The position numbers were made by a program, and so were the translations under genes. The notes under the pieces were generated by a model that saw nothing but the letters and a program-made list of their open reading frames with translations, ran no database searches and was not told the DNA's origin. Positions 1-64,000 of a stretch of 64,000 nt of DNA are shown piece by piece; position 1 is the stretch's first letter, and the number at the start of each line of letters is the position of its first letter. This stretch comes from an uncultured Gemmatimonadaceae bacterium (GTDB lineage: Bacteria > Gemmatimonadota > Gemmatimonadetes > Gemmatimonadales > Gemmatimonadaceae): positions 1,152,001-1,216,000 of the forward strand of contig CAVUDW010000003.1 of assembly GCA_963740355.1 (NCBI GenBank). The letters run 5' to 3'.

Positions 1-194
1 CGGAGCTGGCTGGCGTCACTGCCGTCCGGTACCTCGGCGAGGAAGATGTGAGCGGACGGGGCATCGCGCGGCATGGCGCGCCGGTCGCACGCATCGTCTA
101 CCTGAACGCGACGGTCGGGAAGAACCCTCGCTGCATCCTGATTCATCTCACCAGCGAAGGGTTGATCACTGACTATGACGTCGTGGTTCGGTGA
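1..194 (+). CDS. 3' end of a protein entering from the left edge (unknown function)
   Basis: Open frame from nt 3 (ELAGVTAVRYLGEEDVSGRG...LITDYDVVVR) ending in TGA at 192-194, with GC-typical codon use. Confidence 0.6.
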   Translation, partial: ELAGVTAVRYLGEEDVSGRGIARHGAPVARIVYLNATVGKNPRCILIHLTSEGLITDYDVVVR

Positions 195-342
195 CGTCGC
201 GATCGCGGTCTCTGCTGGATACCACTTTTGAACCGCCGATCCGCCTCCATACGCTCCACGAGGTTCGTTTTGCCAACGACTGGTGCGCGCTTCAGACTCG
301 GCCTCGCACAGCCGTGTCGCTGCCTCTAGCAAAATGCCTAGA

Positions 343-380
343 ACGACGAAGCCCGGCCATTTTCGGCCGGGCTTCGTCGT
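343..380 (-). terminator. Hairpin downstream of tRNA-Gly
   Basis: Perfect 16-bp inverted repeat ACGACGAAGCCCGGCC / GGCCGGGCTTCGTCGT with a 6-nt loop. Confidence 0.7.
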
Positions 381-405
381 GCATAGTCGTGGTCCTGCAA
401 CACAG

Positions 406-478
406 AGCGGGAGACGGGACTCGAACCCGCGACATCAAGCTTGGAAGGCTAGCGCTCTACCAACTGAGCTACTCCCGC
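406..478 (-). tRNA. tRNA-Gly (TCC), CCA not encoded
   Basis: Reverse complement GCGGGAGTAGCTCAGTTGGTAGAGCGCTAGCCTTCCAAGCTTGATGTCGCGGGTTCGAGTCCCGTCTCCCGCT folds as a cloverleaf with anticodon TCC. Confidence 0.97.
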
Positions 479-486
479 GTCCCTGA

Positions 487-515
487 AGCCTACCCGGCCC
501 TGCCCCCCCGGACAA
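487..515 (-). promoter_or_regulatory. Putative sigma-70 promoter of tRNA-Gly
   Basis: Minus strand TTGTCC-N17-TAGGCT, 8 nt upstream of the tRNA 5' end. Confidence 0.6.
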
Positions 516-585
516 GCGGGGACGAGGGTCGGGCGGCGTTCTCAGGATCCGACCGGGCGTGCCGCGGATCTGTCGAGGGCCAGCC

Positions 586-1125
586 TTACTTCTTGGGCGG
601 CATCAGCACCGTGTCGATGACGTGAATCACGCCATTCGAGGCGGTGATGTCAGCCGAGGTCACCGTCGTGGTGCCGTTCAGCATGACCTTGCCCTCGACC
701 ACCTTGATTCCGACCTTGCCGCCTTCCAGCGTCTCGGCTTCCGTCATGGTGGACACCTGTGACGACGGCACATTGCCAGCGATCACGTGATACTTGAGCA
801 CACGGGCCAGCTCGTCCTTGTTGGCGAGCAAGGCGTCGAGATCCTTCTTCGGGATCTTGGCGAATGCGGCATCGCTGGGGGCGAGGACCGTGTACGGACC
901 AGGGCCCTTCAGCGTCTCGGTCAGGCCTGCAATCTCCAGCGCCCGCTCGAGGGTCGTGAAGGTACCGGAGACGGACGCGGTCTCGATGATGTCCTTGGCG
1001 CCCGTCGTGGCCATCGCGGGCGCGGCGACCGATGCCGTGTCCATGGCTGCGGCATCGTCCTTCTTCGCATTCGAGCAAGCGGCGAGGATGGCGAGCGTTG
1101 CGGCTCCAATTGTGCGATTCATCAT
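586..1125 (-). CDS. Fasciclin (FAS1) domain lipoprotein
   Basis: Lipobox LAAC; FAS1 motifs GPYTVLAPSDAAF, LKYHVI, ASNGVIHVIDTVLMP. Confidence 0.92.
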   Translation of the reverse strand: MMNRTIGAATLAILAACSNAKKDDAAAMDTASVAAPAMATTGAKDIIETASVSGTFTTLERALEIAGLTETLKGPGPYTVLAPSDAAFAKIPKKDLDALLANKDELARVLKYHVIAGNVPSSQVSTMTEAETLEGGKVGIKVVEGKVMLNGTTTVTSADITASNGVIHVIDTVLMPPKK

Positions 1126-1571
1126 GAAGTTCTCCGGAATTGATGTGAACAGAATGCGCGAGGGTGCCGCCGAGTCAGCGAGAGCCCCGCTTGCCAGGCG
1201 CTGAACCGGGGTCGTGATCGATTGCACGGCATACGTTCGCGGCAATCGAGGCGATGGATGCACCATCAGCACACGCGCATCAGTCGATGCGCCGGGCGCG
1301 TTGCACGATCTCGTCGGCTCCGCCCTTCACACAGCAAGCTTGCAAGCACCGGGCCAGTCACGGCGTGCTGAGCAGGAGATATCAGTGAAATATCCCTCGC
1401 TCAGCGTAACGTTTATATGCTATTCTTCATCTGTTGACCTCAGTGCTCCATCATCACGTATACGAGCACACAGATGGAACAAATGGATCGGCGGTCGCTT
1501 TATACCAGTGGCATCCCATGACAGCGGCGCGTTCGTACCAGCCGCGAACAGCGCGGTTCTCCGGAGGCTCG

Positions 1572-2342
1572 ATGCGCACCTCGGATCTGCTTTTCCATGC
1601 GACGCAAACATGGCTGCGCCGCGCCACAATTCGCGCCGGTTCCCTTGCGATCGCGGCCGGCGTTTTCACCAGCGTCGGTCCCACGGTCGCCCTCGCCCAG
1701 TCGCGGCAGCTCACCGGGTCGGTTCACGACGATCGCGGGCAGCCAGTCTCCGGCGTGCGCATCATGGTCCGTGGCCACCCGAAGGCCGCCGTCACTGACG
1801 TGCAGGGCAACTTCCGCGTGCCAGACGTTCCAACCGGTCTCACGTTCGTCGCCGCGCGAGGCGACGGGGTGTTGCCGGCCGTCGAGTTGATCCGCCTCTC
1901 AGCGCAGGACTCGCTCGACTTCGTGCTGGAGCGAGTCATCGGAGATCGAGATTCGTCGGAGACTCAGCGAGCCGAGCGAGAGTGGACGCGCACGGTCGAG
2001 CGCTACACCGCCATCGCCAATGCGGCGCGCACGGCCGCCGTGATCACGGACCGGGACATCGCCGAGCGTTCACCGTCGTCCACGGCCGACCTGTTTCGGC
2101 AGCTCGTCGGCTTTCGAGTCGTTGGTGCCGGCGCCGGCGCGTTCATCACGACGCGCAGCGGTGATTGCGCACCGAACGTCTTCATCGACGGGCAGGAGCA
2201 GGTCCGCTTCAACATCAACGAGATTCGCCCCACCTCGATCAAGGTGATGCTGGCGTACAACGGCTACGCCATCGTGCCGGCGGCGCTTCGCTCGCTGCGC
2301 GTCGATGGGCGATGTGGCGTGGTCTCGATCGTCACACGCTAG
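1572..2342 (+). CDS. Secreted carboxypeptidase-regulatory-like domain + TonB plug-like domain protein (no barrel)
   Basis: GGAGG RBS; LTGSVHDDRGQPVSGV...TDVQGNF; plug-like segment CAPNVFIDG...CGVVSIVTR. Confidence 0.75.
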   Translation: MRTSDLLFHATQTWLRRATIRAGSLAIAAGVFTSVGPTVALAQSRQLTGSVHDDRGQPVSGVRIMVRGHPKAAVTDVQGNFRVPDVPTGLTFVAARGDGVLPAVELIRLSAQDSLDFVLERVIGDRDSSETQRAEREWTRTVERYTAIANAARTAAVITDRDIAERSPSSTADLFRQLVGFRVVGAGAGAFITTRSGDCAPNVFIDGQEQVRFNINEIRPTSIKVMLAYNGYAIVPAALRSLRVDGRCGVVSIVTR

Positions 2343-2361
2343 AAGCTCTTCATCTTACGCC

Positions 2362-2399
2362 AAAGGGGAGTGCCGCGATGAATCGCCGCACTCCCCTTT
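2362..2399. terminator. Bidirectional terminator-like hairpin between convergent genes
   Basis: AAAGGGGAGTGC / GCACTCCCCTTT inverted repeat. Confidence 0.7.
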
Positions 2400-2420
2400 C
2401 TCGTTGCACGGCCAGGCGGG

Positions 2421-3848
2421 CTATCGCTTCGTCGCCCTGCTGCTGGTACGGCCCTTTCCTGCGACGCTGACCAGTGTCCGGTAGATCATGTCGGTGCCCT
2501 GCTTCAGGGACTCGACACTCACGCGCTCGTCGTTTCCATGCATGCGACGCAACTCGTCGTTCGTGATCGGATAGGGATAGATGCCGTAGACTGGCACGCC
2601 ACGCGAACGCCAGGCGGCGGCATCGGTTCCCGCCTGAAAGAGGTATGGCGTCACTTCGGCAGTCGGCCACTGCACCTTCGACTCACGCGCCAGCGCCCGG
2701 TACAAGTCGGTGTCGACTGACGATGCGGCCGAACCGGCATTCGGTGACCCACCGGTGAACTTTACCGTGACGCGAGGATCGTTCACCAGCCGCTCGATCA
2801 GCTTCACCATCTCCTGCGGATCAGTACCAGGAATGAGGCGCAGATTGAGGGTCGCCTCGGCCGAACCGGGAATCACGTTGGAGCGGAAGCCGCCGGCGAT
2901 GATCACGGGCGCGATGGTGTTGCGCATGATCGCGTGCAACAACGGATCACGCGAGATCAGGCTGTCGGCACTGCGCTCTTCGGCTGGCGTGCCATCCACC
3001 AGCTGGCGGAACCATCGACTGGTGTCGCCAGTGCTGGTGGTGCCGAGCGTGCGGAAGAACTGGCGTGACTCCGGTGTGAGCTGCACCGGCGTTTCGTAGG
3101 CTGCGATGCGTGCGATGGCACCACCGAGTGACGCGATGGCGTTGTCGGCGAGCGGCATCGACGAGTGTGTCGAGGTGCCCGCCGCCGTGAGCACGATCTG
3201 CGCGACCGACTTGTCGGCGGTGGAGATGCTGACGTAGCGCACCTTGCCATCGTCGTTCTTGATGATCCACCCACCTTCGTTGAGCGCGAACTCGGCGTCC
3301 ATCGACGGCCAATGATCCTTCGCCAGCCACATCGTGTTCATCGGCGCACCCTCTTCATCGGCTTCCGCCATGAAGATCACGTCGCGCGCGAGTGGCACAT
3401 GCTGCTCGGCGAGGCGCAGCGCGGCCATCACGAAGACGGCCATGCCGCCCTTGAAGTCGATCGCGCCGCGTCCGTACACGTGGCCATCGCGAATGGTGCC
3501 CGCAAACGGGTCGAGCGTCCACTTCTCGCGCTCCACCCCGACCACATCCGAATGCGCTGCAAGCAGCACCGGCCGCTTGCTGCCATCGCCCTTCAGGCGG
3601 GCGATGAAGTGTACCTTCGCCGAGTCGGGCGTGGGAAAGATCTCGACCGTGAAACCGGCCGCCTTGAAACGTGTCGACAGCAGCTCCGCCAGCGCCTGCG
3701 TGCGCCCTGGCGGATTGCTGGTGTTGATGCGGATGATCTCGGACAGGAGCGCCGCGGTCGGGTCGACCGGCGCGGCCTGCGCCGGCAATTCACGAACGGA
3801 GAGAGCGACGAGGCTCGCGACTGCGAGGGAGCGCAGTGCGGATGTCAC
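2421..3848 (-). CDS. Secreted M20/M25/M40 family metallopeptidase
   Basis: AHSDVV, GRGAIDFKG, ADEE, HGNDER motifs; signal peptide. Confidence 0.92.
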   Translation of the reverse strand: MTSALRSLAVASLVALSVRELPAQAAPVDPTAALLSEIIRINTSNPPGRTQALAELLSTRFKAAGFTVEIFPTPDSAKVHFIARLKGDGSKRPVLLAAHSDVVGVEREKWTLDPFAGTIRDGHVYGRGAIDFKGGMAVFVMAALRLAEQHVPLARDVIFMAEADEEGAPMNTMWLAKDHWPSMDAEFALNEGGWIIKNDDGKVRYVSISTADKSVAQIVLTAAGTSTHSSMPLADNAIASLGGAIARIAAYETPVQLTPESRQFFRTLGTTSTGDTSRWFRQLVDGTPAEERSADSLISRDPLLHAIMRNTIAPVIIAGGFRSNVIPGSAEATLNLRLIPGTDPQEMVKLIERLVNDPRVTVKFTGGSPNAGSAASSVDTDLYRALARESKVQWPTAEVTPYLFQAGTDAAAWRSRGVPVYGIYPYPITNDELRRMHGNDERVSVESLKQGTDMIYRTLVSVAGKGRTSSRATKR

Positions 3849-5317
3849 TCAGCCACCACCCGTTTCACCAGCGTGCCAGCGGGAATCGTGGCGCCCGGTT
3901 CCATGGCGTTGATCAGCGCGAGCTCCGCAATCGGGATCACGGACGGGTATTGCTGGTTGAACTGCGTCAACGTCATGGCGCTGCGCAGCTGCACGATGCG
4001 CAGGTGCTGCACCTTGACGTTGAGCAGTCGCGCGTCGGTGACACGCTGAAACGAGCCGATCACATTGCGGAAGACGGCGTCGTAGGCCTGAATGCTGGCC
4101 GACGGAGTGATCGCCACCAGCTGGTAGGTCAGGCCATCCTGCTGGATGAACGCGACGTATCCAGCGAGGGTCGAGCCGTCCTGGTTCTGCGCGATGAACT
4201 GCCCGATGGCAGCTGTGTTGCCATTGATCGGGCTGGTGCTGGTCTGACCGGCCTTCACTCCCTGCTGCTGCAGAAAGGCTGACAGCGCCTGCTGCGGCGC
4301 GGTGTTCCCGGCAGTGGAGAGTGCGATCTGCGCGTCGCCCTGTGCACTCTGCCCAATCACCTGCTCGGCGCTGTTCTGCGTCTTCCAGCCGGTCGGGAAG
4401 TCGAAGCGGAACTTCAGTGTCGGATGGATGAACGAGGTCTGCTGCACGAAGTATCCCTGACGTGGATCTTCGCCGTACACCATGCCATCGATGCGACGCA
4501 GGAAGCTGTCGTGTTCCACCTTCGCGCCGGCGAAGGAGCGATTCGCCGCCGTGATGCGAGCGGTCGTCTTTGCGACACGATTGCCGGGATCCGGATGTGT
4601 CGACATCCACTCCGGTGTGCTGCGCGAGCTTGGGCCGCCCGAAATGCGCTCGAGGGTCTTGAACATCTCGGCCATTTCGCTCGGCGCGTAGCCGCCTGCC
4701 GTCATGTAGCGGAAGCCGAGGTCGTCGGCCTGCGTCTCGTCGTCGCGGCTGAACTTGAGGAACAGGACGCCCAGACCCTGCGATGCCGCTTGTCCGAACT
4801 GCTGCAGTTCCGGCTTCAGCACCATGGCACCGATCAGGCCGATCTGCAGGATCTGCTGCTTGGACATCTGACTGACCGAGTGCTTGGCGGTGACATGTCC
4901 CGTTTCGTGACCGAGCACCGAGACCAGCTGGGCCTCGGAGTTCATGTAGGTGAGGATGCCTCGCGACACGAAGACCGGGCCACCCGGCAGCGCGAATGCG
5001 TTCACGATAGGATCATCGACGACCGTGTAGCTCCATGGCAGGTCAGGGCGCTCCGATTTCCGCGCGATGGCCATGCCGAGACCAGACACGTACCGCTGAA
5101 TGGCCGAGTCCGGGTAAATGCCCATCTGCGAGGCAGCGGCTTTGGCTCCCTCCTGGCCCATGGCGATCTCCTGATCCTTGGAGACGAGGGAGAGTTCGCG
5201 GCGGCCGGTGGCCGGATTTGTGGCACAGGCGCTGACGAGCGCGCAGATCCCTGCTGTATAGGCGGCCCGCAGGGCGAACCGGCGAACGCAATGAGCGTTG
5301 GTGTGTCGTATGGGCAT
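3845..5317 (-). CDS. M48 family metalloprotease lipoprotein (YfgC/BepA-like)
   Basis: SACATNPATG lipobox, NAFALPGG, HETGH, FSRDDETQAD, STHP. Confidence 0.92.
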   Translation of the reverse strand: MPIRHTNAHCVRRFALRAAYTAGICALVSACATNPATGRRELSLVSKDQEIAMGQEGAKAAASQMGIYPDSAIQRYVSGLGMAIARKSERPDLPWSYTVVDDPIVNAFALPGGPVFVSRGILTYMNSEAQLVSVLGHETGHVTAKHSVSQMSKQQILQIGLIGAMVLKPELQQFGQAASQGLGVLFLKFSRDDETQADDLGFRYMTAGGYAPSEMAEMFKTLERISGGPSSRSTPEWMSTHPDPGNRVAKTTARITAANRSFAGAKVEHDSFLRRIDGMVYGEDPRQGYFVQQTSFIHPTLKFRFDFPTGWKTQNSAEQVIGQSAQGDAQIALSTAGNTAPQQALSAFLQQQGVKAGQTSTSPINGNTAAIGQFIAQNQDGSTLAGYVAFIQQDGLTYQLVAITPSASIQAYDAVFRNVIGSFQRVTDARLLNVKVQHLRIVQLRSAMTLTQFNQQYPSVIPIAELALINAMEPGATIPAGTLVKRVVAE

Positions 5318-5583
5318 GGTCAGGCGTGCGGAGGTAGCGTATCGCACCGGCGATGAAACCGGAGCGGGCGACGGGGCAGTTGAAGCTGCCCGTACCGGAA
5401 TCTGCGCCGGGGGGTGCGGCTTCGCGCCACTTTGGGCGAGCGGAACAGCAAAGTCGTCCGAAGGTCGAGCCCGTCTCAATCAGGCTATCGGTCGTCGCGG
5501 CGACGGCGCCACCTACGCAACGACCCGGCAATGGCCATGGCCTTCACCGGGTCGTGCTACGACGGAATTCGAGGCGACGGGAG

Positions 5584-6573
5584 CTACTTGGTCCAGATCC
5601 CGACCGTGCCGCAGGCGTTGCTTCCGGACCCCATGAGTTCCGGCGGGACACCGCCGATGCCGTTGTAGACCTCGACGCCGGCCAGGTCCTGCGGTGCCAC
5701 GAGGTCATCGACACTCGCACCCATCCGCGGGTTCACCTGAAATCCGTTCACGAACACGGCCATCCGACAGCCGCCTCGACCAGTCAGCACGCCGGAGCCG
5801 AAGGCGCTCCGGTTCACGCGCACGCCAGCCATCGCATAGAAGAGGTCCGATGTGCGGATCGGATTGCGCTGCCGGATTTCGTCCTCGGTCATGATCCTTC
5901 CCCATCCACTCTTCTTCTCGCTACGCTGCACGAAGCCCTGCAACCGGGACGATGCGCGCGTGGCGCGCACGACCACGAGCCCAAGGTTCTGTCCGGCGAA
6001 CTGCCGCACGACGATTCGCACGCGGCGTGACGCGCTATCCGTCAGGTCAGCTGTGAGGTAGGTGGGCGCATACCCAACTCGGCGGACGCGCACGATATGC
6101 CGACGCGCCGGGAGATCGCGAATCACGAACTGGCCGAGCGAATCGGTGCGTCCTTCCATCATCGCGGTCACGACGTCGATGTTCGCGTCGCGCACCGGCG
6201 TGCCGGCCGAGTCGACGACACTGCCGCGCAGTGTTCGTGGTTCACTGCGATCGCCGATCACCTCGACGCGCACGTCCGGCATGGTGTCTGCGGTCACGTT
6301 GGCCTGCATCTCGCCGAGCGTGACGCCGTCGCGGGCGAACTTGACGGTGACGCGTCCAAGCGGCACTGGCGTGAGACGGAAGCGGCCGCCGGTATCGGAG
6401 AGGGTACGGACATCGCGATAGGAGACCTCGACGCGCGCCAGCGGCAGGCCGGTCGAGTCGCGAATGGTTCCGCGCACGGTGGCGGCCTGTTGCTGTGCGG
6501 CAACCGGAAGCGCGGACAAGGCGCTCAACGCGACCAGCGCAAGCGTTGCAATAGGTGCAGAACGACGAAACAT
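5584..6573 (-). CDS. Two carboxypeptidase-regulatory-like domains + TonB plug-like domain protein (no barrel)
   Basis: Repeated GxxxDSxGxP..A motifs; C-terminal GVEVY...CGTVGIWTK. Confidence 0.75.
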   Translation of the reverse strand: MFRRSAPIATLALVALSALSALPVAAQQQAATVRGTIRDSTGLPLARVEVSYRDVRTLSDTGGRFRLTPVPLGRVTVKFARDGVTLGEMQANVTADTMPDVRVEVIGDRSEPRTLRGSVVDSAGTPVRDANIDVVTAMMEGRTDSLGQFVIRDLPARRHIVRVRRVGYAPTYLTADLTDSASRRVRIVVRQFAGQNLGLVVVRATRASSRLQGFVQRSEKKSGWGRIMTEDEIRQRNPIRTSDLFYAMAGVRVNRSAFGSGVLTGRGGCRMAVFVNGFQVNPRMGASVDDLVAPQDLAGVEVYNGIGGVPPELMGSGSNACGTVGIWTK

Positions 6574-6645
6574 GGCGGAACTCGCGTGTTGAAAGTTACG
6601 CCTTCTTATACCAGCACTCTGTCACCAAGGTCCGCATCGGCCGGC

Positions 6646-7710
6646 CTACTGCCAGCGGAAGATCCGGAGCGCGATGCTGAGGCAGACCACGAGATATCCA
6701 GCCAGCACGGCCAGCTGCGGCCACACCGTGCCAAAGCCGGCCCCCTGCAACATGATCGCGCGAAGGCCATTGACCAGCGCCGTAAGCGGCAGCGCCTGCA
6801 CCACCGGCTGAATCACCGCCGGGAAGTTGCTCGACGAGAAAAACACGCCGGAGAAGATCCACATCGGCAGCATGATGAAGTTCGTCAGACCGGACACGCC
6901 TTCGATCGTGCGCGATCGCGACGAGACCAGCAAGCCGATCGCGCCGAATGCCGCCGCGCCGACGAACGCGACTGCAATCAGCGTCGGCAGCGCGCCACGA
7001 ATCGGGACATCGAGCACCAGGACACCGAAGCCGAGCAGCACAGCAATCTCGAGGCCAAGAAAGACCAACCGCGAGAGCACGAACGAGAGGAGGTATTCCA
7101 GACGGGACATCGGTGTCGCGACGAGCCGCTTGAGCAGCTTCTTGTTGCGCGCACCGACGATCGCGAACGCAAGGCTCCAGATGCTGCTGCCCATGATGTT
7201 CATGGCGAGCAGGCCTGGCAGGAAGAAGTCGATGTACCGCGAGCCGCGTTCGCGGATGGTGACTTCCTTCACCGGCACCACATCGGTGCGACCACGCGCG
7301 CGCTGCAGCACATCGTCGGCCACCTGCCGCGCCGCTCGGCCTTCGGGACGCGCGGGATCGAAGCGGTACTCGACCCCACCACCGGGTTGCGGGACGACCA
7401 CCAGCGCGGCAGTTCCCGTGCGCAGCACGTCGTCGATGCTGTCGGCCGGGATGAGACGCGAGCGAAATGCCGCATCCTTGGCAGCGGCGGCCGTGGCGAA
7501 GGCCGCAAGGTTCTGCGTCGACGCAGAATCACTCGCCGTCGGCTTCACGACCGCGATGATCGCCTGCTCCGGCGCCTTGTCGCGGAATGCGATCGCGAGC
7601 CCGCCGGCCAGCAACAGCGGAAAGACGAAAGTCCAGAACACCGCTTCCGGCTCGCGGGTGAACTCGCGGAACCGGGCCATCGTCAACTGCTTCAGGGATG
7701 CGATGCGCAT
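6646..7710 (-). CDS. ABC-2 type transporter permease
   Basis: Multiple TM helices; YIDFFLPGLLAM, LKRLVATP, FSGVFF motifs; follows the ATPase gene. Confidence 0.9.
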   Translation of the reverse strand: MRIASLKQLTMARFREFTREPEAVFWTFVFPLLLAGGLAIAFRDKAPEQAIIAVVKPTASDSASTQNLAAFATAAAAKDAAFRSRLIPADSIDDVLRTGTAALVVVPQPGGGVEYRFDPARPEGRAARQVADDVLQRARGRTDVVPVKEVTIRERGSRYIDFFLPGLLAMNIMGSSIWSLAFAIVGARNKKLLKRLVATPMSRLEYLLSFVLSRLVFLGLEIAVLLGFGVLVLDVPIRGALPTLIAVAFVGAAAFGAIGLLVSSRSRTIEGVSGLTNFIMLPMWIFSGVFFSSSNFPAVIQPVVQALPLTALVNGLRAIMLQGAGFGTVWPQLAVLAGYLVVCLSIALRIFRWQ

Positions 7711-7712
7711 GA

Positions 7713-8669
7713 TCAGCCGTCCCGCAAGTCGCGGCCGGTGAGCGAGACGAACACGTCTTCGAGCGTCGCGCTGTGCGTACTCAGTTCCGTCCACTTCACA
7801 GCGCGCCGTTCGGCGACTTCGAGCAGCGCTGGGAGCGCGGCCTGCACGGAACCGACGCGCAGCTCATACCCAGTCGCTGTCTCGCGACCGCCAGTCACAT
7901 CGGGCATGTCGAGCAATTCCTGCAGTGGAATGGGGTGCACGGTCGAGAGGGTGTCGCCCACGCCGAGTCGGATCACATGCTCCGCACCCAGTGATGCGAT
8001 CAGCTGCTGCGGCGTGCCGAGCGCGATCACCTTGCCATGATCGACGATCGCGATGTTGTCGCAGAGTCGCTCCGCTTCGTCCATGTAGTGCGTGGTGAGC
8101 ACGATGGTGCGGCCTTCCTTCTTCAGTCCCTCGACGAGCGTCCAGAGCTGGCGGCGTGATTGCGGATCGAGGCCAGTGGTCGGCTCATCGAGAAACAGCA
8201 GCGTCGGGTCGCCGACCAGCGCGCAGGCCAGTGCCAGACGCTGCTTCTGTCCACCGGACAACCCACCGACGCGTGCCGCGCGCTTCTCGCCCAGCTGCAC
8301 CAGCTCGATCACGTCGTCCACCGAGCGGCCACGGTCGTAGAAGCTGCGGAACAGCGTCAGCGTCTCCACCACCGAGAGTTTTTCGGCAAGCTGCGTCTCC
8401 TGCAGCTGAATGCCGAGTTGTTCGCGCAACCAATTCGCATCCGTCTCCCAACTCCGACCGAGCACGCGAACAGTGCCGCCGTCCTGTGTGTTCAGGCCCT
8501 CGCAGATCTCGATGGTGGTCGTCTTGCCGGCGCCATTGGGGCCAAGCAGGCCGAAGCACTGCCCTGAGGCGACGCGCAGATCGAGCCCATTGACGGCGGT
8601 GACGTCACCGTAGGACTTCCGCAACCCGCTGACTTCGAGGGCGAGGGTCGGGGCTTCTGGCATGCTCAT
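7713..8669 (-). CDS. ABC transporter ATP-binding protein
   Basis: GPNGAGKT, LSGGQKQR, LLFLDEPT, TTHYM. Confidence 0.95.
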   Translation of the reverse strand: MSMPEAPTLALEVSGLRKSYGDVTAVNGLDLRVASGQCFGLLGPNGAGKTTTIEICEGLNTQDGGTVRVLGRSWETDANWLREQLGIQLQETQLAEKLSVVETLTLFRSFYDRGRSVDDVIELVQLGEKRAARVGGLSGGQKQRLALACALVGDPTLLFLDEPTTGLDPQSRRQLWTLVEGLKKEGRTIVLTTHYMDEAERLCDNIAIVDHGKVIALGTPQQLIASLGAEHVIRLGVGDTLSTVHPIPLQELLDMPDVTGGRETATGYELRVGSVQAALPALLEVAERRAVKWTELSTHSATLEDVFVSLTGRDLRDG

Positions 8670-8883
8670 CCGGGAAAGAGACTGTGTAAGCTATCGCCCT
8701 ACAACAGAGGCGACTACACAGACGCAGCCTTTCTGCTGCATCGCGCGTCGGCAGCAGGGCCGAGCGATAGTTGTGCCTGGCAGTCGAGACTTCGTCGAAT
8801 CGGGAAGCCGTCCGCGTTTTACCTGACAGTAGCTGCGTGGCAAAGTGGCATTCTTGCGGAGACACCTACCCCAAGGAGCTTCA

Positions 8884-11265
8884 GTGCCCGACGTTCGCCT
8901 GGCCATTCCGCTTTCCAGCATCCGCCGCGCTGACATCGCCCTGGTTGGCGGGAAGAATGCCTCACTGGGTGAGATGATCTCGGCGCTCGCGGATGCCGGC
9001 ATTCGTGTGCCAGGTGGTTTCGCCATGACGGCCACCGCCTACCGGCACTTCGTGGAACACAACGGGCTGGCACCGGTGATTGTGCGTGCAATCGACGCGC
9101 TGCACCGTGACGCCACAACGCTCCCCGCGATCGGCCAGCAGATTCGCGATGCCTTCATGGCGGCAAAGATGCCCGCCGAACTTGACGCGTGTATCCGGGA
9201 GTCATACCGCACTCTGTGCGCAGAAGCCGGAATTGTCGACCTCGCGGTCGCCGTCCGCTCGAGCGCCACCGCAGAGGATCTACCGAACGCCAGCTTCGCC
9301 GGCCAGCACGAAAGCTTCCTCAACGTGAGTGGCGCAGACGCGGTGGTTGCAGCCTACCAGAAGTGTGTCGCCTCGATGTTCCTCGATCGCGCCATCAGCT
9401 ACCGCGAGGGCAATGGATTCGACCACAGTTCGGTAGCACTGTCAGTCGGCATCCAGCGCATGGTGCGTTCCGACCTTGGCAGCGCTGGCGTGATGTTTAC
9501 GATCGACACCGAGACGGGCTTTCGCGACCTGGTGGTGATCGACGGCTCATGGGGCCTTGGTGAGGCCGTCGTGAAGGGCGAGGTAGACCCGGATCGGTAC
9601 CGCGTGTTCAAGCCATTGCTCGCTACGCCGACGCTGACGCCGATCACCTCGGTCGATCGCGGTAGCAAGGCGATGAAGATCGTCTACGCCGCGGACGGAG
9701 CCGCCGGCACGATCACCGTCGACACCACCGACGAAGAACGGCGCGCGCGTGTGTTGTCGGACACCGAGATCTGCCAGCTCGCACAATGGGCGGTCGCGAT
9801 CGAGGCACACTACGAATGCCCCATGGACATCGAGTGGGCGAAGGATGGCATAACGGGTGAACAATTCATCGTGCAGGCGCGGCCCGAGACCGTGCAGTCA
9901 CGCCGCGCGGCTGGCATGGTGCACTATCACGTCACCAAAAAGGGACCGGTGCTGTTGCGCGGCCTGTCGGTTGGCGACGGTGCAGCAGTCGGCACGGTCT
10001 GCAAACTCGCCACCGTTGCGGACATCGCCGCCTTCCCTGACGGCGGCGTCCTCGTCGCCACGATCACGGACCCGGACTGGGTACCGGCCATGCGGCGCGC
10101 ATCCGCGATCGTGACCGAACGCGGTGGCCGCACCTCGCACGCCGCGATCGTGAGCCGTGAACTCGGCGTGCCAGCGGTAATCGGAACGGGCAGTGCGATG
10201 ACCACGCTCTCTGACGGCCAGACTGTCACGGTGTCGTGCGCCGAGGGGAGCGTTGGTTTCGTGTACGACGGTAGCGCCGACGTGCAGCGCGAGGAGATCG
10301 CGGTCGCCGCGCTACCACGCACACGAACGCAGGTGATGCTCAATCTCGCAAATCCGACGGCCGCAATGACGTGGTGGCAGCTTCCCGTCGATGGGATCGG
10401 GCTGGCACGTATGGAATTCATCGTCAGTGAGCACATTCGCGTTCACCCGATGGCATTGGCGCACCCGGAGCGCGTGACCGACCGCGAGGTCGTTGAGGCC
10501 ATAAAGGAAATGACGCGCGGCTACGAGTCGCCGAGCGCGTACTTCGTGGATCAGCTGGCATCGGGCATTGCCGCGCTCGCCGCGCCGTTCTGGCCTCGAC
10601 CGATCATCCTGCGCCTCTCCGACTTCAAGACCAACGAGTACGCCCAACTGTTGGGCGGGGCTCCGTTCGAGCCGCACGAGGAGAATCCGATGCTGGGTTG
10701 GCGCGGCGCGAGTCGGTACTACCACCCAGGCTACCGCGATGGCTTCGCACTCGAGTGCCGAGCCATCAAGGCAGTGCGCGACCTCCGTGGGTTCGCGAAC
10801 GTCGTCGTCATGATTCCATTCTGCCGCACGCCTGAAGAAGCAGACCGCGTGCTGGAGGTGATGAAGGAGGAGGGACTCGTCCGCGGCCAGAATGGGCTCG
10901 AGATCTACGTGATGGCTGAGATACCATCCAACATTTTGCTGGCCGATGAATTCGCCACGCGGTTCGATGGCTTCTCCATCGGAAGCAACGACCTCACCCA
11001 ACTCACGCTCGGCATCGACCGCGACTCGGAGATGCTGGCCAGCATCGGCGACGCTTCGAACCCCGCTGTGCTGCAGCTCATCAGTCGGTTGATCGAAGTC
11101 GCGCACCGCTTTCACCGAAAGGTGGGGTTCTGCGGGCAGGCGCCGAGCAACGATCCGACGTACGCCAGGTTCCTGGTCGAAGCCGGCATCGACTCGGTCT
11201 CGGTCACGCCTGACAGCTTCGTCGCGGTGAAGCAGCAGATCGCTGCGGCGGAAGCGCTCCGGTGA
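8884..11265 (+). CDS. ppsA: Phosphoenolpyruvate synthase
   Basis: VGGKNASLGEM, VRSSATAED, GGRTSHAAIVSRELG (phospho-His), GFSIGSNDLTQ; GTG start after AAGGAG. Confidence 0.95.
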   Translation: MPDVRLAIPLSSIRRADIALVGGKNASLGEMISALADAGIRVPGGFAMTATAYRHFVEHNGLAPVIVRAIDALHRDATTLPAIGQQIRDAFMAAKMPAELDACIRESYRTLCAEAGIVDLAVAVRSSATAEDLPNASFAGQHESFLNVSGADAVVAAYQKCVASMFLDRAISYREGNGFDHSSVALSVGIQRMVRSDLGSAGVMFTIDTETGFRDLVVIDGSWGLGEAVVKGEVDPDRYRVFKPLLATPTLTPITSVDRGSKAMKIVYAADGAAGTITVDTTDEERRARVLSDTEICQLAQWAVAIEAHYECPMDIEWAKDGITGEQFIVQARPETVQSRRAAGMVHYHVTKKGPVLLRGLSVGDGAAVGTVCKLATVADIAAFPDGGVLVATITDPDWVPAMRRASAIVTERGGRTSHAAIVSRELGVPAVIGTGSAMTTLSDGQTVTVSCAEGSVGFVYDGSADVQREEIAVAALPRTRTQVMLNLANPTAAMTWWQLPVDGIGLARMEFIVSEHIRVHPMALAHPERVTDREVVEAIKEMTRGYESPSAYFVDQLASGIAALAAPFWPRPIILRLSDFKTNEYAQLLGGAPFEPHEENPMLGWRGASRYYHPGYRDGFALECRAIKAVRDLRGFANVVVMIPFCRTPEEADRVLEVMKEEGLVRGQNGLEIYVMAEIPSNILLADEFATRFDGFSIGSNDLTQLTLGIDRDSEMLASIGDASNPAVLQLISRLIEVAHRFHRKVGFCGQAPSNDPTYARFLVEAGIDSVSVTPDSFVAVKQQIAAAEALR

Positions 11266-12413
11266 CTGAAGCAGCGGTCCCCGATGCCGCCGCGGCGGTC
11301 ATCATCGACATCGCGGGACTGGGCGCGCTGGTTGATGCGCTTTGGCGCACGGGCTATCGCGTCATGGGCCCGACGGTTCGGGACGGTGCAATCCGCCTCG
11401 GTGAACTCCGCACCGCTGGCGATCTCCCAACGGGATGGGGGGATGAGCAGGCGCCGGGCCACTATCGTCTGCGACGGCGCAACGACGAGGCCCGCTTCGG
11501 CTACGCGGTGGGGCCTGACAGCCCACGGCGTGAACTATCACCACCACGTGTCGACCTCGTCACGATCCGTCGTCGCAACACGTCCTTTGACGCCAGCACG
11601 CCAGATCACACCCCGCAGCAACCGCTGGCATTGATCGGCATGCGTGGCTGCGAGCTGGCGGCCATGCGCGTGCATGGGCACGTCATGACCGACGGCCCAT
11701 ATCCAGACCCGGTGCAGCTGGCGCGAAGCACGAACTGCTTCATCGTTGCCGTCGACTGTGGTTCGCCAGCGGACACGTGCTTCTGTACGTCAATGCAGAC
11801 TGGCCCATCGGCGGAAGGCACGGCCGACGTGCGCCTTTGCGAACTGCTCGACGGTGAGCACCGCTTCCTCTGCTGGCCGATGAGTGCCGCCGGTGCGCAG
11901 CTGCTGGCGGGCATTCCGCACCGCTCTGCAACTGCGCAGGACGTGTCCGACGCGCTGGCCGTGCGGCGCACCGCGGAGTCGCGAATCACCAAACGGCTCA
12001 ACACCACTGCGATCCGTGAGCGCCTCGCTGCTGCGCTCGACCATCCGCAGTGGGATGACGTCGCCTCGCGCTGCTTGTCATGCACCAATTGCACGATGGT
12101 ATGCCCGACCTGCTTCTGCTCGACGATCACGGACGTGGACGACCTCTCGGGGACGACCACCACCCGCGTGCGCACGTGGGACTCGTGCTTCACGCTCGAG
12201 CATTCGTACACGAACGGCGGCGCAGTGCACGCGACCACGAAGTCGCGATACCGGCAGTGGCTCACCCACAAGCTTGGCACCTGGTGGGACCAGTTCGGCG
12301 AGTCGGGTTGTGTGGGCTGTGGTCGGTGCACGACCTGGTGTCCGGCGGCCATCGACTTCGTCGTCGAAGCGAACCTCATTTCCGCGCTCGATACCGTTGG
12401 GCAGGCGACGTGA
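11262..12413 (+). CDS. hyhB: Group 3b [NiFe]-hydrogenase (sulfhydrogenase) Fe-S beta subunit
   Basis: CLSCTNCTMVCPTCFC and CVGCGRCTTWCP clusters; RYRQWLTHKL; GTGA overlap with ppsA. Confidence 0.9.
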   Translation: MTEAAVPDAAAAVIIDIAGLGALVDALWRTGYRVMGPTVRDGAIRLGELRTAGDLPTGWGDEQAPGHYRLRRRNDEARFGYAVGPDSPRRELSPPRVDLVTIRRRNTSFDASTPDHTPQQPLALIGMRGCELAAMRVHGHVMTDGPYPDPVQLARSTNCFIVAVDCGSPADTCFCTSMQTGPSAEGTADVRLCELLDGEHRFLCWPMSAAGAQLLAGIPHRSATAQDVSDALAVRRTAESRITKRLNTTAIRERLAAALDHPQWDDVASRCLSCTNCTMVCPTCFCSTITDVDDLSGTTTTRVRTWDSCFTLEHSYTNGGAVHATTKSRYRQWLTHKLGTWWDQFGESGCVGCGRCTTWCPAAIDFVVEANLISALDTVGQAT

Positions 12414-13275
12414 TACGATCTGCGCCCCACACATCGAACGATGTGCACCATGAGCCGATGCTTCCGGAGCGCTGGTGCGTGGTTCAGGTTCGCAAGGAGA
12501 CGCATGACGTCACCACCCTCACGATCGCACCTGAGGCCGACGGCCGAACCCGGGCCGCGTATCCGCCCAGGCCAATTCCTGATGCTCTCGGCGTTCGGCA
12601 CTGGCGAAGTCCCGATCTCCGTGAGCGGCATCCGCGAGGATCAGCACATTGAGCACACTGTCCGTGCCCACGGCGATGCGACGCGTCGGCTGTGCAGCCT
12701 TCGCGTCGGCGACTCGATCGGCGTGCGAGGCCCATTTGGCAGCGCGTGGAATCTCGAACGCGCGCTGCAGCACGACGTGCTGATCATGGCCGGCGGCATC
12801 GGTCTCGCTCCGCTCAAGCCTGTGATCGAACATGTGATCGCTCACCGGGCAGGGTACGGCAGCCTTCGCGTACTCGTCGGTGCCCGTAGCACCCACGACA
12901 TGAGTCTCAGGGCAGAAATCGAGGTCTGGCGAAATGTCGCCCGGATCGTTCGTCTCGGTGAGCGTCGACAGGCCGACACCCGATTGGCCCGGACCGGTTG
13001 GGCTAGTGACGAGTCTGCTGGACGGGCTCGCCATCGTCCCCACACGCACTGCTGCGTTCATCTGTGGCCCCGAGGTGATGATGGAGCGCTCGGCCGAGCG
13101 ACTGATGGCGATCGGGATTGATGCGTCGATGATCCAGCTGTCGATGGAGCGCAACATGAAGTGCGCCATTGGGCACTGTGGGCATTGCCAGTTTGGTGGA
13201 CTGCTGTTGTGCAGGGATGGGCCAGTATTCGACTATTCGTCGCTTCGGGTATTGCTTGCGGTACCGATGGCATGA
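12410..13275 (+). CDS. hyhG: Group 3b hydrogenase FAD/NAD(P)-binding gamma subunit; two apparent +1 frameshifts (~12550, ~12935)
   Basis: Three consecutive frames give [15 protein letters not shown] / PGQFLML...RGPFG...AGGIGLAP / ICGPEVMM...[15 protein letters not shown]...CRDGPVF. Confidence 0.85.
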
Positions 13276-14066
13276 GTCGCCCACGCGTGGCGGTCTGGAA
13301 GTTCGCGTCCTGCGACGGCTGCCAGCTGACGCTGCTCGACTGCGAGGAGCGGCTGTTCGACGTGATCGAACGGGTCGAGATCGTCCACTTCCTCGAGGCC
13401 GGTGCGGTTGGCGATGACGGCACCTGTCACTACGACTTGTCGCTGGTGGAGGGGTCGGTCACCACCGAGGCCGACATTGCGCGGATCAGGGATATCCGCG
13501 CGCGGTCGACCTGGCTGGTGACGATCGGCGCCTGTGCCAGTGCGGGCGGGATTCAAGCGCTGCGCAACTTTGCACGCGTTGAGGAGTGGTGCCGTGTGGT
13601 GTATGCCGCACCTCAGTACATCTCGACGCTGGCCACCTCGACGCCGATTGCGGACCACGTTCAAGTCGACTTCGAGCTGCGCGGCTGCCCGATCGACAAG
13701 CAGCAATTGCTGGCGGTGATTGCGGCGTTTGCGAATGGCCATGCGCCTGCACTGTCGTCGGCGAGCGTCTGCGCGGAGTGCAAGATGCACGGCCACCTCT
13801 GCGTGATGGTGGCGCGCGGTGTGCCCTGCCTCGGTCCGATGACCCACGCAGGCTGTGGCGCGTTGTGCCCAGGCTACGACCGTGGATGTTACGGATGTTT
13901 CGGGCCATCCGAGTCAGCGAACACGCCTGCCACCGCTGCGACGCTGCGCCGATGTGGCATGTCGGAGGACGAGATCGTTCTGCTGACGCGCACGTTCAGC
14001 GCCTGGTCACCGGAGACTCGTGACTACGGCCAAGCCGACACGCATCCTGCGTCTGGCCGCACGTGA
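13272..14066 (+). CDS. hyhS: Group 3b hydrogenase small (delta) subunit
   Basis: [22 protein letters not shown]...CLGP...CGALCP...CYGC. Confidence 0.92.
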
Positions 14067-15367
14067 CCAGTCGACCGCCAGCCTCGCGCACGATCAGTGT
14101 CAACGCGCTCGCACGTGTCGAGGGTGAGGGTGCGATGCACGTCGATATCAGGAATGGACGCGTGCACGACGTACAGCTTCGGATCTACGAGCCGCCGCGC
14201 TTCTTCGAGGCGTTCCTGCGTGGCAGGCGCTTTAGCGAACCGGTCGACATCACTGCGCGTATCTGCGGTATCTGTCCGGTGGCCTACCAGATGAGTGCCT
14301 GCACGGCGATCGAAGATGCGTGCGGTGTGTCAGTGGACGGACCGCTGCGCGAGCTCCGGCGCCTGCTGTACTGCGGCGAGTGGATCGAGAGTCATGTGCT
14401 GCACATCTACATGCTGCACGCCCCCGACTTCCTTGGGTACGAGAGCGCGCTGACGATGGCGTCGGATCATCGCGCACGAGTGGAGGCAGGACTGGACCTG
14501 AAGCGTGCCGGCAATGACATCGTCGATCTCATCGGGGGGCGCGCCATTCATCCGATCAACGTGAAGTTGGGTGGATTCTATCGCGCGCCGACACGTGCCC
14601 AACTCGCGCCACTGGCCGAACGACTGCGTCACGCGTTGGATGTGGCCCGCGACACCGTACGATGGGTCGCTGGGTTCACGTTTCCCGATAGCCGCCACGA
14701 GCTCGAGATGGCATCGCTCTGCCATGAGACCGAGTATCCGATGATGGGTGGCCGCCTGCGCTCAACGCATGGGCTGGACATCGAAGCCAAGGCTTTTCTC
14801 GAGCATGTCACCGAGACGCAGGTGCCGCACTCCACGGCCCTGCACGCACGCATCGATGAACGCGGCACCTACGTCGTAGGACCGATGGCGCGATACGTGC
14901 TCAATCACCACCTGCTGGCGCCGGAAGCGCGAGAGGCAGCGGACGCGGCGGGACTCGATCCATCGGAACGCAATCCATTTCGGTCGATCATCATCCGCGC
15001 GATTGAAGTCGTGCACGCCGTGGCCGAAGCTCTTCGCATCATCGAGCAGTACCGGGCGCCAGAGGTGCCGGCTGTCTCCGTCATTCCTCGCCGCGGCGTA
15101 GGCTTTGGGTGGACTGAGGCTCCACGCGGCATGTTGTGGCACACGTATGCATTGGCCGACGACGGTACCATCACGGCGGCTGACATCGTGCCGCCAACGT
15201 CACAGAACCAACGGGCCATCGAGTGGGACCTCCGCCAGTACGTGGAGCGGCACCTGCACCTCGACGACCGTGAGCTTGGCCTTCGCTGTGAACGGGTCAT
15301 CCGGAACTACGACCCCTGCATCTCGTGCGCGACACACTTTCTCGACTTCACGGTGACGCGGTCGTGA
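14063..15367 (+). CDS. hyhL: Group 3b [NiFe]-hydrogenase large (alpha) subunit
   Basis: RVEGEG, L1 [16 protein letters not shown]2 DPCISCATH plus a short cleavable C-terminal tail. Confidence 0.95.
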
Positions 15368-15377
15368 GCGAACGCCC

Positions 15378-15902
15378 ATGATGCAGCCGCCGACTCTGGT
15401 GATTGGTATCGGGAACGTCTTTCGCTCTGACGATGGCGTGGGAGCGGCGGTGCTGCGGTTACTGCGCATGACGTGCAAGGACGCGTCCTGCGAGTTGGTC
15501 GAAGCGACCGGTGACGCCACACAGCTGATGGAGCTCTGGCGCGAGCGCAGACAGGTTATCGTCGTCGACGCAATCCGCAGCGGTGCAAGGCCAGGGACAG
15601 TGTCGGTGATCGACCTCCTGATGAATGAGCTGCCCGGTGCGGACATACCGAGCACACATGCAGCCAGTGTGGCAAGCGCCGTCGCCTGGAGCCGGCAACT
15701 GCAGCGGCTACCCAACGCACTCCAGCTCGTTGGTGTCGAAGGTGCCGAGTTCGCACTTGGCAACGAGCTCTCTCCGCGCGTCGCCGCCGCACTGCCGGAA
15801 GCCGCGCGAATGGTGGAAGCGCTTCTGGCGAGCATACGAGCACGCGGGTCAGGGACGCCCGCGGCTGCCCTTGCCGTCGCCGAGCGCTCGAGCCACCAGT
15901 AG
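15378..15902 (+). CDS. Hydrogenase maturation protease
   Basis: IGIGNVFRSDDGVG, VIVVDA, STH motifs; follows the large subunit. Confidence 0.9.
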   Translation: MMQPPTLVIGIGNVFRSDDGVGAAVLRLLRMTCKDASCELVEATGDATQLMELWRERRQVIVVDAIRSGARPGTVSVIDLLMNELPGADIPSTHAASVASAVAWSRQLQRLPNALQLVGVEGAEFALGNELSPRVAAALPEAARMVEALLASIRARGSGTPAAALAVAERSSHQ

Positions 15903-15935
15903 AATCCGGGAATCCCAAGCCGGAGCCTGAGACGC

Positions 15936-16211
15936 ATGTGCCGAAACATCAAGACACTGTTCAACTTCGAACCTGCCGCCAGCGATCAGGAGATTCGGGA
16001 CGCGTCGCTGCAGTTCGTGCGCAAGCTGAGCGGCTTCAGCGAGCCATCGAAGGCCAACGAAGCCGCATTCGCTCGCGCGGTGGATGAGGTAACGCGAGCA
16101 GCGACGGAACTCGTCTCGTCGCTCGTCACGACGGCCGAGCCTCGCAATCGCGATGTCGAAGCCGCGAAGGCGAAGGCGAAATCGGTACAGCGCTTCGGGG
16201 CGCGCGGCTGA
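15936..16211 (+). CDS. DUF2277 family protein
   Basis: MCRNIKTLFNFEPAAS..EIRDASLQFVRKLSG signature. Confidence 0.88.
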   Translation: MCRNIKTLFNFEPAASDQEIRDASLQFVRKLSGFSEPSKANEAAFARAVDEVTRAATELVSSLVTTAEPRNRDVEAAKAKAKSVQRFGARG

Positions 16212-16245
16212 ACGTCAGCGCTGGCGCGTGGCGCGCTGGTGACGC

Positions 16246-16863
16246 TCAGCGCAGCAGCGGCGGTCGAATCGCGTCGTAGCCACCCGGCACCTTGCTCACC
16301 GTGAAGGTGAGTTGTGTCTCGCCGCGCGGGTTGCCTGGATCGGCGGCGGCGATCGCCTCGCGCGGAATGGTGATCACGATGTCGTAGTCGCCGGCCGAGA
16401 GTGAGGTCGGAAGCGGGAAGAACTGCGTTCGGGGGCCGGCCGATCCCCGCGAGGAGGACGAGTTGTCCATCGGCACCAGCGTGTGCCGCAGCTGGCCGCG
16501 TTCGCTGGGTGCCCCGCCGGCATTGCTCTTCACCACGATGCCGATGCTCGGGATCGGGTTGCTTCGTGCAGCGACGGCGCCCACCGCAATCCCGGCAATG
16601 GCACCGACCGCGATTCCCTGCCCGCGTCCAGCCGAGCCAGAGACATCGACCGGGGCCGGCGTCAGCGTGCCGGCAGCCGGGTCGTAATACCAGGCCTGCT
16701 GTGCGGCACCATCGATCTCGATGATGAAGCGACCACCGGTATAGGTACGCTTCGGCACTGTTCGCGATGCCGTCACGACCGGGGCGCCGACCGCCCGGGC
16801 CTGCGCGGCCAGCGGAAACGGGGCAAGAGCCAGTGCCAGCAGCGTCAGTTTCAGGCCTGTCAT
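16246..16863 (-). CDS. Secreted hypothetical protein
   Basis: Signal peptide MTGLKLTLLALALAPFPLAAQ; GAGG upstream. Confidence 0.65.
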   Translation of the reverse strand: MTGLKLTLLALALAPFPLAAQARAVGAPVVTASRTVPKRTYTGGRFIIEIDGAAQQAWYYDPAAGTLTPAPVDVSGSAGRGQGIAVGAIAGIAVGAVAARSNPIPSIGIVVKSNAGGAPSERGQLRHTLVPMDNSSSSRGSAGPRTQFFPLPTSLSAGDYDIVITIPREAIAAADPGNPRGETQLTFTVSKVPGGYDAIRPPLLR

Positions 16864-17055
16864 GGTGGAACCTCGAGAGGGTGGAGGCGGGAGATGCTCC
16901 TTCCTCTCGGACGATGCCGTCCGGGATGACGCAACTGACCCGGCGGTCCTTTGGGGAGCTGCGTCTGGCCGCCGGTCGACGCGGCGGTACTCTTCTCCCG
17001 ATTGCTCGAGCCGGCGCCCCCACGCCGCACGAATCATCATCCTCCGGACGGCCCC

Positions 17056-18030
17056 CTGACTCTCCGTCGATTCGCGACCCTGCTCGGCAGTGTCGCAGCC
17101 CTCGCCAGCTCACTCTCGGCCCAGCATCCGCGCGTGCCAACATCACCGTTCGATGTACCGCTCTATCAGGGCGCCGCACCCGGTGCGCCGAAGTCCGCGC
17201 TCCCCGAGGTGTTCGAGGAGAAGCCCGGTGATCCGATTTCGCTGGTGACACATGTGCAGACACCGGAGATGCGTGTCTTCCTCCCTCCGAAATCGAAAGC
17301 CAGCGGTGCCGCAATCGTGATCTTTCCCGGCGGCGGGTACGGTGTGCTGGCCATCAACCACGAAGGGTGGCAGGAAGCCAGGTGGCTGAATGACATCGGT
17401 GTGGCCGCGATCGTGGTGAAGTACCGCGTCTCGACCAGGGAAGGAGATGCGTATCGCTTTCCCGTGCCACTGCTCGATGCCCGCCAGGCGCTGCGTCTGG
17501 TGCGGGAAAATGCCGCGGCGTGGGGCATCGACGCGACTCGCGTTGGCGTGATGGGTTTCTCCGCCGGCGGTCATCTCGCCAGCATGGCGTTGACCACGGC
17601 CAACGACACGCTGGCGGGCGAGTCACCGAGTGAGCAACGCGGCGTGAGTATCACGCCTAGCTTCGGCGTGCTCGTGTATCCCGTGATCAGTCTGCACGAG
17701 CGGTGGGGGCATCGCGGATCGAGCGACAACCTGATGGGCAAGGATGCGTCCGACGAACGCCGCCGACGATACTCGAGCGAACTCCGCGTCACTGCTGCAA
17801 CGCCTCCGACTTTCCTCGTTGCGACGCAGGACGACGACGTGGTGCCGGTGCAGAATTCAATCGCGTTCTATGAGGCGATGACCGCGCACAAGGTGCCGGG
17901 TGAGTTGCACATCTGGGAGAAGGGCGGGCACGGCTTCGGCATGTTGCCAGATCGCCCACCGGTGGCGCAGGAGTGGCTGCCCGCGCTGGCAGCGTGGATG
18001 CGTGGGCGCGGTCTGTTGACTCGCCGCTGA
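17056..18030 (+). CDS. Alpha/beta hydrolase (carbohydrate esterase-like); start uncertain
   Basis: FPGGGY, GFSAGGH nucleophile, DDVVP, GGHGFG. Confidence 0.88.
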   Translation: MTLRRFATLLGSVAALASSLSAQHPRVPTSPFDVPLYQGAAPGAPKSALPEVFEEKPGDPISLVTHVQTPEMRVFLPPKSKASGAAIVIFPGGGYGVLAINHEGWQEARWLNDIGVAAIVVKYRVSTREGDAYRFPVPLLDARQALRLVRENAAAWGIDATRVGVMGFSAGGHLASMALTTANDTLAGESPSEQRGVSITPSFGVLVYPVISLHERWGHRGSSDNLMGKDASDERRRRYSSELRVTAATPPTFLVATQDDDVVPVQNSIAFYEAMTAHKVPGELHIWEKGGHGFGMLPDRPPVAQEWLPALAAWMRGRGLLTRR

Positions 18031-18066
18031 CCGTGGTTGCACGCAGCGGTCGCCACGCCCGTCACG

Positions 18067-19746
18067 TCAAGGAATGGCGGCGGGCGTGAGTTCCGACGGC
18101 TTGAAGCGACGGTACTTCACATCCATCGCATCGAGGCGCAGGAGATGTGGCTGGAGCCGCCGCATGAAGTCCGGAAAGTCCTTGCGATCCTTCGGCGTCC
18201 AGACGACTTCGGCCAGCGCACTCAGTCGCGGGAATGCCATGTACTCCAGCTCCTTGGGATCTCGGATGTACTCCGACCAGAGCTGCGACTGCGCACCGAG
18301 AATGTGCGACGCCTCAGCCGGCGTCAGCGATGCTGGGATCGGCTCGTAGGAGTACACGGTGTCGATGGGCAGGAATCCGCCAATCGACAGCGGCTCGGCC
18401 TTCTTCTCGAGCGACTGGTAGTGATCGAAGTAGGTGTAGTAGTTCGGCGCCATGACTACATCGTGATTGGCCTTGGCGGCGGCAATGCCACCTTCCACGC
18501 CGCGCCATGACATCACGGTCGCACCCTCGGCGAGCCCGCCTTCGAGAATTTCATCCCAGCCGATCATGCGGCGGCCATTCTTCGTGAGGAATGTGTCCAT
18601 CTGCCGGATGAACCAGCTCTGCAACTCGTGTTCATCCTTCAGGCCAAGCTGCTTGATGCGCGCCTGGATCTGCGGACTCGCCTGCCACTGCGACTTTCCC
18701 GCCTCGTCGCCGCCGATGTGGATGTACTGGCTGGGGAACAGGGTCAGCACCTCGCGCAGGACATCCTGCATGAACGCCACGGTGGCGTCGTCAGCGTTGA
18801 GGATGAAGTCACTGGTTCCCCAGACCTGCATCACATCGACAGTCGTATCGCGACGCACGCCGAGTTGCGGATAGGCCGCAATGGCTGCTTGCACGTGGCC
18901 CGGCATCTCGATCTCCGGCACCACCGTGATGTATCGCTCCGCGGCATACGCGACGATCTCGCGCACATCGTCCTGCGTGTAGAATCCGCAGTGCGGCGTG
19001 TTGTCGAAGATGCGCTTGGCAGGGTCGGAGATGTACGGACCGACCGCCGTCTGTGCGCGACAGGATCCCACGTCGGTGAGGCGCGGATACTTGAGAATCT
19101 GGATCCGCCAGCCCTGATCCTCGGTGAGGTGCCAATGCAGGCGATTCATCTTGTGACGCGCCAGCAGGTCGATGTACTTGCGCACGAACTCCTTCGGCAT
19201 GAAGTGCCGGCCGGCATCGAGATGTGAGCCGCGCCAGGCGAATCGCGGGCGATCCTCGATGTGAACTGCGGCTGCACGCCAGGTGGTACCCGCCAGCGGT
19301 GCACTGCGAAAGATCTCCGCTGGCAAGAGCTGCTTGAAACTTTCGAGTGCGTAGAACGCTCCAGCGGGGTGCGCGGCACGCACGACCACGCCTGTCGGCG
19401 ACACATCGAGGCGATACCCTTCCTCGCCAAGTCCCGCGGTGTCGCGGCCGGTGACACGGAGAAGGCGAATGGCACCTGCTGCCGGCGCTGTCGTGCGCGC
19501 GATGCTGAGATCAAAACCTGTCGCGCCAACGATGTCACGGGCGAAACGTCGCGCAACCGCCACAAAGGCCGGATCCGCGTGCAGCGCGCTCCGCGCGGTG
19601 AGTGTGAAGTGTCCGCTCTCCGGGGTGAGAAGCGCCGGCCGTGGAATGATGGCGTACGCCGAAGTCTCGGGCGTCGCTTGCGCGTGCAGCGACGGGGGCG
19701 TGGCGGCAAACAGGGCCGCCGCGCCGAGCAGGAACCAGCGAGTCAT
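18067..19746 (-). CDS. Beta-N-acetylhexosaminidase (GH20)
   Basis: IEDRPRFAWRG..LDAGRHF, HWHLTEDQGWR, PEIEMPGH, HIGGDE. Confidence 0.95.
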   Translation of the reverse strand: MTRWFLLGAAALFAATPPSLHAQATPETSAYAIIPRPALLTPESGHFTLTARSALHADPAFVAVARRFARDIVGATGFDLSIARTTAPAAGAIRLLRVTGRDTAGLGEEGYRLDVSPTGVVVRAAHPAGAFYALESFKQLLPAEIFRSAPLAGTTWRAAAVHIEDRPRFAWRGSHLDAGRHFMPKEFVRKYIDLLARHKMNRLHWHLTEDQGWRIQILKYPRLTDVGSCRAQTAVGPYISDPAKRIFDNTPHCGFYTQDDVREIVAYAAERYITVVPEIEMPGHVQAAIAAYPQLGVRRDTTVDVMQVWGTSDFILNADDATVAFMQDVLREVLTLFPSQYIHIGGDEAGKSQWQASPQIQARIKQLGLKDEHELQSWFIRQMDTFLTKNGRRMIGWDEILEGGLAEGATVMSWRGVEGGIAAAKANHDVVMAPNYYTYFDHYQSLEKKAEPLSIGGFLPIDTVYSYEPIPASLTPAEASHILGAQSQLWSEYIRDPKELEYMAFPRLSALAEVVWTPKDRKDFPDFMRRLQPHLLRLDAMDVKYRRFKPSELTPAAIP

Positions 19747-19777
19747 GTGAAACGAGAAAGTGGGGAGGACGCGGCGG

Positions 19778-21088
19778 TCACTTCGCGAGCACGATCGCGA
19801 CCACCTGGTCGGGCGATGCGGCGGCGCGCTGCGGGAGTGTGAGAGTGACGGCGTTCTGTGTGGTGGTGACACTGACTGGTGCACCGCCATCGAGCAGCAT
19901 CGCCTTGACCACACGTCGTGGCAACGGCGGCAGCGCAATTACCTGATCGACGCCATGCAGGATGTGCAGGTACAGTGTGTCGCCTTTCTGTGTGGTGACG
20001 CCCCACGGCCGCGGAGTGAGTGGGCCGCCGCGTGTGCCATAGATGGAGCTGCCATTGATGCGCATCCACGCACCCAACGCGGCGAGGCGTGCTTGCGCCG
20101 AGTCGGGAAACGTGCCATCGGGCCGCGGTCCCACGTTGAGCAGGAAGTTCGTGTTGCGTCCGGCTGCTTCGACCATGCTGCGAATGAGCGTGGTAGCTGG
20201 CTTCCAGTTGCGATCGGTGAGGCGAAACCCCCACGAGTCATTCATGGTTTCGGACATCTCGAGCGGCAGTGCGCCGATGACCGTGGTGTTGAACCCCTGC
20301 CCATTCGCACCCGGCAGGTCACGCTCGAACGTCTGCACATCCTCGCCCGGACGCGGCGCTTCGTGGTTGTTGGGGATGATCAGGGTCGCTGGCTGCAGCT
20401 TGTGAATCAACGTGTACGTCTGCTGCAGGCGCCAGTCGGTCTTCGGCTGGTCCCACAGGCCATCGAACCAGATCCCGCCAATCGGCCCGTAGTTGGTGAG
20501 CAACTCGGTGAGCTGCGCATCCATGTAGTCGAGATAGCGTGGGAAGTTGCCGGACTCCGGACGGCCCGCAGTCCGGCCTGTCTCGCCGCGCGGAAAGAAG
20601 TCGGGGTGATGCCAGTCGAGCTGCGAGTAGTAGAGGAAGAACTTCAGGCCTTCCTTGGCACACGCGTCGGCCAGTTCACGCACTACGTCACGCTTGAATG
20701 GGGACCGCGCTACGATGTTGTAGTCCGAGACCTTCGAGTCCCAGAGCGCAATGCCGTCGTGATGCTTGGTGATGAGCGTGATGTACTTCATGCCTGCACC
20801 CTTCGCCATTCGTACCCAGGCGGTGGCGTCGAACTGCGTCGGGTTGAAGAGCGGCACGAGGCTCTCGTATTCCGCGGCACGGATTCCGCGGTTGTTCATC
20901 ACCCATTCGCCGTCCTGCAGCACCGACGACGGTCCCCAGTGAATGAACATCCCCAGCTTCGCATCCTGGTACCAGGTGCGGGCCGCGGCGTTTTCGGGAG
21001 ATGGCGTATAGGCGGGCTGCGCCTGCGACGGTGTCCCGATCAGCAGAACGGCGGCGGCGAATGAGGCAAGACGCGCTGGAAGTGACAC
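19778..21088 (-). CDS. Alpha-L-fucosidase (GH29); start uncertain
   Basis: AKLGMFIHWG, TKHHDG, IWFDG, NFLLNVGP. Confidence 0.93.
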   Translation of the reverse strand: MSLPARLASFAAAVLLIGTPSQAQPAYTPSPENAAARTWYQDAKLGMFIHWGPSSVLQDGEWVMNNRGIRAAEYESLVPLFNPTQFDATAWVRMAKGAGMKYITLITKHHDGIALWDSKVSDYNIVARSPFKRDVVRELADACAKEGLKFFLYYSQLDWHHPDFFPRGETGRTAGRPESGNFPRYLDYMDAQLTELLTNYGPIGGIWFDGLWDQPKTDWRLQQTYTLIHKLQPATLIIPNNHEAPRPGEDVQTFERDLPGANGQGFNTTVIGALPLEMSETMNDSWGFRLTDRNWKPATTLIRSMVEAAGRNTNFLLNVGPRPDGTFPDSAQARLAALGAWMRINGSSIYGTRGGPLTPRPWGVTTQKGDTLYLHILHGVDQVIALPPLPRRVVKAMLLDGGAPVSVTTTQNAVTLTLPQRAAASPDQVVAIVLAK

Positions 21089-21202
21089 GGATCGCGGGGC
21101 GCTGGGGGTGCAGAACGGGGCCGGATGCGCCGAATAATCGATGCGCGTACCGGGCCCCGCCATGCCCTGCACCCTATCGCTTCACGCTCCGGCTGGCGCC
21201 GT

Positions 21203-22246
21203 CTACTTCGAACCGCCAGTCTGCTTGCCGCCGCCTGACACACTCGGGTTCCTGACCACCGGCACGATCGCCAGGCCGCGCTGTCCGCTGCGATCGGTGG
21301 CAGTGACCACAACCGCCAGCGGTCCATAGGGCAGCAAGGACACATCAGCCGTCACCGTCCACAGCGTCTGCTCGAGGCCCGACGGGGAAACGATCACGAC
21401 GCCCTGCATTGGATACGAGCGGCCGGAGATCGTGACCACCACCGAGTCGAGCGGCGACACCGACCGTACGGTCGCTCGCACGACCACAGAGTCGCCAAGC
21501 ACGGTGGCCTCGATCGGTGCGGCAATCGTGACCACGATGTTGGTGTTGAGCGGTGTACGCACCGTGATGGCAGCCGCGCCGCGCTGACCTTCACCGACGG
21601 CCTCGATGATCGCCGATCCAACACCACGCGCCGTCACGATGCCATCAGAGGAGACGATCGCTATCGAATCGTTGCTGCTCGTCCACTGAATGTCGCGGCC
21701 CTCGAGGGCTCGACCAGCGAAATCGCGAGGCATTGCGGTGAACTGCAGCGACGCGCCGATGTCCATGTCGCTGACGCGCGGCGTGACATCGACGGACGCG
21801 ATCGGCAGTGGTCCGGGCGGCGGCGGCGTGACGGTGATAACCCGCTGACCGACCACATCTCCGACCTGCGCGCGGATCGTCGCCGTGCCGGGTGCACGCG
21901 CGAGGATGACACCGTCGGAGGAAACGGTGGCCACTTCCGGATTCAACGACGTCCAGCCGATGCTGCCGACTGTAATCGGCCGCGCTCGCTCATCGAACGC
22001 ATCGACCCGGGCGGCGACGGATTGGCTGGCGGCGACGGTGTCCTGCGGCAGGATCACCGTCATGACGGTCAGCACCGGGAGCGACGGCTTGGGCGTGGTT
22101 GGCTCCGGTGGTGCCGTGGCACCGCTACCGCCACACGCGACTGCAACGACGCCCAGCACCGCGCACAGCACGGCCCTGACGGCAGCGGTGCGCACGGTGG
22201 CGGCGAACGGCGCGAGGCGGAAGTGTAGGTCGCGGAGACTGAGCAT
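21203..22246 (-). CDS. Lipoprotein with bacterial Ig-like (Big_2) domains
   Basis: VACGG lipobox; two WTSxNxxVAxVSSDGxxxA repeats. Confidence 0.82.
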   Translation of the reverse strand: MLSLRDLHFRLAPFAATVRTAAVRAVLCAVLGVVAVACGGSGATAPPEPTTPKPSLPVLTVMTVILPQDTVAASQSVAARVDAFDERARPITVGSIGWTSLNPEVATVSSDGVILARAPGTATIRAQVGDVVGQRVITVTPPPPGPLPIASVDVTPRVSDMDIGASLQFTAMPRDFAGRALEGRDIQWTSSNDSIAIVSSDGIVTARGVGSAIIEAVGEGQRGAAAITVRTPLNTNIVVTIAAPIEATVLGDSVVVRATVRSVSPLDSVVVTISGRSYPMQGVVIVSPSGLEQTLWTVTADVSLLPYGPLAVVVTATDRSGQRGLAIVPVVRNPSVSGGGKQTGGSK

Positions 22247-22384
22247 CAGGGAGCGGCAATCGGGCAGTCGGCGGACGCGCCGTCGAGGTGAATATGCGTT
22301 GCCCCGCCAGCCTTCGTCGACCGAGCACGGCCGTCACCGCTTAGAATGTCCGGCTTCAACCACCTGCTTGCCGGAGCGCCTTGT

Positions 22385-24495
22385 ATGCGTACGCCCTTGA
22401 ATCCGAGCGCCAGCAGCGCGCCGTACCTGCGCCACCTTCGTTCGGCGGTCCTGTTGCTCGCCACCGGGGTTTGGGCGTCCGCCGCCCCGGCGCAGGCCAG
22501 CGATGCGTCGGTGGCGGCCACGATTGCCGCCTGGACGCATCTGGACGCACCGCCGGGCGGTGAATCTCGCGCCGCCGCGGCGCTCAAGGCGACGCTCCCC
22601 GGCTGGAGCGTCGATGGCTTCGGCAACCTGACGAAGCGTGTCGGCAGCGGGTCGCCGCGCCGCGTCGTCGCCTGCGCCATGGACGTCCCGGGCTTCGTCG
22701 TCAGTGCCATCACCGACGATGGATTCGTTCGGCTGCATCACACCGGCACGCCGCTGCATCCGTTGTGGGACCAGTTCCACGAGGCGCAACAGATCCGGAT
22801 CCTTGCGCGTCGCGGCGATGTGCCGGGCGTGGTGGCGATCGCGAACGGGCACTTCGCGCGGCAGCATCGTGGTGACACGGCGGTCGTGAACGTCGACCAA
22901 CTCTGGGTCGACCTCGGCGTGTCGTCACGAGCCGCCGTGGCAGCGCTCGGTGTGCAACTGCTCGATGCGGTGGTGGCAGAGCGACCGGTCTGGACGTACG
23001 AGGGATACGCGGCCGGGCCAGGCGCCGGTGCACGTGCCGGTTGCGCTGCGGTGGCCAGTGCAGCAGCCGCACCGGTGACCAGTGGCGAGACGATCTACGT
23101 GTTGTCGACGCAGCGCAGCTTCGGCTGGGTCGGCCTCGCCGGCATCGTCGCGCGCGTTGGCCCGGTGAATCGCATCACACTGTTCGATGACGGACGCACG
23201 GTCGCGAGCGATCAGATGGTCGCCGCAGGGCGTCTCGGCGCGCAGCGCAAGGGCGGACTGGCGCGCATCGTCCGCAGCGACAGCGTACGCGTGATCAACC
23301 CGCGCGTGCGATTCGCCGGTTCACTGGTGGAGTCGATTCACGCCGATGACGCGCGCGCATTACTGACCGCAGCGCTGCAATCCGGTGGGGCACGCAGCGA
23401 TGCGATCGCATGGACGACGCCACCAGCCGACACGATCCGAGTGCGCGTGCCTCGCACCGATGGATATGAGCAGGCCGAGAGAATCTTTCGCTCGATCGCG
23501 GATCTGCCAGCCGTGCCAGGTCACGAGTTTCGTGTGCGCGATGCGATCACAGCGTTGCTGCCAGCCTGGGCGAGGGCTGTGGCTGTGACGGACACAGCCG
23601 GCAACCTGATCGTCGGCGCCGGACCGGAGCGCGATTCGGTCGCGTTCATCGCACACATGGATGAAGTGTCGTTCGAGGTGGAAGGCATCAACGCTGATGG
23701 CAGCGTGAAGCTGCTGCGCAAGGGCGGAGCGGTGATCAGTGCGTGGGAAGGCCAGCCGGCGATGTTGCACTTCGACCGTGATGCGAATGGCACCGTCGCG
23801 CCGTCGCTGCGAGGTGCGTTCGTTCCGCGCGACTCGGCGCGCACGAAGAACGTTGCGTCGCTGACGGCCTGGTTCGGCGTGGACTCGGCAGGGCTGGTGG
23901 CGCGAGGGGTGCGGATCGGGCAAGGCGTCACGGCCTACAAGCGCGCGATCCGACTCGCGGGCACGCGGCTCACCGGTCGCGGCAGCGATGATCGCACCGG
24001 CAGCACGGCGCTGCTTGCTGGCACTGCAGCGCATCGATCCGAAGGCGCTGTCGACACCGCGTGATCTTCGTCTGGTCGACGCGTGAGGAAGGCGGCCTCT
24101 TTGGCGCCAGCGCATTCGGGGCCGATCATGGTCGTGGCCTGAAGCGCGTCTACAGCATCGACACCTTCGTCTCGTCCGACACGCCACTCGAGCAGCCGAT
24201 GTTCGCCTACCTGCCACTCGGCGCAGGGGCGGTGATGCGTGGGCTGGACGACGCGGCAATCACACCGCCGGCGGAGCGTGATCGGGTGCTGCGCATCGCG
24301 GCCGCGAATCGCATCCCGATTCAGATCGGCACAACCCACGGCGGCACTGATGGTTCGGCCGTGGCCGCCTACGGTGCGCCGAACATCGGCTTGAGCTGGC
24401 CGGGGCGGTATTCGCATGCGCCCGGCGAGGTGCTCGACCTGCGCGACGTGGATGCGCTGATCAGGCTGATCGCGGCCGTTGCGGTGGCGCCGTAA
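22385..24495 (+). CDS. Secreted tandem-domain M42 family aminopeptidase; frameshifted at ~24015 and ~24054
   Basis: C-terminal domain AHMDEV, DDRTG, EEGG, HAPGE; removing two single bases restores ALLLALQRIDPKALSHRVIFVWS. Confidence 0.85.
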
Positions 24496-24504
24496 GCCGC
24501 GGCA

Positions 24505-24630
24505 GGAAATACGGTGACAGTGCACTCAATTCCGCCGGGGAAATACGAGGAAATACGGTGACAGTGCACCGAGCACCTGCACTGAGTGCACTGTCACCGA
24601 TGGTCGCGGAGTCGCTGCCACCGGTGACAC
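24505..24630. repeat. REP-like cluster (GGAAATACGGTGACAGTGCAC x2 plus an inverted copy)
   Basis: Direct copies at 24505 and 24549; inverted GTGCACTGTCACCG at 24586-24599; same core at 35085-35192. Confidence 0.8.
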
Positions 24631-24706
24631 TTTCCGTCTCATCGAGGTAAGGCAGGGTGACAGGTTCGATCGCTGCTGTGAACTGACCTCCGCCCCAGTG
24701 GACGCC

Positions 24707-25222
24707 ATGAAACACGCATGGAGAATGCTCGGATCCGCGGCCTTGTTGCCTGCACTCGGTTGCGGGGGAGGATCACTTGGCGAGCCGACGGATGGTCTGC
24801 TCGCGCTCGGAACGTGGGGCGGAAATGAGGCCGGTGTCCTCGTGACGGATACGCTGGCGCATGTGCACATCGGCTGCACGTATGGTGACCTGCGCGGGCG
24901 GGTGGCGCTGGATGCCGACGGGCGCTTTTCCCAATCCGGGAGCTACCTGCTGCGCGCATATCCGATCGCGATCGGCCCGACGCTGCCAGCGGTCTTCACG
25001 GGCCGCGTCGTCGGCCAGACACTGACGATCAGCGTGACCGTTCGCGATACGATCGCGAACACGGAAGTGGTGCGAGGACCCGTCGCAGTCCAGCTGGGTA
25101 CGGAACCGACGATGGCGAACTGCCCCATCTGTCGGACACCGGGCGATCGCTCGACCGCGCGATTGGTGCCGCGGGCGGCGGCGCAGCACCCCTGGTACAC
25201 GCGGCTTTTCGGCGGTCATTGA
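24707..25222 (+). CDS. Hypothetical lipoprotein
   Basis: ALGCGG lipobox; GTWGG, CPIC motifs. Confidence 0.7.
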   Translation: MKHAWRMLGSAALLPALGCGGGSLGEPTDGLLALGTWGGNEAGVLVTDTLAHVHIGCTYGDLRGRVALDADGRFSQSGSYLLRAYPIAIGPTLPAVFTGRVVGQTLTISVTVRDTIANTEVVRGPVAVQLGTEPTMANCPICRTPGDRSTARLVPRAAAQHPWYTRLFGGH

Positions 25223-25340
25223 CCGGCTGCCGAGGTCAGCCCGCACGCTGCTCAGCTCAGGCGCTCAGCTATTGCGGCGCTGCGCAACCCGCATATTTCA
25301 GGGTCTTGACCTGCCGCAATCAATTCCTCAGGAGCCCATC

Positions 25341-25907
25341 ATGCGACGTTTCGCGTCTGCCCTCGTCCTGCCTTTGGCGCTCGCCGTGGTTGGCGGGATC
25401 GCAGTCTTCCCCGCCCGGGCTTCGGCCCAAGGCCTGATGGCCGAGATGCACACCGATGTTGGCGGCGTGCAGAAAAAGTTGATCGACCTTGCGAATGCGA
25501 TCCCGGAGAGTGCGTATGCCTGGCGGCCGGCGGCCGGCGTTCGCTCCATCGGCGAGGTGTTCAAGCATGTCGCCAGTGACAACTACCTCATCCCGATCAT
25601 GATGGGCGCCCCGGCGCCGGCGTCGAGCGGCATCTCGGCAACCGACATGAAGACCGTCGAGGCGTACGAGAAGCGGCCGATGACGAAGGCGCAGATCATC
25701 GCGGAACTGGAAGCGTCGTTCAATCACCTGCACGGCGCGATGCGACTGACCACCGATGCGAACCTGAGCGAGATGATCAAGTTCTTCGGGTCGGACTGGA
25801 GCCGTCAGAAGGCGATGTTGATGACGGTGACACACCTGCACGAGCACCTCGGGCAGTCGATTGCATACGCGCGCAGCAACAACGTCGTGCCGCCCTGGAG
25901 CAAGTAA
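25341..25907 (+). CDS. Secreted DinB family protein
   Basis: RSIGEVFKH, HLHEHLGQSIAYARSNNVVPPWS; AGGAG RBS. Confidence 0.88.
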   Translation: MRRFASALVLPLALAVVGGIAVFPARASAQGLMAEMHTDVGGVQKKLIDLANAIPESAYAWRPAAGVRSIGEVFKHVASDNYLIPIMMGAPAPASSGISATDMKTVEAYEKRPMTKAQIIAELEASFNHLHGAMRLTTDANLSEMIKFFGSDWSRQKAMLMTVTHLHEHLGQSIAYARSNNVVPPWSK

Positions 25908-25913
25908 GGCGCT

Positions 25914-27209
25914 TCAGCGTTTATCCACCACGACCGCGCCACCCTTCATCACCCATCGAACGTTGTTGATCACGACGCCGATATCGTCGAGCGGATCTCC
26001 GGACACCGCGACGATATCGGCGAAGAATCCGGGGGCGACGTTGCCAATCCGGTCCGACATGCCGAGGAGTGCCGCGCCTCCGCTTGTCGCAGATGCCAGC
26101 GCCTGGGCGGGCGTCATGCCGGCCTTCACGAACCATCCGAGTTCGCGTGTGTTTTCGCCGAACATCCACCACACGGCATCGGATCCCATCGCGAACTTCA
26201 CGCCGGCCTTGTGCGCTCGGCGCGCGGTCTCGAGGTTGAGCAGGCGGAACGAATCCAGCCCGGCAACCTGCTCGGCGCTATATCCGAGCAGCTTCGCGTT
26301 TTCGGCATAGAAGCGATTGTGATCGATCGTCGGCACATAGTAGGTCGCGCTCCGCGCCCACTCGGCAAGCGTCGCGTCCTCGAGCCCAGCGGGATGTTCA
26401 ACCGCATCGGCGCCGGCGTGCATCGCGGCGCGGCCGCCTGACTCTCCGTAGGAGTGAATCGCGATCCTGCGACCGAGTCGGTGCGCCACCTCGACGGCAA
26501 TGCGCATTTCCGCATCGGTGAACGTCTGTCGACCGGTGACGTTGGCGTAGGTGCCAGTCGAGCCGTACATCTTGATCCAGTCGGCGCCCGCATCTACCTG
26601 CGCCTTGATGGCGACGGGGATGTCCGTGCTATCGACGATGCGACCGTTGGCCGGGTTGCGCGTGGGCGGCGCGCCGTCGCGTCCTGGTCCGGCCTTCGAC
26701 AAGCCATACCCCGCAACGAACATGCGCGGGCCGATCATGGCGCCCTTGTTGATCGAGTCGCGCATCGCGATGTCGGCGTAGTTCGACGCGCCAAGATCGC
26801 GCACCGTGGTGACGCCAGTTTCGAGCGTCTTGCGCGCATTTTCCGCCGACGCCAGAACGACTGAGTCCTTCGAGCGCGGCGCACCAACGCCAGTTGGATT
26901 CGCCTTGTCGCGCCAGTAGGTCATGTGAGTGTGCACGTCGATCATGCCAGGAATCGCCGTGTACGCGCGCAGGTCCGTGACGACCACGCCGAGCGGCACG
27001 GCGCGGTCGCCGGTGCCGACGCTGAGAATCCGGTCGCCCTGGATGACGATCACCGCATCGCGGGTCCGGTGGCCGAATCCGTCAACCAGCGCTCCAAAAC
27101 GGAGGGCACGGATCGGTGCGCCTTGTGCGGGTGCTGGCGCCCGTGCGCGTGGTGCACAGGCAATCGCCAGCGCGAGAACGATCGCGCCAACACTCAGTCG
27201 TCGGAACAT
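25914..27209 (-). CDS. Amidohydrolase family protein (Xaa-Pro dipeptidase-like)
   Basis: PGMIDVHTH, GVTTVRDLG, AIHSYG, EH, GSDA, ADIVAV.GDPL. Confidence 0.9.
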   Translation of the reverse strand: MFRRLSVGAIVLALAIACAPRARAPAPAQGAPIRALRFGALVDGFGHRTRDAVIVIQGDRILSVGTGDRAVPLGVVVTDLRAYTAIPGMIDVHTHMTYWRDKANPTGVGAPRSKDSVVLASAENARKTLETGVTTVRDLGASNYADIAMRDSINKGAMIGPRMFVAGYGLSKAGPGRDGAPPTRNPANGRIVDSTDIPVAIKAQVDAGADWIKMYGSTGTYANVTGRQTFTDAEMRIAVEVAHRLGRRIAIHSYGESGGRAAMHAGADAVEHPAGLEDATLAEWARSATYYVPTIDHNRFYAENAKLLGYSAEQVAGLDSFRLLNLETARRAHKAGVKFAMGSDAVWWMFGENTRELGWFVKAGMTPAQALASATSGGAALLGMSDRIGNVAPGFFADIVAVSGDPLDDIGVVINNVRWVMKGGAVVVDKR

Positions 27210-27310
27210 GACAATCTCACGGCTCGGAAGTTTTGCAGCGCTGAAAATCTCGCCGCGGTTTGTTGAAGACATTTGCGTTACGCGCATGTGCATGCACGCG
27301 AGCACGCTCG

Positions 27311-28483
27311 TCAGCGCCGAAACGGATCGATGAACCGCGGGTCGGTGTGGATCGCGTCGTCGGTGAGTGTGCGCAGGAATGCGACCACGGCCGCCTTGTC
27401 TTCCGCGCTCAGGTGCAGGCGTTGCGGCACATTCGGGGCGCCATCGGTGAGACGCGGATCGAGTGCGGGGCCTGGCTGGATGCCGCTGTTGTAGAACTCG
27501 ACCACCTCTTCCAGTGTCGAGAATCGGCCGTCGTGCATGAAGTGCCGCGAGGTGCCGACGCTCTTCAACGATGGCGACTTGAAGACACGTGTCTCACCGG
27601 CATCCAGCCCGTTGCTCTTTGAGCCGCCTGAGAGCGTGAATTGCGGGAAGCGGTGGCAGACTTCGCAGTTCGCGCCACCGACGCTATTCGAGGTGGCGAA
27701 CAGCAGCTTGCCACGATTCTCCTGCGCGGTGAGCTGGTGCAGCGGTGCCAGTCGATCGACGATCGCCCCACCATCAGCAGCCAGCGCAAAGTCGAAGCGG
27801 GACGAGTTGGACACGATCGAGCGCAGGTACTGCGCCAGCGCCTGCTTGAGCCGTGGTTCCGTGATCTGTTCGTCACCGAATGCGATCGAGAACAGTTCCG
27901 GGTAATACGGCAAGGCTCGCATCCGCTTCAGCAACGAATCGATGCCTCCGACCGCCGCAGTGAATCCGAGCTCGATCGGGTCACGAATCGGTTGCGTGAC
28001 CTGGTCTTCGAGCGAGGCTGCGCGTTGATCCCAGAACTCGGTGCCCGGGCCGAAGAAGCGCAGGTTGATCAGGCGCATCGCGGTGGCGCGCGTGTTGGGC
28101 CGGCCGTCGAAGCCGACGCTGAATCGCAGGGTATCGGCGAGCCCTGCCTCCACCTGGTGACAGCTGGCGCAGGATGCGCGACCGTTGATGCTGAGTGCCT
28201 TGTCGTAGAACAACACGCGGCCGAGTGTGGCGCCGCCATTGGTCGTCGGGTTGTTCGACGCCATCATGTTGTCCTGCAGCCGCATCTGTTCTGCGGTGAA
28301 GTTGATCGGCGTGGAACCACGCGAGTACGCCAGCAGTCGTTCTGGGTCGAGGGTGAGCGCGGCCCGGATGGCAGGGTAGGTGACGGTAGGCGAGACTGGC
28401 GTGGCGGTGTCGGCACCACTGCTGCAGCTGACCAGCGCTAGCAGCAGGAAGACGCGCGTCCCGCCCACGTGCGACCGTGTCAT
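27311..28483 (-). CDS. Di-heme cytochrome c peroxidase/MauG family lipoprotein
   Basis: LGRVLFYD, CASCH, FWDQRA, CEVCH, FKSPSL, FMHDG. Confidence 0.9.
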   Translation of the reverse strand: MTRSHVGGTRVFLLLALVSCSSGADTATPVSPTVTYPAIRAALTLDPERLLAYSRGSTPINFTAEQMRLQDNMMASNNPTTNGGATLGRVLFYDKALSINGRASCASCHQVEAGLADTLRFSVGFDGRPNTRATAMRLINLRFFGPGTEFWDQRAASLEDQVTQPIRDPIELGFTAAVGGIDSLLKRMRALPYYPELFSIAFGDEQITEPRLKQALAQYLRSIVSNSSRFDFALAADGGAIVDRLAPLHQLTAQENRGKLLFATSNSVGGANCEVCHRFPQFTLSGGSKSNGLDAGETRVFKSPSLKSVGTSRHFMHDGRFSTLEEVVEFYNSGIQPGPALDPRLTDGAPNVPQRLHLSAEDKAAVVAFLRTLTDDAIHTDPRFIDPFRR

Positions 28484-28498
28484 GTGTCGCCCCGAGTG

Positions 28499-29164
28499 CT
28501 ACGAGCGAGCGACAAGCGCCACTGCCTGCGACCCGCCGCGCGAGACACTTCGACAGAACGAGCAATCAAAGAGCACGATTTCAGGTGCCGCCGTCTTCAC
28601 CATCGCGATGACCTTGCTGAGCGTCAGGTCCGTGTGCAGGATGCGATTGCGGATCGTGACGACCGCTGGGGTCTTGTTCCGCGCCACTGCGGTCCCGAGG
28701 ATCTTCTTGATCCGGTCCGAGGCATTCGCCTTGACGGCCTTCTCCAATTGCGACGAGGCAATCTCGCGCGAATTGAAGGCGCGAGAGATGGTTTGCGCGA
28801 TGAGCGAATACGACTCGTTGACGTTGGCCGAGTTGTGGCGTCCCTGATATTTCGTCAGGCAATAGTCGAAGCATTCGTCGCCTTCGCTGAGGATCTCGCG
28901 CGGCACGGCTTCGTTCTGGTAGAACTCGGCGAACCCAGGATCGAGGACGCTGAAAGTGTCCTCCGAGTAGAATCGCACGATCGTGTCTGCGGGCAGACGG
29001 AAGGTGCCGGCATTCTTGGTGGCGCGTCCGCCGTGGGCGGAGATGATGCAGGTCGTCGAATCGCCGTGTGGCTTGAACAGATAGAGCCGGTCGTTGACGT
29101 TGAAGACCGTCAAGCCGGCGTGATCCGCGAGCTTGTTGATATCCGACTTGCCGAAGAATGCCAT
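28499..29164 (-). CDS. Cytoplasmic hypothetical protein resembling the 'putative adhesin Stv' domain
   Basis: IISAHGG, IVRFY, DYCLTKY, VVTIRNR, FDCSFCRS pattern; family call from memory. Confidence 0.6.
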   Translation of the reverse strand: MAFFGKSDINKLADHAGLTVFNVNDRLYLFKPHGDSTTCIISAHGGRATKNAGTFRLPADTIVRFYSEDTFSVLDPGFAEFYQNEAVPREILSEGDECFDYCLTKYQGRHNSANVNESYSLIAQTISRAFNSREIASSQLEKAVKANASDRIKKILGTAVARNKTPAVVTIRNRILHTDLTLSKVIAMVKTAAPEIVLFDCSFCRSVSRGGSQAVALVARS

Positions 29165-29346
29165 GGGGATTCCGGGTCGATCGCGAGCCGAGAAGCTGGA
29201 GCACCGGCGTCGCCGGCGGGATCTCACACGAGTCCTCGCCGGGCCCGCGGCAGCTTGGACGGTCGGGGTGCCGTCGCCGCGGGAGTATGCGACGCGGGAC
29301 TGAGGCGCGCCAGCGTGCAGATGCGATATATCGGAGTGCGCCGCGG

Positions 29347-29796
29347 TCAGTTGCGTGGTGGCAGCCACCGCTCCGGCGCGCCGGCTGTGCCGATGGAGAC
29401 GCCGAGGAGCGTGGAAACGATGGCGATGGTGCGACCGTAGCCCTGCGTCGGCGTGGTTGCGTTGCCACCGAGCGATTTCAGGAGCGCCCAGGCCACCAGT
29501 CCGAAGCCACCGCCAATCGCCGTGCCCTGCAATGCACCGCGTACGCGGTCCTTGCCGGCTCCGATCGCGTAGGACCGGATATTCGTCGATGCCAGTGCAA
29601 CGGGCGGTTGATTGCCGAGGGTCTTGATGCGCACTGTGTCGGCGCCGGCATTGAGGAGTGGGCCGCTGAATCGGTCCTGGGCAACCGTCTCGATGCGGAC
29701 CATGGTGCCCGCTGGGAGATCGATGAGACGCTGGGCGTGTGCCACGGGCGTGGTGAGGGCGAACAGTATCGCGGTGCAAAGTGCGGGGATCCGCAT
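29347..29796 (-). CDS. Secreted/membrane hypothetical protein with Gly-rich hydrophobic C-terminus
   Basis: Signal peptide ...VAHAQ; GTAIGGGFG and GVSIG glycine-zipper-like segments. Confidence 0.65.
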   Translation of the reverse strand: MRIPALCTAILFALTTPVAHAQRLIDLPAGTMVRIETVAQDRFSGPLLNAGADTVRIKTLGNQPPVALASTNIRSYAIGAGKDRVRGALQGTAIGGGFGLVAWALLKSLGGNATTPTQGYGRTIAIVSTLLGVSIGTAGAPERWLPPRN

Positions 29797-29920
29797 GCAC
29801 GACTCCAGTGGGTGCATGGTGGTGTCGGCGGCCGTGAATCGGCGCAGGATGCGCCGAAGTGTCACAATGTGCGGTGCAGCGTGTGGAATTGCAGGCTCAT
29901 GGGGGCGGTGTTGCTGAGGT

Positions 29921-29953
29921 CATGGGGACTGAGTTCATGGGGACGGAGTTCCT
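29921..29953 (+). repeat. REP-like GGGGACGGAGTT pair (left of tRNA operon)
   Basis: CATGGGGACTGAGTT followed by CATGGGGACGGAGTTCCT. Confidence 0.65.
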
Positions 29954-29986
29954 CCGCTTTCCAGGACCGGCCGACCGTGTGAAAGA

Positions 29987-30019
29987 CAAAACCCCGCAGC
30001 GACCGAAGTCACTGCGGGG
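29987..30019 (-). terminator. Rho-independent terminator after tRNA-Tyr
   Basis: CCCCGCAG.GAC-CGAA-GTC.CTGCGGGG hairpin followed by TTTT on the minus strand. Confidence 0.75.
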
Positions 30020-30029
30020 CCTGCACTTA

Positions 30030-30112
30030 TGGTGGAGGAAGGATTCGAACCTTCGAAGACCGGAGTCGACAGATTTACAGTCTGTTGCCGTTGACCGCTT
30101 GGCTACTCCACC
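30030..30112 (-). tRNA. tRNA-Tyr (GTA)
   Basis: GGTGGAGTAGCCAAGCGGTCAACGGCAACAGACTGTAAATCTGTC...GGTTCGAATCCTTCCTCCACCA; long variable arm. Confidence 0.97.
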
Positions 30113-30172
30113 GACAAGAACACACAACACCACAACATCCTCTCGGTCGCTGACGTGCCGGCGACCGGCGAG

Positions 30173-30245
30173 AGCTGACGGCGAGAATCGAACTCGCAAC
30201 CGCCTGATTACAAATCAGGTGCTCTGCCAATTGAGCTACGTCAGC
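30173..30245 (-). tRNA. tRNA-Thr (TGT)
   Basis: GCTGACGTAGCTCAATTGGCAGAGCACCTGATTTGTAATCAGGCGGTTGCGAGTTCGATTCTCGCCGTCAGCT. Confidence 0.97.
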
Positions 30246-30276
30246 CTGACGTACCAAACCCTGCCGAGAGCCTCAC

Positions 30277-30305
30277 AACCTAGCCCCGACGCGCCGGCAC
30301 TTCAA
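30277..30305 (-). promoter_or_regulatory. Putative sigma-70 promoter of tRNA-Thr/Tyr
   Basis: Minus strand TTGAAG-N17-TAGGTT. Confidence 0.6.
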
Positions 30306-30363
30306 CCGGGAGCGGCAGACGGCAGTCGTGCCCAGACGTCGCCACACCGCCTCGGAGGGCCTC

Positions 30364-30398
30364 AACTCCGTCCCCGTGAGCTCAGGAACTCCGTCCCC
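30364..30398 (-). repeat. REP-like GGGGACGGAGTT pair, inverted (right of tRNA operon)
   Basis: AACTCCGTCCCC at 30364 and AGGAACTCCGTCCCC at 30384. Confidence 0.65.
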
Positions 30399-30416
30399 CA
30401 ACACCGGCGCTCCTAC

Positions 30417-31832
30417 TCAGCCCTGAATCCGCTTCCAGGTCGTCCCCGCCGGACCATCCTCCAGTACGACCCCCTCCGCCGTCAGCTCGGCACGAATCCG
30501 ATCCGATTCGGCGAAATTCCGGCTGGCCCGTGCCGCGGCCCGCTGCGCGATCAGATCCTCCACCCGCGCCGCCAGCGCCTCGTCCGCCGCGACCGGCGAT
30601 GGAATGAGGTCCAGCACGCCGTTCATCACCGCAAACGCGCTCCGTGCCCGCTCCAGCGCCGCCACGTCCGTCCCACCCTGATCGAGCAGTGCGTTGGCCC
30701 GATTCACGAAGGTGTGCAGCGTGCCAAGCGCCTGTGGTGCATTGAGATCCTTCGACAACGCCGCACGGAAGTCGGCTTCGGCTTCCACCGCCGCTGACGT
30801 CAACTCGACCGGCGCACCGCTGGCGGACGCGAGACGCGCGGCCAGATCGCCAATCCGACGCACCGCACGACGTGCACCTTCCAGCGCATCGGTGCTCAGG
30901 TTGAGCTGCTGGCGATAGTGCGTGCTGAACATGAAGTGACGCGCCGCCGCGCCATCGAGCCCTTCTTCCTTCAGCTCCGCCACACCCCACACATTGCCGA
31001 CGCGCTTCGCCATCTTCGCGCTGTCGACGAGCAGGAATTCGCCATGGCACCAGCACCGCGCGAACACCTTGCCCGTCGCGGCCTCGCTCTGCGCGATTTC
31101 GTCTTCGTGGTGCGGGAAGATCAGGTCGACACCACCGGCGTGCAGGTCGATCGTCTCGCCCAGGATGTCCATCGCCATCGCGGAGCATTCGAGATGCCAC
31201 CCCGGACGACCCCGACCCCACGGCGATTCCCACGCGGCCTCGACACGCTCGTCCTCTTCCTTGGCCGCCTTCCAGAGCGCAAAATCCTGCGCGTTGTCCT
31301 TCGTGTATTCGTCCTGGCTCACGCGCGCGCCCGACTTGATCTCGCGAGTGTCGAGGCGTGAGAGCCGCCCGTACTCAGGGAACTTGTCGATCGCGAAATA
31401 CACCGACTGGTCATCGGCCTGATAGGCGACGCCCTTCGCGATCAACTGCTCGACCAGCGTGATCATCTGCGGGATGTAATCCGTGGCCCGCGGATAGTGC
31501 TCCGCAGGCTGGATGCGCAGGTACTCCCGATGCTCGTGGAAGATCTCCACCACCGGATCGGTGACCTGACGAATCGTGAGCCCGCGCTCGTTGGCCCGCT
31601 TGATGATCTTGTCGTCGACATCGGTAAGGTTCATCACCTGCTCGACCGACCATCCCTTGAGCGCCAGCGACCGCCGCAGCAGATCCTCGAAGAGGAACGT
31701 GCGGAAGTTGCCCAGATGCGCCGGGTTGTAGACCGTCGGGCCGCAGGTATACATGCGCACGCGCTGACCGTCGGCCGGAGCAAACGGCTCGACGACCCGC
31801 GTCAACGTGTTGTAAAGAAGAAACTCGCTCAT
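30417..31832 (-). CDS. cysS: Cysteine--tRNA ligase
   Basis: YTCGPTVY..HLGN, DFALWK, GRPGWHLECSAM, DLIFPHHE, KMAKR. Confidence 0.97.
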   Translation of the reverse strand: MSEFLLYNTLTRVVEPFAPADGQRVRMYTCGPTVYNPAHLGNFRTFLFEDLLRRSLALKGWSVEQVMNLTDVDDKIIKRANERGLTIRQVTDPVVEIFHEHREYLRIQPAEHYPRATDYIPQMITLVEQLIAKGVAYQADDQSVYFAIDKFPEYGRLSRLDTREIKSGARVSQDEYTKDNAQDFALWKAAKEEDERVEAAWESPWGRGRPGWHLECSAMAMDILGETIDLHAGGVDLIFPHHEDEIAQSEAATGKVFARCWCHGEFLLVDSAKMAKRVGNVWGVAELKEEGLDGAAARHFMFSTHYRQQLNLSTDALEGARRAVRRIGDLAARLASASGAPVELTSAAVEAEADFRAALSKDLNAPQALGTLHTFVNRANALLDQGGTDVAALERARSAFAVMNGVLDLIPSPVAADEALAARVEDLIAQRAAARASRNFAESDRIRAELTAEGVVLEDGPAGTTWKRIQG

Positions 31833-31927
31833 CGATTCCAGGCAGGGACGGCGTGTGACGTCTACCAGCAGACGTCCTTGCGTCGACTGGGCCGATCACT
31901 GCACCCGTCGTAACACACCTCGAGAAG

Positions 31928-32536
31928 CTACTGATCCGGGCCACCCGGTGCCACACGATCACCAGCACCTTCGGCCACCATCCGGGCGGGCGCGCTCCAC
32001 GCGGGCACCGGCGCCCCGCTGGCACTCGGCAATGGCCGCAACTGACCGCCTGCCAACTCGAGGATCGCCCAGGGCCACTCCGCCGGTGTGACCGGCGCCG
32101 CCACCAGTGCCGCACCACCCGCCGACAGCCAGGGCGACAGCAGTTGCACCATCGCTCGCACATCAGGTTCGGGCGCGCGTTCGATCAAGGCGGCATCGAG
32201 AATCACGAGGCCCGGCGGTACGCCGTCGCGCCGCTGCACCGCGCGTGGGGCATCACCCGCAGGCGCATACCGCACACCCGTCAAGCCGCGCGGGCTCCAA
32301 CGCACACTCCCGGAATCACAGCGCGCCACGCCAGCCGCGATGGCACAGAGCATCGAGCGAGCCAGTGGCAACGCACCGGTGACCGCCAACGCCTCACCCG
32401 GCAAAAGCTGCAACGAGACGCCACCCAAAACCGTGACCCGCACTCGACAGGCGCCAGCGCCTGCGGTGATCACCTTGCGAACATTCTTCAGGACGAGCTG
32501 CGGTCCTGTGACGAACTGAAAACCAGCGTGCGACAT
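31928..32536 (-). CDS. Degenerate ABC-ATPase-like protein
   Basis: VLGGVSLQLLPGEALAVTG...G...DSGSV, LVILD; Walker A replaced by GALPLARS. Confidence 0.55.
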   Translation of the reverse strand: MSHAGFQFVTGPQLVLKNVRKVITAGAGACRVRVTVLGGVSLQLLPGEALAVTGALPLARSMLCAIAAGVARCDSGSVRWSPRGLTGVRYAPAGDAPRAVQRRDGVPPGLVILDAALIERAPEPDVRAMVQLLSPWLSAGGAALVAAPVTPAEWPWAILELAGGQLRPLPSASGAPVPAWSAPARMVAEGAGDRVAPGGPDQ

Positions 32537-32645
32537 GTGGCACTCCGATGGCTGATGACGCCACCACTATTGCACACGTCGCAGCCTGCACCGTCACCGA
32601 AACTCGCCAGCACTCATCATTCTTGCGCGTGTGGCCGAAACGAGA

Positions 32646-32670
32646 ACGGGGCCCCACCGCAGGGCCCCGT
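32646..32670 (-). terminator. Hairpin after the phosphoesterase gene
   Basis: ACGGGGCCC / GGGCCCCGT inverted repeat followed by T-rich sequence on the minus strand. Confidence 0.6.
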
Positions 32671-32723
32671 CCCACCATCGTTACTCAGACTTTCGACTTT
32701 CACTCAGCTCGATTCACGCCAGA

Positions 32724-33875
32724 TCACGGAACTGGAACGAACACCTGCGCCCAGCTGAAGACCGCAGGCGACTTCGGGTCGATCGTGAGCTTCACCCAGT
32801 CGATGTCCGCCTCGATGCTGCGGTCCACGACGAGCTGCGTGACGTTCGGCACCGGCGCAACGCCATAAAGGCTGAACCAGGGCACACCTGCGTCGACGCG
32901 AAACTCGTGGCTGTCGCCGCTGATCATCAGGACCGGCTTGCGGAACCGCGTCGCGAGGGTGGCGATGCGCTGTACGAATGCCGTGTGGGCGCTGAAGTCT
33001 GCACCAGCGGCTCGATCGTCAGGTGCCCACAGGTCGGCCTGCAGGATCAGGACGACGCCTTTCGCATGCTCTTCACGCGCTTCCTCGAAGGTGCGCTCCA
33101 GCCAGCGGAGATTGGCCGCATCACGTGCGGCCCACTCGGCTTCACGCGCGGCGCCTTCCGCCGCTGTTTCCGGCCGAGCCACCGTGACGAGCGGCGTCAA
33201 CGAGGTTGTGTCCTTGCGGTCGCCAAACCAACTCGCACGACCATTGTTCGACCCAATCACATGGAATGTCGAAAACGCCACACCCGCGGCCATCCACGAG
33301 GCATTTTCGGGATAGTTTCGCTGCGCATCGATACGCTTCGGCGCCGCGCCAAGCGTGAACCCTGGGCGAGAAAAGAACAGCTCGCGGATCTTCGCCAGGC
33401 GATTGATCGGGTTGTACCCGCCATTGTTGGCGCGGTGGCAATCCGTCCACTCATTGTCACCGATGCTGTACACGAGCGGATCGCGGAACGTCCGGAACTG
33501 GTCGGCAATCTGCTGGAACCATTCGTCAGAGCACTTTGTGCTGCCCGACTTGATGTCGCCAACGTGAATGGCACGGCTGACATTCGCATCGGCATTGATC
33601 GAGCCGATCAGGGTCGGCATCAGCGACAAAGCCGTCTGCGGCGTGCGCGGCTCGTACGGAACGTCGCCAATCACGGCGTACGTCACCGCGCGATTCTCGT
33701 CGTCGTCATCGCGATCATCGCCGCGATCGTGCTTGTAGCTGCCGTCAACGCCGCCGGACTGGGCTCGGAGGTCGACCTGGTTCGCCGCCGTGAGAGGCGT
33801 GCCGTCCTGCGCGCAGCCGGAGGCGAGGACGCCCATGGCGAGGGCGAGCCATAGGCCCGTGGTGGTACGCTGCAT
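32724..33875 (-). CDS. Calcineurin-like metallophosphoesterase lipoprotein
   Basis: ASGC lipobox; IGDVPY, HVGDIKSG, GDNEWTDC, GDSH. Confidence 0.85.
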   Translation of the reverse strand: MQRTTTGLWLALAMGVLASGCAQDGTPLTAANQVDLRAQSGGVDGSYKHDRGDDRDDDDENRAVTYAVIGDVPYEPRTPQTALSLMPTLIGSINADANVSRAIHVGDIKSGSTKCSDEWFQQIADQFRTFRDPLVYSIGDNEWTDCHRANNGGYNPINRLAKIRELFFSRPGFTLGAAPKRIDAQRNYPENASWMAAGVAFSTFHVIGSNNGRASWFGDRKDTTSLTPLVTVARPETAAEGAAREAEWAARDAANLRWLERTFEEAREEHAKGVVLILQADLWAPDDRAAGADFSAHTAFVQRIATLATRFRKPVLMISGDSHEFRVDAGVPWFSLYGVAPVPNVTQLVVDRSIEADIDWVKLTIDPKSPAVFSWAQVFVPVP

Positions 33876-33990
33876 CGTGCTTCCCGGGAATGGAATGGAG
33901 TGGAGTATCGTGCCAGTCCATTCAGCCGGTCGTCCAACACGGGCGACTTCACAGAAATGTCCCCGAAGTGTCACGATCCGTCGGGCACCC

Positions 33991-35052
33991 TCAGCGTAAG
34001 GCGACCCTCGCCTCGTGCACGGCAAGGATGGCGTCAGCAATCGGCGACGGATCGAATCGCACGGGGTCAGTGGCCGGCAACCGTGTCTCGGCCATGGCCC
34101 GCTCGATGGCGTCACGCGCCGCCTCATCGCTGAGATCGTAGGTATTCATCGCGACCGCAATCGTCGGCGCAAAACGCAATGGCGTGGTCACCGCATCGTG
34201 CAATGCGATCAACGACTTCAGCGACGGGATCTTCACCCACTCGTTGTTGCGGATCGCAACCCGTGACGGCTGCGTGCACAACACCAGCGCATGCGGCAGC
34301 GAGCCATGGATCAGGCCATACGTCACGCCGGAGAAGCCCGGATGAATCAGGCTGCCCTGCCCTTCCACCAACACGATGTCAGCATCCTTCGCGGATTCCA
34401 GTACCAGCCGTTCCGCCGCGCCACCGATGAAGTCTGCAACCACGGCGTCGACCGAAATGCCCTTGCCGTCGATGAAGATGCCCGTCTGCCCTGTGCCGGC
34501 GAACGCCACACGGACGCCGCGATCCTTGAGCGCTTCGCGCACCGCGAGCTGCGTCGTCATCTTGCCGATGTTGCAGTCGCTGCCGACCGTCAGGATCACC
34601 GTCGCGTCGCACTCGCGCACACGTCCCGATGACACCGGAAGATCCGTGGGCGGCTTGCGCACATCGAGAATGTCGACGCCGCGCTCCTGCGCCATCGCCT
34701 TGAATTCCGGATCGTCGCCGATGAAGACGTGCAACCCGCTCCAGATGTGCAGTCCCGCATCGATCGCCGCACGCAACACCGGACGCCAGGCATCCGGCAG
34801 CTGGCCACCCGCAGGCGCGATGCCGATCAGCAGGATGTTCGGGTCGAGCGGCAATCCCGCAGCCACCGATGCCACCACTGGAATGGCGCCGCCAAAGCCG
34901 AGCACATCCTGCACCGTCTTGCCGGCATTCACCGTGTCCAGCACACCGACCACCTGCTCCGGTGTGAAGCGAATGCAGCCAACGGCGGTCTTCGACGAGT
35001 GTACGCCGAACGCGCCGTCAGCGAGGATCAGGTAGCGGGGGGTGAGCGTCAT
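33991..35052 (-). CDS. DUF1611 family P-loop protein (DgcN-like)
   Basis: SKTAVG, GIAPAGG, SGLH, GSDCNIGKMTT, TGQTG, EGQGSL.HP. Confidence 0.88.
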   Translation of the reverse strand: MTLTPRYLILADGAFGVHSSKTAVGCIRFTPEQVVGVLDTVNAGKTVQDVLGFGGAIPVVASVAAGLPLDPNILLIGIAPAGGQLPDAWRPVLRAAIDAGLHIWSGLHVFIGDDPEFKAMAQERGVDILDVRKPPTDLPVSSGRVRECDATVILTVGSDCNIGKMTTQLAVREALKDRGVRVAFAGTGQTGIFIDGKGISVDAVVADFIGGAAERLVLESAKDADIVLVEGQGSLIHPGFSGVTYGLIHGSLPHALVLCTQPSRVAIRNNEWVKIPSLKSLIALHDAVTTPLRFAPTIAVAMNTYDLSDEAARDAIERAMAETRLPATDPVRFDPSPIADAILAVHEARVALR

Positions 35053-35082
35053 GCTCCCAACCTAAAGCCCCGGGGAAATCCG

Positions 35083-35192
35083 GGAATCCGGTGACAGAAA
35101 TCCGGTGACAGTGCACACTTTTCCGGCCTGTGGCCGAAAAGTGTGCACTGTCACCGGATTTCCACCAATTGTGTGCACTGTCACCGGATTCC
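35083..35192. repeat. REP-like cluster (ATCCGGTGACAGTGCACAC) with a 27-bp perfect inverted repeat
   Basis: GAAATCCGGTGACAGTGCACACTTTTC (35097-35123) / reverse complement (35136-35162), plus extra partial copies. Confidence 0.85.
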
Positions 35193-35212
35193 GCGACCGC
35201 GACCGCACCAGA

Positions 35213-35397
35213 AACTGCAACAGCAATGGGGGGGAGGCCACGGAGCTCACGGAGTGCGTTGAGGGCCGCCGTCAGCGCAGCGCGACCTTCCGAGCTGTTG
35301 AAAACAAGAGAGTGGGGGCGCTGAAGAATTGGTTGCCACTGGAGCACTCCGTGAGCTCCGTGGCCTCCCCCCCAATGCAGTTGCTTTTAGCAGTTGC
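35213..35397. mobile_element. MITE-like element with 31-bp perfect inverted repeats
   Basis: TGGGGGGGAGGCCACGGAGCTCACGGAGTGC (35227-35257) and its reverse complement (35344-35374); imperfect outer arms AACTGC..AGCAA / TTGCT..GCAGTT. Confidence 0.6.
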
Positions 35398-35450
35398 TCT
35401 GAAGGCGTGCTGTGGCAGTCGCCTTCCGCGGCACCGCGCGCGAAACGCAC

Positions 35451-36632
35451 TTAAGCGACTGCGGCCCGCTCCGCCATCGCGATCAGGTCCGGCAAGGTGC
35501 CAGCGGGCAGGATCACGCCACCTTCAGGCGCGGGCACGCGCAGGACCATCGTGCGATCGACCGGCAAGGGCCGCTCGGCGGCGCCCTGGTAGATGCGGTT
35601 CACCAGCACGCGGCGCACGATGACGGTCAGGACCACCAGCAGCGGCACAGCGACCACCAGACCGACGGGGCCGAGCAACTGGCCGAAGATCAGCACCGAC
35701 ATGATGCTCAGCACCGGCGGCAGCTTGACCTGGTTCTGCGTGATCAACGGCAGCACCAGGTTGCTCTCGATCAGGTGAATCACCGTGCCGAGGATGATCA
35801 CGCCGAGCACACGCCACGGATCGCCGTCGCTGGCGAGGACGAACAGTGCGGGGATCGTCGTGCTGATCAACGTGCCGAAGAACGGCACGATGGCGACGGC
35901 GCCGGTGAAGATGCCGAAGGTGAGCCAGTACGGGACCTGCAACGCCGCCAGGCCGATGGCCGTGAGCACAGCAAGAATCACCATGCCGAGCAATTGACCC
36001 GTGATCCATGACCGCAGGTCACGCGCGATCTCGAGCAACACGTCGCGCACCAATTCGCGCTGCGTCGGCGGGAAGAGCGCGATCAACCATTCGCGATAGT
36101 CGGCAGGCCGGCGCGCGAGGTACAACGACATCACCATCAGCGCGAACCCATCGATCGCAAGATGGAGCAACCCGAAGACCTTCGGCAGCAAGCCCTCGAG
36201 CTGCGAGCTGGCCTGCTCGTAGAGGACCGACAGGGCCTTGTGGTCTTCCGTCGCCAGATACGCCTTCAGCGGCGGAATGCGCTCGCCGAGCTTGACGATC
36301 TGATTCTCGAGGCCGGAGATGTATTTCGGCAACTCGAGCGCGAGCGCACGTGTCTGCTCGGCAAAGGGCGGCACGAGAATCGTGATCAGCCCCACCAGCG
36401 CACCAAGCGACAGGACCACGGCGCCGAGCAACGCCAGCGACGACGGCATGCGCAGGCGCACCGTCAGCACATCGGCCACGGCACGCAGGAAGAGCGACAG
36501 CAGGACGGCGATGAAGAGCAGCAGGAAGACGTTCGATGCCTTCACCACCAGCCAGAGCAGTGCCACGGTGACGATCGTGCCGAACAGCACGGGCGCGAAC
36601 CGCAAACGTGGCACTGCCTTGCCAGCATTCAC
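35451..36632 (-). CDS. AI-2E family transporter
   Basis: TM pattern; WITGQLL, IVPFFG, ESNLVLP, GLVVAVP. Confidence 0.88.
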   Translation of the reverse strand: MNAGKAVPRLRFAPVLFGTIVTVALLWLVVKASNVFLLLFIAVLLSLFLRAVADVLTVRLRMPSSLALLGAVVLSLGALVGLITILVPPFAEQTRALALELPKYISGLENQIVKLGERIPPLKAYLATEDHKALSVLYEQASSQLEGLLPKVFGLLHLAIDGFALMVMSLYLARRPADYREWLIALFPPTQRELVRDVLLEIARDLRSWITGQLLGMVILAVLTAIGLAALQVPYWLTFGIFTGAVAIVPFFGTLISTTIPALFVLASDGDPWRVLGVIILGTVIHLIESNLVLPLITQNQVKLPPVLSIMSVLIFGQLLGPVGLVVAVPLLVVLTVIVRRVLVNRIYQGAAERPLPVDRTMVLRVPAPEGGVILPAGTLPDLIAMAERAAVA

Positions 36633-36675
36633 TGCGACACGCTCACGACATCGCAGTGATTGTTCGACAGACTGT

Positions 36676-37467
36676 TCATGACGCCGGTGAGGTGTCGTCG
36701 AGGTGTTCGTAATCGGCTTCGGTGATGTCCGATGTCCCGGCAGCGCCCTTCGGCAGCTGCTTCGCCTGCGGAGACGAACCCGCCGGCAACATCCCCATCT
36801 TCTGCTTCAGCTCGAGCAGGCGTGCCTCGGCGCTGAGGCCACCGGCGGCCTTCTCCAGCTTCTTGAAATCCGACTGCAGGCGATCGCCGCTGAACTCTTC
36901 CTCGATCTCGGCGCTGGCCGTGAGGCGGCGTTCGTTCTGCTCGATCTTTTCTTCCATGCGGGCGAAGGCTTCGAAGGCACTCTTCTCGCTCAGCCCCGAC
37001 ATCGTGTTCTGGATGCGGGCCTGGGCCTCGGCGCGACGGGCGCGCGCGAGCAGCAGGTTCTTCTTGCGCTTCGCTTCCTCGATCTTGTCATTCAGGTCGC
37101 GGAGCAGCGACTTCAGCTTCTCCGTCTCGGCCTGATGCGTTTCCCACGTGCGCTGCAGCGTCGTCGCATGTTCGGCGTGTTCACTCTGCCGCATGAGGGC
37201 CTGACGGGCGAGGTCGTCGCGGTTCTGCTGGATGGCCAGCATGGCGCGCTGTTCCCACTCGCCTGCCTGCTTGAACTCCTGATCGGCCTGGTCGCGAAGA
37301 CGCTTCTCGTCGGCGATCGCGGCTGCGACCTGCTGCTTGGCCTTGGCCAGCTGCGAGCGCATGTCGAGGATCGACTGCTCGAGCAGCTTTTCCGGTTCCT
37401 CAGCCTTCGAGATCAGGTCGTTCAGGTTCGCTTTGATCAGCGATGAAAGGCGGTCGAAGAGTCCCAT
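36676..37467 (-). CDS. pspA: PspA/IM30 family protein
   Basis: MGLFDRLSSLIKANLNDLISKAEEPEK; long coiled coil; AFARMEEKI. Confidence 0.93.
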   Translation of the reverse strand: MGLFDRLSSLIKANLNDLISKAEEPEKLLEQSILDMRSQLAKAKQQVAAAIADEKRLRDQADQEFKQAGEWEQRAMLAIQQNRDDLARQALMRQSEHAEHATTLQRTWETHQAETEKLKSLLRDLNDKIEEAKRKKNLLLARARRAEAQARIQNTMSGLSEKSAFEAFARMEEKIEQNERRLTASAEIEEEFSGDRLQSDFKKLEKAAGGLSAEARLLELKQKMGMLPAGSSPQAKQLPKGAAGTSDITEADYEHLDDTSPAS

Positions 37468-37471
37468 TGAA

Positions 37472-37879
37472 TCAGTGGACCTCGCGGAACGGGGCGAGCT
37501 CGCGCATGGAGTGCGACGCGAGGGCGAGCGTCATGCTCTCGTAGGAAGCGAGGAACTCGGAGTAGTCGAGGTTCGCCAGGTCGAGCGTATCGGTGAGGAT
37601 GATGTCGTTGCCCGAGATGCCGTACGCCGCGTGCGAGAGATCGGTGGCGTTCAGCTCCAGCAGGCGACGAAACAATCCGCTGGCGCTCGACGCGTCATCC
37701 GGGACTGGCATGACGTTCATGCGCATCAGGAGCACGGGCGGGGTCAGGTTGACGACCACCTGTGCGTCCGGCGTACCGCCCGGGCGGACGACGTACATGC
37801 CGGGCTCGACTTCAGAATAGCTGGCGCCTTCTGCGCCCAGACGGACGAGAAAGCTTTCCAGATCTTCGCGACTGACCAT
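37472..37879 (-). CDS. CesT/YbjN-like chaperone-fold protein
   Basis: LFRRLLELNATDL.HAAYG...L.DTL...NLD..EF pattern; 4 bp upstream of pspA. Confidence 0.75.
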   Translation of the reverse strand: MVSREDLESFLVRLGAEGASYSEVEPGMYVVRPGGTPDAQVVVNLTPPVLLMRMNVMPVPDDASSASGLFRRLLELNATDLSHAAYGISGNDIILTDTLDLANLDYSEFLASYESMTLALASHSMRELAPFREVH

Positions 37880-38030
37880 GTGGTGCCTCGGGTTGGGTGC
37901 CGTCTCACCGTACGCAGGCGAGGTCGACATGTTTCGGTACGACACGCGAAGCTACGGCTTCGCGGGAAGGGACGGCAACCACGAGCCGCCCTTCCCGCCG
38001 ACTTCGCGCCTCGGATGTCTACCCCAGCCC

Positions 38031-40088
38031 CTACTGGTCCGACCGCGCCGTGATCGACGTGATGGTGGTTCCGTCAGTCACCACCCGCACCAGATGTCCC
38101 GTCACCACATACACATAGGTGTCGCCATCGCGGTCCACAGCTCGGCCGAGGCGCGACAGGGCGCTGATGGGCTGCCCAGGGGTGACACCGGCCAGTGACC
38201 ACGGGCCGGATGACATGATGCCGACGATGCGCTGACCGCCAGCCGGGTCCGGCTCGACGAGGAAGGCCACACCGGCCTCGTCGCTCTGGATGGTCTGGCC
38301 GGCGCCCACGGCACCAGGCAGCACGGTGCGGGCGTCACGCGGACGCATGCCCGTGCCAACCTTCTTCAATCCATCAGGCGACACGAGCTGGATAGAGCGG
38401 AAGCCCAGGTTGCCGATCTTGCTGTTGGCGCCGGGTGACGGGGCCACCGGGCGCGGCGCCGTGGTCGGCGTCGTCGGGGATGCGGAACCGGCGGGCAGCG
38501 TGGTCGGCGTACCGGCGCGGGCGGCCATCACGACCCGCCCCGCTTCCTGTCCCCACGGCTGCTGGCCGTAGATGTCGCGGTAGGCGGTGAGCAACGTGAG
38601 GCCGGTGGTCTTGTCCTTCTCGAACACCGAGCGTGCGTAGTTGAAGCAGACGCGCGTGCTCATCGGCTTGGTCTTGTCGCTGAGACAGTTGGTGCGCCAG
38701 GCCGTCTCCGAGGGCTGCGTGTTGCCGCCGGTGAGGATACGACCGAACACCGCGCGTGCGGAGTCGAGCTGGCCAGCCTGGTAGTACGCGATGCCAAGTG
38801 TGTTGAGCACCGACGCATCGCCGCTCGCGAGTTGCACGGCACGCTTGGCACGGGTCAACGCACGCGCCGAGTTGCCGGTGTACGCATCGAGCAATGCGAG
38901 GTTCGACAGGCTTGCGGGTCGATTGTCCACATCGGGAATCGCTTCCAGTGCCGTTCGCGCACGCGCCAGCAGCGAAACGTCACCGGTGCTGTTGTCACCG
39001 CGCAGTCCTTCCACGAAGCGCGTGCGCACGACACCGACCGTCGGCCGCACACCGAGCGCCCCGACCGGCACCGTCGACAGCCACTGCGTGAGCAACGCTG
39101 CACCCATCGCTTCATCGATGAACGGAGCGCCCGGCAGCGCACGACGCACGGAGTCGAGCATCGCGATGCCGCGATCGACTTCGACGTTGGCGCTGATCAA
39201 GCCGATGGCGCTGTCGTAGCGATCCTGTTCCTCCAGCATGCTGGCCCAGAGCCGCATGTAGAGCGCCGCGCGACGCACGGCGGACGGATGCGTGCTCATC
39301 ACACGCTCGCCCCAGAAGGCGTTCTCGCCTGATGCACGCTCCTCGGCCGCATCCATTTCCCACAGGCGCACCAGTTCACCGGCGTCGCTGAAGACATTCG
39401 TCTTGCGGGTGGCGAACATGATGTAGGCGCCGAGTGAGTCGGCGGCGAGTTCCTTGCCCTGCGAATACGAACGGCAGGCCACCACACCTGGTGCGGCGAT
39501 GCGCGTGCCCTCGGCCCTGCTGGCGGTGACGTCACCACCGGCTGCGAGGTTGTTCGAGCCGCGGCAGTTCGTGTCCTGGGCATGTCGCAGGATGAGATGC
39601 GACATCTCGTGCGCGATCACCGTCGAGAGGAAGACATCGCTCAACTCGGCCGCATTGCGACCGGTGCGCGGTGCCGCCTGGGCTGCGCGGCGATCGAGTG
39701 CCTCGATCATGCCCGTGTAGACGACGATCAGGTGATAGCCGTTGGACGGCCAGCCGGTCGCGAAGGCGTTCTGCTCGTTCTTGTTGAGCACGAGGAACCG
39801 CGTGGACCCGCCGATGTCGCGTGCGGCAGCGGCGATCGGGCGAATGAGGCGGGCGACGCGCTGGAAGCGGGCCGTCGTCAGTTCGCAGTTTGGCTTCTGG
39901 AAATCTTCGTTTTCGCGCAGCATGGTTTTCACCTGCGCTTCGAAGGCACTCTTGACCGCCGTTTCCGGGATGGCGGGCGACGGGTCGCAGGGTGCCTGCG
40001 CGCCGGCGGTACGAGCAACACTGCTGCCGATCACGAGCGTCAGGGCGACGGCGGCGCGGCGGAGTCCTGGGGAGAGGATCGTATGCAT
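38031..40088 (-). CDS. Secreted M48 family zinc protease with TPR region and C-terminal beta domain
   Basis: Signal peptide ...TAGAQ; NAFA, HEMSH, ELAAD, STHP; TPR-like LNTLGIAYYQAGQLDSA. Confidence 0.85.
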   Translation of the reverse strand: MHTILSPGLRRAAVALTLVIGSSVARTAGAQAPCDPSPAIPETAVKSAFEAQVKTMLRENEDFQKPNCELTTARFQRVARLIRPIAAAARDIGGSTRFLVLNKNEQNAFATGWPSNGYHLIVVYTGMIEALDRRAAQAAPRTGRNAAELSDVFLSTVIAHEMSHLILRHAQDTNCRGSNNLAAGGDVTASRAEGTRIAAPGVVACRSYSQGKELAADSLGAYIMFATRKTNVFSDAGELVRLWEMDAAEERASGENAFWGERVMSTHPSAVRRAALYMRLWASMLEEQDRYDSAIGLISANVEVDRGIAMLDSVRRALPGAPFIDEAMGAALLTQWLSTVPVGALGVRPTVGVVRTRFVEGLRGDNSTGDVSLLARARTALEAIPDVDNRPASLSNLALLDAYTGNSARALTRAKRAVQLASGDASVLNTLGIAYYQAGQLDSARAVFGRILTGGNTQPSETAWRTNCLSDKTKPMSTRVCFNYARSVFEKDKTTGLTLLTAYRDIYGQQPWGQEAGRVVMAARAGTPTTLPAGSASPTTPTTAPRPVAPSPGANSKIGNLGFRSIQLVSPDGLKKVGTGMRPRDARTVLPGAVGAGQTIQSDEAGVAFLVEPDPAGGQRIVGIMSSGPWSLAGVTPGQPISALSRLGRAVDRDGDTYVYVVTGHLVRVVTDGTTITSITARSDQ

Positions 40089-40337
40089 GGGCGGAGATAT
40101 AGTCGTGGAGCGAGGTCGGCAGGCAGGAAACGGATGAACGCCTGTCGCTCCGGGCTTCGGTGGCGAGACGTCTGCCCTGATGGACACGTCACGACCGATT
40201 CCGTGTCCATTCCAGCAGGGTCACCCGAACGGGTCAATTGCCCCGGGGCGACCCCGACCGTATTGCTTCCCCAGCGCGCCCACCGGTCATGTTCTGACTT
40301 GCGGGTCGGCACCTCCCTTATCGAGCGCCAGACGCAC

Positions 40338-42780
40338 ATGTCCTCCACACGTTCTTCCTCCCCGCTCGCCCTCGCGGCGTTGGCTCGGGTTTCCGGATTC
40401 CGCCGCCTCGGTTCTGGGCTGTCGGCGTTGCTGCTCTGCGCGCTGCCGATGATGACGGCGACGCCGCTCGCGGCGCAGGTTCGGCGCGCCTTGATCGTGG
40501 GGGTGAACGACTACGAGGCCTTCATTCCCGCGACGGCCGTGCGAACCGCGGTGGCCAGCGCGGCACGCCGCACACCGGCGCCGACGACCGGCGCACGTGG
40601 GGTGAGCGCGCGCGGCACGATCAGCAATCTCGAAGGCTCGGCCAACGATGCGCAGGCGGTGGCGCAGGTGATCACGGCCCGCTTCGGCTTTCAGCGGCCG
40701 AACGTGCGCGTGCTGATCGACAAGGCTGCCACCCGACAGGCGATCATCGATTCACTGACCGCGATGCTCGGCCGATCCAAGCCCGGTGACATCGCGTTCT
40801 TCAGCTTTGCCGGCCACGGGGCGCTCCGTCGCAACACGCTCACCCCAGGCAAGCAGGTCGACCAGACGCTGGTGCCGGTGGATGCCAATGCCGGTGCTGA
40901 AGACATTCGCGACAAGGAACTGGCCGCCATCATCGCACCGGCGGCGGCGCGTGGTGTGGTGATCACGGTGGTCATCGATGCCTGCAATTCCGGCTCCATC
41001 ACGCGCGGTGGCGTGCCGCAGTTGTTGAAGGAACGCTGGGCGTCGATCGATGAGCGCGACAAGGCAGAGCGCTACACTGGGCAGTTCCCGGCCGACGTTG
41101 GTGCGCTGGTGATTTCCGCGGCTGAGGACACGCGTCCGGCCAAGGAAGGCATCGACGAGAACAACGTGCGGCATGGCTTGTTCACTTCGGCGTTTCTGCA
41201 TGCGCTGATGTCGAATTCGACCAACGCCTCCGCACGCCAGATCTTCCAGAGCACGAAGGCGATCATGCAGGGGCGTGCGCCGGATCAGGTGCCGTCGATC
41301 GACGCGCAGCAGGCGCGGTTGCGTCAGCCGCTGTTCGGTGGCGCGAGCGGCGATGCCGCAGTGCGCACCACGGTCGCGCTGACCGGTTTGCGCGGCGAGC
41401 AGGCCGAACTCGATGGCGGCCTCGCGCTTGGCCTGCGACCGGGCACTGAGCTGGCGCGCCTGGTGAATGGCAAGCTGGATACGACGATGGTGGTGAAGGT
41501 CGAGCGCAACACGAGCATCGCGCGCAGCCTGGCGTCGATTGTGCGCGGTAGTGAAGACTCGCTCAAGATCGGTGACCTGTATGCGATCACACGGTGGGTG
41601 GCGGCGGATGAACCACTGCTTCGCGTCTGGGTGCCGGCACCGTTGGCGACGGAAGCGGATCGCGATGCGGCCGTGGCTGAAGCCCGGATCCTGAAGGCCA
41701 GCACCGCGATCACATGGATCGATGATCCGACGAAGATGCCCGCCGGCAATGCACCGCTGGTGACCGTCGCGTTCGAGGGCGGTTGGTGGACGCTGCGCAC
41801 CGGTCGCGAACAGCCGGTGCAGATTGGCGCGACGCTCAAGGCAGCGCGCGTGCTTGTCTGCGATCAATCAGCTCGGCGTGGCAAAACCCGCAGTCTGGCT
41901 CTCGATTCCGCCGACACGGGCGCTGGACAATGCGCTGGCGATCGGCGGCACATCGCAGGCCGCCGGCATCACGCGGGAAGGGGCGCCGGAAGGCGGGTTC
42001 TACGTGCTCGCAGGCCGCGTGACCGACACCGATGTCTCGTATGCCTGGGTGCGAGCGAACGCCTCGGCCGCCGACAGCGCGACGAGCGCCTTCCCGGCAC
42101 GGAGCAACTGGTTCCCGATCAGTTCGGCCCCATCAGCCGCCGCGGCTGGTGACTCGCTGCGCATGCGTGCCGAGGCGCTGGGGCGGGTGCGGACCTGGCT
42201 GACGATCGCCACGCCCCCGGATGAGGGGCAGTTCCCGTATCGCCTTGTGGTCGTGGATAGCGTGAGCGGCAAGCCGATCACCACCGATTCGATCACCGCC
42301 GGCACCGTGATCCAACTCCGCCTCGATGCGGACACGGCGCGGATGGCTGCGGCGGCTACCCGGCAACCACGGTTCGTCTACGTCTTCGACATCGACAGCA
42401 AAGGCAAGGCGACGCTGCTCTTCCCGTCGGACGGCACCAATGCCACGAACCGGGTGCCCTACTTCATGGGCAACAAGGAAGTCTGGCCGGACGCGATCCC
42501 CGTCACCGATGGCGGCGGGCGCGTGGCGTCGTTCGGAGCCACCGATGTCGGCGTGGAGTCGTTGCTGCTGGTGACGTCGGAGCAGGAACTGCCGCGGGAT
42601 GTCTTCGAGTGGGACGCCGTGATCACGACCGAGATCACCCGAGGCGGCAACGAATCGCAGATCGGCGGGCTGTTGCGGAGCCGAATGGGGGCGTCCCGCG
42701 GCCTTGGCGCCCGGCCGGGGTCGGCACCGGCCACCTGGTCGCTGCAGCGTGTGCAGGTCCGGATCGTCCCCAGCCGGTAA
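40338..42780 (+). CDS. Secreted caspase-family (C14) protease with C-terminal DUF4384-like domain; +1 frameshift ~41855
   Basis: RALIVGVNDY, FSFAGHG (His), DACNSG (Cys), HGLFT; second frame FVYVFDIDSKGKATLLFP...GVESLLLV. Confidence 0.85.
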
Positions 42781-42934
42781 ACCTCGCGGCATCTTGACCG
42801 AGGTCGTGTTCAGTCGTCTTGCCGAAGGACAGATTGTGGACGGTATTGTGTCAGATCGAGGTGTTCGAGTCTGTGATCGAGTGTTCGTGCGTGTCACGTT
42901 GCCGGCGTTCAGTCACGCCACCGAGGACAGTTCC

Positions 42935-45028
42935 ATGAGCCGTACATCGCTGCGTCACCGGATGCGTCAGGCCGCTCAGCTCGCGCTGACGACCGCGCTG
43001 GCAGGGCTGCTGGTGTCACCACTGACCGCGCAGGGCACGCGACGAGGGTTGGAGCCACGATCCGCATCGGGCTCCGCTGGCGCGGGATTCGGCACCTATC
43101 ACGCGATCATCTTCGCCGTCGGTGAACAGCAGCCAAGCAGTGGGCTGCCGTCGCTGCGCTTCCCGATCAAGGAAGCCGACAGCCTGCGCGCCGTGATCAC
43201 GCGTGAGTACACGTTCGATCCGAAGAATGTGCAGGTCGTGAAGAACCCGACGCGCGAAGCGATCCTCGACTCACTCGAGGCCGTGGCGCGCCGTCTCGGG
43301 CCGGAAGACAACCTGCTGGTGGTGTACAGTGGGCATGGTGGTTTTGACGAAGCCGGTCGCGAGGGCTACTGGCTGGCGGCCGACGCGGCGAACGCACGCA
43401 AGAGCACCTGGATTCCCAACGAGTCGATCCGCACCTGGCTGCGCACGCTGAAGGCGCGCTCGGTGCTGCTGATCACCGATGCCTGCTTCAGCGGTTCACT
43501 CAATCGCAGCAATGATGATCGCGTGGTGCTGCCCGCCGATAACCAGCGGGCGATTGCCGGAGCGCTGATGTATGCGCGCCGCAGCAGTCGCCAGGCGATG
43601 ACGGCCGGGACCGCGAAGGAGACGGTGCCGCAGGTGAGCATCTTCTCGATGGAGATCATCGCCGCACTGAAGGCCCGGCGCGCACCGGTGTTCATGGCGC
43701 AACAGCTTGCCGGTGAGATCAATCCGCGAGTCGCCGCCGTCGCACACACCACACCGACGTTCAGCGCAGTCCCCGGCATCGAGAGTGACCAGGGCGACTT
43801 CGTATTCGTGCGTCGCACCACGCCGACCGATGGTGGCGTGGTGGGCATGGATGATGTGTCGCGCAACAACACGGTCGGTGCGGCCACGGTGGCGCAGGGT
43901 GCAGGCGGCGTGCAGCGCGGCGCGACCGGCGCGGGCAACAGCACACCGCAACGCAATGTGGGCGCAACAGCGCCGGTGACGCAGCCTGTCACGACGCCAC
44001 GGGCTTCCTCCGGCAGCGGCAGCGGCAGCGGCAGCAGCGACCCGGGATCGAAGATGGGCAACATCGGCACCGGTACGCCGAGTACGACAACCGCGCGACC
44101 GGACGCGGCGCGCGCCGCCGCGGGTATCGAGGCGGCGCCAGTGATCGCTGCACCAACCCGACCGGCATCGAAGGCCGCACCAGGCTGCGATGGTGGCGTT
44201 GCATCCGGCTGCATCACGCTGGCGCTGAACCTCGAGTATGGTCGCAACAGTGTCGCGAAGAACGTGCCGCGCGCGGTTGGGCTCTACCGACTGGCGTGTG
44301 ATGCGAAGGATGCCGACGGCTGCATGAATCTTGGCCGCATGTACGACTCGCCGCACGAAGGGGTGTCGATGGATCGCGGCAAGGCGCGTGCATTGTATGC
44401 GCAGGCCTGCGATGCCGGCTCCGGCGACGCGTGCACATTCCTCGGCCTTGCCGCGTCGAAGGGTGAGGGTGGCCCGGTCGACGATGCGAAGGCCGCAGTG
44501 CTCTGGGCGAAGGGCTGCGATGCGGGACACATGCAAGGCTGCGCGCTGCTGGGTGTCGCGTACGCCAACGGCAAGGGTGCACCGAAGAATGAAACTCGTG
44601 CAGCCCTGCTGCTCCAGCGTGCATGCGCTGCCAATGAAGCGGTGGGTTGCGCCGCACTCGGCACCATGACCGCTGGTGGCAAGGGCGGACTGACGCGTGA
44701 CTCGGTGAAGGCGATCGGCTACTGGCGCCAGGCCTGCACCGCACCCGTGAGCGTGGCGGAAGGCTGTGCCTACCTCGGCGCTGGTTATCTGCGCGGGTCA
44801 GGCGTGATGCGTGATGACGTGCGCGCCGGCCAGTACCTGAGCCAGGGATGCGAAGGCGGATTCGCCTTCGGCTGCTCCTCGTTGGCCAGCATGTACGAAG
44901 CCGGCACGTCAGTCACCGCCAAAAGCATCACGCGAGCGGCGGAGTTCTACAAGCGCGGCTGCGATGGTGGCGACCAGAAAGCCTGTGCGTGGGTTACCGC
45001 GAACCCGCAGCCGGCACCGAAGAAGTAG
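42935..45028 (+). CDS. Secreted caspase-family (C14) protease with Sel1-like repeats
   Basis: Signal peptide ...LTAQ; YSGHG, DACFSG, GDFVF; about six Cys-containing Sel1 repeats (AC.....GC..LG..Y..G). Confidence 0.9.
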   Translation: MSRTSLRHRMRQAAQLALTTALAGLLVSPLTAQGTRRGLEPRSASGSAGAGFGTYHAIIFAVGEQQPSSGLPSLRFPIKEADSLRAVITREYTFDPKNVQVVKNPTREAILDSLEAVARRLGPEDNLLVVYSGHGGFDEAGREGYWLAADAANARKSTWIPNESIRTWLRTLKARSVLLITDACFSGSLNRSNDDRVVLPADNQRAIAGALMYARRSSRQAMTAGTAKETVPQVSIFSMEIIAALKARRAPVFMAQQLAGEINPRVAAVAHTTPTFSAVPGIESDQGDFVFVRRTTPTDGGVVGMDDVSRNNTVGAATVAQGAGGVQRGATGAGNSTPQRNVGATAPVTQPVTTPRASSGSGSGSGSSDPGSKMGNIGTGTPSTTTARPDAARAAAGIEAAPVIAAPTRPASKAAPGCDGGVASGCITLALNLEYGRNSVAKNVPRAVGLYRLACDAKDADGCMNLGRMYDSPHEGVSMDRGKARALYAQACDAGSGDACTFLGLAASKGEGGPVDDAKAAVLWAKGCDAGHMQGCALLGVAYANGKGAPKNETRAALLLQRACAANEAVGCAALGTMTAGGKGGLTRDSVKAIGYWRQACTAPVSVAEGCAYLGAGYLRGSGVMRDDVRAGQYLSQGCEGGFAFGCSSLASMYEAGTSVTAKSITRAAEFYKRGCDGGDQKACAWVTANPQPAPKK

Positions 45029-45854
45029 GCATGGCCGTGGCAACGGATGACGCTCGCCGCACATTGCGCGCTGCGACGTCGTCCTGCCAGGGCTGCGCCA
45101 ATTCGCGCAACACCGACTTCGCCACCACCGGATGCATGGCACCGGTGCGCGACAACATGCGCGCGAGCAATGCGCTCATCACCGGCGCGGCATAGCTGCT
45201 GCCGGTGACGGTCTTGGTGCCGCCACCGATCCACGGTGCCTGCACCCCCTGCCCTCCCGTCGCGAACTCGACGAGGTGGCCCGGCAGGTGATGAAAGACG
45301 CCCGCAACCGTGCGAGCCATGTTCACGGCGACGACCGTCGGAAAGTGCGACGGCCATTCGCGTCGATCGATGTCGACGTTCGAGCAGGCGGAGACGACGT
45401 GCACGTGACGCAGGTAGGCCTCGTCGACCCAGTCCTTGAACGGCAGCACGAACGCCGCATCGCCGCGACAGCCGAAGCTGCAGTTCAGGATGTGATAGCC
45501 GCGTTCCATCGCCAGTCGAGCACCGGCGGCGATGATCACGCTGCGACTCGCGAGATCCGCACCCAGGACACGAAAACTCCCGATCTGCGCGGCAGGTGCA
45601 ATGTCGTGAATGATCCCCGCGATCGCGGTACCGTGCCCGTACGCATCTTCGCCCGCTCCATCGCTGACGCTGACCCTCGGCCCCTCGCCGACGAGGATCA
45701 CATCGTCCGCGAGCGTCAAGCCATGCAGTGCGGGATGCGACGATTCGATGCCGGTATCGAGGACTGCGACGCGTATTCCGGCGCCGTCGCCGTCACGCAA
45801 CGCGGCACGTGGGCCGTCGAGGCGCAGGACGGCATCCTCAGCGCGCTCAGGCAC
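44994..45854 (-). CDS. Minimal cytoplasmic S8 subtilase
   Basis: VAVLDTG (Asp), HGTAIAG (His), GSSYAAP (Ser); no signal peptide or propeptide. Confidence 0.88.
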   Translation of the reverse strand: MPERAEDAVLRLDGPRAALRDGDGAGIRVAVLDTGIESSHPALHGLTLADDVILVGEGPRVSVSDGAGEDAYGHGTAIAGIIHDIAPAAQIGSFRVLGADLASRSVIIAAGARLAMERGYHILNCSFGCRGDAAFVLPFKDWVDEAYLRHVHVVSACSNVDIDRREWPSHFPTVVAVNMARTVAGVFHHLPGHLVEFATGGQGVQAPWIGGGTKTVTGSSYAAPVMSALLARMLSRTGAMHPVVAKSVLRELAQPWQDDVAARNVRRASSVATAMPTSSVPAAGSR

Positions 45855-46425
45855 CCTGCAACCCCAGCACCGAGTCGAGCAGCGTGAGGTCGATCAGGCG
45901 ACCAGCCACGTTGACATCCCGTTCGAAGTTCTCGAGATCCGCGGGTGAAAATCCTGGCGCCGCCGCCCCACCGGCCAATTGCACGCAGGAAACGACACCG
46001 CGCACGCCGCCGGCAAACACCAGCGGTACCGCCATCATCGCGACCGTCTGCAGCCCCAGCATGGTGTCCAGCGTCGAGTCACGCATGGCATTGCTGGCGA
46101 CGTCGTTTTCGCAGAACGCCTGCTCGGTGACCGCCACCATCCCGATGATGCCACGATCCAGTGGCTGCTCGAAACGGTCCACCAGTGTCTGTGCATGCGG
46201 GCCGCTGTTAATTGCCGGCACGAGCGAGTTTCCGCGAACCAGCCAGAGCGTGCCTTCATGCGCGCCAGAACGGACGAAGGACGTGAGGATCACGTCGCGC
46301 GCGGTCGCGGCCTGAGCGCTGCGCAGCCAGGGGCCATCAATCAGTGCACCGTACTCCTGCAGGCGGCGCTGCAACAGCGGTGCGCTGGCCGACAGTTCGG
46401 GGTCTGGGCGAAATCGATTCGGCAT
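45847..46425 (-). CDS. Stand-alone GAF domain protein
   Basis: GIIGMVA.T......D, D..LG.QT.AMMAVPL, GVVSCV, GFSPADL. Confidence 0.82.
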   Translation of the reverse strand: MPNRFRPDPELSASAPLLQRRLQEYGALIDGPWLRSAQAATARDVILTSFVRSGAHEGTLWLVRGNSLVPAINSGPHAQTLVDRFEQPLDRGIIGMVAVTEQAFCENDVASNAMRDSTLDTMLGLQTVAMMAVPLVFAGGVRGVVSCVQLAGGAAAPGFSPADLENFERDVNVAGRLIDLTLLDSVLGLQGA

Positions 46426-46436
46426 CGTGGTCTCTA

Positions 46437-48248
46437 TCAGGGAGCGGAAATCTGGGCGCTGCGCAGGCGGAATGCCTGTACCGGTTGCGAGCGTCCACTG
46501 AGCGACAACTCGCCGAGGTCGTCCACGGCCGGTGGCTTGCCTCCCAACAACAGCATCGTCGCGCCGGAGACGATGATGCGACAACGCATTGGTGCGCCGG
46601 AATCGTCCGGCAAGTCCACCGATTGCAGGCGTGCGGCCACGTTCACGACGTCACCCACCACGGTGTACTTGAGTCGTGTCGCGCCACCGATGGTACCCGC
46701 GACGGCGACGCCGCTGTGGATTCCGATGCGCGCCTGTGTGCCCGCCTTGCCGATTGACGCAGGCAGCAGGCGTTCGATGGTGGCAGCCAGAACCACCGCA
46801 CAGTTCACGGCGTTCTCGGCGTCACGTTCGATGTCGCGCGTATCGCGACGTGGCACCGGCACGCCGAAATCCGCCTTGATGCCATCACCGGCGAAGTCGT
46901 CGACCAGCCCACCGAATGTGGCAATGTCGGCCGTGCAGGCAGCCGTGACGTCGGTGAGGAGTTGCATCACCTCACTAGCAACGTGGCTTTCACTGAAACG
47001 CGTGAAGCCGCGCAGGTCGACGAACAACACCGTGACAGGCAGCTGCAGAGGTGCCGGACGTCCCCCCTCCAGGTACAGATGTCGTTCGCTCCACGCCGCA
47101 GTCGCAAGTTCCGGGGTCACGAAGCGAGAGAAGAGGAGTGTGGTGAGCCGCTGGCGTCGGCGCACTTGCCAGAACGACACCGCCTCCACGCCAAGCAGTG
47201 CCGCCACCCAGACGAGGAGCGTCGAGCCAAGCGGGAGCCACATGCCAGAGCCATCGACCAGCCAGAGCACCAGCGCCGCTTGCAGGAGAATTCCACCGAC
47301 AGCAAGAACTGGCGTCACTCGAATGGACGTCAGCGCGGCGCCAACCGCGCCGATCAGGACCCAGCTCGCGAGCCAGAGCACGACCAATGGCCATGATGCG
47401 TCGCGCACTGCCTGCCGTTCACCACGGGCGATCTGTATTCGATCGTTGATGTCGTGCGCAAGGATCGCCAGTGCCGGCATGGCGCCGACGCTGGTGGGAA
47501 CGGTGCTGCCATCGTCGATGCCGAGCAGCGCCACGGTGCCTGTCACGCGCTGACGCAGCGTCGCGAGATCGAGCGCCAGCACACTGTCGATCGACATGGC
47601 ACGAATGCCGTACCAGTCGCTTCCGGCGTCAGCGAAGCGTAGTCGGAGCGGTCGGCTGTCAGCCGGCTCCTTCGTCACCGGTGCTCGAGCGAGTCGGGCT
47701 GCGACTTCGTCGTCGAGCCAGCGCTCGCCAGTCGCGGCACGAGGCATCGTCCGTACGACACCATCGGGGTCACGCAACAGCGCCGTGAGCCCGATGCGTG
47801 GGCCAGTGTTCCGTCGTACTCGCAGTGCCTCGGGCACGAACCACGGCCACGCCACCGAGTCACCCGCGAGCGTGACGCCGACGACGACTCGCGGCGATGT
47901 CGCCAGCAAGTCTGGCAGCGAGCCAGCCGGTGCCACCGGCACCGACATATCGATGGCGATCGCGGCCGACTGTGCGCCGGCGGAGTCGAGGCGAAGCACG
48001 GCATCGGACACCATCCAATCGCCGGTGCGCGATGCGGCACGCACAACGAGCAGTTGGGGCGTGACTGGGGTATCAGCCAGTGCAGTGGCCACACGATCCC
48101 AGGCGGCGCGATCGAGGGAATCGCGAAGGCGAAGTCCCGACACCACCCCAATCGCCACCAGTGCCGCGAGAATCCCACCAGCGATCGCGAGGCCCTGCGC
48201 GTCAAGGAAACGTTCCCGTGTCGACGGGGTGTCGATCACTGGCGGCAC
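46437..48248 (-). CDS. CHASE2 domain class III adenylate/guanylate cyclase
   Basis: TM, periplasmic domain with DPDGVVR, three TMs, then TVLFVDLRGFT, GDG, RIGIHSG, YTVVGDVVNVAARL. Confidence 0.88.
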   Translation of the reverse strand: MPPVIDTPSTRERFLDAQGLAIAGGILAALVAIGVVSGLRLRDSLDRAAWDRVATALADTPVTPQLLVVRAASRTGDWMVSDAVLRLDSAGAQSAAIAIDMSVPVAPAGSLPDLLATSPRVVVGVTLAGDSVAWPWFVPEALRVRRNTGPRIGLTALLRDPDGVVRTMPRAATGERWLDDEVAARLARAPVTKEPADSRPLRLRFADAGSDWYGIRAMSIDSVLALDLATLRQRVTGTVALLGIDDGSTVPTSVGAMPALAILAHDINDRIQIARGERQAVRDASWPLVVLWLASWVLIGAVGAALTSIRVTPVLAVGGILLQAALVLWLVDGSGMWLPLGSTLLVWVAALLGVEAVSFWQVRRRQRLTTLLFSRFVTPELATAAWSERHLYLEGGRPAPLQLPVTVLFVDLRGFTRFSESHVASEVMQLLTDVTAACTADIATFGGLVDDFAGDGIKADFGVPVPRRDTRDIERDAENAVNCAVVLAATIERLLPASIGKAGTQARIGIHSGVAVAGTIGGATRLKYTVVGDVVNVAARLQSVDLPDDSGAPMRCRIIVSGATMLLLGGKPPAVDDLGELSLSGRSQPVQAFRLRSAQISAP

Positions 48249-48315
48249 GGATGCATCATACGGAAGTCACGATTCACGACGCGTTGCGTACAGACAAGGG
48301 GTGGTGTTGCGCTTC

Positions 48316-49038
48316 ATGAGACTCTCGTTCGGTTTTCCGCCGGCAGTGCTGCTGGCCGCTCCAGTGTTGCTGGCGTTGCTGGGTACGCGCCTGCAGGGGC
48401 AGGATACCACCCGATCCGCACCGCCGCCGCCCGCCGCGTCGCGCATCGCGGCGCGTTTGCTGGTGGTGTTCCGGCCACCCGTGCGCGGGGTGCGCCGCGA
48501 ACGAGCGCTCACGCGCGGTGGTGACGGCGCTCGCGCCCTGATTCCCGACGCACGCGTGGACACACTGGTACCGCAGACGCTCCGCGACACGCCGCATGTC
48601 GCGGTCTGCGCCGCCGGCGAGCCCGACTCGGCCCGGCTCACGGTGCGCATCACCGACAGCACGACCTCCACATCCGCCGATGGCATCACCTACGGGGCGA
48701 CCAGCGGAACCAGTCGGAGCGTGATGATCGGCCTTCGCGCCGGACTCAATCGCATCCCGCTCGCCTCCACCGGCCTCACGCTCGCCGACGGCGCCCTTGC
48801 CGAGTGGTCGCTCAGCACACGCTCCGGCGAGGTGTTCCTGCAGGAGTTCATTCAGCGGCACGTCGTACGCAGCACGCCAACGATCAATGCGCTGGCCACC
48901 AACGGCATCTGGTACGATGCCCTCGACCTGTTCGTGGTTGACGCGCTGCGCGGCATTCCACTGGCGAGCGAACGCCTCGATGCGTTCCTGACCAGCGTGG
49001 GTGCGATGCCATGCGCCGAGCCACCCGCCAGGCCATAG
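48316..49038 (+). CDS. Secreted DUF928-like protein
   Basis: FRPPVRG...TRGG near the N-terminus and LATNGIWYDAL near the C-terminus (DUF928 hallmarks as I recall them); divergent from the CHASE2 cyclase. Confidence 0.7.
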   Translation: MRLSFGFPPAVLLAAPVLLALLGTRLQGQDTTRSAPPPPAASRIAARLLVVFRPPVRGVRRERALTRGGDGARALIPDARVDTLVPQTLRDTPHVAVCAAGEPDSARLTVRITDSTTSTSADGITYGATSGTSRSVMIGLRAGLNRIPLASTGLTLADGALAEWSLSTRSGEVFLQEFIQRHVVRSTPTINALATNGIWYDALDLFVVDALRGIPLASERLDAFLTSVGAMPCAEPPARP

Positions 49039-49072
49039 GGATCATAGGAATGCACATGGCACGCGGCTGAAG

Positions 49073-49111
49073 CACACGGGGGATGCGCCATGTCGGTGCA
49101 TCCCCCGTGTG
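49073..49111. terminator. Hairpin between convergent genes
   Basis: CACACGGGGGATGC / GCATCCCCCGTGTG. Confidence 0.7.
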
Positions 49112-49175
49112 TCTTGTGCGTTGGTTCCTTCACTCGTGCGCCGCCCGACGCCAGACTGCGCGCCGAGCGAGTGGC

Positions 49176-49646
49176 TCAGTTACGAACCGTCCAGCGGAAG
49201 CCAGACGTCGCGTCGCCAGTGACCGGGCCCCATGACGAGTAGCTGCCATCGGTGAACACGGCGCGCGCATACAAGCGATGATCGCCAGCGCCGTAGTAGC
49301 CGCAGGCATCGCCCCACGGCGACACGGTGCCGACGAAGTTGCCGTCGACGTAGATCTTCACATACAGGTCAACGCGGCTGTCGATGCAGATCTGGCCCGG
49401 CTCGACGGCTGATGCGCCGCGCGTGCTCTTGCCAGCGGGTTCCGGCGTGGCCGGCTTGTTGAGCGCGTTCGGCGCGTCGTCCTTGCGGACGTTGGCATCG
49501 GCGCTGCCGCCGCGGCTCTTGGTGCTGTTGGAGGTGGCGCCAGCCTGGCGCTTGGCGGCCTGTGCCTGCACGTCAGTGGCAACGAACATCGTTGCTGCGA
49601 CGAGGCCAAGTCCGAGGAGAGCGGCACGAATCGTGGGAGTACGCAT
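49176..49646 (-). CDS. Small secreted protein: polar linker + ~75-aa two-Cys beta domain
   Basis: Signal peptide ...VQAQ; linker with SRGG and STRG; C-terminal ICID..VKIYVDG.FVG.V..WG..C. Confidence 0.75.
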   Translation of the reverse strand: MRTPTIRAALLGLGLVAATMFVATDVQAQAAKRQAGATSNSTKSRGGSADANVRKDDAPNALNKPATPEPAGKSTRGASAVEPGQICIDSRVDLYVKIYVDGNFVGTVSPWGDACGYYGAGDHRLYARAVFTDGSYSSWGPVTGDATSGFRWTVRN

Positions 49647-49863
49647 GGTTCGGTTCACCGTCAAAGTGAGGAGGAGTCTGGCAGCCCTGGGTAGGAGCTG
49701 CGCAATGATCTGACGCGGGGCACGACATTGTCAAGCAAACAAACGACATCCAGCTCCAGCGACCGCAGGCACTGCAACCAACACGTCACGAGCACACTTC
49801 AGGAACAGGCTGCAACAAGGACGTTCAACACCGGCTTCCATCACGTCAGACACGCCGAGACGC

Positions 49864-51309
49864 TCAGCTTGTCCATGCCGCCTGGGTCCGCCCAACCAGC
49901 ACCGAGAACCGATGGTCGGAGCGCAATCCATCCCACCGCGGGTCCACCAGCAGTTCGACGGTCCACGGCGCACGCTGCTCGATCGCGGCGGCAATCGCCC
50001 GCAGCGCGCGGCTCTGCGCTGCGGGTGAAAGCGATTTCGCTGTCCCATGCGCTACCGCCACCTGACCCGCCGCGAGGATCACCGGATCCACCACTCCTTT
50101 CGCACGCTCCGCCACACTGACCAGCGATGCGAGGTCGAAAGCGCGGGTGAGCAAAAGTGCCATCGTCAGTGAGCGGAGCGCCGAGAGGTCCATAGCGACG
50201 TCATCGAACCAGGCGCGCACCGCCAGACTGCGTGCCTCGGCGGCGCGACCGAGTGCTGCCAGTGCCCGGGCCCGATACGGCAGCACCGCAGCCGCATACG
50301 GCGCGTGGTGCGTCACGCCGAGGGCGCCGATCGGATCGCGATCTGCCAGCAGGCGCCAGCGACACTGCAGGGCAACCAGACGCGCATCGTCATGCGCCAC
50401 CTGCTGCTCGGCGCGTTCCCAGCACCGTTGCACCAGCGGATCGTCTGGCTCGGGCGCATGATCCGCCACCTCGGCCCGATCCAGCAGCGCGTGCAGCACC
50501 CGCAGTGAGCGATCGGCACCTTCGCTGAGCGGAAGTTCTTCGAGCAGCTCCAGATCGAAGGCGTCGCGCGCCGTGACTTCATCCTCAGCCACCAGCGCGT
50601 TGTCGCGCACACCGCAGACCGCCTGGGCAAATGCGATCGCGGAGCTGAAGCGAGCCTCCTGATTGCCGCCCAGCGCCCGGTGCAGCAGCAGTGTCAGTTC
50701 GTCGGGAATCTCCCCAGGCATCGGCGAGCCAACGCGCCACGGCGTGCCTGTCAGCGACTCGAAAAGTGTGCAGGCCAATGCGAAGACATCCGCCGACACT
50801 GCGCGTCGTCCCGCTGCATCGTCGAGCACTCGGCCGGTGCGCTGAAAGCCACCAAGCACCGGCTGCTGATCGATGAACGCGATAGACGCCGCCGAAATCG
50901 ACCCATGGACGATGCCGATGCTATGCGCGAAATGCAGCAGGTCTGCTATCGCGATTGCGTTCGCAACCGCAGACTCCACCGGCATCTTGCCATCGCGTTG
51001 AATTGCGTCGGCAAGCGACACCTCGATCCACGGCGTGACCATGTAGAGCCAACCGGCCGCGCGTCCCGAGTCGAGCAGCGGAAGCACTGCGGACTGGTGC
51101 GCGAGGCTCTCCAGCGCACCGATCTCGCGCGCCAGGCTGGCCGTGGCCATGCCGTCGGCGGCGCACTCGACCGCCGCAATGCAGACCGACGCACCGGAGG
51201 ACACATCCAGTGCCTGGACGACCTGCCGCGGGCCCACGCTGGTCCAGGGACCTGCGGGCTGCCAAGCGGCTGTCAGCGCGGATTCGAGCGAGGAAAGGAT
51301 CTCAGACAC
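49864..51309 (-). CDS. Ser/Thr pseudokinase with helical/TPR-like C-terminus
   Basis: Kinase scaffold (REI.AL..L.H..V.PLLDSG, L.FAH..GIVH, ADVFALAC.LFE.LTG) without catalytic motifs; C-terminal DPRWDGLRSD.RF. Confidence 0.75.
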   Translation of the reverse strand: MSEILSSLESALTAAWQPAGPWTSVGPRQVVQALDVSSGASVCIAAVECAADGMATASLAREIGALESLAHQSAVLPLLDSGRAAGWLYMVTPWIEVSLADAIQRDGKMPVESAVANAIAIADLLHFAHSIGIVHGSISAASIAFIDQQPVLGGFQRTGRVLDDAAGRRAVSADVFALACTLFESLTGTPWRVGSPMPGEIPDELTLLLHRALGGNQEARFSSAIAFAQAVCGVRDNALVAEDEVTARDAFDLELLEELPLSEGADRSLRVLHALLDRAEVADHAPEPDDPLVQRCWERAEQQVAHDDARLVALQCRWRLLADRDPIGALGVTHHAPYAAAVLPYRARALAALGRAAEARSLAVRAWFDDVAMDLSALRSLTMALLLTRAFDLASLVSVAERAKGVVDPVILAAGQVAVAHGTAKSLSPAAQSRALRAIAAAIEQRAPWTVELLVDPRWDGLRSDHRFSVLVGRTQAAWTS

Positions 51310-51494
51310 GGCGTCGTCAGTTGAGGCGGCGGGGAGGCACAGATGCGGTCGCTCTCCCGATAGACACGCTATTCGCTGTTGTTGTCCGTGCCATCACCCA
51401 AAGGGGTGAGCACCTCCGGTCGCAGCGCGTGGCCAGACTCACCGACAGGTGTCATTCTTGTGCTGTCACACACTCCTCGCACACTTCCCGACCC

Positions 51495-52385
51495 ATGCCA
51501 GACTCCTCCGCCGCCATCACGCTCCTCACCAGTCGCGCGCTGGATGGTGAGCTGACAGCCGCGGAATCCGCTCAACTGTCCGAGGCCCGCGCCGCGTCCG
51601 CCCGCGTCGATGCAGTGGCGCGCAAGGTGGAGGCAGCGCACGGTCAGATGGCACACCTTCGCGACGTTGCATCGCGTGCGGCTACCGTACCTGCCGAGTG
51701 GGCGGAAAACCTGTTCGTCACGCTGCGTGCGCAGTTCACCGCGCCACGAAAGATTCGCTACGTCGGCGGAGAAGTCACTGCGCGCGAGGCCACGCATGCC
51801 GAGGATCTGGATCTGGCGCAGGCCGCTCTCGCCGGCGAGGAGCACGCACAGCGAGAGATCTACTTCGGCCATATCGCGCTGGTGCAATACCTGTTGCAGT
51901 CACGTCGACTGGCTGCGTATCGCGATGACATTGCGCAGGACATCTTCTTCCGTGTCTTCAGCCGCCTGCACACCTATCGGGGCGACTCATCGCTCAAGAC
52001 GTGGATTCATCGCGTCGCGATCAATCACATCAACAACGTGCTCACCCGTGAGATGCCGAAGCGGGCGAAGGAGTTGAGTGAGTCACAGCTCGAGACGCCC
52101 GAGGGGAGCGTGAGCGTGATCGACGCGGCGGTGGACCCCGACGCGTTGCAGGACTCGCGGCTCGAAGGTGCCGAGCGGCGTGCGATCGTGAATGCGGCGC
52201 TGTCGCGGCTTCCGAGCGCGGCGCGGGCCGTGGTCGAAATGAAGGAGATCGACGGCTTGACCTGCGAGGAGATCGCCGAAGTGCTGGCGGTGCCGATGGG
52301 CACCGTGCAGTCTCGCCTGGCCCGGGGGCGGGCGAAGCTGGCGGAATTCCTGGTGGCGGACTCACGCACGATCAGCGCACGATGA
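51495..52385 (+). CDS. ECF sigma-70 factor with N-terminal anti-sigma-like extension
   Basis: Region 2 DIAQDIFFRVF...YRGDSSLKTWIHRVAIN; region 4 GLTCEEIAEVL.VP.GTVQSRL.RGR. Confidence 0.88.
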   Translation: MPDSSAAITLLTSRALDGELTAAESAQLSEARAASARVDAVARKVEAAHGQMAHLRDVASRAATVPAEWAENLFVTLRAQFTAPRKIRYVGGEVTAREATHAEDLDLAQAALAGEEHAQREIYFGHIALVQYLLQSRRLAAYRDDIAQDIFFRVFSRLHTYRGDSSLKTWIHRVAINHINNVLTREMPKRAKELSESQLETPEGSVSVIDAAVDPDALQDSRLEGAERRAIVNAALSRLPSAARAVVEMKEIDGLTCEEIAEVLAVPMGTVQSRLARGRAKLAEFLVADSRTISAR

Positions 52386-52609
52386 TGGATCCGGTCTGCC
52401 GTTGTATGAGACTTGCGAGGGTTGATCAGCGCCTCATTGCCATAGCAAGCTCTACCATAGAAGTGGGCAACCTTTTCGGCTCGAGGAACGACACAACCAG
52501 GGGCCTGCTCGCGTAGGTCCTCGCGAGGCGGCGATTCCGCGCCTCCCAGAGCCCGCGATTCGGTTCCCCGAGTCGTCCGGTCCCGAGGCGTCCCGCACTC
52601 CGCACTGCC

Positions 52610-54534
52610 ATGCGCATCACGATCACGAAGCGACGTGCCCTGGTGCTGCTCGGCCTGACCACCGTCCTGCCGATGATCCTCTTCTACCCGTTCTACGGCC
52701 ATGCGCCGTGTCGGGTCGGGGCGCGAGTGGTGAAGCTCAAGAACGGCACCGAACTGCTGGATGCAAATGGGCAGCGGCTTGGCTACATGGACCCCACGCG
52801 CGACCGCTACATCACGCTCGCCGCGCTGCCGAAACATGTCCCGATTGCGTTCACCGCCGTCGAGGATCGCCGACTGAATTCGTGGTACCATCGCGGTGTC
52901 GATCCGGTGGGCACCGTCGCCGCGGCATTCAACAACCTGAAGCCGGGCGACGGGCAGCGTCGTGGCGCAAGCACGATCCCGATGCAGCTCGCGCGCGCCT
53001 TGTGCGCTGATCGCATGCCGCTCGATCACAGCTGGACCGGCAAACTCGCTGAAGCTGGGCTGGGGATGTACCTGACCACGCGATTCGGCAAGCGCCAGGT
53101 GCTGGAGCTGTACCTGAACAGCGTATATCTCGGTCGCAATCGCAACGGCATCGACGCGGCGGCGCGCTCGTACTACGGCAAGTCGGCAACGGCGCTGACG
53201 CCGGCCGACGCGGCGGAACTGGCGCACCTCGTTGCCAATCCGCGCGATCGCGATCCTGCGCAGAACGATGTCGACACCCGTCGCGCGGCGATCAATGGCG
53301 TGTTCGAGCGGATGAAGAAACTCGATGCCACGTTCACGATCACGAAGAAGCGGCTGGTGCCGTCCCGCACGCGCATCGCCGCCGCAACGCCGGTCATGTA
53401 TCGCGGCTACATCTCGCGTGTGCACGACGGCTTCGCGACCTGCCAGCCGTCGGTGACCTGTCCGACCAGTGTGCGCACCTTTCTCGATGCCGGCCTGCAG
53501 AAATCCGCCGAGCGCGAGCTGACGGCGCTGGTGAAGCGACTGCAGGGGCCAGATCGCAAGCGGGCCAGGAGCGACACGTCACCACGCGACGTGAAGTGGC
53601 CGGCATCTTCGTCGCGATGCGTGTGTCGACCGGGGAAGTGGTGAGCTACACCGGCCGGCATGGTCGCACGCTGGCGGGTGCCGACCTGCTGCGTATCGGG
53701 CGGATCCAACCCGCCAGCACGTTGAAGCCGATCCTGCTCGCGACTGCGATCGATGATGGCAATGTCTACACCGACGAGACACTCGGCGAGTTGATGGACA
53801 GTCACTGTCGCGATCCGAAGGTGCACGAATACCTGGCCACGCTGAGCGGCGCGGATGCACCGGAACGCACGCTGGCCGAAGCGCTCTACCGAAGTGACAA
53901 CGTGCTGGGCGCCTGCCTGATGGCGGGGCTGAGCCCACAGGCACGACAGCGGCTGGTGTCGGCCGGCCTGCTGCGCACCGTGAACGCCACGCCGGCGGAT
54001 GGGTTGGGGCTGCAGACCGTGGCGCCACTCGACTTGTTGACGGCATACGCCGCGCTGCGCACACGTGATCGGGCGTTGCTGCCACGCTTCAGCGGATACG
54101 ACCCCGCTGGAATTGCGGCGCCGCTGATGTCGCCGATGTCGGCCGAGATGACGTATTCGCTGCTGCAGGGTGTGGTGCAGCAAGGCACCGCGTGGCGTGC
54201 GGCGAGCGTGTTGAACGACGACTACGCGCTGGCGGGCAAGACGGGCACGGCGGGGCGCGGTCGCGAGCTGGTGTTCGTTGGTTTTGCGCGCGACCTGGTG
54301 GCGTTGCTGTGGGTCGGCGTCGTCTCGGGCAATGGTGCGGTGTCACCGCAGCATGCGTCGGACGTGGTGGTGGAGCCGTGGGCGCGGATTCTGCGGGCGT
54401 ATGCGCCGCGCGAGGACGAGATGGAGATGGGGCCGCAGGAGGATGAGGCGCCGAGCAACATCGAGATCAACGCGGAAGAGATGCGGCGGTGGATCGCGAA
54501 GCTGGCGCGGCGGGTGGAGCGGCAGACGTTGTGA
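52610..54534 (+). CDS. Class A penicillin-binding protein (transglycosylase/transpeptidase); frameshift ~53595
   Basis: AVEDRR, HRGVD, GASTI.MQLAR, LELYLN.VYLG; second frame STLK (SxxK), SDN, KTG. Confidence 0.85.
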
Positions 54535-54539
54535 TGCGC

Positions 54540-54778
54540 GATCGAGGGGTCAGAGATCTTGGTCGGTGGATTCTGGCCGTAAGCTCTTGGTGGGCAAGGG
54601 TTTACGCTCGGATCAAGGGGTCAGAGATCTTGGTCGGTGGATTCTGGCCGTAAGCTCTTAGCGGGCAAGGGTTTAGTCTCGGATCAAGGGGTCAGAGATC
54701 TTGATCGGAAGATTTTGGCCTTAAGTTCTTGATGGGCAAGGGTTTAGTCTCGGATCAAGGGGTCAGAGATCTTGGTCG
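54540..54778 (+). repeat. Tandem repeat, 71-bp unit, ~3.4 copies
   Basis: GATCRAGGGGTCAGAGATCTTG starts at 54540, 54611, 54682 and 54753. Confidence 0.9.
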
Positions 54779-54797
54779 AGACCTCGGCAGGGTACGG

Positions 54798-55682
54798 CTA
54801 CCCGTCCGCCCGCTTGATCTGCACCAGCCGCTCTTTCGCCAGCCGTCGACCGGTTGGCGTCGCCGCCAATCCACCGCCGGCGGTTTCGCGATAGCGCACA
54901 TCCATCGCCTTCCCGATCTCGCCCATGGTGTCGATCACTTCGTCGACCGGAATCGCGAAGGTGATGCCGGCCATGGCCATCTCGATCGCCGCCAGTGCAA
55001 TGGCGGCGCCGGTGGCGTTGCGGAAGACGCACGGCAGTTCGACGAGGCCGCCGAGCGGATCACAGACCAGTCCCAGTGTGCCTTGCTGCGCAAGCGCGGC
55101 AGCGTGACCGCACTGGGCCGGCGTGCCACCAAGCATTTCGACCGCGGCACCGGCCGCCATACCGGCGGCAGCACCTGTCTCCGCCTGGCACCCGCCTTCA
55201 GCACCACTCAGCGACGCACGTTCCGCGACGACGGCGCCGATCAACCCAGCGGTGGCCAGCGCGTCGATCACTTTGTCGTCGGGGATGTTTTTCGCCAGTG
55301 CAAGACCGGTGAGCACCGCCGGCAACACACCCGCGCCGCCTGCAGTCGGTGCCGCGACGATCACTCCCATGGCGGCATTCACTTCCTGCACCGCCAGCGC
55401 ACGCATCAGCACATCGCGGAACAGCGTGCCAGCCAACGGACCTGCAGGTCCGTTGATCAACTTTGCCGCATCACCGCCGACGAGGCCCGACGCTGATCGG
55501 AGGTCGGGATCCTGCCCCTGCGTGATGGCGCCGCGCATGATGGTGAGCGCGCGCGACAATGCATTGCGGATATCGGCGATCGAGCGGCCGCCGTCCGCCG
55601 ACTCGGCTTCGAGGGCGACGGTCGACAGCGACACACCGCGTGTTTCTGCGTCCTTGATGGCTTCGGCCAGGGAGCGATACAT
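54798..55682 (-). CDS. sdaAA: L-serine ammonia-lyase, Fe-S dependent, alpha subunit
   Basis: EVNAAMG.IVAAPTAG, SGAEGGCQAE, GLVCDP..GLVE.PC, YRETA.GGLA. Confidence 0.95.
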   Translation of the reverse strand: MYRSLAEAIKDAETRGVSLSTVALEAESADGGRSIADIRNALSRALTIMRGAITQGQDPDLRSASGLVGGDAAKLINGPAGPLAGTLFRDVLMRALAVQEVNAAMGVIVAAPTAGGAGVLPAVLTGLALAKNIPDDKVIDALATAGLIGAVVAERASLSGAEGGCQAETGAAAGMAAGAAVEMLGGTPAQCGHAAALAQQGTLGLVCDPLGGLVELPCVFRNATGAAIALAAIEMAMAGITFAIPVDEVIDTMGEIGKAMDVRYRETAGGGLAATPTGRRLAKERLVQIKRADG

Positions 55683-55683
55683 G

Positions 55684-56361
55684 TCAGGCCGCCCCCACCT
55701 TGTCGAGTCGGAACGCCCAGCGAACCCATGGCAATGCACGAATCGTGTCGCGCACTTCCTCGCCCGGTTGTTCGTCGATCTCGATCACCATGAACGCGTC
55801 ACCACCCCGCTGTTTCCGCGTCAGGCGGAGCGTCGCGATATTCAACTCAGCCTCGGCCAGCATGGTCGCGATGGCGGCGACACTGCCCTTCACATCTTCG
55901 GCCACCAGCACGATGGTGTGCAGGTTGCCGGTGACTTCGACAGGGTAGCCGTCGATTTCCGTGACCAACACGCGACCGGCGCCGAGTGACGATCCCTGCA
56001 TCACCGCGGTGCGGTTGTTACGCGTGACTGTGATGCGCACGGTGTTCGGGTGCACCGTGCTGTCTTCGCCGAGGGTCGTCTTCTCGAAGGTGTAGTCGAG
56101 GCCTTCACGCTCCATGATGTCGAGCGCGGTGCGGAGGCGTTCGTCGTCGGGCTTGAAGCCCATCAGGCCCCCGACGATGGCCTTGTCGGTGCCGTGGCCT
56201 TCACCGGTGCGGGCGAAGGAGCCATGGAGTTCGATACGCGCCGACTGCGGCGTCCCACCCACGAGGCAGCGGGCGAGGAGCCCGAGGCGGCAGGCGCCGG
56301 CCGTGTGCGAGGACGAGGGGCCGACCATGACGGGCCCGATGATGTCGAGGAGAGAGACCAT
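55684..56361 (-). CDS. sdaAB: L-serine ammonia-lyase beta subunit (with ACT domain)
   Basis: IIGPVMVGPSSSHTAGA, GSFARTG.GHGTD, HPNT. Confidence 0.95.
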   Translation of the reverse strand: MVSLLDIIGPVMVGPSSSHTAGACRLGLLARCLVGGTPQSARIELHGSFARTGEGHGTDKAIVGGLMGFKPDDERLRTALDIMEREGLDYTFEKTTLGEDSTVHPNTVRITVTRNNRTAVMQGSSLGAGRVLVTEIDGYPVEVTGNLHTIVLVAEDVKGSVAAIATMLAEAELNIATLRLTRKQRGGDAFMVIEIDEQPGEEVRDTIRALPWVRWAFRLDKVGAA

Positions 56362-56535
56362 GGGGAAAAGCTATGCCGGTGCGCACCACGCGGTCACGGT
56401 GTAACGTCGCCTGATGACGCTGGTGTGACAGGGGAGCGCAGGTTGTTGGTGGGGTCTGGCGGCGCAGCCTGACCAGGAGGGTGCGGGAGGCTTCGGAGCC
56501 GAGCCGGTGGCCGGCACCATCCCGGGGGACGGCAA

Positions 56536-59506
56536 ATGTCCGATCGTTCGAGGAGTATCGCGCGGGTGCAGTTCCTCGGGGCTCAGCGGATCGAGATCGG
56601 GAGCGACGAGGTGACCCCGGAAGCCGAGCGGCTGTTCGGCATGATCGTGCGCCTTAGCGTGCCGCTGGGGCGGATCACGTCACGGCAGACGATGATGGAC
56701 ACATTGTGGCCTGGCGCGGGCGATGCGAACGCGCGGCACAACCTTCGGCAGACGGTCTACAAGGCACGCGAGATTGGGCTGGTGGTGGAGTCAGGCGAGG
56801 ACGGCCTGCGGCTCGATCCCCGTCACTGGTCGTGCGACTGGGACGATCCAGTCGGCGACGTGGGTGGCGAGTGGCTGCCTAACTACGTGCCGGAGTTTTC
56901 CGAGGAGCTGGCGGCCTGGATCACGGCGCAGCGGGTGGGCGTGCACGCCCTGATCCGACCGCGGATCATCCGGTCGTTGCAGACGGCGCGTTCGGCCGGC
57001 GATCTGGCGATTGCGGATCGATATGCGGCGCAGCTGCTGCGGATCGACGAGTTGAACGAGGAGGCGACGCTCACGCGGGCGGAGTTGCTGGCGATGCAGG
57101 GCGCGAAGATCGACGCGCTTCGGCTACTGGATGCGTATCTGGCCGAGATCGGGCGTCTGGGGTCGGGCAAGGATGCGGCGTTGCCGGCGCAGTTGCTGCG
57201 GCGCCGGATCGCCGAGAAGCTGCCGACGGTGGCGTACCAGAGTGGCGCCAAGCATCACGGGCCGTTGGTCGGCCGGCAGCGCGAGTCGAAGAAGCTGTTG
57301 GCGGGGCTCTTCGATGCGCGGGCGGGGAGGGGCCAGGCTTTCCTGCTTCAGGGTGGTGATGGCAGCGGCAAGACGCGGCTGTTGTACGAGACGCGGAAGT
57401 CGGCGGCGTTGCAGGGGATGCAGGTGTTCGAGATGGCGTGTGACAGCACGCCGAGTGCGATGCCGTTTGCGGCGATGCGTTCGTTGGTGGCGCGGATGCT
57501 GACCTATCCGGGTGCGCTGGGTATCGCGCCGGAAGCGATGGGCGTGTTGCGGGCGTGGCTGTCGAGCAACGAGTTCGCACCGGACGATTGTCCGCTGGCC
57601 GAGATCGAGGACTTGCTGGCGTCGGTGTCGGAGGAGACGCCGTTGTTGTTGCTGGTGGAGCATGCGGAGCGCATCGATGCCGAGTCGTTGGGGCGGTTGG
57701 ACCGGGTGTATCGGAAGGGGGTGCTACGGCATCACATGATGGTGCTGACGACGTCGACGCAGGCGACGCCGACGGAGAGTCCGGTGGAGGTGCAGTGGGT
57801 GGAGCGGGTGGCGTTGCGGCCAATGTCGACAGTTGACGTTCGCGCGATTGTGTCCGCCTATGCCGCAGCCGAGCAACGTCGTGCGACTCAAGACGAAATC
57901 GCGTGCGCCGCCGTGTTCGCAGAGGGTGTTCCGATGTTTGGAATTGAAATGCTCGGGCTAATACTCGATTCTGGATCACCAGACCTTATTCCATGGCGCG
58001 TTCAAATCGCGGTCGATCGGTCGCTTCGAGAGCTGAATGAACTTCAGTGGCGCATACTCTCGCTCTGTAGCGCTCTCAGAAAGAGCGCTCGCCAAGCACT
58101 GGTAGCAGCGGCACTCCATCTGCAGGAGAACGAATTCGCTGCGGCTGCTTGATGGCCTCGAGGATCCCGGCTACCTGCAGTACGAAGACGGGATTTTGAA
58201 ATCTTACTTGGCTCATGGCAGACAAAGCCAGCGAACGAGTTCGCGCCAATGTACTACGGAGCGACGCTTTGTCAGCCGCGAATGAGATGTTGCGCGATGC
58301 GGCTGGATTCACGAATCCCGCAGATTTCTACACGTGCATTCGCCTTACTGTAGTGGCCGGTGAGGAGGGGCGGGCAAAGTTTCTCCTAGACTCGGAGGTT
58401 GGCGCGCTCGTGCGAAGGGACACCGCGCTGGAATCGTGTTTGAGCTGGGCCAGCTGCGAAAGCTAGCACAATCGCGCGCCTTTAGCGTTCTCGTTGATGA
58501 AGTAATTGCGCAGATCCGCGGAGGAGCCGAGAGCAAACGCCCTAGTCGGCGGGCGGCAAGCTACCGCTCCAAGCCTTCATCGCTACCATCGATATCTGAT
58601 GCGTCCGTTGAGGTAGAGTATACGCTGTCATCAACGCAGTCCCTGGTCGCCACACTCAGTGAGTCTCGAAATCCCAATTCTGCACCCGAGAGACGCCTTG
58701 CAGAGGCGGTGATGGCTCTCTTTGTGGCGTCGAATCTGGCGACAAAGCGGGCTGACGGCGTCCTTTCAGCCGTAAACGCGGTCAGGTATTCGAAGGATGT
58801 GAATCCATTTGACATACACCGGGCGGATCTGATTTTCTTCGCCTCAGTGGGGCTTCGAGAGAAAGCGCTAGAGGCCGCGCATCAACTATCCGCTAAGTCT
58901 CGTACCGTGCACGACGTTCAGCTGGCGTGCAAGGGACTGAGAAATGCGGCGGAGGTGCACTCGACTTTCGGCGATGAAAGGCAGCTCATTCGCTACTTCT
59001 TGAGTCGCGTAGCCTAGCGGCAACATTGAAGTATCACGCACAAATCGTGTGGGCCGACATCCGCCTTGCGGATCTCCGATTGGAAGCAATGGATCTTGAG
59101 GGGGCGAATGCTTATCTGACGAGTGCGATGATATCGTCGATAGCATACCGCCTATAGCACCGCTGCTCTCGCGGACCTCAATGTCGCAGACAGTGCTGGG
59201 AAGGTGCTAATGCGCGGCGCATCGGCCAGGCGACAGAAGGCCGCGCGAATTGTAGCAAGAACTCGGTGCACGCCTCTAGAACCGGCACTGCACTCTGGAC
59301 TCGTTCTCGGTGTCAGACTCGCGACACACGCAGGACCTTTCGCCAGAGACACAGCTCGGGACTATTCGTTGCTTAAGGAGAGTATTGCCAGCAGACCATT
59401 CTATCCGAACGAACAGTTGAGCCTCGCTGCGTTGGTGCTCTACAGAGCACTTCCGCGGGCACCAAGAAGTCTCAAAATTCGTGCGTGCGCAGCTTCCGCG
59501 CATTGA
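56536..59506 (+). CDS. BTAD/SARP-type regulator with AAA (STAND-like) ATPase; multiply frameshifted after ~58150; end uncertain
   Basis: LWP...ARHNLRQ..Y, L.IDELNEEA, LVGR..E, Walker A GGDGSGKT; continuing fragments at 58215, 58436 and 59204. Confidence 0.7.
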
Positions 59507-59601
59507 AAGCACCGGGAGGATCGCATTCTTGAGTTCTCCTTTCGCGGACGTAGAGAAAATGTCGCGAAAGACTCGCACCATAAAGCACCCCTATTTTGAC
59601 T

Positions 59602-60909
59602 CTATCCGTTTGCGAGCAGTGAAAGAGTTGGTTCTGCTGCAAAATCGTCCTCATGCGAAGCGCAGGCAAGCCTCAATACTGTGTCGATTGTTCCTGCAGC
59701 GAATAGCGTTGCCAACATCTCGGGATCAAACTGAATGCCACTCATCCGCAACATCTCTGCGCGAATCTTATCCGCTGCAAGGCCTCGACGGTACGGTCGG
59801 TCACTCGCCATGGCGTCGATCGTGTCTGCAATCGCAATGATCCGAGCAAACACTGGGGATTGCTTCACCCGCCAACGCATCTGGATAGCCAGAACCGTCC
59901 CATGCTTCGTGGTGATGCCGAATCGGATCTACCGTATCACGCAGGTGCGAAGAAATTCGAACGAGTTCGGCGCCCTTGATCGGATGCGACTCCATGATCG
60001 CGCGTTCTTCGGCTGTGAGCTTTCCCGGCTTCGCCAGAATCGGAGCGAACACTTCGTGAATCTTCCCTACATCGTGCAGAAGACCAGCCACTGCAAGCGT
60101 TCAACCTGCTTCGCCGAAAGCGAGAGTGCCTGACCCATCATCGTTGAATACTGCGAGACACGCCTAGAGTGACCCGAAGTATAGGGATCACGAGCTTCAA
60201 GCGTCGTAACGGTGAGCTCGAGAAGCTCTTTGTTCGAAACGTGCAGCTCTTCATTCGTGCTGTTCAGCTGACGAACGATTAGCACCAACGCCGCCGCAGC
60301 AGACGTCGCAAGCACGCCGAACTTCACGTACACCGTTACGAAGACGAAGACGAACGGCAAGGCAACGAGATCGAAGAAAAATCCACGCTGCCCTTCCTTC
60401 CAAATCGAAATGTATTTCGTCTGCGTCTCTGCGCTCACCACTGCTGCAACCGCAGCTGAATTGGTGAGGACGAAGGCTAGGAATGCAGCGAGTACCGAAA
60501 GTGGACGTATATCACCACCGTAAACAGCTCCCGCCGCACCCGTCAGCCGATAGGCTACGACGGAGAAGGAAAGTGTGACGGCATGCTGGGCAACGTTGAA
60601 AACAAGCTTTGCTGTCTCCTTCCGCATCAGCAGCTGTGCCAACAGAATGACACCTACGGCGCTGAGTACAGAGACCCAAGAAGGGACGAGAACGACACTG
60701 GCTAGGAACGTGACGAATGTTGCCTGGCCATTCACGCGATCGGACAGCGCGTACGGCATAAGAGCGCCAAAGACAGAAAACACCGCAAAGGCGATTGCGG
60801 CGTTGAGCTCGACTGGATCTACGCGTGGTTCGAAAGCGTAGAGAGCAACAAGACTCCCCGCTCCGACCAGCGCGGTCAGCGTTACTATCGTCTTCGTGGC
60901 CTTTCGCAA
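59602..60909 (-). CDS. Membrane-anchored HD-GYP c-di-GMP phosphodiesterase (~7 TM N-terminal sensor); frameshifts ~60088 and ~59855
   Basis: EARDPYTSGHS.RV / LLHDVGK...HHHEAWDGSGYP / ARIIAIAD..DAM.SDRPYR across three frames. Confidence 0.88.
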
Positions 60910-60944
60910 GCAGATCCCCCCGCCTCGGACTTCAAACTAGTTCT

Positions 60945-61013
60945 TCAGTTCCACGTCTGCGTACCGCCAAAAGCTGCGGCGATAAGACCTGCGAATGCGG
61001 CCCAGAAACCCAT
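60945..61013 (-). CDS. 22-aa peptide MGFWAAFAGLIAAAFGGTQTWN (below the ORF-track cutoff)
   Basis: AAGGGAGGTG Shine-Dalgarno 7 nt before ATG; TGA stop 35 nt upstream of the HD-GYP start. Confidence 0.7.
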   Translation of the reverse strand: MGFWAAFAGLIAAAFGGTQTWN

Positions 61014-61162
61014 CTTGCGTCACCTCCCTTCCGTCGTCAGTCCTCCGCTCTCGCGTCAGACTGCCTCCATCGGTGGGCTCCGCTCGTACTACTGGCCGTA
61101 CCCGCTCAACTCCGCTCTGCCGAGGACGGGGGGATTACTAATTCTGCTTTCCACTAACACAC

Positions 61163-61177
61163 GCGTCTTTCGTGCCA
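61163..61177 (-). promoter_or_regulatory. Putative sigma-54 (-24/-12) promoter
   Basis: Minus strand TGGCACG-AAAG-ACGC: perfect -24 box and GG-N10-GC spacing; imperfect -12 box. Confidence 0.5.
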
Positions 61178-61272
61178 GTGACCGACAGTTTGTCTTTCCC
61201 GCCGCCCGCGGTGACTTCGTCACCACCACACGCAACGCCCGCCGGTCACCTGCAAGGCCTGACCACCCTCCC

Positions 61273-62112
61273 CTACCGGTCAGCCTCCAACCACCGATTC
61301 GTTGCGTCCAACACTGCCAGTGCGCCCGCCACCTCGGCACTGTCGCGGATCACACAACTCCCGCTCAATAGCACCGATTGACGCCCCTGCCGCACCGTCA
61401 CACCAACCAACACGAACTCCGTCCCGAAGGCGTCCACCCGCTGCGCACCCGCCAGCGCCAGGCTCCCCGCCTTCCCTTCCGCAAATGCAATCGCGAGGAC
61501 CGTCGCCCGAGCCGCCAGCTCCAACCGCGCGGCCTCAGTCTCCAGCCCTTCCGCTTCTCCCTCAAAGGACTCCTCACCCCGCCGCAGCGTCACGCGACAT
61601 CCCAGGCCGCTGCGACTCCGCTTCACCTCGACGTCGTCGAAGATGTACCGGCGCACCCCGCTCACCTCGGGCGCGCTGACCGGCGTCACAGCCGGCGCGG
61701 CGATACCAGGGGCAGGCGCAGGGGCAGCCATCGGAATCGGCGCCGGACCAGCGATCGCGTCGACCGCCGATGGCGTCAGACGAATCCGCGGAGCATCCAC
61801 CGTCGTCGCGACACTGATCTTCCGGTGGTCGACACGCATGCCGAGATGCGCCAGCAACGCACTCTCGATGTTGCGCACGGTCTGCTTCGGACCGATTTCG
61901 ACCGACGTGAGTACATGAATGGCATCGACCTCGCCGCTGGGCGACGCCTCGATGCGCACGCTCACCACACCAGGCAACGTGCCGAGCAACTCCTCAGCGC
62001 GCGCGATGTGAATCGCGGAGGGACGGCTCGAACCGCCGCCAGCGCCGGCTGCTGTTGTGAAGACAGACACGGTCACGTTCTTTCGCGGGTGGAAGTGCAA
62101 AAGAGCGAACAC
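61273..62112 (-). CDS. Conserved-looking two-domain hypothetical protein (start may be ~62070)
   Basis: N-domain IHVL...PKQTVRNIESAL...VDHRKISVA; Pro/Ala linker; C-domain ending AVLDATNR. Confidence 0.75.
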   Translation of the reverse strand: MFALLHFHPRKNVTVSVFTTAAGAGGGSSRPSAIHIARAEELLGTLPGVVSVRIEASPSGEVDAIHVLTSVEIGPKQTVRNIESALLAHLGMRVDHRKISVATTVDAPRIRLTPSAVDAIAGPAPIPMAAPAPAPGIAAPAVTPVSAPEVSGVRRYIFDDVEVKRSRSGLGCRVTLRRGEESFEGEAEGLETEAARLELAARATVLAIAFAEGKAGSLALAGAQRVDAFGTEFVLVGVTVRQGRQSVLLSGSCVIRDSAEVAGALAVLDATNRWLEADR

Positions 62113-62185
62113 AAGCTCCGGCAGAGGCTGCGAATCAGCCCCGACCGTTAATCGAAGTGCAAGCTGGACCGCAGGTTAGCATAAA

Positions 62186-63724
62186 TCAAGAGTCAGCGTC
62201 CTCAACCGTTTCGCCACCCTCGATTTCCCTGATCTTCCGGTACAGCGTCCGCTCCCCGATTCCCAACAATTCTGCTGCCCGCCGACGATTGCCGCGCGTC
62301 TCCCGCAACGTCGCCTCGATCACGGCCCGCTCGATCTGTGCCATCGTCATCCCCGGCACCACTTCGACCGAATTGGGCAACCGCGCACTCATCGGCTCAA
62401 CCGCACCGCCCGCCACCAACGCCTCAGGCACTGCCGCCGCCGGAGACTGGTCCAGACGACGACGCAAGTCTTCGACCTGAACCTTCAACTCGACCAGATT
62501 CCGCAAGATGAACTCGAGCTCAGCCGCACCGAGCACCTGATTCGTATCAGGAGTGTTCCGATTGCCCGGCACCGGCGGCAACCGCACCGGCAACATCCGT
62601 GTCAGCCCGTCCCGGATCTGCGGTGGAATGTCCGCCACGCCGATCTCATGGCCGGGCGATAACACCACCATGCTCTCGATCAGGTTACGCAGCTCTCGAA
62701 CATTGCCCGGCCACGAGTATCGCGCCAGCATCTCCATGGCCTCGGCCGAGATGCCATGGAACGCCTTGTCATGCCGGCGCGAAAATTCGGCGATGAAACG
62801 CCGCACCAGCACCGGGATGTCCGACTTCCGCTCGCGGAGCGGCGGCAGGTACATGCTGAGGACGTTGAGCCGGTAATAGAGATCCGACCGGAACGCCCCC
62901 TCCTCCACCAGCTCGCGCAACGGCCGGTTGGTGGCCGCGATGACACGCACGTTCACTGGAATGCTGGTCACGCCACCAACACGCGTGACTTCACGCTCCT
63001 CCAGCACCCGCAGCAACTTCACCTGCGTCGAGGGCGGGATGTCACCGATCTCGTCCAGAAAAAGAGTGCCGCCGTCCGCCAGCTCGAAGCGCCCCAGTCG
63101 ACGCTCGGCGGCGCCTGTGAACGCGCCCTTCTCATGGCCGAAGAGCTCGCTCTCGAGGAGCGTCTCGGCCAGCGCGCCGACGTTCACGCCGATGAACGGC
63201 TTGTTCCGGCGAGGGCCGAGGCGATGGATGCCGCGCGCCACCAGCTCCTTGCCCGTGCCGCTCTCGCCCTCGATCAACACCGTGCTCGATACCGGCGCGA
63301 TCTGCTCGATCTTCACCAGGACTTCGCGCAACGCCTCGGTGTCGCCGCTGAGCCCCGTCTCCTGACTCAGGCGGCGGCGCTCGAGAAGGCGGCGAACGAC
63401 GGGCGCCACATCTTCCGGAACGACCGGCTTCACCAGAACATCAGCGTAGCCAATGGTGCGCAGCCGTTCGCGCATCCCTGGCTCGTCGACGTCGGCCAAG
63501 CCGACGACCGGTACCCCGGCCCACAGTTCCTCGCGCACCACCTGCACGTTGCCGGTATCGAGCAGCGCCCCCGTGATCACCACCACGTCCGGCTCGAAGC
63601 GCTCGAGCGAACCGCGGATGTCATCCAGCGGCGACACCATTTCCGTGGTGATGCCCGAATGCTCGAGCAGCGCGTTGAGACGCACGGCCGGCTCGACGTC
63701 GGTGAGCGTGATGAGAACCTTCAC
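62186..63724 (-). CDS. Sigma-54-dependent activator (atypical receiver-AAA-Fis HTH)
   Basis: GESGTGKE, ELFGHEKGAFTGA, LFLDEIG, WPGNVREL, GNRRRAAELLGI. Confidence 0.95.
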   Translation of the reverse strand: MKVLITLTDVEPAVRLNALLEHSGITTEMVSPLDDIRGSLERFEPDVVVITGALLDTGNVQVVREELWAGVPVVGLADVDEPGMRERLRTIGYADVLVKPVVPEDVAPVVRRLLERRRLSQETGLSGDTEALREVLVKIEQIAPVSSTVLIEGESGTGKELVARGIHRLGPRRNKPFIGVNVGALAETLLESELFGHEKGAFTGAAERRLGRFELADGGTLFLDEIGDIPPSTQVKLLRVLEEREVTRVGGVTSIPVNVRVIAATNRPLRELVEEGAFRSDLYYRLNVLSMYLPPLRERKSDIPVLVRRFIAEFSRRHDKAFHGISAEAMEMLARYSWPGNVRELRNLIESMVVLSPGHEIGVADIPPQIRDGLTRMLPVRLPPVPGNRNTPDTNQVLGAAELEFILRNLVELKVQVEDLRRRLDQSPAAAVPEALVAGGAVEPMSARLPNSVEVVPGMTMAQIERAVIEATLRETRGNRRRAAELLGIGERTLYRKIREIEGGETVEDADS

Positions 63725-63733
63725 GTCGCGCGC

Positions 63734-64000
63734 CTACTTCTTCGCTGAGCCGTTCGGCCAGAACGGGAGCGCAGCCACCGTGGCCGCGACGCGACTTCCG
63801 CGAATCTCGACTTCAAAGCAGGTGCCGGGCTTCGCCAGTTCGGTCGGCAGATAGCAGGTGCCGATCGGGATCCCGACGCTCGGCCCAACTGTTCCGCTGC
63901 ACACGACGCCACTCGCCTCGCCATCGATGAACACCGGCATGCCGTGGCGCGGGACATTGCGCACCGGCAACGTGAAGCCAACCAACTTGCGCGGAATGCC
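63734..64000 (-). CDS. gcvT: Glycine cleavage system aminomethyltransferase, C-terminal part
   Basis: RKLVGF.....PRHG.PV......G.V.SGT..PS.G..IG..Y...EIRG......PF. Confidence 0.85.
   Translation of the reverse strand, partial: GIPRKLVGFTLPVRNVPRHGMPVFIDGEASGVVCSGTVGPSVGIPIGTCYLPTELAKPGTCFEVEIRGSRVAATVAALPFWPNGSAKK

Follow-up and report, generated by a model that had tools for sequence, protein, structure and literature searches.

Bacterial orthocaspases are numerous and their physiological substrates are almost unknown; the one substrate described in two articles is an antitoxin (PMC5756287, PMC7935541). A 2017 review names MaOC1 of Microcystis aeruginosa as the sole biochemically characterised prokaryotic C14 enzyme at that time, describes the S1 pocket as acidic and places the autocatalytic cut of caspases in the linker between p20 and p10 (PMC5756287). 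The same two sources describe basic P1 residues as preferred or needed by C14 enzymes other than caspases, and report autoprocessing and cleavage after basic residues for MaOC1 (PMC5756287, PMC7935541), which is, like the enzymes considered here, a bacterial C14 protease with a His/Cys dyad. MaOC1 consists of a p20 domain only, prefers clusters of basic residues and has an intracellular antitoxin as its known substrate. In contrast, members of the caspase 1 family described below are ~770 aa long and have a signal-like N-terminus, further beta domains and a DUF4384-like domain; their conserved Arg-Gly sites are single, and a small secreted protein is their dedicated neighbour. MALT1 is also a C14 enzyme with an Arg/Gly motif: Arg is required at P1, and the validated sites in ZC3H12D and ZC3H12B read L-x-P-R/G (PMC9463181). 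MALT1 chains were among the Foldseek matches of caspase 1, and the resemblance is one of motif only. MALT1 acts as a signalling protease in the eukaryotic cytosol, carries death and Ig domains and shows no sequence kinship beyond the C14 fold, and P2 is mostly Thr/Ser/Gln at the sites here compared to Pro/Ser in MALT1.

Type II plant metacaspases (AtMC4, AtMC9) were the best structural and sequence matches of caspase 1, but they lack RG after the catalytic Cys in the alignment (AtMC4 DSCHSGGLID), where the caspase 1 family has Arg at Cys+7. Animal caspases and the plant enzymes are activated by a cut in the loop or linker that follows the Cys, and in plant metacaspases this cut lies further along the chain, by tens of residues. 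The closest solved bacterial chain was GSU0716 of Geobacter sulfurreducens (PDB 3bij; target-normalised TM-score 0.70-0.72, sequence E 1.2e-08), which differs in being an uncharacterised single-domain protein of 285 aa for which neither a function nor a partner or cleavage motif has been described. The specificity of metacaspases and orthocaspases is not known to include a near-invariant Gly behind the Arg, which counts against reading the RG motifs here as cut sites.

We analysed a window of 64,000 nt from an uncultured Gemmatimonadaceae bacterium with a 65% G+C genome (GCA_963740355.1 CAVUDW010000003.1:1152001-1216000), in which an island encodes four peptidases according to Pfam. The initial annotation proposed that x-R-G motifs in linkers of the island's secreted proteins form a shared cleavage code for its two caspases, and all of the motifs that it listed were present in the sequence where it had placed them. 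Gene calls (4061 proteins, 1.51 M residues), signal-peptide assignments and 'disorder' were all based on home-made heuristics, and the last of these is a weak stand-in, flagging 772081 residues, about half of this Ala-rich proteome.

The caspase 1 family and its four Arg-Gly sites

Caspase 1 possessed a signal-like N-terminus, the C14 catalytic domain and middle beta domains in one frame (40338..41856, plus strand), followed in the +1 frame by a DUF4384-like domain and a flexible tail (41857..42780, plus strand). The gene is thus not a single open frame in this genome, with the catalytic and C-terminal parts separated by one extra base near 41856 according to frame comparison and alignment with single-frame orthologues. 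Orthologues with 76-90% identity were found in 13 congeners, and the gene was a single frame through to the C-terminus in the 12 whose locus reaches its 3' end. When the frameshift was compared with public sequencing runs, the best run held 0.30 of the sampled words and contigs of four runs gave no cover over 41836-41931; the frameshift may be either an assembly error or a sign of a pseudogene. Caspase 1 matched Peptidase_C14 (PF00656, E 1.4e-22) at 80.9 bits against a cut-off of 21.4, and a deep search returned 13046 matches at E<=0.001. The family comprises secreted C14 proteases at no fewer than 540 loci in Acidobacteriota, Gemmatimonadota, Bacteroidota and others. Its C-terminal domain scored 22.8 bits in the window and 17.8 bits in the orthologue from congener G009, below the DUF4384 cut-off of 27, and Pfam identified no death or Ig domains flanking C14 in these proteins, only C14 with either this sub-threshold DUF4384 or Sel1.

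The catalytic motifs AGHG (His) and DACNSG (Cys) were intact in the translation. An alignment of 83 family members, which share roughly 30-40% identity with the reference, had C169, D57 (of N-D) and D167 (of D-x-C) invariant and H113 at least 90% conserved. By analogy with the TbMCA2 structure, D57 and D167 are putative residues of an acidic S1 pocket, which would give specificity for Arg/Lys. A confident AlphaFold2 model (pLDDT 88.3, pTM 0.88) gave metacaspases 9 and 4, GSU0716, MALT1, TbMCA2 and Yca1 as its best Foldseek matches, and the probability of 1.00 for the top matches (metacaspases, GSU0716 and MALT1) places it in the caspase/haemoglobinase fold.

Four RG sites of caspase 1 were kept family-wide across several phyla, as counted in 129 sequences of the deep family. 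Site 1 (A-R-G, 40608..40616; Arg codon of VSARG at 40611) closes a hypervariable insert just before TISNLEGSxND, the region of the putative S1-pocket Asp; its RG was invariant in 12 congeners, and in the deep family Arg occurred within 12 aa upstream of L.G..ND in 122/124 sequences and RG in 56/124. Site 2 (T-R-G-G, 41001..41012) places Arg at Cys+7 in 125/126 deep homologues, as RG in 118 of the 126, and both R176 and G177 were at least 90% conserved in the 83-sequence alignment. Its loop is presumably the counterpart of the caspase intersubunit loop. The site might also be a loop element with a structural or active-site role and not a place of cutting. At the start of the C-terminal tail, site 3 (T-R-G-G, 42637..42648; Arg codon of ITRGG at 42640) had an invariant RGG and variable P2/P3 in 12 congeners, with a deep-family consensus of GVRxRG. 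Site 4 (S-R-G, 42694..42702; Arg codon of ASRG at 42697) lies ~12 residues before the conserved C-terminal strand P..WS[IL].R. Its Arg was invariant in the congeners, with Gly kept in 7/12, and R740 was at least 90% conserved in the alignment; in the 16 aa that precede the C-terminal anchor, Arg occurred in all 104 deep-family sequences and RG in 79 of them. Together, sites 3 and 4 bracket a short helix of the tail. Family tails contained 1.74 RG compared to 0.62 in shuffles (about 2.8-fold), and Thr was the commonest P2 residue in their xRG words (98). Sites 2, 3 and 4 fell within lower-confidence stretches of the model and site 1 had a pLDDT of 65-79, so that each of the four lies where the model is flexible or less confident; values below 50 were confined to segments 172-177 (GSITRG) and 721-746 (both tail sites), a low pLDDT being no proof of accessibility.

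The small secreted neighbour and the proposed cleavage

A small secreted protein with a signal-like N-terminus, a ~60-aa tail and a ~75-aa Cys-containing beta domain is encoded on the minus strand at 49176..49646. It had 36 close homologues, and neither Pfam nor NCBIfam provided a family name. This partner is the usual neighbour of the caspase 1 family: homologues were found in 35/80 distant loci from several phyla (32/66 when only loci with flanks on both sides were counted), and 33 of the 35 adjoined the caspase 1-family gene within about 460 nt, measured from gene ends, 30 of these 33 on the same strand. The initial annotation held that the island encodes both enzymes and substrates, and for this pair the conserved neighbourhood fits such a reading; the link to M48 and the DUF928-like protein was weak.

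Partner-family proteins are secreted, ~140 aa long and keep exactly two [ST]RG sites in a Lys-rich N-terminal tail. Motif A (S-R-G-G, 49506..49517, minus strand; Arg codon of KSRGG at 49514) follows the family pattern [ST]RG..D.NIK. R45 and G46 were invariant in 23 close relatives and were among the few tail columns conserved at 80% or more, and RG was found no more than 10 aa upstream of NIK in 27/32 deep homologues. Motif B (T-R-G, 49416..49424, minus strand; Arg codon of STRG at 49421) immediately precedes the beta domain and fits the family pattern K.[STPE]RG; R76 was invariant and G77 at least 90% conserved, and 33/35 deep homologues had RG at a distance of 6-26 aa before the domain anchor. 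Partner tails contained 1.94 RG each compared to 0.22 in shuffles (about 9-fold), and Gly followed 68/96 Arg compared to 19/289 Lys. Tails from lower-G+C Bacteroidota kept both RG sites and used Lys almost everywhere else. The stretch between motifs A and B was also conserved (D.NIK, with N53 invariant), which counts against a plain linker, as such a linker needs no conservation of this kind. A complex prediction for the G009 caspase 1 orthologue (767 aa) and partner residues 31-157 gave no answer in two runs (score 0.00), and we counted it neither for nor against binding.

The core set comprises the four caspase 1-family sites, the two partner sites, two caspase 2-family sites and, in the DUF928-like protein, the N-terminal leader. 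Conservation in variable or low-confidence segments supports purifying selection on these motifs, and since the set is conserved in flexible loops across phyla, its members are good candidate cut sites. We therefore propose, at what we judge to be even chances of being right, that these short linear motifs are putative [ST/Q]-Arg/Gly recognition and cut sites of an Arg-specific secreted orthocaspase. The caspase 1-family enzyme would mature through self-cleavage at all four of its sites or at some of them, and would also cut the partner tail at motifs A and B. This would release two products that begin with Gly, the beta domain and a conserved peptide of ~30 residues. The frameshift of caspase 1 in this very genome speaks against the proposal. 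If this is true, it defines a large cross-phylum family of secreted orthocaspases with a candidate recognition motif ([ST]-Arg/Gly, strict for Arg over Lys) and, in the adjacent gene, a dedicated candidate for a substrate or regulator. MALT1's Arg/Gly specificity would then have a bacterial counterpart, and the question of what bacterial caspase homologues cut would become a simple bench test with defined sites and mutants. A limited literature search (DUF928, DUF4384 caspases, orthocaspase autoprocessing) returned no description of the caspase 1 family, its partner or the motif.

Alternatively, the RG motifs might be bound and left uncut, serving as pseudosubstrate, latch or docking elements: the Arg of the loop and of the tail would occupy the acidic S1 pocket of their own enzyme and hold it in an inactive state, and the partner would be a dedicated inhibitor or chaperone with a tail that blocks the active site. 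The conservation and flexibility results given above apply equally to such elements, and the conserved D.NIK suggests a binding surface and not a disposable linker. Plant metacaspase 4, which is among the Foldseek matches, reportedly has a linker residue in its active site that causes self-inhibition, although the abstract on that structure says only that it addresses the Ca2+-dependent activation mechanism. We nevertheless consider binding without cleavage rather unlikely, because a single latch needs fewer sites than the two of each partner tail and the four of each enzyme, and because Arg-specific proteases usually still cut pseudosubstrates to some extent, so that this explanation overlaps with cleavage.

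Caspase 2 and the motif against its background

Caspase 2 (42935..45028, plus strand) had a signal-like N-terminus, a C14 domain (PF00656, 40.6 bits against a cut-off of 21.4), a hypervariable linker and Sel1 repeats that were also matched by Pfam; 44 homologues were found. Its catalytic motifs SGHGG (His) and DACFSG (Cys) and the aspartate of Asp-x-Cys were intact in the translation, and its 'EAD' appears by eye to be the counterpart of the caspase 1 N-D aspartate (D57). Shortly after the signal-like segment lies R-R-G (RRGLE, 43040..43048, plus strand; Arg codon of GTRRG at 43043), a conserved island with a flank identity of 0.45 that was present as [RQ]RG[LI][ED] in 35/36 family members. 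In the linker, Q-R-G (43913..43921, plus strand; Arg codon of VQRG at 43916) showed conservation of 1.00 for Arg and 0.92 for Gly in 12 congeners within flanks of 0.24-0.28 identity; the linker is hypervariable in the family and keeps G-V-[QR]-R-G, with [VMILTA][QR]RG in 33/36 members. As motifs of the same kind occur after the signal-like segment and in the linker, caspase 2 may process itself or be processed by caspase 1. A second conserved island of the linker, S-K-M-G-N-I-G (44048..44068, plus strand), recurs as a K-x-G-N-like word in 32/36 family members, and the linker of M48 ends with the same word (SKIGNLG); only four such words occur in the 4061 predicted proteins, two of them on this island.

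It could be argued that the motifs have no shared function, arising by composition-driven chance at 65% G+C and from unrelated conserved Arg-Gly hinge turns. The frequency data agree with this: RG was slightly under-represented genome-wide (O/E 0.89), and the enrichment that a shared code would suggest was not seen when RG was counted in segments of low hydrophobicity in the island's five secreted proteins (17 compared to 12.9 expected, p=0.16; composition shuffle p=0.33). There, the narrower [TSAVQ]RG class of the initial annotation was marginally enriched (11 compared to 4.7-4.9, p about 0.01), having been defined after the fact, and [ST]RGG occurred four times compared to 0.15-0.21 expected (p about 2e-5 to 7e-5), this motif too being chosen post hoc. 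A DNA-level repeat behind the TRGG words was ruled out, because the codons differ between copies. Across up to 12 congeners, 12/21 RG dipeptides were kept (both residues at 0.9 or more) compared to 6.4 expected in equally conserved surroundings (P=0.006), and in poorly conserved surroundings 4/5 RG were kept compared to 7/51 Arg followed by residues other than Gly (Fisher p=0.004). These genus-level tests overstate significance because the congener genomes are kin; among the residues of these proteins Arg ranked third in conservation (0.86), and at this level the RL and LR dipeptides were conserved as well as RG. Conservation in orthologues, a check named by the initial annotation, held for the core subset and failed among congeners for the first GARG (Arg codon 40596), IVRG and two of the three M48 RGs. 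Against an absence of shared function stand the retention of Arg before Gly in Lys-rich, lower-G+C Bacteroidota tails, the enrichment over shuffles in partner and enzyme tails, the conserved islands within linkers of 0.24-0.28 flank identity, and the position of sites in low-confidence model segments outside the folded core. It is conservation in deep homologues, not frequency, that is the decisive support for selection on the core motifs, and we regard chance and unrelated turns as quite unlikely. Of R/G as a shared processing site, what stood was the conservation of the core motifs; RG occurred at background frequency, and cutting is putative.

M48, the cyclase cassette and the DUF928-like protein

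M48 (38031..40088, minus strand) is a secreted metallopeptidase with a variable Pro/Thr/Ser linker, matching Peptidase_M48 (PF01435, E 1.3e-14, 54.9 bits against a cut-off of 20.3) and TPR repeats in Pfam, with its HExxH zinc motif present as HEMSH in the translation. Its GLRG (38997..39008, minus strand; Arg codon at 39002) was invariant in 10 orthologues, which is uninformative because it sits in the generally conserved block FVEGLRGDN (flank identity 0.80). Orthologues of M48 flanked caspase 1 in 10/10 congener stretches that reach that side and were near the caspase 1 family in only 3/80 distant loci. A cassette on the minus strand (44994..48239) encodes an S8 subtilase without a signal-like N-terminus (44994-45854), a GAF protein (45847-46425) and a CHASE2 adenylate/guanylate cyclase (46437-48239), all assigned by Pfam. 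This separable cassette, to which the DUF928-like gene also belongs, was found in this genome and in 5/11 congeners, always together with that gene, and in 0/80 distant caspase 1-family loci. Processing of the sites by another protease (M48, S8 or a housekeeping periplasmic Arg-specific enzyme), with the caspases as substrates only, could draw on the constant presence of M48 beside caspase 1 in the congeners and on the four island peptidases, but is very unlikely given that the motifs persist where M48 and S8 are nearly always or always missing, that S8 has no signal-like N-terminus and that the caspase itself has putative Arg-type pocket residues.

The same distant loci show that one code for the whole island overreaches, and support is weak for a code that extends to M48 and the DUF928-like protein; one motif for the caspase 1 family and its small partner does not overreach. 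A broader reading, which we think unlikely, is that of a widespread module for the extracellular maturation of a pro-peptide, made up of the orthocaspase and its small neighbour, in which the enzyme would cut itself and then excise the ~30-residue peptide (G..D.NIK...K.[ST]R) as a signal or effector, and for which the CHASE2-cyclase/DUF928-like cassette inserted in this genus would be a possible receiver.

The DUF928-like protein (48319..49038, plus strand) is secreted and scored 12.8 bits against Pfam DUF928 (PF06051, cut-off 26), over profile positions 133-151 only. Among its relatives, 26/33 matched DUF928 at E<=1 (best 0.0012), none of them over the cut-off, and the nearest ESM Atlas clusters were cyanobacterial DUF928 at 0.88; the assignment is a lead only and implies no membership. 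DUF928 comprises uncharacterised secreted proteins of cyanobacteria, whose genes may adjoin CHASE2 sensors. The likeness here is that DUF928 is the only recurring Pfam match of the family and that the gene adjoins a CHASE2 sensor, and the differences are the score below the cut-off and a neighbouring protease that is S8 and not a CHAT protein. The N-terminal leader carries V-R-G and L-T-R-G-G (48481..48522, plus strand; Arg codons of VRG at 48484 and LTRGG at 48514). In 33 sequences, G58, R61 and R73 of the leader were invariant and R57 and R67 were at least 90% conserved, with the Gly after R67 varying (G/S/A/D), and an AF2 model of the protein had pLDDT <50 at residues 39-53 and 57-69.

Arg-Gly words in the caspase island

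The region between 38.0 and 49.7 kb of the window (window G+C 65%) encoded nine genes, whose products comprise a secreted M48-TPR metallopeptidase (minus strand); caspase 1 (40338-42780, +), a C14 protease whose C-terminal domain is DUF4384-like; caspase 2 (42935-45028, +), a C14 protease that continues into a linker and then Sel1 repeats; an S8 subtilase, GAF protein and CHASE2 cyclase from one cassette (44994-48239, minus strand); a DUF928-like secreted protein (48319-49038, +); and a small secreted protein (49176-49646, minus strand). To judge from their sequences, both caspases look like catalytically competent C14 proteins. Caspase 2 and the convergent S8 gene overlapped by ~35 bases at their 3' ends (44994-45028).

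The initial annotation had proposed that Arg-Gly (RG) words in the island's secreted proteins are shared caspase processing sites, and all of the motifs it listed were found in the translations, at the positions it gave. Genes were called across the whole genome by a home-made codon model, and the 4061 predicted proteins (1.51 M residues) supplied the background frequencies; RG was slightly rarer in them than expected (O/E 0.89). The enrichment over background that had been anticipated did not appear for RG itself: the five secreted island proteins held 17 in their low-hydrophobicity segments against 12.9 expected (p=0.16; p=0.33 when shuffled within segments). In the same segments [TSAVQ]RG, a class picked by the initial annotation after the data had been seen, occurred 11 times against 4.7-4.9 expected, and its p of about 0.01 should be read in that light. 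Our own post-hoc refinement of the motif, [ST]RGG, occurred four times there against 0.15-0.21 expected; genome-wide there were 81 such words in predicted proteins and one in the uncalled C-terminal piece of caspase 1. A DNA repeat behind the TRGG words was ruled out, since the copies use different codons. The Arg-Gly observation is real; the argument from frequency fails.

Twelve congener stretches were fetched and aligned for comparison within the genus. Counting a dipeptide as kept when both residues were conserved at 0.9 or above, 12 of 21 RG dipeptides were kept, where 6.4 would be expected from a comparison matched for flank conservation (P=0.006); by the same rule 32% of all 2584 dipeptides were kept. 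Arg conservation was generally high in the island proteins (0.86), and RL and LR dipeptides equalled RG. Where the surroundings were poorly conserved (flank <0.65), RG was kept in 4/5 cases versus 7/51 for Arg followed by a residue other than Gly (p=0.004). The core of the proposed motifs was conserved far more deeply than had been known when they were noted, extending to distant relatives. Among the congeners, IVRG and the first GARG were not kept, and neither were two of the M48 protein's three RG words. The M48 GLRG lay within a conserved block.

An unbiased search for conserved islands within variable stretches returned RRGLE, G.QRG and K.GN in caspase 2. Thirty-six caspase 2 relatives had an extractable linker, and these carried [VMILTA][QR]RG in 33 cases, an N-terminal [RQ]RG[LI][ED] in 35 and the second linker word, K.GN, in 32. 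The longer word S-K-[ILM]-G-N-[IL]-G was common to the caspase 2 linker (44048-44068, +) and the end of the M48 linker (about 38420-38440, minus strand), and was kept in all ten M48 orthologues; only four words of this type occurred in the 4061 predicted proteins, two of them in the island.

Conserved sites in the caspase 1 family

When all 1.84 billion representatives were searched, caspase 1 had 13046 relatives at E<=0.001; among the best 150, 128 were 650-900 aa long with 36-54% identity over the catalytic domain. The resulting deep alignment (129 sequences in all, including a congener's intact protein as aligned reference) retained four Arg-Gly sites. Site 1 ends a hypervariable insert of variable length just before W.NL.G..ND (Arg in 122/124, RG in 56/124), and site 2 follows the catalytic cysteine in C.SG...RG, with Arg at Cys+7 (Arg in 125/126, RG in 118/126). 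Site 3, GV.TRG, stands directly after the last folded domain, and site 4, G..TRG, ~12 residues ahead of the terminal P..WS[IL].R (RG in 79/104, Arg in 104/104). The 80-residue tails of the family held a mean of 1.74 RG versus 0.62 in shuffles, and Thr was the most frequent P2 residue in them.

An AlphaFold2 model built from an 83-sequence alignment of the family was confident (pLDDT 88.3, pTM 0.88). C169, D57 and D167 were invariant in that alignment and H113 was at least 90% conserved. Model pLDDT fell below 50 only at residues 172-177 (GSITRG, site 2) and 721-746, which takes in both tail sites, and was 65-79 in the site 1 insert; the flexible segments of this family hold conserved Arg-Gly motifs. 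The best structural matches of the model were metacaspases, GSU0716 and MALT1. Solved metacaspases align with the family by sequence, but lack the RG after Cys.

In the window, caspase 1 was divided over two frames by one extra base (CTT-G-TCT) near 41856 (41850-41860), so that the C-terminal motifs listed by the initial annotation lie in another frame than the catalytic domain. The gene was a single frame through to the C-terminus in 12 congeners whose locus reached its 3' end. The extra base may be an assembly error or mark a pseudogene; public contigs gave no coverage of the position.

A small partner and candidate cleavage sites

In a survey with one genome per species, at least 540 loci encoded caspase 1 family members, and the 80 kept came from Acidobacteriota, Gemmatimonadota, Bacteroidota, Ignavibacteria, Aminicenantes, Planctomycetes and others. 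By tblastn, a homologue of the small secreted protein was present in 30 of these at E<=1e-5, rising to 35 when the cut-off was relaxed to E<=1e-3, an M48 homologue in three, and DUF928-like, CHASE2, S8 or GAF homologues in none of the 80. Measured from gene ends, no more than about 460 nt separated the small gene from the caspase gene in 33 of the 35 loci, with both on the same strand in 30 of those 33; the small protein is the conserved neighbour and partner of the caspase 1 family. It had no covering model in Pfam or NCBIfam.

When 36 distinct partners were aligned, tail conservation reached 80% or above only in the columns of the motif A RG, NI, D and the motif B RG. Motif A ([ST]RG..D.NIK) was present in 27/32, and motif B (K.[STPE]RG, immediately ahead of a Cys-containing beta domain) in 33/35. 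Tails averaged 1.94 RG versus 0.22 in shuffles. They were rich in Lys (289 Lys, 96 Arg), and Gly followed Arg in 68 of 96 cases versus 19 of 289 for Lys. A simple basic-residue linker does not explain this strict use of Arg over Lys or the conserved D.NIK stretch, and both merit attention. Between the two RG sites (49425-49505, minus strand) the tail kept a cross-phylum pattern, D.NIK ... P-[TN]-D, that includes one invariant Asn, and this suggests a role of its own for the peptide, whether excised or bound.

C14 enzymes other than caspases are described as needing Arg or Lys at P1 (PMC5756287); MaOC1 as cleaving after basic residues with obligatory autoprocessing (PMC5756287, PMC7935541); and MALT1 as cleaving Pro-Arg|Gly (PMC9463181). 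Cleavage at the Arg-Gly sites, though putative, is plausible. We put at about even the prospect that the orthocaspase recognises [ST/Q]-Arg|Gly, cleaving itself at its own Arg-Gly sites and cutting the partner's tail twice. We regard as unlikely the alternative that the motifs stay uncut and serve as pseudosubstrate or inhibitor. That the motifs are chance occurrences and unrelated turns is improbable: the background frequency of RG would allow it, but the shuffled tails and the deep alignments speak against it. Marginally less probable still is cutting at these sites by another protease, such as the island's M48 or S8 enzymes, which are rare or absent at the surveyed loci.

The cassette and other neighbouring sequence

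The proposed whole-island code should be restricted to the caspase 1 family and its small partner, with caspase 2 a probable addition. Thirty-three aligned DUF928-like members (50-100% identity) retained FRPP.RG.RRER.LTR(G)GDG.RAL.P; in this N-terminal leader, modelled with pLDDT <50, G58, R61 and R73 were invariant and R57 and R67 at least 90% conserved, with a variable Gly after R67. Kinship of the family to DUF928 rested on sub-threshold matches only. The S8 protein had no signal-like N-terminus.

The DUF928-like gene accompanied the S8, GAF and CHASE2 cyclase genes as a cassette, here and in 5 of 11 informative congeners; the cassette was missing in three congeners with the small gene directly after caspase 2, and in three more neither cassette nor small gene was found. 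These four genes (44994-49038) behave as a single insertion separating caspase 2 from the small gene.

Further downstream, G+C dropped to 0.56 at 58001-60000, versus ~0.65 elsewhere, directly after a strong GC-skew peak (56-58 kb); the home-made caller placed no gene at 58152-60067, and no tRNA or Rfam match was found in the low-G+C stretch. Outside the window, G000 contig C3:2056125-2058088 carried two more tandem C14 genes with 30-37% identity to the caspase 1 catalytic domain, and similar tandem pairs were present in several congeners.

Follow-up and report, generated by a model that had tools for sequence, protein, structure and literature searches.

A candidate cyclic-nucleotide-controlled GAF-subtilase switch for an ECF sigma factor in an uncultured Gemmatimonadaceae bacterium

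Gene content and modules of the locus

The window analysed here is a stretch of 64,000 nucleotides (contig CAVUDW010000003.1, assembly GCA_963740355.1). The following genes, DNA motifs and candidate cleavage sites lie in it (window coordinates):

38031..40088, minus strand: secreted M48 metallopeptidase-TPR (Pfam PF01435, E 1e-14, plus TPR); module A, predicted sigma target
40182..40208: palindromic ECF-type promoter motif GGACAC-N15-GTGTCC in the gap from which the M48 and caspase A genes diverge
40338..42780, plus strand: secreted caspase-family (C14) protease with DUF4384, caspase A (Pfam PF00656, PF14326)
42935..45028, plus strand: secreted caspase-family protease with Sel1 repeats, caspase B (Pfam PF00656, PF08238); module A
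44994..45854, minus strand: cytoplasmic S8 subtilase without prodomain (Pfam PF00082)
45847..46425, minus strand: stand-alone GAF protein of cNMP-binding (PDE GAF-A-like) type (Pfam GAF), overlapping the S8 start
46437..48248, minus strand: membrane CHASE2 class III nucleotide cyclase (Pfam PF05226, PF00211)
48316..49038, plus strand: secreted DUF928-like protein, divergent from the cyclase
49176..49646, minus strand: small secreted protein with two Cys and with (T/S)RG conserved at two sites; predicted sigma target
49848..49874, minus strand: promoter motif facing the small-protein gene, overlapping the pseudokinase stop
49864..51309, minus strand: pseudokinase-TPR
50566..50580, minus strand: candidate S8 site E-V-T-A-R (residues 244-248), in the linker joining the two pseudokinase domains
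51362..51387, minus strand: promoter motif in the gap from which the pseudokinase and sigma genes diverge
51495..52385, plus strand: ECF sigma factor (Pfam/NCBIfam); its N-terminal extension has four predicted helices and is anti-sigma-like
51771..51785, plus strand: candidate S8 site E-V-T-A-R at the junction of sigma extension and core

All ten accessory genes of the original prediction were found at their coordinates with their domains, but the block is not one operon because the orientations are mixed. The same order and orientation recurs in eight congeners as far as their contigs extend (one of them, G015, lacks the pseudokinase); the homologues are therefore syntenic rather than scattered, as the original prediction needed. 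Signal peptides were called by eye and by hydropathy with a cut of 1.6, the peaks of M48 and caspase B lying under it at 1.43-1.45. Scans of the locus for sigma-70 promoters and terminators stayed at chance level. The absence of CRISPR genes also held, with no Cas, SAVED or Lon family among the 32 ORFs scanned at 30-59 kb of the window.

The ten genes form two modules. Module A comprises the secreted M48 and the two caspases and was found in 14 of 18 congeners, six of them without module B. Module B (subtilase, GAF, CHASE2 cyclase, DUF928-like protein and sigma) is all-or-none, its genes occurring in the same 8 of 19 congeners and always together with module A (8/8). The pseudokinase is found in 7/19, every one sigma-bearing. 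Module B genes flank the small-protein gene on both sides, and this gene is retained in three genomes without module B (G013, G016 and G018), where it stands alone with both flanks absent. The PBP gene, split in the present assembly and whole in 15/15 congener loci, was rejected as a part of the system; it is found even where both modules are missing from the site, in four of four genomes.

The secreted proteases keep their catalytic motifs. M48 has an intact HEMSH motif here, HExxH being kept in 14/14, and the His-Cys dyads of both caspases are intact wherever covered in congeners (caspase B, 13/13). In the present assembly a one-base frameshift near 41850 breaks caspase A in two, whereas it is a single ORF in 13/13 congener loci; ITRGG follows its catalytic Cys in 12/12. 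Among the pieces listed from contigs of two DNA sequencing runs, none spans this frameshift or that of the PBP gene, and either may be an assembly error or a true lesion. The best Atlas match of the small two-Cys protein is an unnamed cluster (0.91). The original DUF928-like label of its neighbour would stand for a distant relation: Pfam PF06051 is under threshold (E 0.1, 12.8 versus 26 bits), while the top three Atlas matches are DUF928 (score 0.87, a lead only) and BLAST gives E 2e-4 to a Pfam-positive DUF928 of a sister locus. This protein carries a conserved L-T-R-G, with RG in 8/8.

The ECF-type promoter motif

The distribution of an ECF-type DNA motif, GGACA(A/C)-N14/15-GTGTC, was followed across congener loci. 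Between M48 and caspase A it is exact in 9/9 sigma-bearing loci and has at least three mismatches in 6/6 loci without sigma, 9-versus-0 counts of this kind overstating independence since the congeners are kin and module B probably had a single origin with few losses (FastTree). The copy facing the small-protein gene is exact in 7/9 sigma-bearing loci and 0/3 without, and the copy between pseudokinase and sigma is present in 10/10 sigma-bearing loci. Altogether, 316.5 kb of sigma-bearing loci gave 25 matches, all at these three fixed sites, and 188.9 kb without sigma gave none. The motif also precedes an unlinked gene for a secreted YbjN-like protein, where it is exact in three of four newly testable sigma-bearing genomes (one mismatch in the fourth) and absent in 5/5 genomes without sigma. 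Genome-wide it is not enriched at spacings 14 and 15 (4 and 4 matches versus 0-5 at other spacings); no copy precedes the cyclase, DUF928-like, GAF or caspase B genes, and 515 kb of Verrucomicrobiota-type loci, which have a sigma of another family, contain a single copy. The motif would make M48, caspase A and the small protein targets of the sigma factor, downstream of it and not upstream, where the original prediction had put the secreted proteases. The caspases look like outputs of the switch.

Cyclase, GAF-subtilase pair and candidate cleavage site

The cyclase has the residues of class III enzymes, both metal-binding Asp and the Asn/Arg pair being invariant in 9/9, as is the motif DDFAGD. 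In 9/9, Asp replaces the ATP-specifying Lys, unlike in adenylate cyclases; it aligns with the Lys of CyaB/CyaC and with the Glu of Cya2 (2w01). The Synechocystis guanylate cyclase Cya2 is described in the available text of PMC5995499 as sharing the CHASE2-TM-class III layout and an acidic base-specifying residue (Glu there, Asp here), and its E488K change converts guanylate into adenylate cyclase activity. The predicted product here is most likely cGMP; a pyrimidine product is possible as well, since sister cyclases adjoin a Pycsar-type TM effector. Sister cyclases with the same Asp are also carried by two congeners that have no GAF of the present type.

The GAF type would agree with this base-specifying residue. 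Its best PDB matches are PDE6C GAF-A (E 2e-5) and 5w10 (E 1e-4), and all eight with E <0.01 are phosphodiesterase GAFs or chimeras. The NKFDE motif carries weight for cNMP binding by GAF domains; here F and D are kept, and N-K and E are lost.

The S8 protein (AF2 model, pLDDT 88) has an invariant Asp/His/Ser triad and, by alignment to subtilisins, Glu at the position of subtilisin Gly166, the floor of the S1 pocket; a literature search for subtilisin G166D found nothing. GAF and S8 form a cross-phylum pair, found in 74/75 GAF-anchored loci and 13/13 distant loci against 0/57 control S8 loci, and 11 of the 13 distant loci also encode a cNMP-binding protein. A cyclase is near the pair in only 8/21 long loci, and CHASE2 or caspase/CHAT genes in only 1/21 outside Gemmatimonadota. 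In the tree, the S8 is nested within Verrucomicrobiota-type GAF-linked S8s (support 0.925), and both S8 and GAF appear to be imported from a Verrucomicrobiota-like lineage. Two matches in a sample of 401 Verrucomicrobiota genomes were too few for co-occurrence statistics, and a plasmid search returned distant S8s only. Complex prediction for S8 and GAF scored 0.00 in two runs whose controls were not folded, and was left out of the evidence.

The candidate substrate site is the pentapeptide E-V-x-(A/G)-R. Subtilisins prefer a hydrophobic P4, a free P3 and a small P2, and the pentapeptide has this shape with a basic P1. The S1-floor Glu is present in 51/51 Verrucomicrobiota-type S8s, and their partners for the most part end in Arg; Ser, Thr or Gly takes its place in 13/13 distant S8s, whose repeat peptides end in His or Gln. 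Among 24 window proteins the strict pentapeptide occurs in sigma and pseudokinase only (30 occurrences in the genome's 1.74 million residues). It is kept in the sigma linker of 46/48 homologues, with (D/E)-V-x-G-(R/H) at the equivalent site in 7/8 distant relatives at ~32-39% identity. In the pseudokinase, V and R are kept in 9/9 and E in 8/9 amid flanks of mostly 0-0.4 identity, and the VAIK Lys, HRD Asp and DFG are all lost in 8/8. Elsewhere the motif closes leader-like segments of small Cys-rich peptides adjoining ABC exporters. Beside GAF-S8 it was found in three sigma/anti-sigma arrangements: the fused sigma described here, a sigma with a ~78-residue protein (EV[ESTQ][GA][RH] in 37/43), and the ECF with zf-HC2 anti-sigma of locus L142.

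The sigma extension has ~95 residues, with AF2 helices at 5-81 (pLDDT 70-89) and a linker at 83-105 (below 50). The motif sits four residues ahead of the conserved sigma core, where it could be structural, and the natural N-terminus of stand-alone sigmas aligns directly behind it. A weak zf-HC2-like pattern suggests that the extension may be an anti-sigma. It has no zinc ligands, Foldseek gave ECF sigma entries with no anti-sigma match named, and hhalign against the 78-residue family was not significant (E 0.1); Pfam zf-HC2 itself matches just 3/43 of that family (best E 0.016). Distant fused sigmas were not seen among the loci gathered for analysis, nor were they or the GAF profile found in 301 Acidobacteriota-sample genomes, a search without a positive control.

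A proposed switch, its alternatives and related systems

These features suggest a switch running from cyclase through cNMP, GAF-subtilase and sigma release to transcription of secreted proteases, a model that, as a whole, we lean towards. The CHASE2 receptor, with the DUF928-like protein probably as its extracellular partner, would make a cyclic nucleotide, most likely cGMP, which the stand-alone GAF would bind to control the neighbouring prodomain-less subtilase; this nucleotide half is somewhat favoured. The subtilase would then cut behind the Arg of E-V-x-(A/G)-R, taking the anti-sigma-like domain off sigma, and would also split the pseudokinase-TPR, which sigma probably induces as a decoy or feedback brake. 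On sequence grounds, cleavage at the pentapeptide is likely. Freed sigma would read GGACA(A/C)-N14/15-GTGTC and transcribe M48, caspase A (probably together with caspase B, which follows it), the pseudokinase and the small secreted protein. One or more unlinked genes, among them that of the YbjN-like protein, would be transcribed too; in this step, which sequence evidence supports, we have good confidence. The response is probably an inducible extracellular defence or envelope remodelling. The original prediction of a trans-envelope chain gains independent support in its cytoplasmic half (cyclase, cNMP, GAF, subtilase, self-inhibited sigma): GAF-S8 pairs across phyla with cyclases, cNMP receptors and sigma/anti-sigma pairs, the candidate cleavage motif is common to sigma and pseudokinase, and the two halves of module B are retained together.

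The cleavage step has to be weighed against other uses of the motif. GAF or S8 could bind the pentapeptide reversibly, with sigma under partner switching and the pseudokinase as competitor. A motif shared by sigma and pseudokinase suits competition equally well as cleavage, and in two of the four genomes where it was found the ~78-residue protein adjoins its sigma without an S8 match. This is nevertheless unlikely given the subtilisin-substrate shape of the motif, its co-variation with the S1 floor, its place at the end of leader-like segments near ABC exporters and the invariant triad. Alternatively, S8 may cut sigma to inactivate it, the cyclic nucleotide switching the regulon off; for ECF54, it has been proposed that neighbouring subtilase or CHAT proteases keep the sigma inactive (PMC8999054, available text). 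Here the site lies outside the sigma core, precisely where stand-alone relatives start. The new N-terminus would be Asp or Glu in 93% of homologues, which is not known as a bacterial N-degron, and inactivation seems quite improbable. Least probable, and disfavoured, is a chance mosaic island in which a QhpE-like leader peptidase, together with the GAF that partners it, inserted next to accessory genes unrelated to them. The mixed orientations, the apparent import of S8 and GAF, the many relatives beside peptides and exporters, and a best NCBIfam match to QhpE (NF049966, 78.6 bits, under the cut-off of 165) would fit. However, precursor and exporter are absent here, two neighbours bear the motif, and the promoter motif accompanies sigma both at module A and at an unlinked gene.

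The switch model could also be extended into a closed loop, with which it is compatible: Arg-specific caspases would cleave at (T/S)R-G, in either the DUF928-like or the small protein, the product would activate CHASE2, and sigma would make more caspase. Consistent with this, module B never occurs without module A, orthocaspases cleave after basic residues (PMC6426788, available text), and CHASE2 cyclase, DUF928 and caspase/CHAT genes adjoin in G004 and L045 and, by order, in G012 and G031 in part. The (T/S)RG count of 6 in 2591 secreted versus 1 in 3575 cytoplasmic residues is, however, a weak enrichment (1.9-3.1 expected), with conserved RG in variable context at just 3/45 versus 0/157 dipeptides. 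Moreover, six genomes have the caspases and M48 without the cyclase, and the nesting of B within A may stem from a single insertion. Feedback from secreted proteases to the sensor is possible; the return of caspase products as the CHASE2 ligand, and the loop built on it, are less likely than not.

Among known systems, the switch resembles CalpL-CalpT-CalpS of type III CRISPR (bioRxiv 10.1101/2024.05.08.593097) in its working but is no member. There, according to the available text, a protease activated by a second messenger cleaves an anti-sigma, which sets an ECF-like sigma free; for the present locus, we infer such second-messenger-dependent release from the motif, the S1 residue and the context. 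Here, by contrast, the messenger would come from a class III cyclase whose extracellular sensor is CHASE2, GAF stands for SAVED and a subtilase for Lon, sensor and protease are separate genes, the candidate anti-sigma is fused to sigma, and the 32 ORFs scanned include no Cas gene. ECF54 likewise has subtilase and caspase-clan genes near an ECF sigma (here S8 and two C14, not CHAT), but is mainly actinobacterial, without an anti-sigma and inactivated by proteolysis (PMC8999054), and the N-terminal extension would argue against membership. The available text of that paper offers a precedent in anti-sigma extensions that are fused to the sigma and taken off by proteolysis. The N-terminal cases it names are transmembrane (ECF36), and this text mentions neither GAF nor cyclase, nor a soluble N-terminal extension bearing the present motif.

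EACC2-caspase systems (Kaur et al. 2021, PMC8195603) combine a caspase, sometimes CHASE2, and a neighbouring ECF sigma with a proposed transcriptional output. Their caspase is fused to EACC2 and a sensor, whereas the caspases here are separate and secreted, and the main text mentions neither subtilisin nor GAF. The present caspases have no EACC match in Pfam, whose models may lack EACC2, and score 47 and 69 against a cut-off of 140 for caspase_w_EACC1. QhpE (PMC7876137, available text) is a small cytoplasmic subtilisin-like peptidase that strips an N-terminal leader, often near an ABC exporter; the S8 here differs in its GAF partner, in candidate substrates that are regulators, in the absence of qhp genes and in its sub-threshold score. 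No description of the gene combination was found in a literature search that covered main texts and few subscription papers.

New here is the pentapeptide in the sigma linker, the pseudokinase linker and anti-sigma-like proteins beside GAF-subtilase elsewhere. At its broadest, the proposal is of an undescribed cross-phylum module in which a cNMP-gated GAF-subtilase reads a portable (D/E)-V-x-(G/A)-(R/H/Q) tag on anti-sigmas, fused sigmas, pseudokinases and peptide precursors, wired here as a self-amplifying trans-envelope loop: secreted caspases, induced by sigma, would cleave a pro-ligand outside the cell at R-G and set off the CHASE2 guanylate cyclase again, possibly also in neighbouring cells. 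Taken jointly, this is speculative and rather doubtful. If true, the switch would be a CRISPR-independent path from a 3',5'-cyclic nucleotide to proteolytic sigma release, and synthetic biology could make use of a nucleotide-gated protease that picks its substrates by a five-residue tag. Gemmatimonadota are little studied, and signalling in the phyla concerned almost not at all. The predictions in hand (cut site, specificity residue, promoter, nucleotide) involve four small soluble proteins and offer a handle on CHASE2/DUF928 sensing, bacterial cGMP function and the purpose of secreted bacterial caspases.

A possible role as auto-inhibitory pseudo-substrate was considered for the conserved DVAARNV at the C-terminus of the S8, but this segment corresponds to the normal end of a subtilisin fold, and in the AF2 model it forms a short helix.

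The ten genes and their distribution in the genus

The original prediction described ten accessory genes, and our ORF and domain scans found all ten with the domains reported. The genes are in mixed orientations, and their near-identical homologues carry Gemmatimonadaceae labels in the databases. The secreted M48 peptidase, both caspases, the subtilase (S8) and the cyclase keep all their catalytic residues; the kinase is catalytically dead. The gene for caspase A (caspase-DUF4384) is interrupted by one base near 41850 and forms an uninterrupted ORF in 13 of 13 loci from same-genus genomes (congeners). Two genes that follow are also disrupted:

Window 52610-54534: PBP1a-like gene, a genus core gene, with a frameshift near 53570 in this assembly only
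Window 56536-59017: regulator-AAA gene, two ORFs here, single ORFs of ~940-1040 residues in congeners

Since congeners have single ORFs, the split of the regulator-AAA gene is probably a third assembly frameshift. GC drops to 55-56% between window positions 58000 and 61000, compared with 65% elsewhere. In several congeners (L125:8347-9637 and others) a gene for a 283-residue protein and an ABA4-like gene, both absent from the window, precede the PBP gene.

A full-length orthologue of the cyclase was found in 8 of the 19 same-genus genomes and in none of 41 other relatives (60 searched; G026, in this tally, is marked unpublished, and our conclusions are independent of it). The sigma and GAF genes are both in the same 8 congeners and the pseudokinase, queried with its C-terminal part, in 7 of them. 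No close S8 was found in a phylum-wide sample of 400 genomes (best match 36%). The site itself was retrieved from every congener but G008, which gave no anchor match (18 of 19). Counted at this site only, module A (M48 and the two caspases) is present in 14 congeners, 6 of which lack module B (S8, GAF, CHASE2 cyclase, DUF928-like, sigma and pseudokinase); 4 have neither. The halves of module B sit on both sides of a small gene, which encodes a secreted two-Cys protein, and are missing together; the small gene is retained in 3 of the 6 congeners with module A alone. In the marker tree, module B is spread over three clades, one carrier (G015) being nested among genomes without it. The module B trees agree roughly with the marker tree, which suggests one old acquisition followed by several losses.

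A candidate promoter motif and its presence with the sigma

Alignment of upstream regions revealed a bipartite motif: two copies of GGACAA-N14-17-GTGTC lie in the window, where 0.14 would be expected. The general form, GGACA(A/C)-N14/15-GTGTC, had 25 matches in 316.5 kb of sigma-bearing loci, each at one of three positions; 188.9 kb of sigma-less loci had no match. These statistics are limited by kinship among the genomes. The site between M48 and caspase A, a perfect palindrome, is exact in 9/9 sigma-bearing loci and has at least 3 mismatches in 6/6 without the sigma. The site before the small gene is exact in 7/9 (one being the shared site in G015) versus 0/3 without the sigma, and the site between pseudokinase and sigma was found in 10/10.

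Scanned over whole genomes, the motif matched 6 sites in each of three genomes with the sigma, and 1 and 2 sites in two lacking it (controls, 0-3 matches); it was not enriched genome-wide by spacing. One off-locus site lies upstream of a secreted YbjN-family gene in the window's genome (G000:C2:2083247), G001 and G009. Out of sample, it was exact in G011, G015 and G017 and had one mismatch in G014, with G006 outside this count; it was absent in 5/5 genomes having the gene and no sigma, where the upstream gene abuts. A second motif, at G000:C3:2095258 before a secreted PPC-domain gene, was seen in no genome but G000 and G014, and only the first follows sigma presence across genomes. Compared with the ECF promoter consensus, the half-site spacing and the direction of the downstream genes fit an ECF -35/-10 promoter. 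The sigma is the sole DNA-binding protein of module B, and the promoter data make the caspases its likely targets.

The GAF-S8 pair and a candidate cleavage tag

Beyond the genus, the closest relatives of the S8 share 50-60% identity and carry Verrucomicrobiota labels. A GAF-anchored set comprised 86 loci, 79 from metagenomes and 7 from genomes, in 38 clusters at 70% identity; L045, L049 and L050 match by construction because they seeded the profiles. S8 adjoins GAF in 74 of the 75 loci with enough sequence; a ~78-residue protein is present in 35/59, an ECF-like sigma in 24/43 and, among 21 long loci, a cyclase in 8 and CHASE2 or caspase/CHAT in 1. At 57 unrelated S8 control loci there was no GAF, no such sigma, no cyclase and no cNMP domain, with CHAT in one. 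GAF also lies immediately upstream in 13 more distant S8 loci (Actinomycetota, Chloroflexota, Acidobacteriota, Lentisphaeria), 11 of which encode a cNMP-binding protein; one of the 13, L057 (G839), is marked unpublished and our conclusions do not depend on it. GAF was not seen at L052, L063 and L066, which are similarly close. GAF-linked S8s form one clade (66/68 tips; FastTree support 0.805), with the window S8 inside a Verrucomicrobiota-type group (0.925). A four-gene operon at L045:8286-10831 and ~24 metagenomic loci, often followed by a cyclase, encodes a Myxococcales-family-1-like sigma, a 78-residue EVEGR protein, GAF and S8. L050 has the small 78-residue-type protein in three copies.

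The pentapeptide EV[ESTQ][GA][RH] occurs in 37/43 of the 78-residue proteins. In the window sigma, a four-helix extension is joined to the sigma core by a poorly ordered linker that ends in EVTAR. The motif is found in 46/48 sigma homologues, both misses being fragments; in the 44 homologues of full length, E, V and R never change, while position 4 is either Ala or Gly and any variation beyond that lies at position 3. At the same junction, 7/8 distant fused sigmas have (D/E)-V-x-G-(R/H). ECF sigmas that share this junction and a fused N-terminal extension make up a small family (P0236, P0237, P0242-P0246, P0269). The pseudokinase bears the motif in a hypervariable linker, found after the motif had been defined; the genome's 1.74 million residues contain 30 instances of the strict form and 126 of the looser E-V-x-(G/A)-R, the latter number corresponding to 0.035 expected for a protein of pseudokinase length.

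Among loci that lack the 78-residue protein, the motif closes the leader-like segment of small Cys-rich peptides encoded near ABC exporters and, at L142, lies in a zf-HC2 anti-sigma adjoining an ECF. The Cys/Trp-rich peptides (leader end EVTGH, EVAGH, EVGGR or DVGGR; L167, L174, L181, L185, L142, L171, L192), whose genes are often in tandem near GAF-S8 and an ABC exporter, are possibly an undescribed family matured by the GAF-linked S8. At 7/13 distant loci and 0/57 control loci there are short proteins in which D[VTA][EQ]G[HRQ] is repeated. Acidic tandem-repeat mini-proteins (DxEGH/Q; L054, L058, L059, L061, L062, L064, L103; Actinomycetota, Chloroflexota) adjoin GAF-S8, Crp and MFS-cNMP fusions. 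No tagged neighbour was seen at several Verrucomicrobiota-type loci, e.g. L047, L161, L170 and L205.

The motif pattern is compatible with subtilisin subsites. The position that the alignment pairs with Gly in the subtilisin G-Y-P segment, which we take to be Gly166 at the S1 floor, is Glu in the window enzyme and 51/51 Verrucomicrobiota-type enzymes, Ser/Thr/Gly in the 13 distant enzymes and Glu in 4/50 controls. An acidic residue at the S1 floor favours a basic P1. We infer that the N-terminal extension of the sigma could serve as its anti-sigma. The S8 tail DVAARNV (residues 259-265, ~45060-45080, - strand) resembles the enzyme's own candidate substrate motif and is probably structural.

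Known systems, nucleotide and extracellular side

Several independent sequence signals argue that the system is real and functionally coupled. Its proposed mechanism would be a further version of the second-messenger -> protease -> anti-sigma logic; the accessible text on CalpL/T/S (10.1101/2024.05.08.593097) has the same logic, but the parts differ here. Some pieces are shared with ECF54 (PMC8999054), EACC2-caspase systems (PMC8195603), cyanobacterial caspase-CHASE2 fusions (PMC2853523) and QhpE (PMC7876137), as far as the accessible portions of these papers go. No CRISPR link was found for this system, and no published description of the gene combination was found in a search that covered subscription papers thinly and stopped short of supplements, which could list such neighbourhoods.

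The window cyclase has Asp at the position occupied by Lys in adenylate cyclases and Glu in Cya2, a CHASE2 guanylate cyclase that E488K turns into an adenylate cyclase (PMC5995499, accessible text). The closest solved structures to the GAF are phosphodiesterase GAFs, PDE6C GAF-A first, and its NKFDE motif is incomplete. Sister cyclases that share the window enzyme's Asp lie in a caspase-caspase-CHASE2-DUF928-PycTM operon with no GAF of this type, in G004 and partly in G012:

L033:8173-16732 (G004) and L034:6136-9474 (G012): caspase-TPR, caspase, cyclase, DUF928, Pycsar-type TM effector

The effector is PF18967 (L033 scanned) and an RHS gene adjoins, which hints at a defence role; the product is perhaps a non-purine cNMP. 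Because sister cyclases occur without this GAF, we infer that the extracellular set (caspase, CHASE2, DUF928) is a unit in its own right and that the window cyclase product need not be cGMP.

Conserved (T/S)R-G sites, weakly enriched, lie in linkers of secreted proteins and after the catalytic Cys of caspase A; orthocaspases cleave after basic residues, according to the accessible part of PMC6426788. A hypothetical role of the caspases would be to make the CHASE2 ligand, as the original prediction proposed. The same genome holds another cluster with three caspase-family genes (G000:C3:2047957-2058433).

Follow-up and report, generated by a model that had tools for sequence, protein, structure and literature searches.

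Within the window, by which we mean the whole 64,000-nt stretch of Gemmatimonadaceae DNA that was analysed, a four-gene cluster on the minus strand comprises genes for a sigma-54-dependent activator, a 279-aa protein and a polytopic-membrane HD-GYP phosphodiesterase, with a mini-ORF between the latter two (Table 1). The mini-ORF sits inside a structured leader of about 230 nt that lies between the 279-aa gene and the HD-GYP gene, and 35 nt lie between its end and the next ORF on the same strand, which opens with the TTG at 60909. A 22-aa ORF at this position, its strong SD and the 35-nt gap to an HD-GYP gene had been put forward in an original prediction, and all three were confirmed on the sequence.

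Table 1. Features of the locus, in order of decreasing window position.
Feature	Position	Strand	Remarks
Sigma-54-dependent activator (bEBP)	62186..63724	minus	Sigma54_activat 4.1e-69, HTH_8 8.5e-14; syntenic
279-aa protein, upstream neighbour	61273..62112	minus	No assigned family; syntenic in all loci with enough flank
P1 5' arm, C-rich AUCCCCCCGUCCUCGG	61120..61135	minus	Pairs with 60928-60914 in the window MFE
Purine-rich repeats GAGCGGAG / GAGCGGG	61101..61117	minus	P1-P2 junction; unpaired in the model; nearly invariant
Anti-SD strand of P2, GAGCGGAGCCCACC	61072..61085	minus	Invariant except at 1-2 positions, 40 loci
P3, variable hairpin capping P2	61036..61064	minus	Anchors GCA...UGAC; covarying
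Mini-ORF SD AAGGGAGGTG	61030-61021	minus	7 nt upstream of the ATG
Mini-ORF SD and spacer GGGAGGUGACGC, 3' strand of P2	61017..61028	minus	Invariant GGGAGGTGA in 39/39 rows of alignment A3
Leader mini-ORF	61013..60945	minus	ATG start, 22 codons, TGA stop 60947-60945; peptide MGFWAAFAGLIAAAFGGTQTWN
P1 3' arm CCGAGGCGGGGGGAU	60914..60928	minus	G-run 60921-60916, the sole SD-like element before the HD-GYP start
Polytopic-membrane HD-GYP phosphodiesterase gene	59602..60909	minus	TTG start 60909; assigned by HD_5 and orthologues

The domain HD_5 matches a piece of the HD-GYP gene in the window (60091-59801) at 5e-15, with 56.1 bits against a cut-off of 27.2, and it matches an intact orthologue at 1.6e-33 (116.3 bits). 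The motif HHExxDGxGYP, by which HD-GYP proteins are defined in the accessible part of one account (bioRxiv 10.1101/2021.11.05.467447), reads HHEAWDGSGYP in an orthologue (L006), and the window encodes it in a shifted frame, as judged by eye. The N-terminal 280 aa are polytopic: a rough hydropathy scan, applied to the intact orthologue, counts about 6-9 hydrophobic segments, and this membrane part matches no Pfam family, even at E <= 5. The domain match and the segment count agree with the earlier description of the downstream gene as encoding an HD-GYP protein with about seven transmembrane segments. In the window the gene falls into three frame segments (60909-60067, 60091-59801 and 59880-59602) as a result of two compensating 1-nt indels: one removes a base between 60094 and 60093, the other adds one to the C-run 59858-59855. 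This frame break had gone unremarked in the original prediction. In the 13 orthologues from the same genus the frame is unbroken, at 442-448 aa. An environmental DNA contig that is nearly identical over 140 nt, with 2 other differences, carries the additional base of the 60094/60093 site, so the two indels may be assembly errors.

The 279-aa protein has no match in Pfam or NCBIfam and nothing in PADLOC, and it has no sequence relative in the PDB, whether it is searched as a single sequence (only low-complexity Pro/Ala matches) or as a profile. In its AF2 model, a C-terminal (beta3-alpha)x2 domain resembles the regulatory domain of LeuA/citramalate synthase. The N-terminus of the sigma-54 activator is weakly receiver-like (Response_reg, E 0.0065, below the cut-off). 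These two proteins are the conserved neighbours of the mini-ORF, and the remark in the original prediction that no processing enzyme is adjacent holds.

Conservation of the mini-ORF and its linkage to HD-GYP genes

Each of the 14 same-genus loci has a 22-codon ORF with the same SD, 104-107 nt upstream of the orthologue. A further set of 30 loci, four of which are cut by locus ends and were left out of the count, has an ORF of 16-27 codons after the same SD in 26 of 26 complete loci, and here the start codon lies 5-7 nt downstream of the SD. At one locus (L019), an apparent N-terminal extension of the enzyme conceals a GTG-start mini-ORF. An SD followed by a short ORF, for which the original prediction had proposed to look upstream of orthologues, is therefore present in every complete locus examined. 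The mini-ORF is a conserved, previously unannotated gene, and its conservation is beyond chance. None of 11 peptides looked up was found in a collection of 15 billion proteins; two look-ups of GTG-start peptides are uninformative because the collection translates the start as Val.

A sequence pattern of the leader matched 52 of 401 genomes of the phylum, and 51 of 93 in one family (f1), compared with 1 match for a reversed control. An RNA model found the leader in 82 of 151 Gemmatimonadaceae genomes, representing 50 of 77 genera and nearly always as a single copy, and the TM-HD-GYP protein occurs in 93 of these 151 genomes. By a hand tally, 74 genomes have both, 8 have only the RNA, 19 have only the protein and 50 have neither. 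In 6 of the 8 RNA-only genomes, the leader match lies at a contig end, and a candidate mini-ORF is present in all 18 of the protein-only TM-HD-GYP loci that were fetched, which the RNA model had missed. The 74 genomes with both elements and the 18 candidates bear out the claim that the mini-ORF is specifically linked to a membrane HD-GYP gene. In Gemmatimonadaceae, genomes complete in a single contig are among the carriers of the module, and the leader also occurs in at least one neighbouring family.

Three helices in the leader RNA

The segment of the leader that runs from the 279-aa gene to the mini-ORF is more conserved than the mini-ORF itself, and the fold of the leader in the window reaches a z-score of -3.35. 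A search of 59000-62000 against Rfam 15, including the c-di-GMP-I and c-di-GMP-II riboswitches, with cmscan at E <= 1 gave no family match for the leader. The structured leader around the mini-ORF is not mentioned in the original prediction.

Helix P2 is an imperfect helix in which the very strong SD GGGAGGUGA pairs with the invariant GAGCGGAGCC.ACC strand. It appears in the MFE structure of 37 of 40 isolated segments, and RNAalifold predicts the same pairs. Because P2 is invariant, it has no covariation of its own, and its support comes from the P2 extension and from P3. Levels 2-5 of the P3 stem have 87-95% canonical pairs, compared with 42-68% when partners are shuffled. At the P1-P2 junction, the purine-rich repeats include an 8-mer that is identical to the 5' half of the anti-SD strand.

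Helix P1 is a long-range duplex whose cognate form is present in 40 of 40 loci. Cognate arms pair with a mean of -33.6 kcal/mol versus -27.0 kcal/mol for non-cognate arms; for the distal arms only, the values are -11.1 and -7.4 kcal/mol, and 36 of 38 cognate pairs beat the median of their own row. Only 5 of 38 cognate distal arms are the top partner in their row, which reflects the C-run/G-run core common to the arms and the kinship of many loci. When 39 full-length leaders were folded, the MFE structure contained P1 in 38, P2 in 31 and both in 30. In the 8 leaders whose MFE swaps P2 for another pairing, the difference was within 0.3-5.4 kcal/mol in the four inspected.

Covariation was also assessed on an alignment of 45 matches, which is fitted to the RNA model and hence favours the structure: 94.8% of its cells are paired, compared with 77.7% after shuffling and 28-43% in slid controls. 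Its covariation score is 0.374 versus 0.120 for shuffled alignments, a value reached by none of 500 shuffles, and changes on both sides occur in 16 of 24 pairs, including 8 of 8 in helix 4 and 4 of 5 in helix 5. The covariance model was seeded on one genus, and the pairing of P3 and P1 was scored with anchored scripts. In whole-leader MAFFT alignments P3 and the 3' arm are misplaced, with the result that P2 is the only helix that RNAalifold recovered from them.

The P1 duplex starts between 6 nt before and 17 nt after the end of the mini-ORF stop, and the G-run lies 7-26 nt downstream of that end. The TTG or GTG start of the HD-GYP gene lies 6-7 nt past the G-run in the genus of the window; the likely ATG of other genera lies 11-25 nt past it and has no other SD.

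A proposed translational relay

We consider it probable that the mini-ORF, as a leader ORF inside the structured leader of the HD-GYP gene, is translated and serves as a translational relay. In the resting fold, P2, capped by P3, would mask the SD of the mini-ORF, and in P1 the G-rich stretch at which ribosomes would bind for HD-GYP synthesis would pair with the C-rich strand about 200 nt upstream. A signal would open P2 and permit ribosomes to translate the mini-ORF. Ribosomes at the mini-ORF stop would then unzip P1, which would expose the HD-GYP start region or lead to re-initiation there. Given that P1 would be unzipped by these ribosomes, HD-GYP synthesis would be coupled to translation of the mini-ORF. 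We infer the translation of the mini-ORF, its coupling to HD-GYP and the trigger; what the locus presents, on the same strand and just before the HD-GYP gene, is an ORF that has an SD and a start codon to itself, and computation places the HD-GYP ribosome site in P1, where translation of the mini-ORF could disrupt it. In the genus of the window, including the window itself, the 3' arm of P1 begins 16 nt after the mini-ORF stop. A terminating ribosome would thus not reach P1 directly, which makes direct unwinding less certain in this genus. The broken HD-GYP frame of this genome also counts against the relay.

The opening of P2 could be triggered by a protein that binds the GAGCGGAG/GGA elements, by a small ligand or a change in temperature, or by ribosomes that stall on the conserved Trp codon or the stop. 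The genome encodes CsrA (71.3 bits, above the cut-off), a candidate for such a protein, and GGA occurs in two of the three 5' repeats as well as in the mini-ORF SD. Contigs from RNA libraries (three libraries from two studies) cover 60916-61121, the best two with 1/102 and 1/121 differences. RNA libraries can contain DNA, and these contigs provide a weak hint that the leader is transcribed. Two of them end at 60916; since they are short contigs of co-occurring variants, these ends are probably graph branch points, and the lack of cover for HD-GYP is uninformative. Among sequencing runs, none had more than 11% of the sampled words.

Relays of this general type have precedents. In ermC/ErmCL and in the MS2 coat-replicase system, translation of the first ORF opens a helix in which the ribosome site of the next gene is hidden. 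The melting of a masking helix by upstream translation that we propose is similar; here, however, the masked strand pairs upstream of the uORF's SD and not inside the uORF, there is no known link to an antibiotic or ligand, and the regulated gene encodes a c-di-GMP phosphodiesterase. According to the accessible part of its description, CsrA represses iraD of E. coli via a coupled short upstream ORF (PMC5574718). To the extent of that description, the two cases share a short uORF with its own ribosome site, control that is (here by proposal) relayed through coupling, and GGA elements in the leader. They differ in that the downstream site here is locked by a long-range helix of about 200 nt and the uORF's SD by an invariant helix, that the peptide here is conserved as a family, and that GAGCGGAG exceeds the length required for a CsrA site.

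The micropeptide family and alternative explanations

The encoded peptides are 22-23 aa long at most loci and 16-27 aa overall. Their sequence differs between genera and is most conserved over the last 10 residues or so, after a variable, hydrophobic N-terminal part. Across the family, the mini-ORF keeps its position and length class, and its peptide keeps a C-terminal motif, [GA]-[DEG]-x3-W. In the unfiltered set, 36 of 37 distinct peptides end in W-x-stop; the original prediction had pointed to a penultimate Trp, and this Trp is indeed the best-conserved residue. There are 20 additional Trp elsewhere in the 37 peptides. The stop follows directly after the Trp in 5 of 55 peptides and five residues after it in 2 of 55, figures that belong to evidence drawn in part from a peptide set filtered for late Trp. 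Given this varying distance, the spacing of the Trp is fixed relative to the G-D motif and not to the stop. Most peptides have a hydrophobic stretch of 14-16 residues, and small or polar residues occupy one helix face (positions 2, 6, 9, 13, 16/17 and 20, as read from the peptide lists). The exceptions on hydrophobicity are two peptides of only 16 aa and two polar 19-20-mers rich in Lys, His, Gln and Arg. The N-termini are acidic or neutral and not signal-like.

The pN/pS ratio of the mini-ORF is 0.54 and 0.46 in two genera, and each of the conserved motif residues F, L, G and D is encoded by 2-4 synonymous codons, as tallied on rows selected by the motif itself. Judged from these sequence comparisons, the peptide motif shows selection at the amino-acid level. 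The conservation of the motif, the helix face and the length exceeds what a pure relay would need, which argues for a function of the peptide's own. The family motif, a hydrophobic or amphipathic helix followed by [GA]-[DEG]-x3-W-x, thus makes it probable that the product acts as a peptide too, whether on the membrane domain of the enzyme or within the ribosome while still a nascent chain.

If such a function were the primary one, the mini-ORF could encode a small membrane or amphipathic protein that serves as a subunit or modulator of the N-terminal domain of the HD-GYP enzyme, and the RNA structure would just ensure co-production. We regard this as unlikely. The hydrophobic stretch with its small or polar face, the motif kept with a variety of synonymous codons, the terminal Trp, as in interfacial anchors, and the strict linkage of the peptide to one membrane protein all speak for it; however, the two 16-aa peptides and the two polar 19-20-mers appear too short or too polar to span a membrane, and pN/pS is about 0.5. 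Nor is the peptide a detached first helix of the enzyme, an idea that we rejected because a homologue in which no mini-ORF was found (L020) begins at the same helix. A combined reading, in which the GA-mismatched helix and the GAGCGGAG repeats bind a ligand or a dedicated protein and form a signal-responsive RNA switch of a new class that gates the synthesis of the enzyme, with the released Trp-ended micropeptide as a ligand or intramembrane partner of the 8-helix sensor domain in one self-contained module, appears unlikely to us. A special case of the relay would place the sensor in the ribosome: the mini-ORF would encode an arrest or attenuation peptide, of the type known from TnaC/ErmCL and the trp leader, that senses a ligand or tRNA, and a pause at the Trp or stop would hold P1 open and thereby switch on HD-GYP translation. 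It is attractive that conservation lies in the last 10 residues or so, that a single residue separates the Trp from the stop in all but one of the 37 peptides, which contain many further Trp, and that the 3' arm of P1 abuts the mini-ORF stop. We nevertheless consider it very improbable, as the Trp keeps its distance to the G-D motif and not to the stop, P2 is already a separate gate, and no link between Trp and this enzyme is known.

The original prediction had instead likened the pair to AgrD/AgrC and ComX/ComP, with a double-Gly leader in the peptide. The likeness extends to a tiny ORF beside a multi-TM signalling protein and a Trp near the C-terminus. It does not extend further: at the two positions before x3-W, GG is found mainly in the genus of the window and is replaced elsewhere by G-D, A-D, R-D and the like; a whole peptide of 16-27 aa has no room for a leader plus a mature part; the conserved cluster has no gene of the AgrB/ComQ type for processing or modification; and the receptor is not a kinase. 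An exported peptide, processed or not, could still be sensed outside the cell by the membrane domain of the HD-GYP protein, in line with the secreted ligand of the original prediction, as a quorum or autocrine signal that acts on c-di-GMP. Some streptococcal pheromones are short, hydrophobic and leaderless, and they resemble the layout of the mini-ORF peptide. This reading would account for a short unannotated ORF beside a multi-TM signalling protein and for a variable, hydrophobic N-terminal part before a conserved C-terminal part in a sequence that changes between genera. The N-termini are not signal-like, though, the four-gene cluster also lacks an exporter and a protease, and a tight link in cis, through RNA structure, with the gene of the presumed receptor is more in keeping with co-production than with a diffusible signal, so that we find this reading very improbable. 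Finally, a hydrophobic peptide, a buried SD and pairing of the 5' end with the 3' end are hallmarks of hok/aapA-type mRNAs, and the leader resembles them in its small hydrophobic peptide, its buried SD and the helix that joins its 5' end to the region just past the stop. That a type I toxin-like mRNA lies before the HD-GYP gene by accident seems to us extremely unlikely, given its single copy and unchanging four-gene context in 50 of 77 genera, a P1 3' arm that doubles as the ribosome site of HD-GYP and several peptides that are not hydrophobic.

We return to the relay, with the peptide as a probable second actor. To our knowledge, HD-GYP enzymes with a purely membrane-embedded sensor are among the least understood components of c-di-GMP signalling, and most have no known input or partner. 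Here, a putative control module consisting of a structured leader, a relay mini-ORF and a micropeptide precedes such an enzyme in about half of the sampled Gemmatimonadaceae genomes. What is new is a structured RNA motif outside Rfam and a micropeptide family missed by gene callers, and the relay provides a concrete model, testable with mutants, for post-transcriptional gating of the synthesis of a c-di-GMP phosphodiesterase. Small membrane proteins such as MgrB, KdpF and AcrZ partner the sensor or pump proteins PhoQ, KdpABC and AcrB, respectively. The micropeptide is similar to them in that it has fewer than 30 aa, is mostly hydrophobic and has its gene directly beside that of its presumed membrane partner; it differs in that some members appear too short or polar and in that the partnership is presumed from sequence. 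Our literature search found no small-protein partner on record for an HD-GYP enzyme; should the peptide bind the sensor domain as well, HD-GYP enzymes would gain their first such partner. The accessible parts of the literature searched describe neither a leader nor a mini-ORF nor a partner of this kind.

The accessible part of the account of MASE9-HD-GYP proteins (Galperin and Chou, bioRxiv 10.1101/2021.11.05.467447) describes an integral-membrane N-terminus, predicted to have about 8 segments, that joins HD-GYP directly, and describes no upstream mini-ORF. As far as that part allows, the enzyme studied here is alike in having a membrane domain fused directly to HD-GYP with no HAMP or periplasmic domain, a likeness at the level of architecture only. 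In C. difficile, as reported in the accessible part of the source (PMC13724677), a class I c-di-GMP riboswitch that terminates transcription sets the level of small membrane-associated proteins with a role in sporulation. On that partial account, both cases feature a small protein under a structured leader within a c-di-GMP network, with the membrane association being putative here, whereas the present leader has no Rfam match and precedes an enzyme that degrades c-di-GMP.

Several other elements of the region were considered and set aside. The sole cmscan match, mir-4928 (E 0.1), lies elsewhere in 59000-62000 and is irrelevant. A GGCCA:UGGCC pairing of the junction with codons 3-5, proposed by RNAalifold on 18 sequences, was rejected because its elements are missing in several genera, and a pairing of the anti-SD strand with the V-L-A-D codons was rejected because it is found in some leaders of one genus (g23) only and is inconsistent across genera. 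A sigma-54 promoter motif, TGGCACG-N4-nnGC, at 61177-61162, 28 nt before the P1 arm, was rejected as a general promoter, as it occurs in 9 same-genus loci only; 5 further loci of the genus lack it, and so do other genera. TRAP-like (G/U)AG repeats were likewise rejected: no TRAP gene was found in the genome, which is 94.5% complete, and the number of triplets is not enriched (6.4 versus 5.4 shuffled). The 2-3-nt spacing of these triplets is enriched (2.9 versus 0.6) because of the 8-mer repeat itself.

The mini-ORF and the broken HD-GYP frame

We read the minus strand of positions 59400-61500 together with the ORF table, and this confirmed that the window contains the 22-codon mini-ORF of the original prediction, preceded by the predicted Shine-Dalgarno (SD) sequence. 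The 35 nt said to separate its TGA stop from the next gene were also found; they lead to a TTG at 60909 that starts a hydrophobic frame of 280 aa on the same strand. The downstream gene was correctly predicted to encode an HD-GYP enzyme, with a Pfam HD_5 match of 5e-15 in its middle piece, but it had gone unnoticed that the frame is interrupted in this assembly. Single-base indels at two sites 235 nt apart compensate each other and split the gene, and the shifted segment still codes for a near-perfect HD-GYP core. Given that the frames of 13 same-genus orthologues are intact (442-448 aa; the orthologue at locus L006 has the motif HHEAWDGSGYP and an HD_5 match of 1.6e-33) and that the extra base at the first site is present in a near-identical DNA contig of a public sediment metagenome, which has two other differences over 140 nt, the breaks are either errors of the five-contig assembly or very recent.

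The membrane part of the enzyme has approximately 6-9 hydrophobic segments by a crude hydropathy scan, and a Pfam search returned no family for it, even with a limit of E <= 5. The accessible part of the account of MASE9 (Galperin and Chou, bioRxiv 10.1101/2021.11.05.467447) describes membrane domains with 8 segments that are directly fused to HD-GYP and mentions no mini-ORF. The HD-GYP gene is followed by a 101-codon ORF on the same strand (59276-59581) that belongs to no family and, on the opposite strand (56536-58152, +), by a gene for a 538-aa AAA_16-domain protein.

Coordinates and properties of the leader, the mini-ORF and adjoining features
Feature	Position	Strand	Remarks
279-aa protein	61273-62112	-	conserved; always adjoins leader/mini-ORF
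Palindrome GGTGAC-GAA-GTCACC	61210-61224	-	perfect; ~35 nt upstream of sigma-54-like element
Sigma-54-like -24/-12 element, TGGCACGAAAGACGCG	61162-61177	-	28 nt before P1 arm; in 9 same-genus loci only
P1, long-range helix	61135-61120 (AUCCCCCCGUCCUCGG) with 60928-60914 (CCGAGGCGGGGGGAU)	-	encloses whole mini-ORF
Further anti-SD 8-mer copies, GAGCGGAG and GAGCGGG	61117-61101	-	P1-P2 junction; unpaired in model
P2, helix locking mini-ORF SD	61085-61072 (GAGCGGAGCC.ACC) with 61028-61017 (GGGAGGUGACGC)	-	SD buried
P3, hairpin capping P2	61064-61036	-	anchored by GCA...UGAC
Mini-ORF SD, AAGGGAGGTG	61030-61021	-	7 nt 5' of mini-ORF ATG
Mini-ORF	61013..60945	-	ATG start; product MGFWAAFAGLIAAAFGGTQTWN
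HD-GYP gene	59602-60909	-	segments 60909-60067, 60091-59801 (other frame; HD_5 match), 59880-59602 (first frame again)
HD-GYP indel 1	between 60094 and 60093	-	base missing
HD-GYP indel 2	59858-59855	-	extra base in C-run
L019 mini-ORF (second family)	locus 1333-1414	gene orientation	hidden in apparent N-terminal extension of HD-GYP frame

Distribution of the module and the peptide family

The original prediction called for a search for short, SD-preceded ORFs ending in W before homologous genes for polytopic-membrane HD-GYP enzymes (TM-HD-GYP). Short ORFs preceded by an SD were found in 14 of 14 same-genus loci and in 26 complete further loci. In the same-genus loci, the ORF has 22 codons and the same SD, 104-107 nt before the orthologue, and the near-identical loci are titled as Gemmatimonadaceae MAGs. 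In two same-family loci whose protein is 34% identical, the same SD precedes an ORF of 21 codons. A pattern search of 401 genomes of the phylum with two invariant leader blocks gave hits in 52 genomes, all in one family, and a single hit with the reversed control; by family, the pattern occurs in 51 of 93 genomes of that one and in 0 of 307 across eleven others. Thirty of the pattern-bearing loci were read, of which four are cut by the locus end. In each of the other 26, a complete ORF of 16-27 codons begins 5-7 nt past GGGAGGTGA and is followed within 90 nt (with a 10-nt overlap in two) by an open frame. This frame has 436-464 codons and is an HD-GYP homologue by tblastn in 25 of the 26; the remaining locus, L112, ends after 35 codons, before the gene.

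A covariance model of the SD hairpin matches 82 of 151 sampled family genomes, nearly always once each (63 of 109 high-quality genomes; 50 of 77 genera), and the enzyme's membrane part was found in 93 of the same 151. By a hand tally of the two tables, both are present in 74 genomes, the RNA model without TM-HD-GYP in 8, TM-HD-GYP without the RNA model in 19, and neither was found in 50. In six of the eight RNA-only genomes, the match is located at the end of a contig, in an orientation that would place the gene beyond it. Of the 19 protein-only loci, one partial match was set aside and 18 were examined: 16 have the block GAGCGGA[AG]C, and a filtered scan detected a Trp-x-ended mini-ORF in 14; in the other four, inspection revealed one. 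The phylum-pattern, RNA-model and membrane-part tallies include three genomes marked unpublished (G185, G438 and G439), the loci of which are excluded from those read. L019, a locus from a second family of the same order (genome G034), has a GTG-start, 26-codon, Trp-ended ORF after GGGGGTGACGC, so the module is wider than one family. Automatic gene calls probably start the enzyme too early at this locus.

As predicted, the peptides carry a Trp near the C-terminus: 36 of the 37 distinct peptides from 40 loci, an unfiltered set, end Trp-x-stop (stops: 25 TGA, 8 TAG and 7 TAA). The overall constraint on the peptide is mild, given pN/pS values of 0.54 and 0.46 in two genera and variation at every codon position (16, 12 and 17 of 21 codons in the window's own genus). 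A broader collection, 55 distinct peptides filtered for Trp in the last seven residues and therefore unusable for counting Trp conservation, is hydrophobic at positions -8 to -6 relative to the Trp, with G or A at -5 in 35 peptides and D, E or G at -4 in 46. The stop directly follows the Trp in five peptides and comes five residues later in two; thus, Trp spacing is held to the G-D motif and not to the stop. In 28 distinct ORFs that were chosen for sharing the motif, each conserved residue is encoded by more than one synonymous codon (F: TTT 8, TTC 16; L: TTG 14, CTG 7, CTC 1, CTT 1; G: GGT 8, GGG 3, GGC 3, GGA 1; D: GAC 11, GAT 17), which is the signature of amino-acid-level selection. Eleven ATG-start peptides were looked up in a collection of ~15 billion predicted proteins, and none was present.

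Structure of the leader RNA

In an alignment of 13 same-genus leaders, the non-coding stretch 5' of the mini-ORF and the 22 nt before the enzyme's start are both more conserved than the mini-ORF. Three helices, P1, P2 and P2b/P3, explain this conservation. P2 consists of three short pair runs separated by G-A/A-G and A-A/G-A mismatches. Since both of its strands are invariant, covariation within P2 is absent; RNAalifold gave it as the consensus for all alignments tried, and it is present in the minimum free energy (MFE) structure of 37 of 40 isolated segments (-21 to -35.5 kcal/mol). P2b, the inward extension of P2, and P3 both covary. With an anchored script, stem levels 2-5 are 87-95% canonical across 38 loci, compared to 42-68% for shuffled partners. 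The covariance model, seeded with 11 sequences of one genus, gives one match each in 45 of 48 sources, missing L019, L020 and L038. In the resulting alignment, which is fitted to the model and so favours structure, standard pairs make up 94.8% of 941 cells (77.7% in shuffles), the score for covariation is 0.374 compared to 0.120 and is reached by 0 of 500 shuffles, and both sides change in 16 of 24 pairs. A slid-partner control gives 28-43% standard pairs.

A cognate P1 duplex is predicted in 40 of 40 loci, with a mean of -33.6 kcal/mol compared to -27.0 for non-cognate arms. For the distal arms without the shared C-run/G-run, the values are -11.1 and -7.4; 36 of 38 beat the row median and only 5 of the 38 rank first in their row. 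Complementarity is kept across at least a dozen distinct sequences of the distal arms. In MFE folds of 39 full-length leaders, P1 is present in 38, P2 in 31 and both in 30. In the four inspected leaders in which another pairing takes the place of P2, the energy difference is 0.3-5.4 kcal/mol, and most of the time the SD stays paired. The fold of the window's leader has a z-score of -3.35, and no Rfam family matches the leader region.

A proposed translational relay and its surroundings

Relative to the end of the mini-ORF stop codon, the start of the P1 duplex lies anywhere from 6 nt before to 17 nt after, and the start of the G-run 7-26 nt after. In the window's genus, the enzyme starts with TTG/GTG 6-7 nt past the G-run, so the G-run is the enzyme's SD; in other genera, the likely ATG is 11-25 nt downstream of the G-run, which is the only SD-like element there. 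The simplest reading of the structure is a two-step gate. P2 would keep the mini-ORF silent; on its opening, ribosomes would translate the mini-ORF; and at its end they would unwind P1, freeing the enzyme's start region, or re-initiate there. In the window's genus, the P1 arm starts 16 nt after the stop, so unwinding there would be indirect.

We regard as real a family-wide, unannotated leader ORF within a new structured leader before a membrane c-di-GMP phosphodiesterase, and consider it fairly probable that leader and mini-ORF act as a translational relay. The original prediction had proposed a secreted or membrane-embedded ligand, by analogy with peptide-pheromone cassettes. The analogy breaks down at the features that define such cassettes, namely precursor size, a processing gene and a GG site; GG occurs essentially only in the window's genus. 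A live second reading is that the product is a small membrane-protein partner of the enzyme. By a reading of the lists, the peptides are mostly hydrophobic with one small/polar helix face; two are only 16 aa long, and two of 19-20 aa contain many Lys, His, Gln and Arg residues. A partner would also fit the relay, as coupling would deliver peptide and enzyme together. The relay shares with leader-peptide systems and CsrA-uORF coupling the logic that translation of an upstream ORF unmasks the next ribosome site. Rfam and the portion of the literature searched describe neither this RNA motif, nor nested double masking with a ~200-nt helix, nor Trp-ended peptides, nor the link to HD-GYP.

The 8-mer repeats, a fourth copy of which is often at the P3 tip, suggest a candidate site for a protein or ligand. 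CsrA could bind the GGA-bearing leader repeats: the window's genome (G000) encodes CsrA on contig C2 (175467-175622, -; locus L138; 71 bits, above the Pfam cut-off), and CsrA works via a coupled upstream ORF at iraD, according to the accessible part of PMC5574718. TRAP-type control was also considered and rejected; no TRAP gene was found in the window's genome, and the triplet statistics give no reason to invoke it.

Of the words sampled from the stretch, no public sequencing run contained over 11%. In a contig comparison of four runs, contigs of three RNA-seq (metatranscriptome) libraries from two studies cover, of a 1.7-kb stretch, only the leader and mini-ORF (60916-61121), with 1 to 11 differences per 96-190 nt; the contigs probably end where the assembly branches. 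This is a weak hint that relatives transcribe the leader element, as RNA libraries can hold DNA and contigs give neither ends nor levels.

Two genes upstream, a sigma-54 activator is encoded, with a sigma-54 AAA+ core, HTH_8 and a receiver-like N-terminus that is sub-threshold only. The activator and the 279-aa protein are syntenic wherever the flank is long enough. The latter has no Pfam or NCBIfam family and no sequence relative in the PDB, and its relatives in the protein atlas are Gemmatimonadota hypothetical proteins only. Its AlphaFold2 model (24-row alignment; mean pLDDT 77) has an alpha-beta-beta-alpha-beta N-domain, which Foldseek matches to ring-building motifs of secretion systems, followed by a disordered Pro/Ala linker and a (beta3-alpha)x2 C-domain. 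The best matches of the C-domain are the amino-acid-binding (leucine/isoleucine) regulatory domains of LeuA and citramalate synthase, with E values of 9e-5 to 1.3e-3 and target TM-scores of 0.5-0.6 for the isolated domains.
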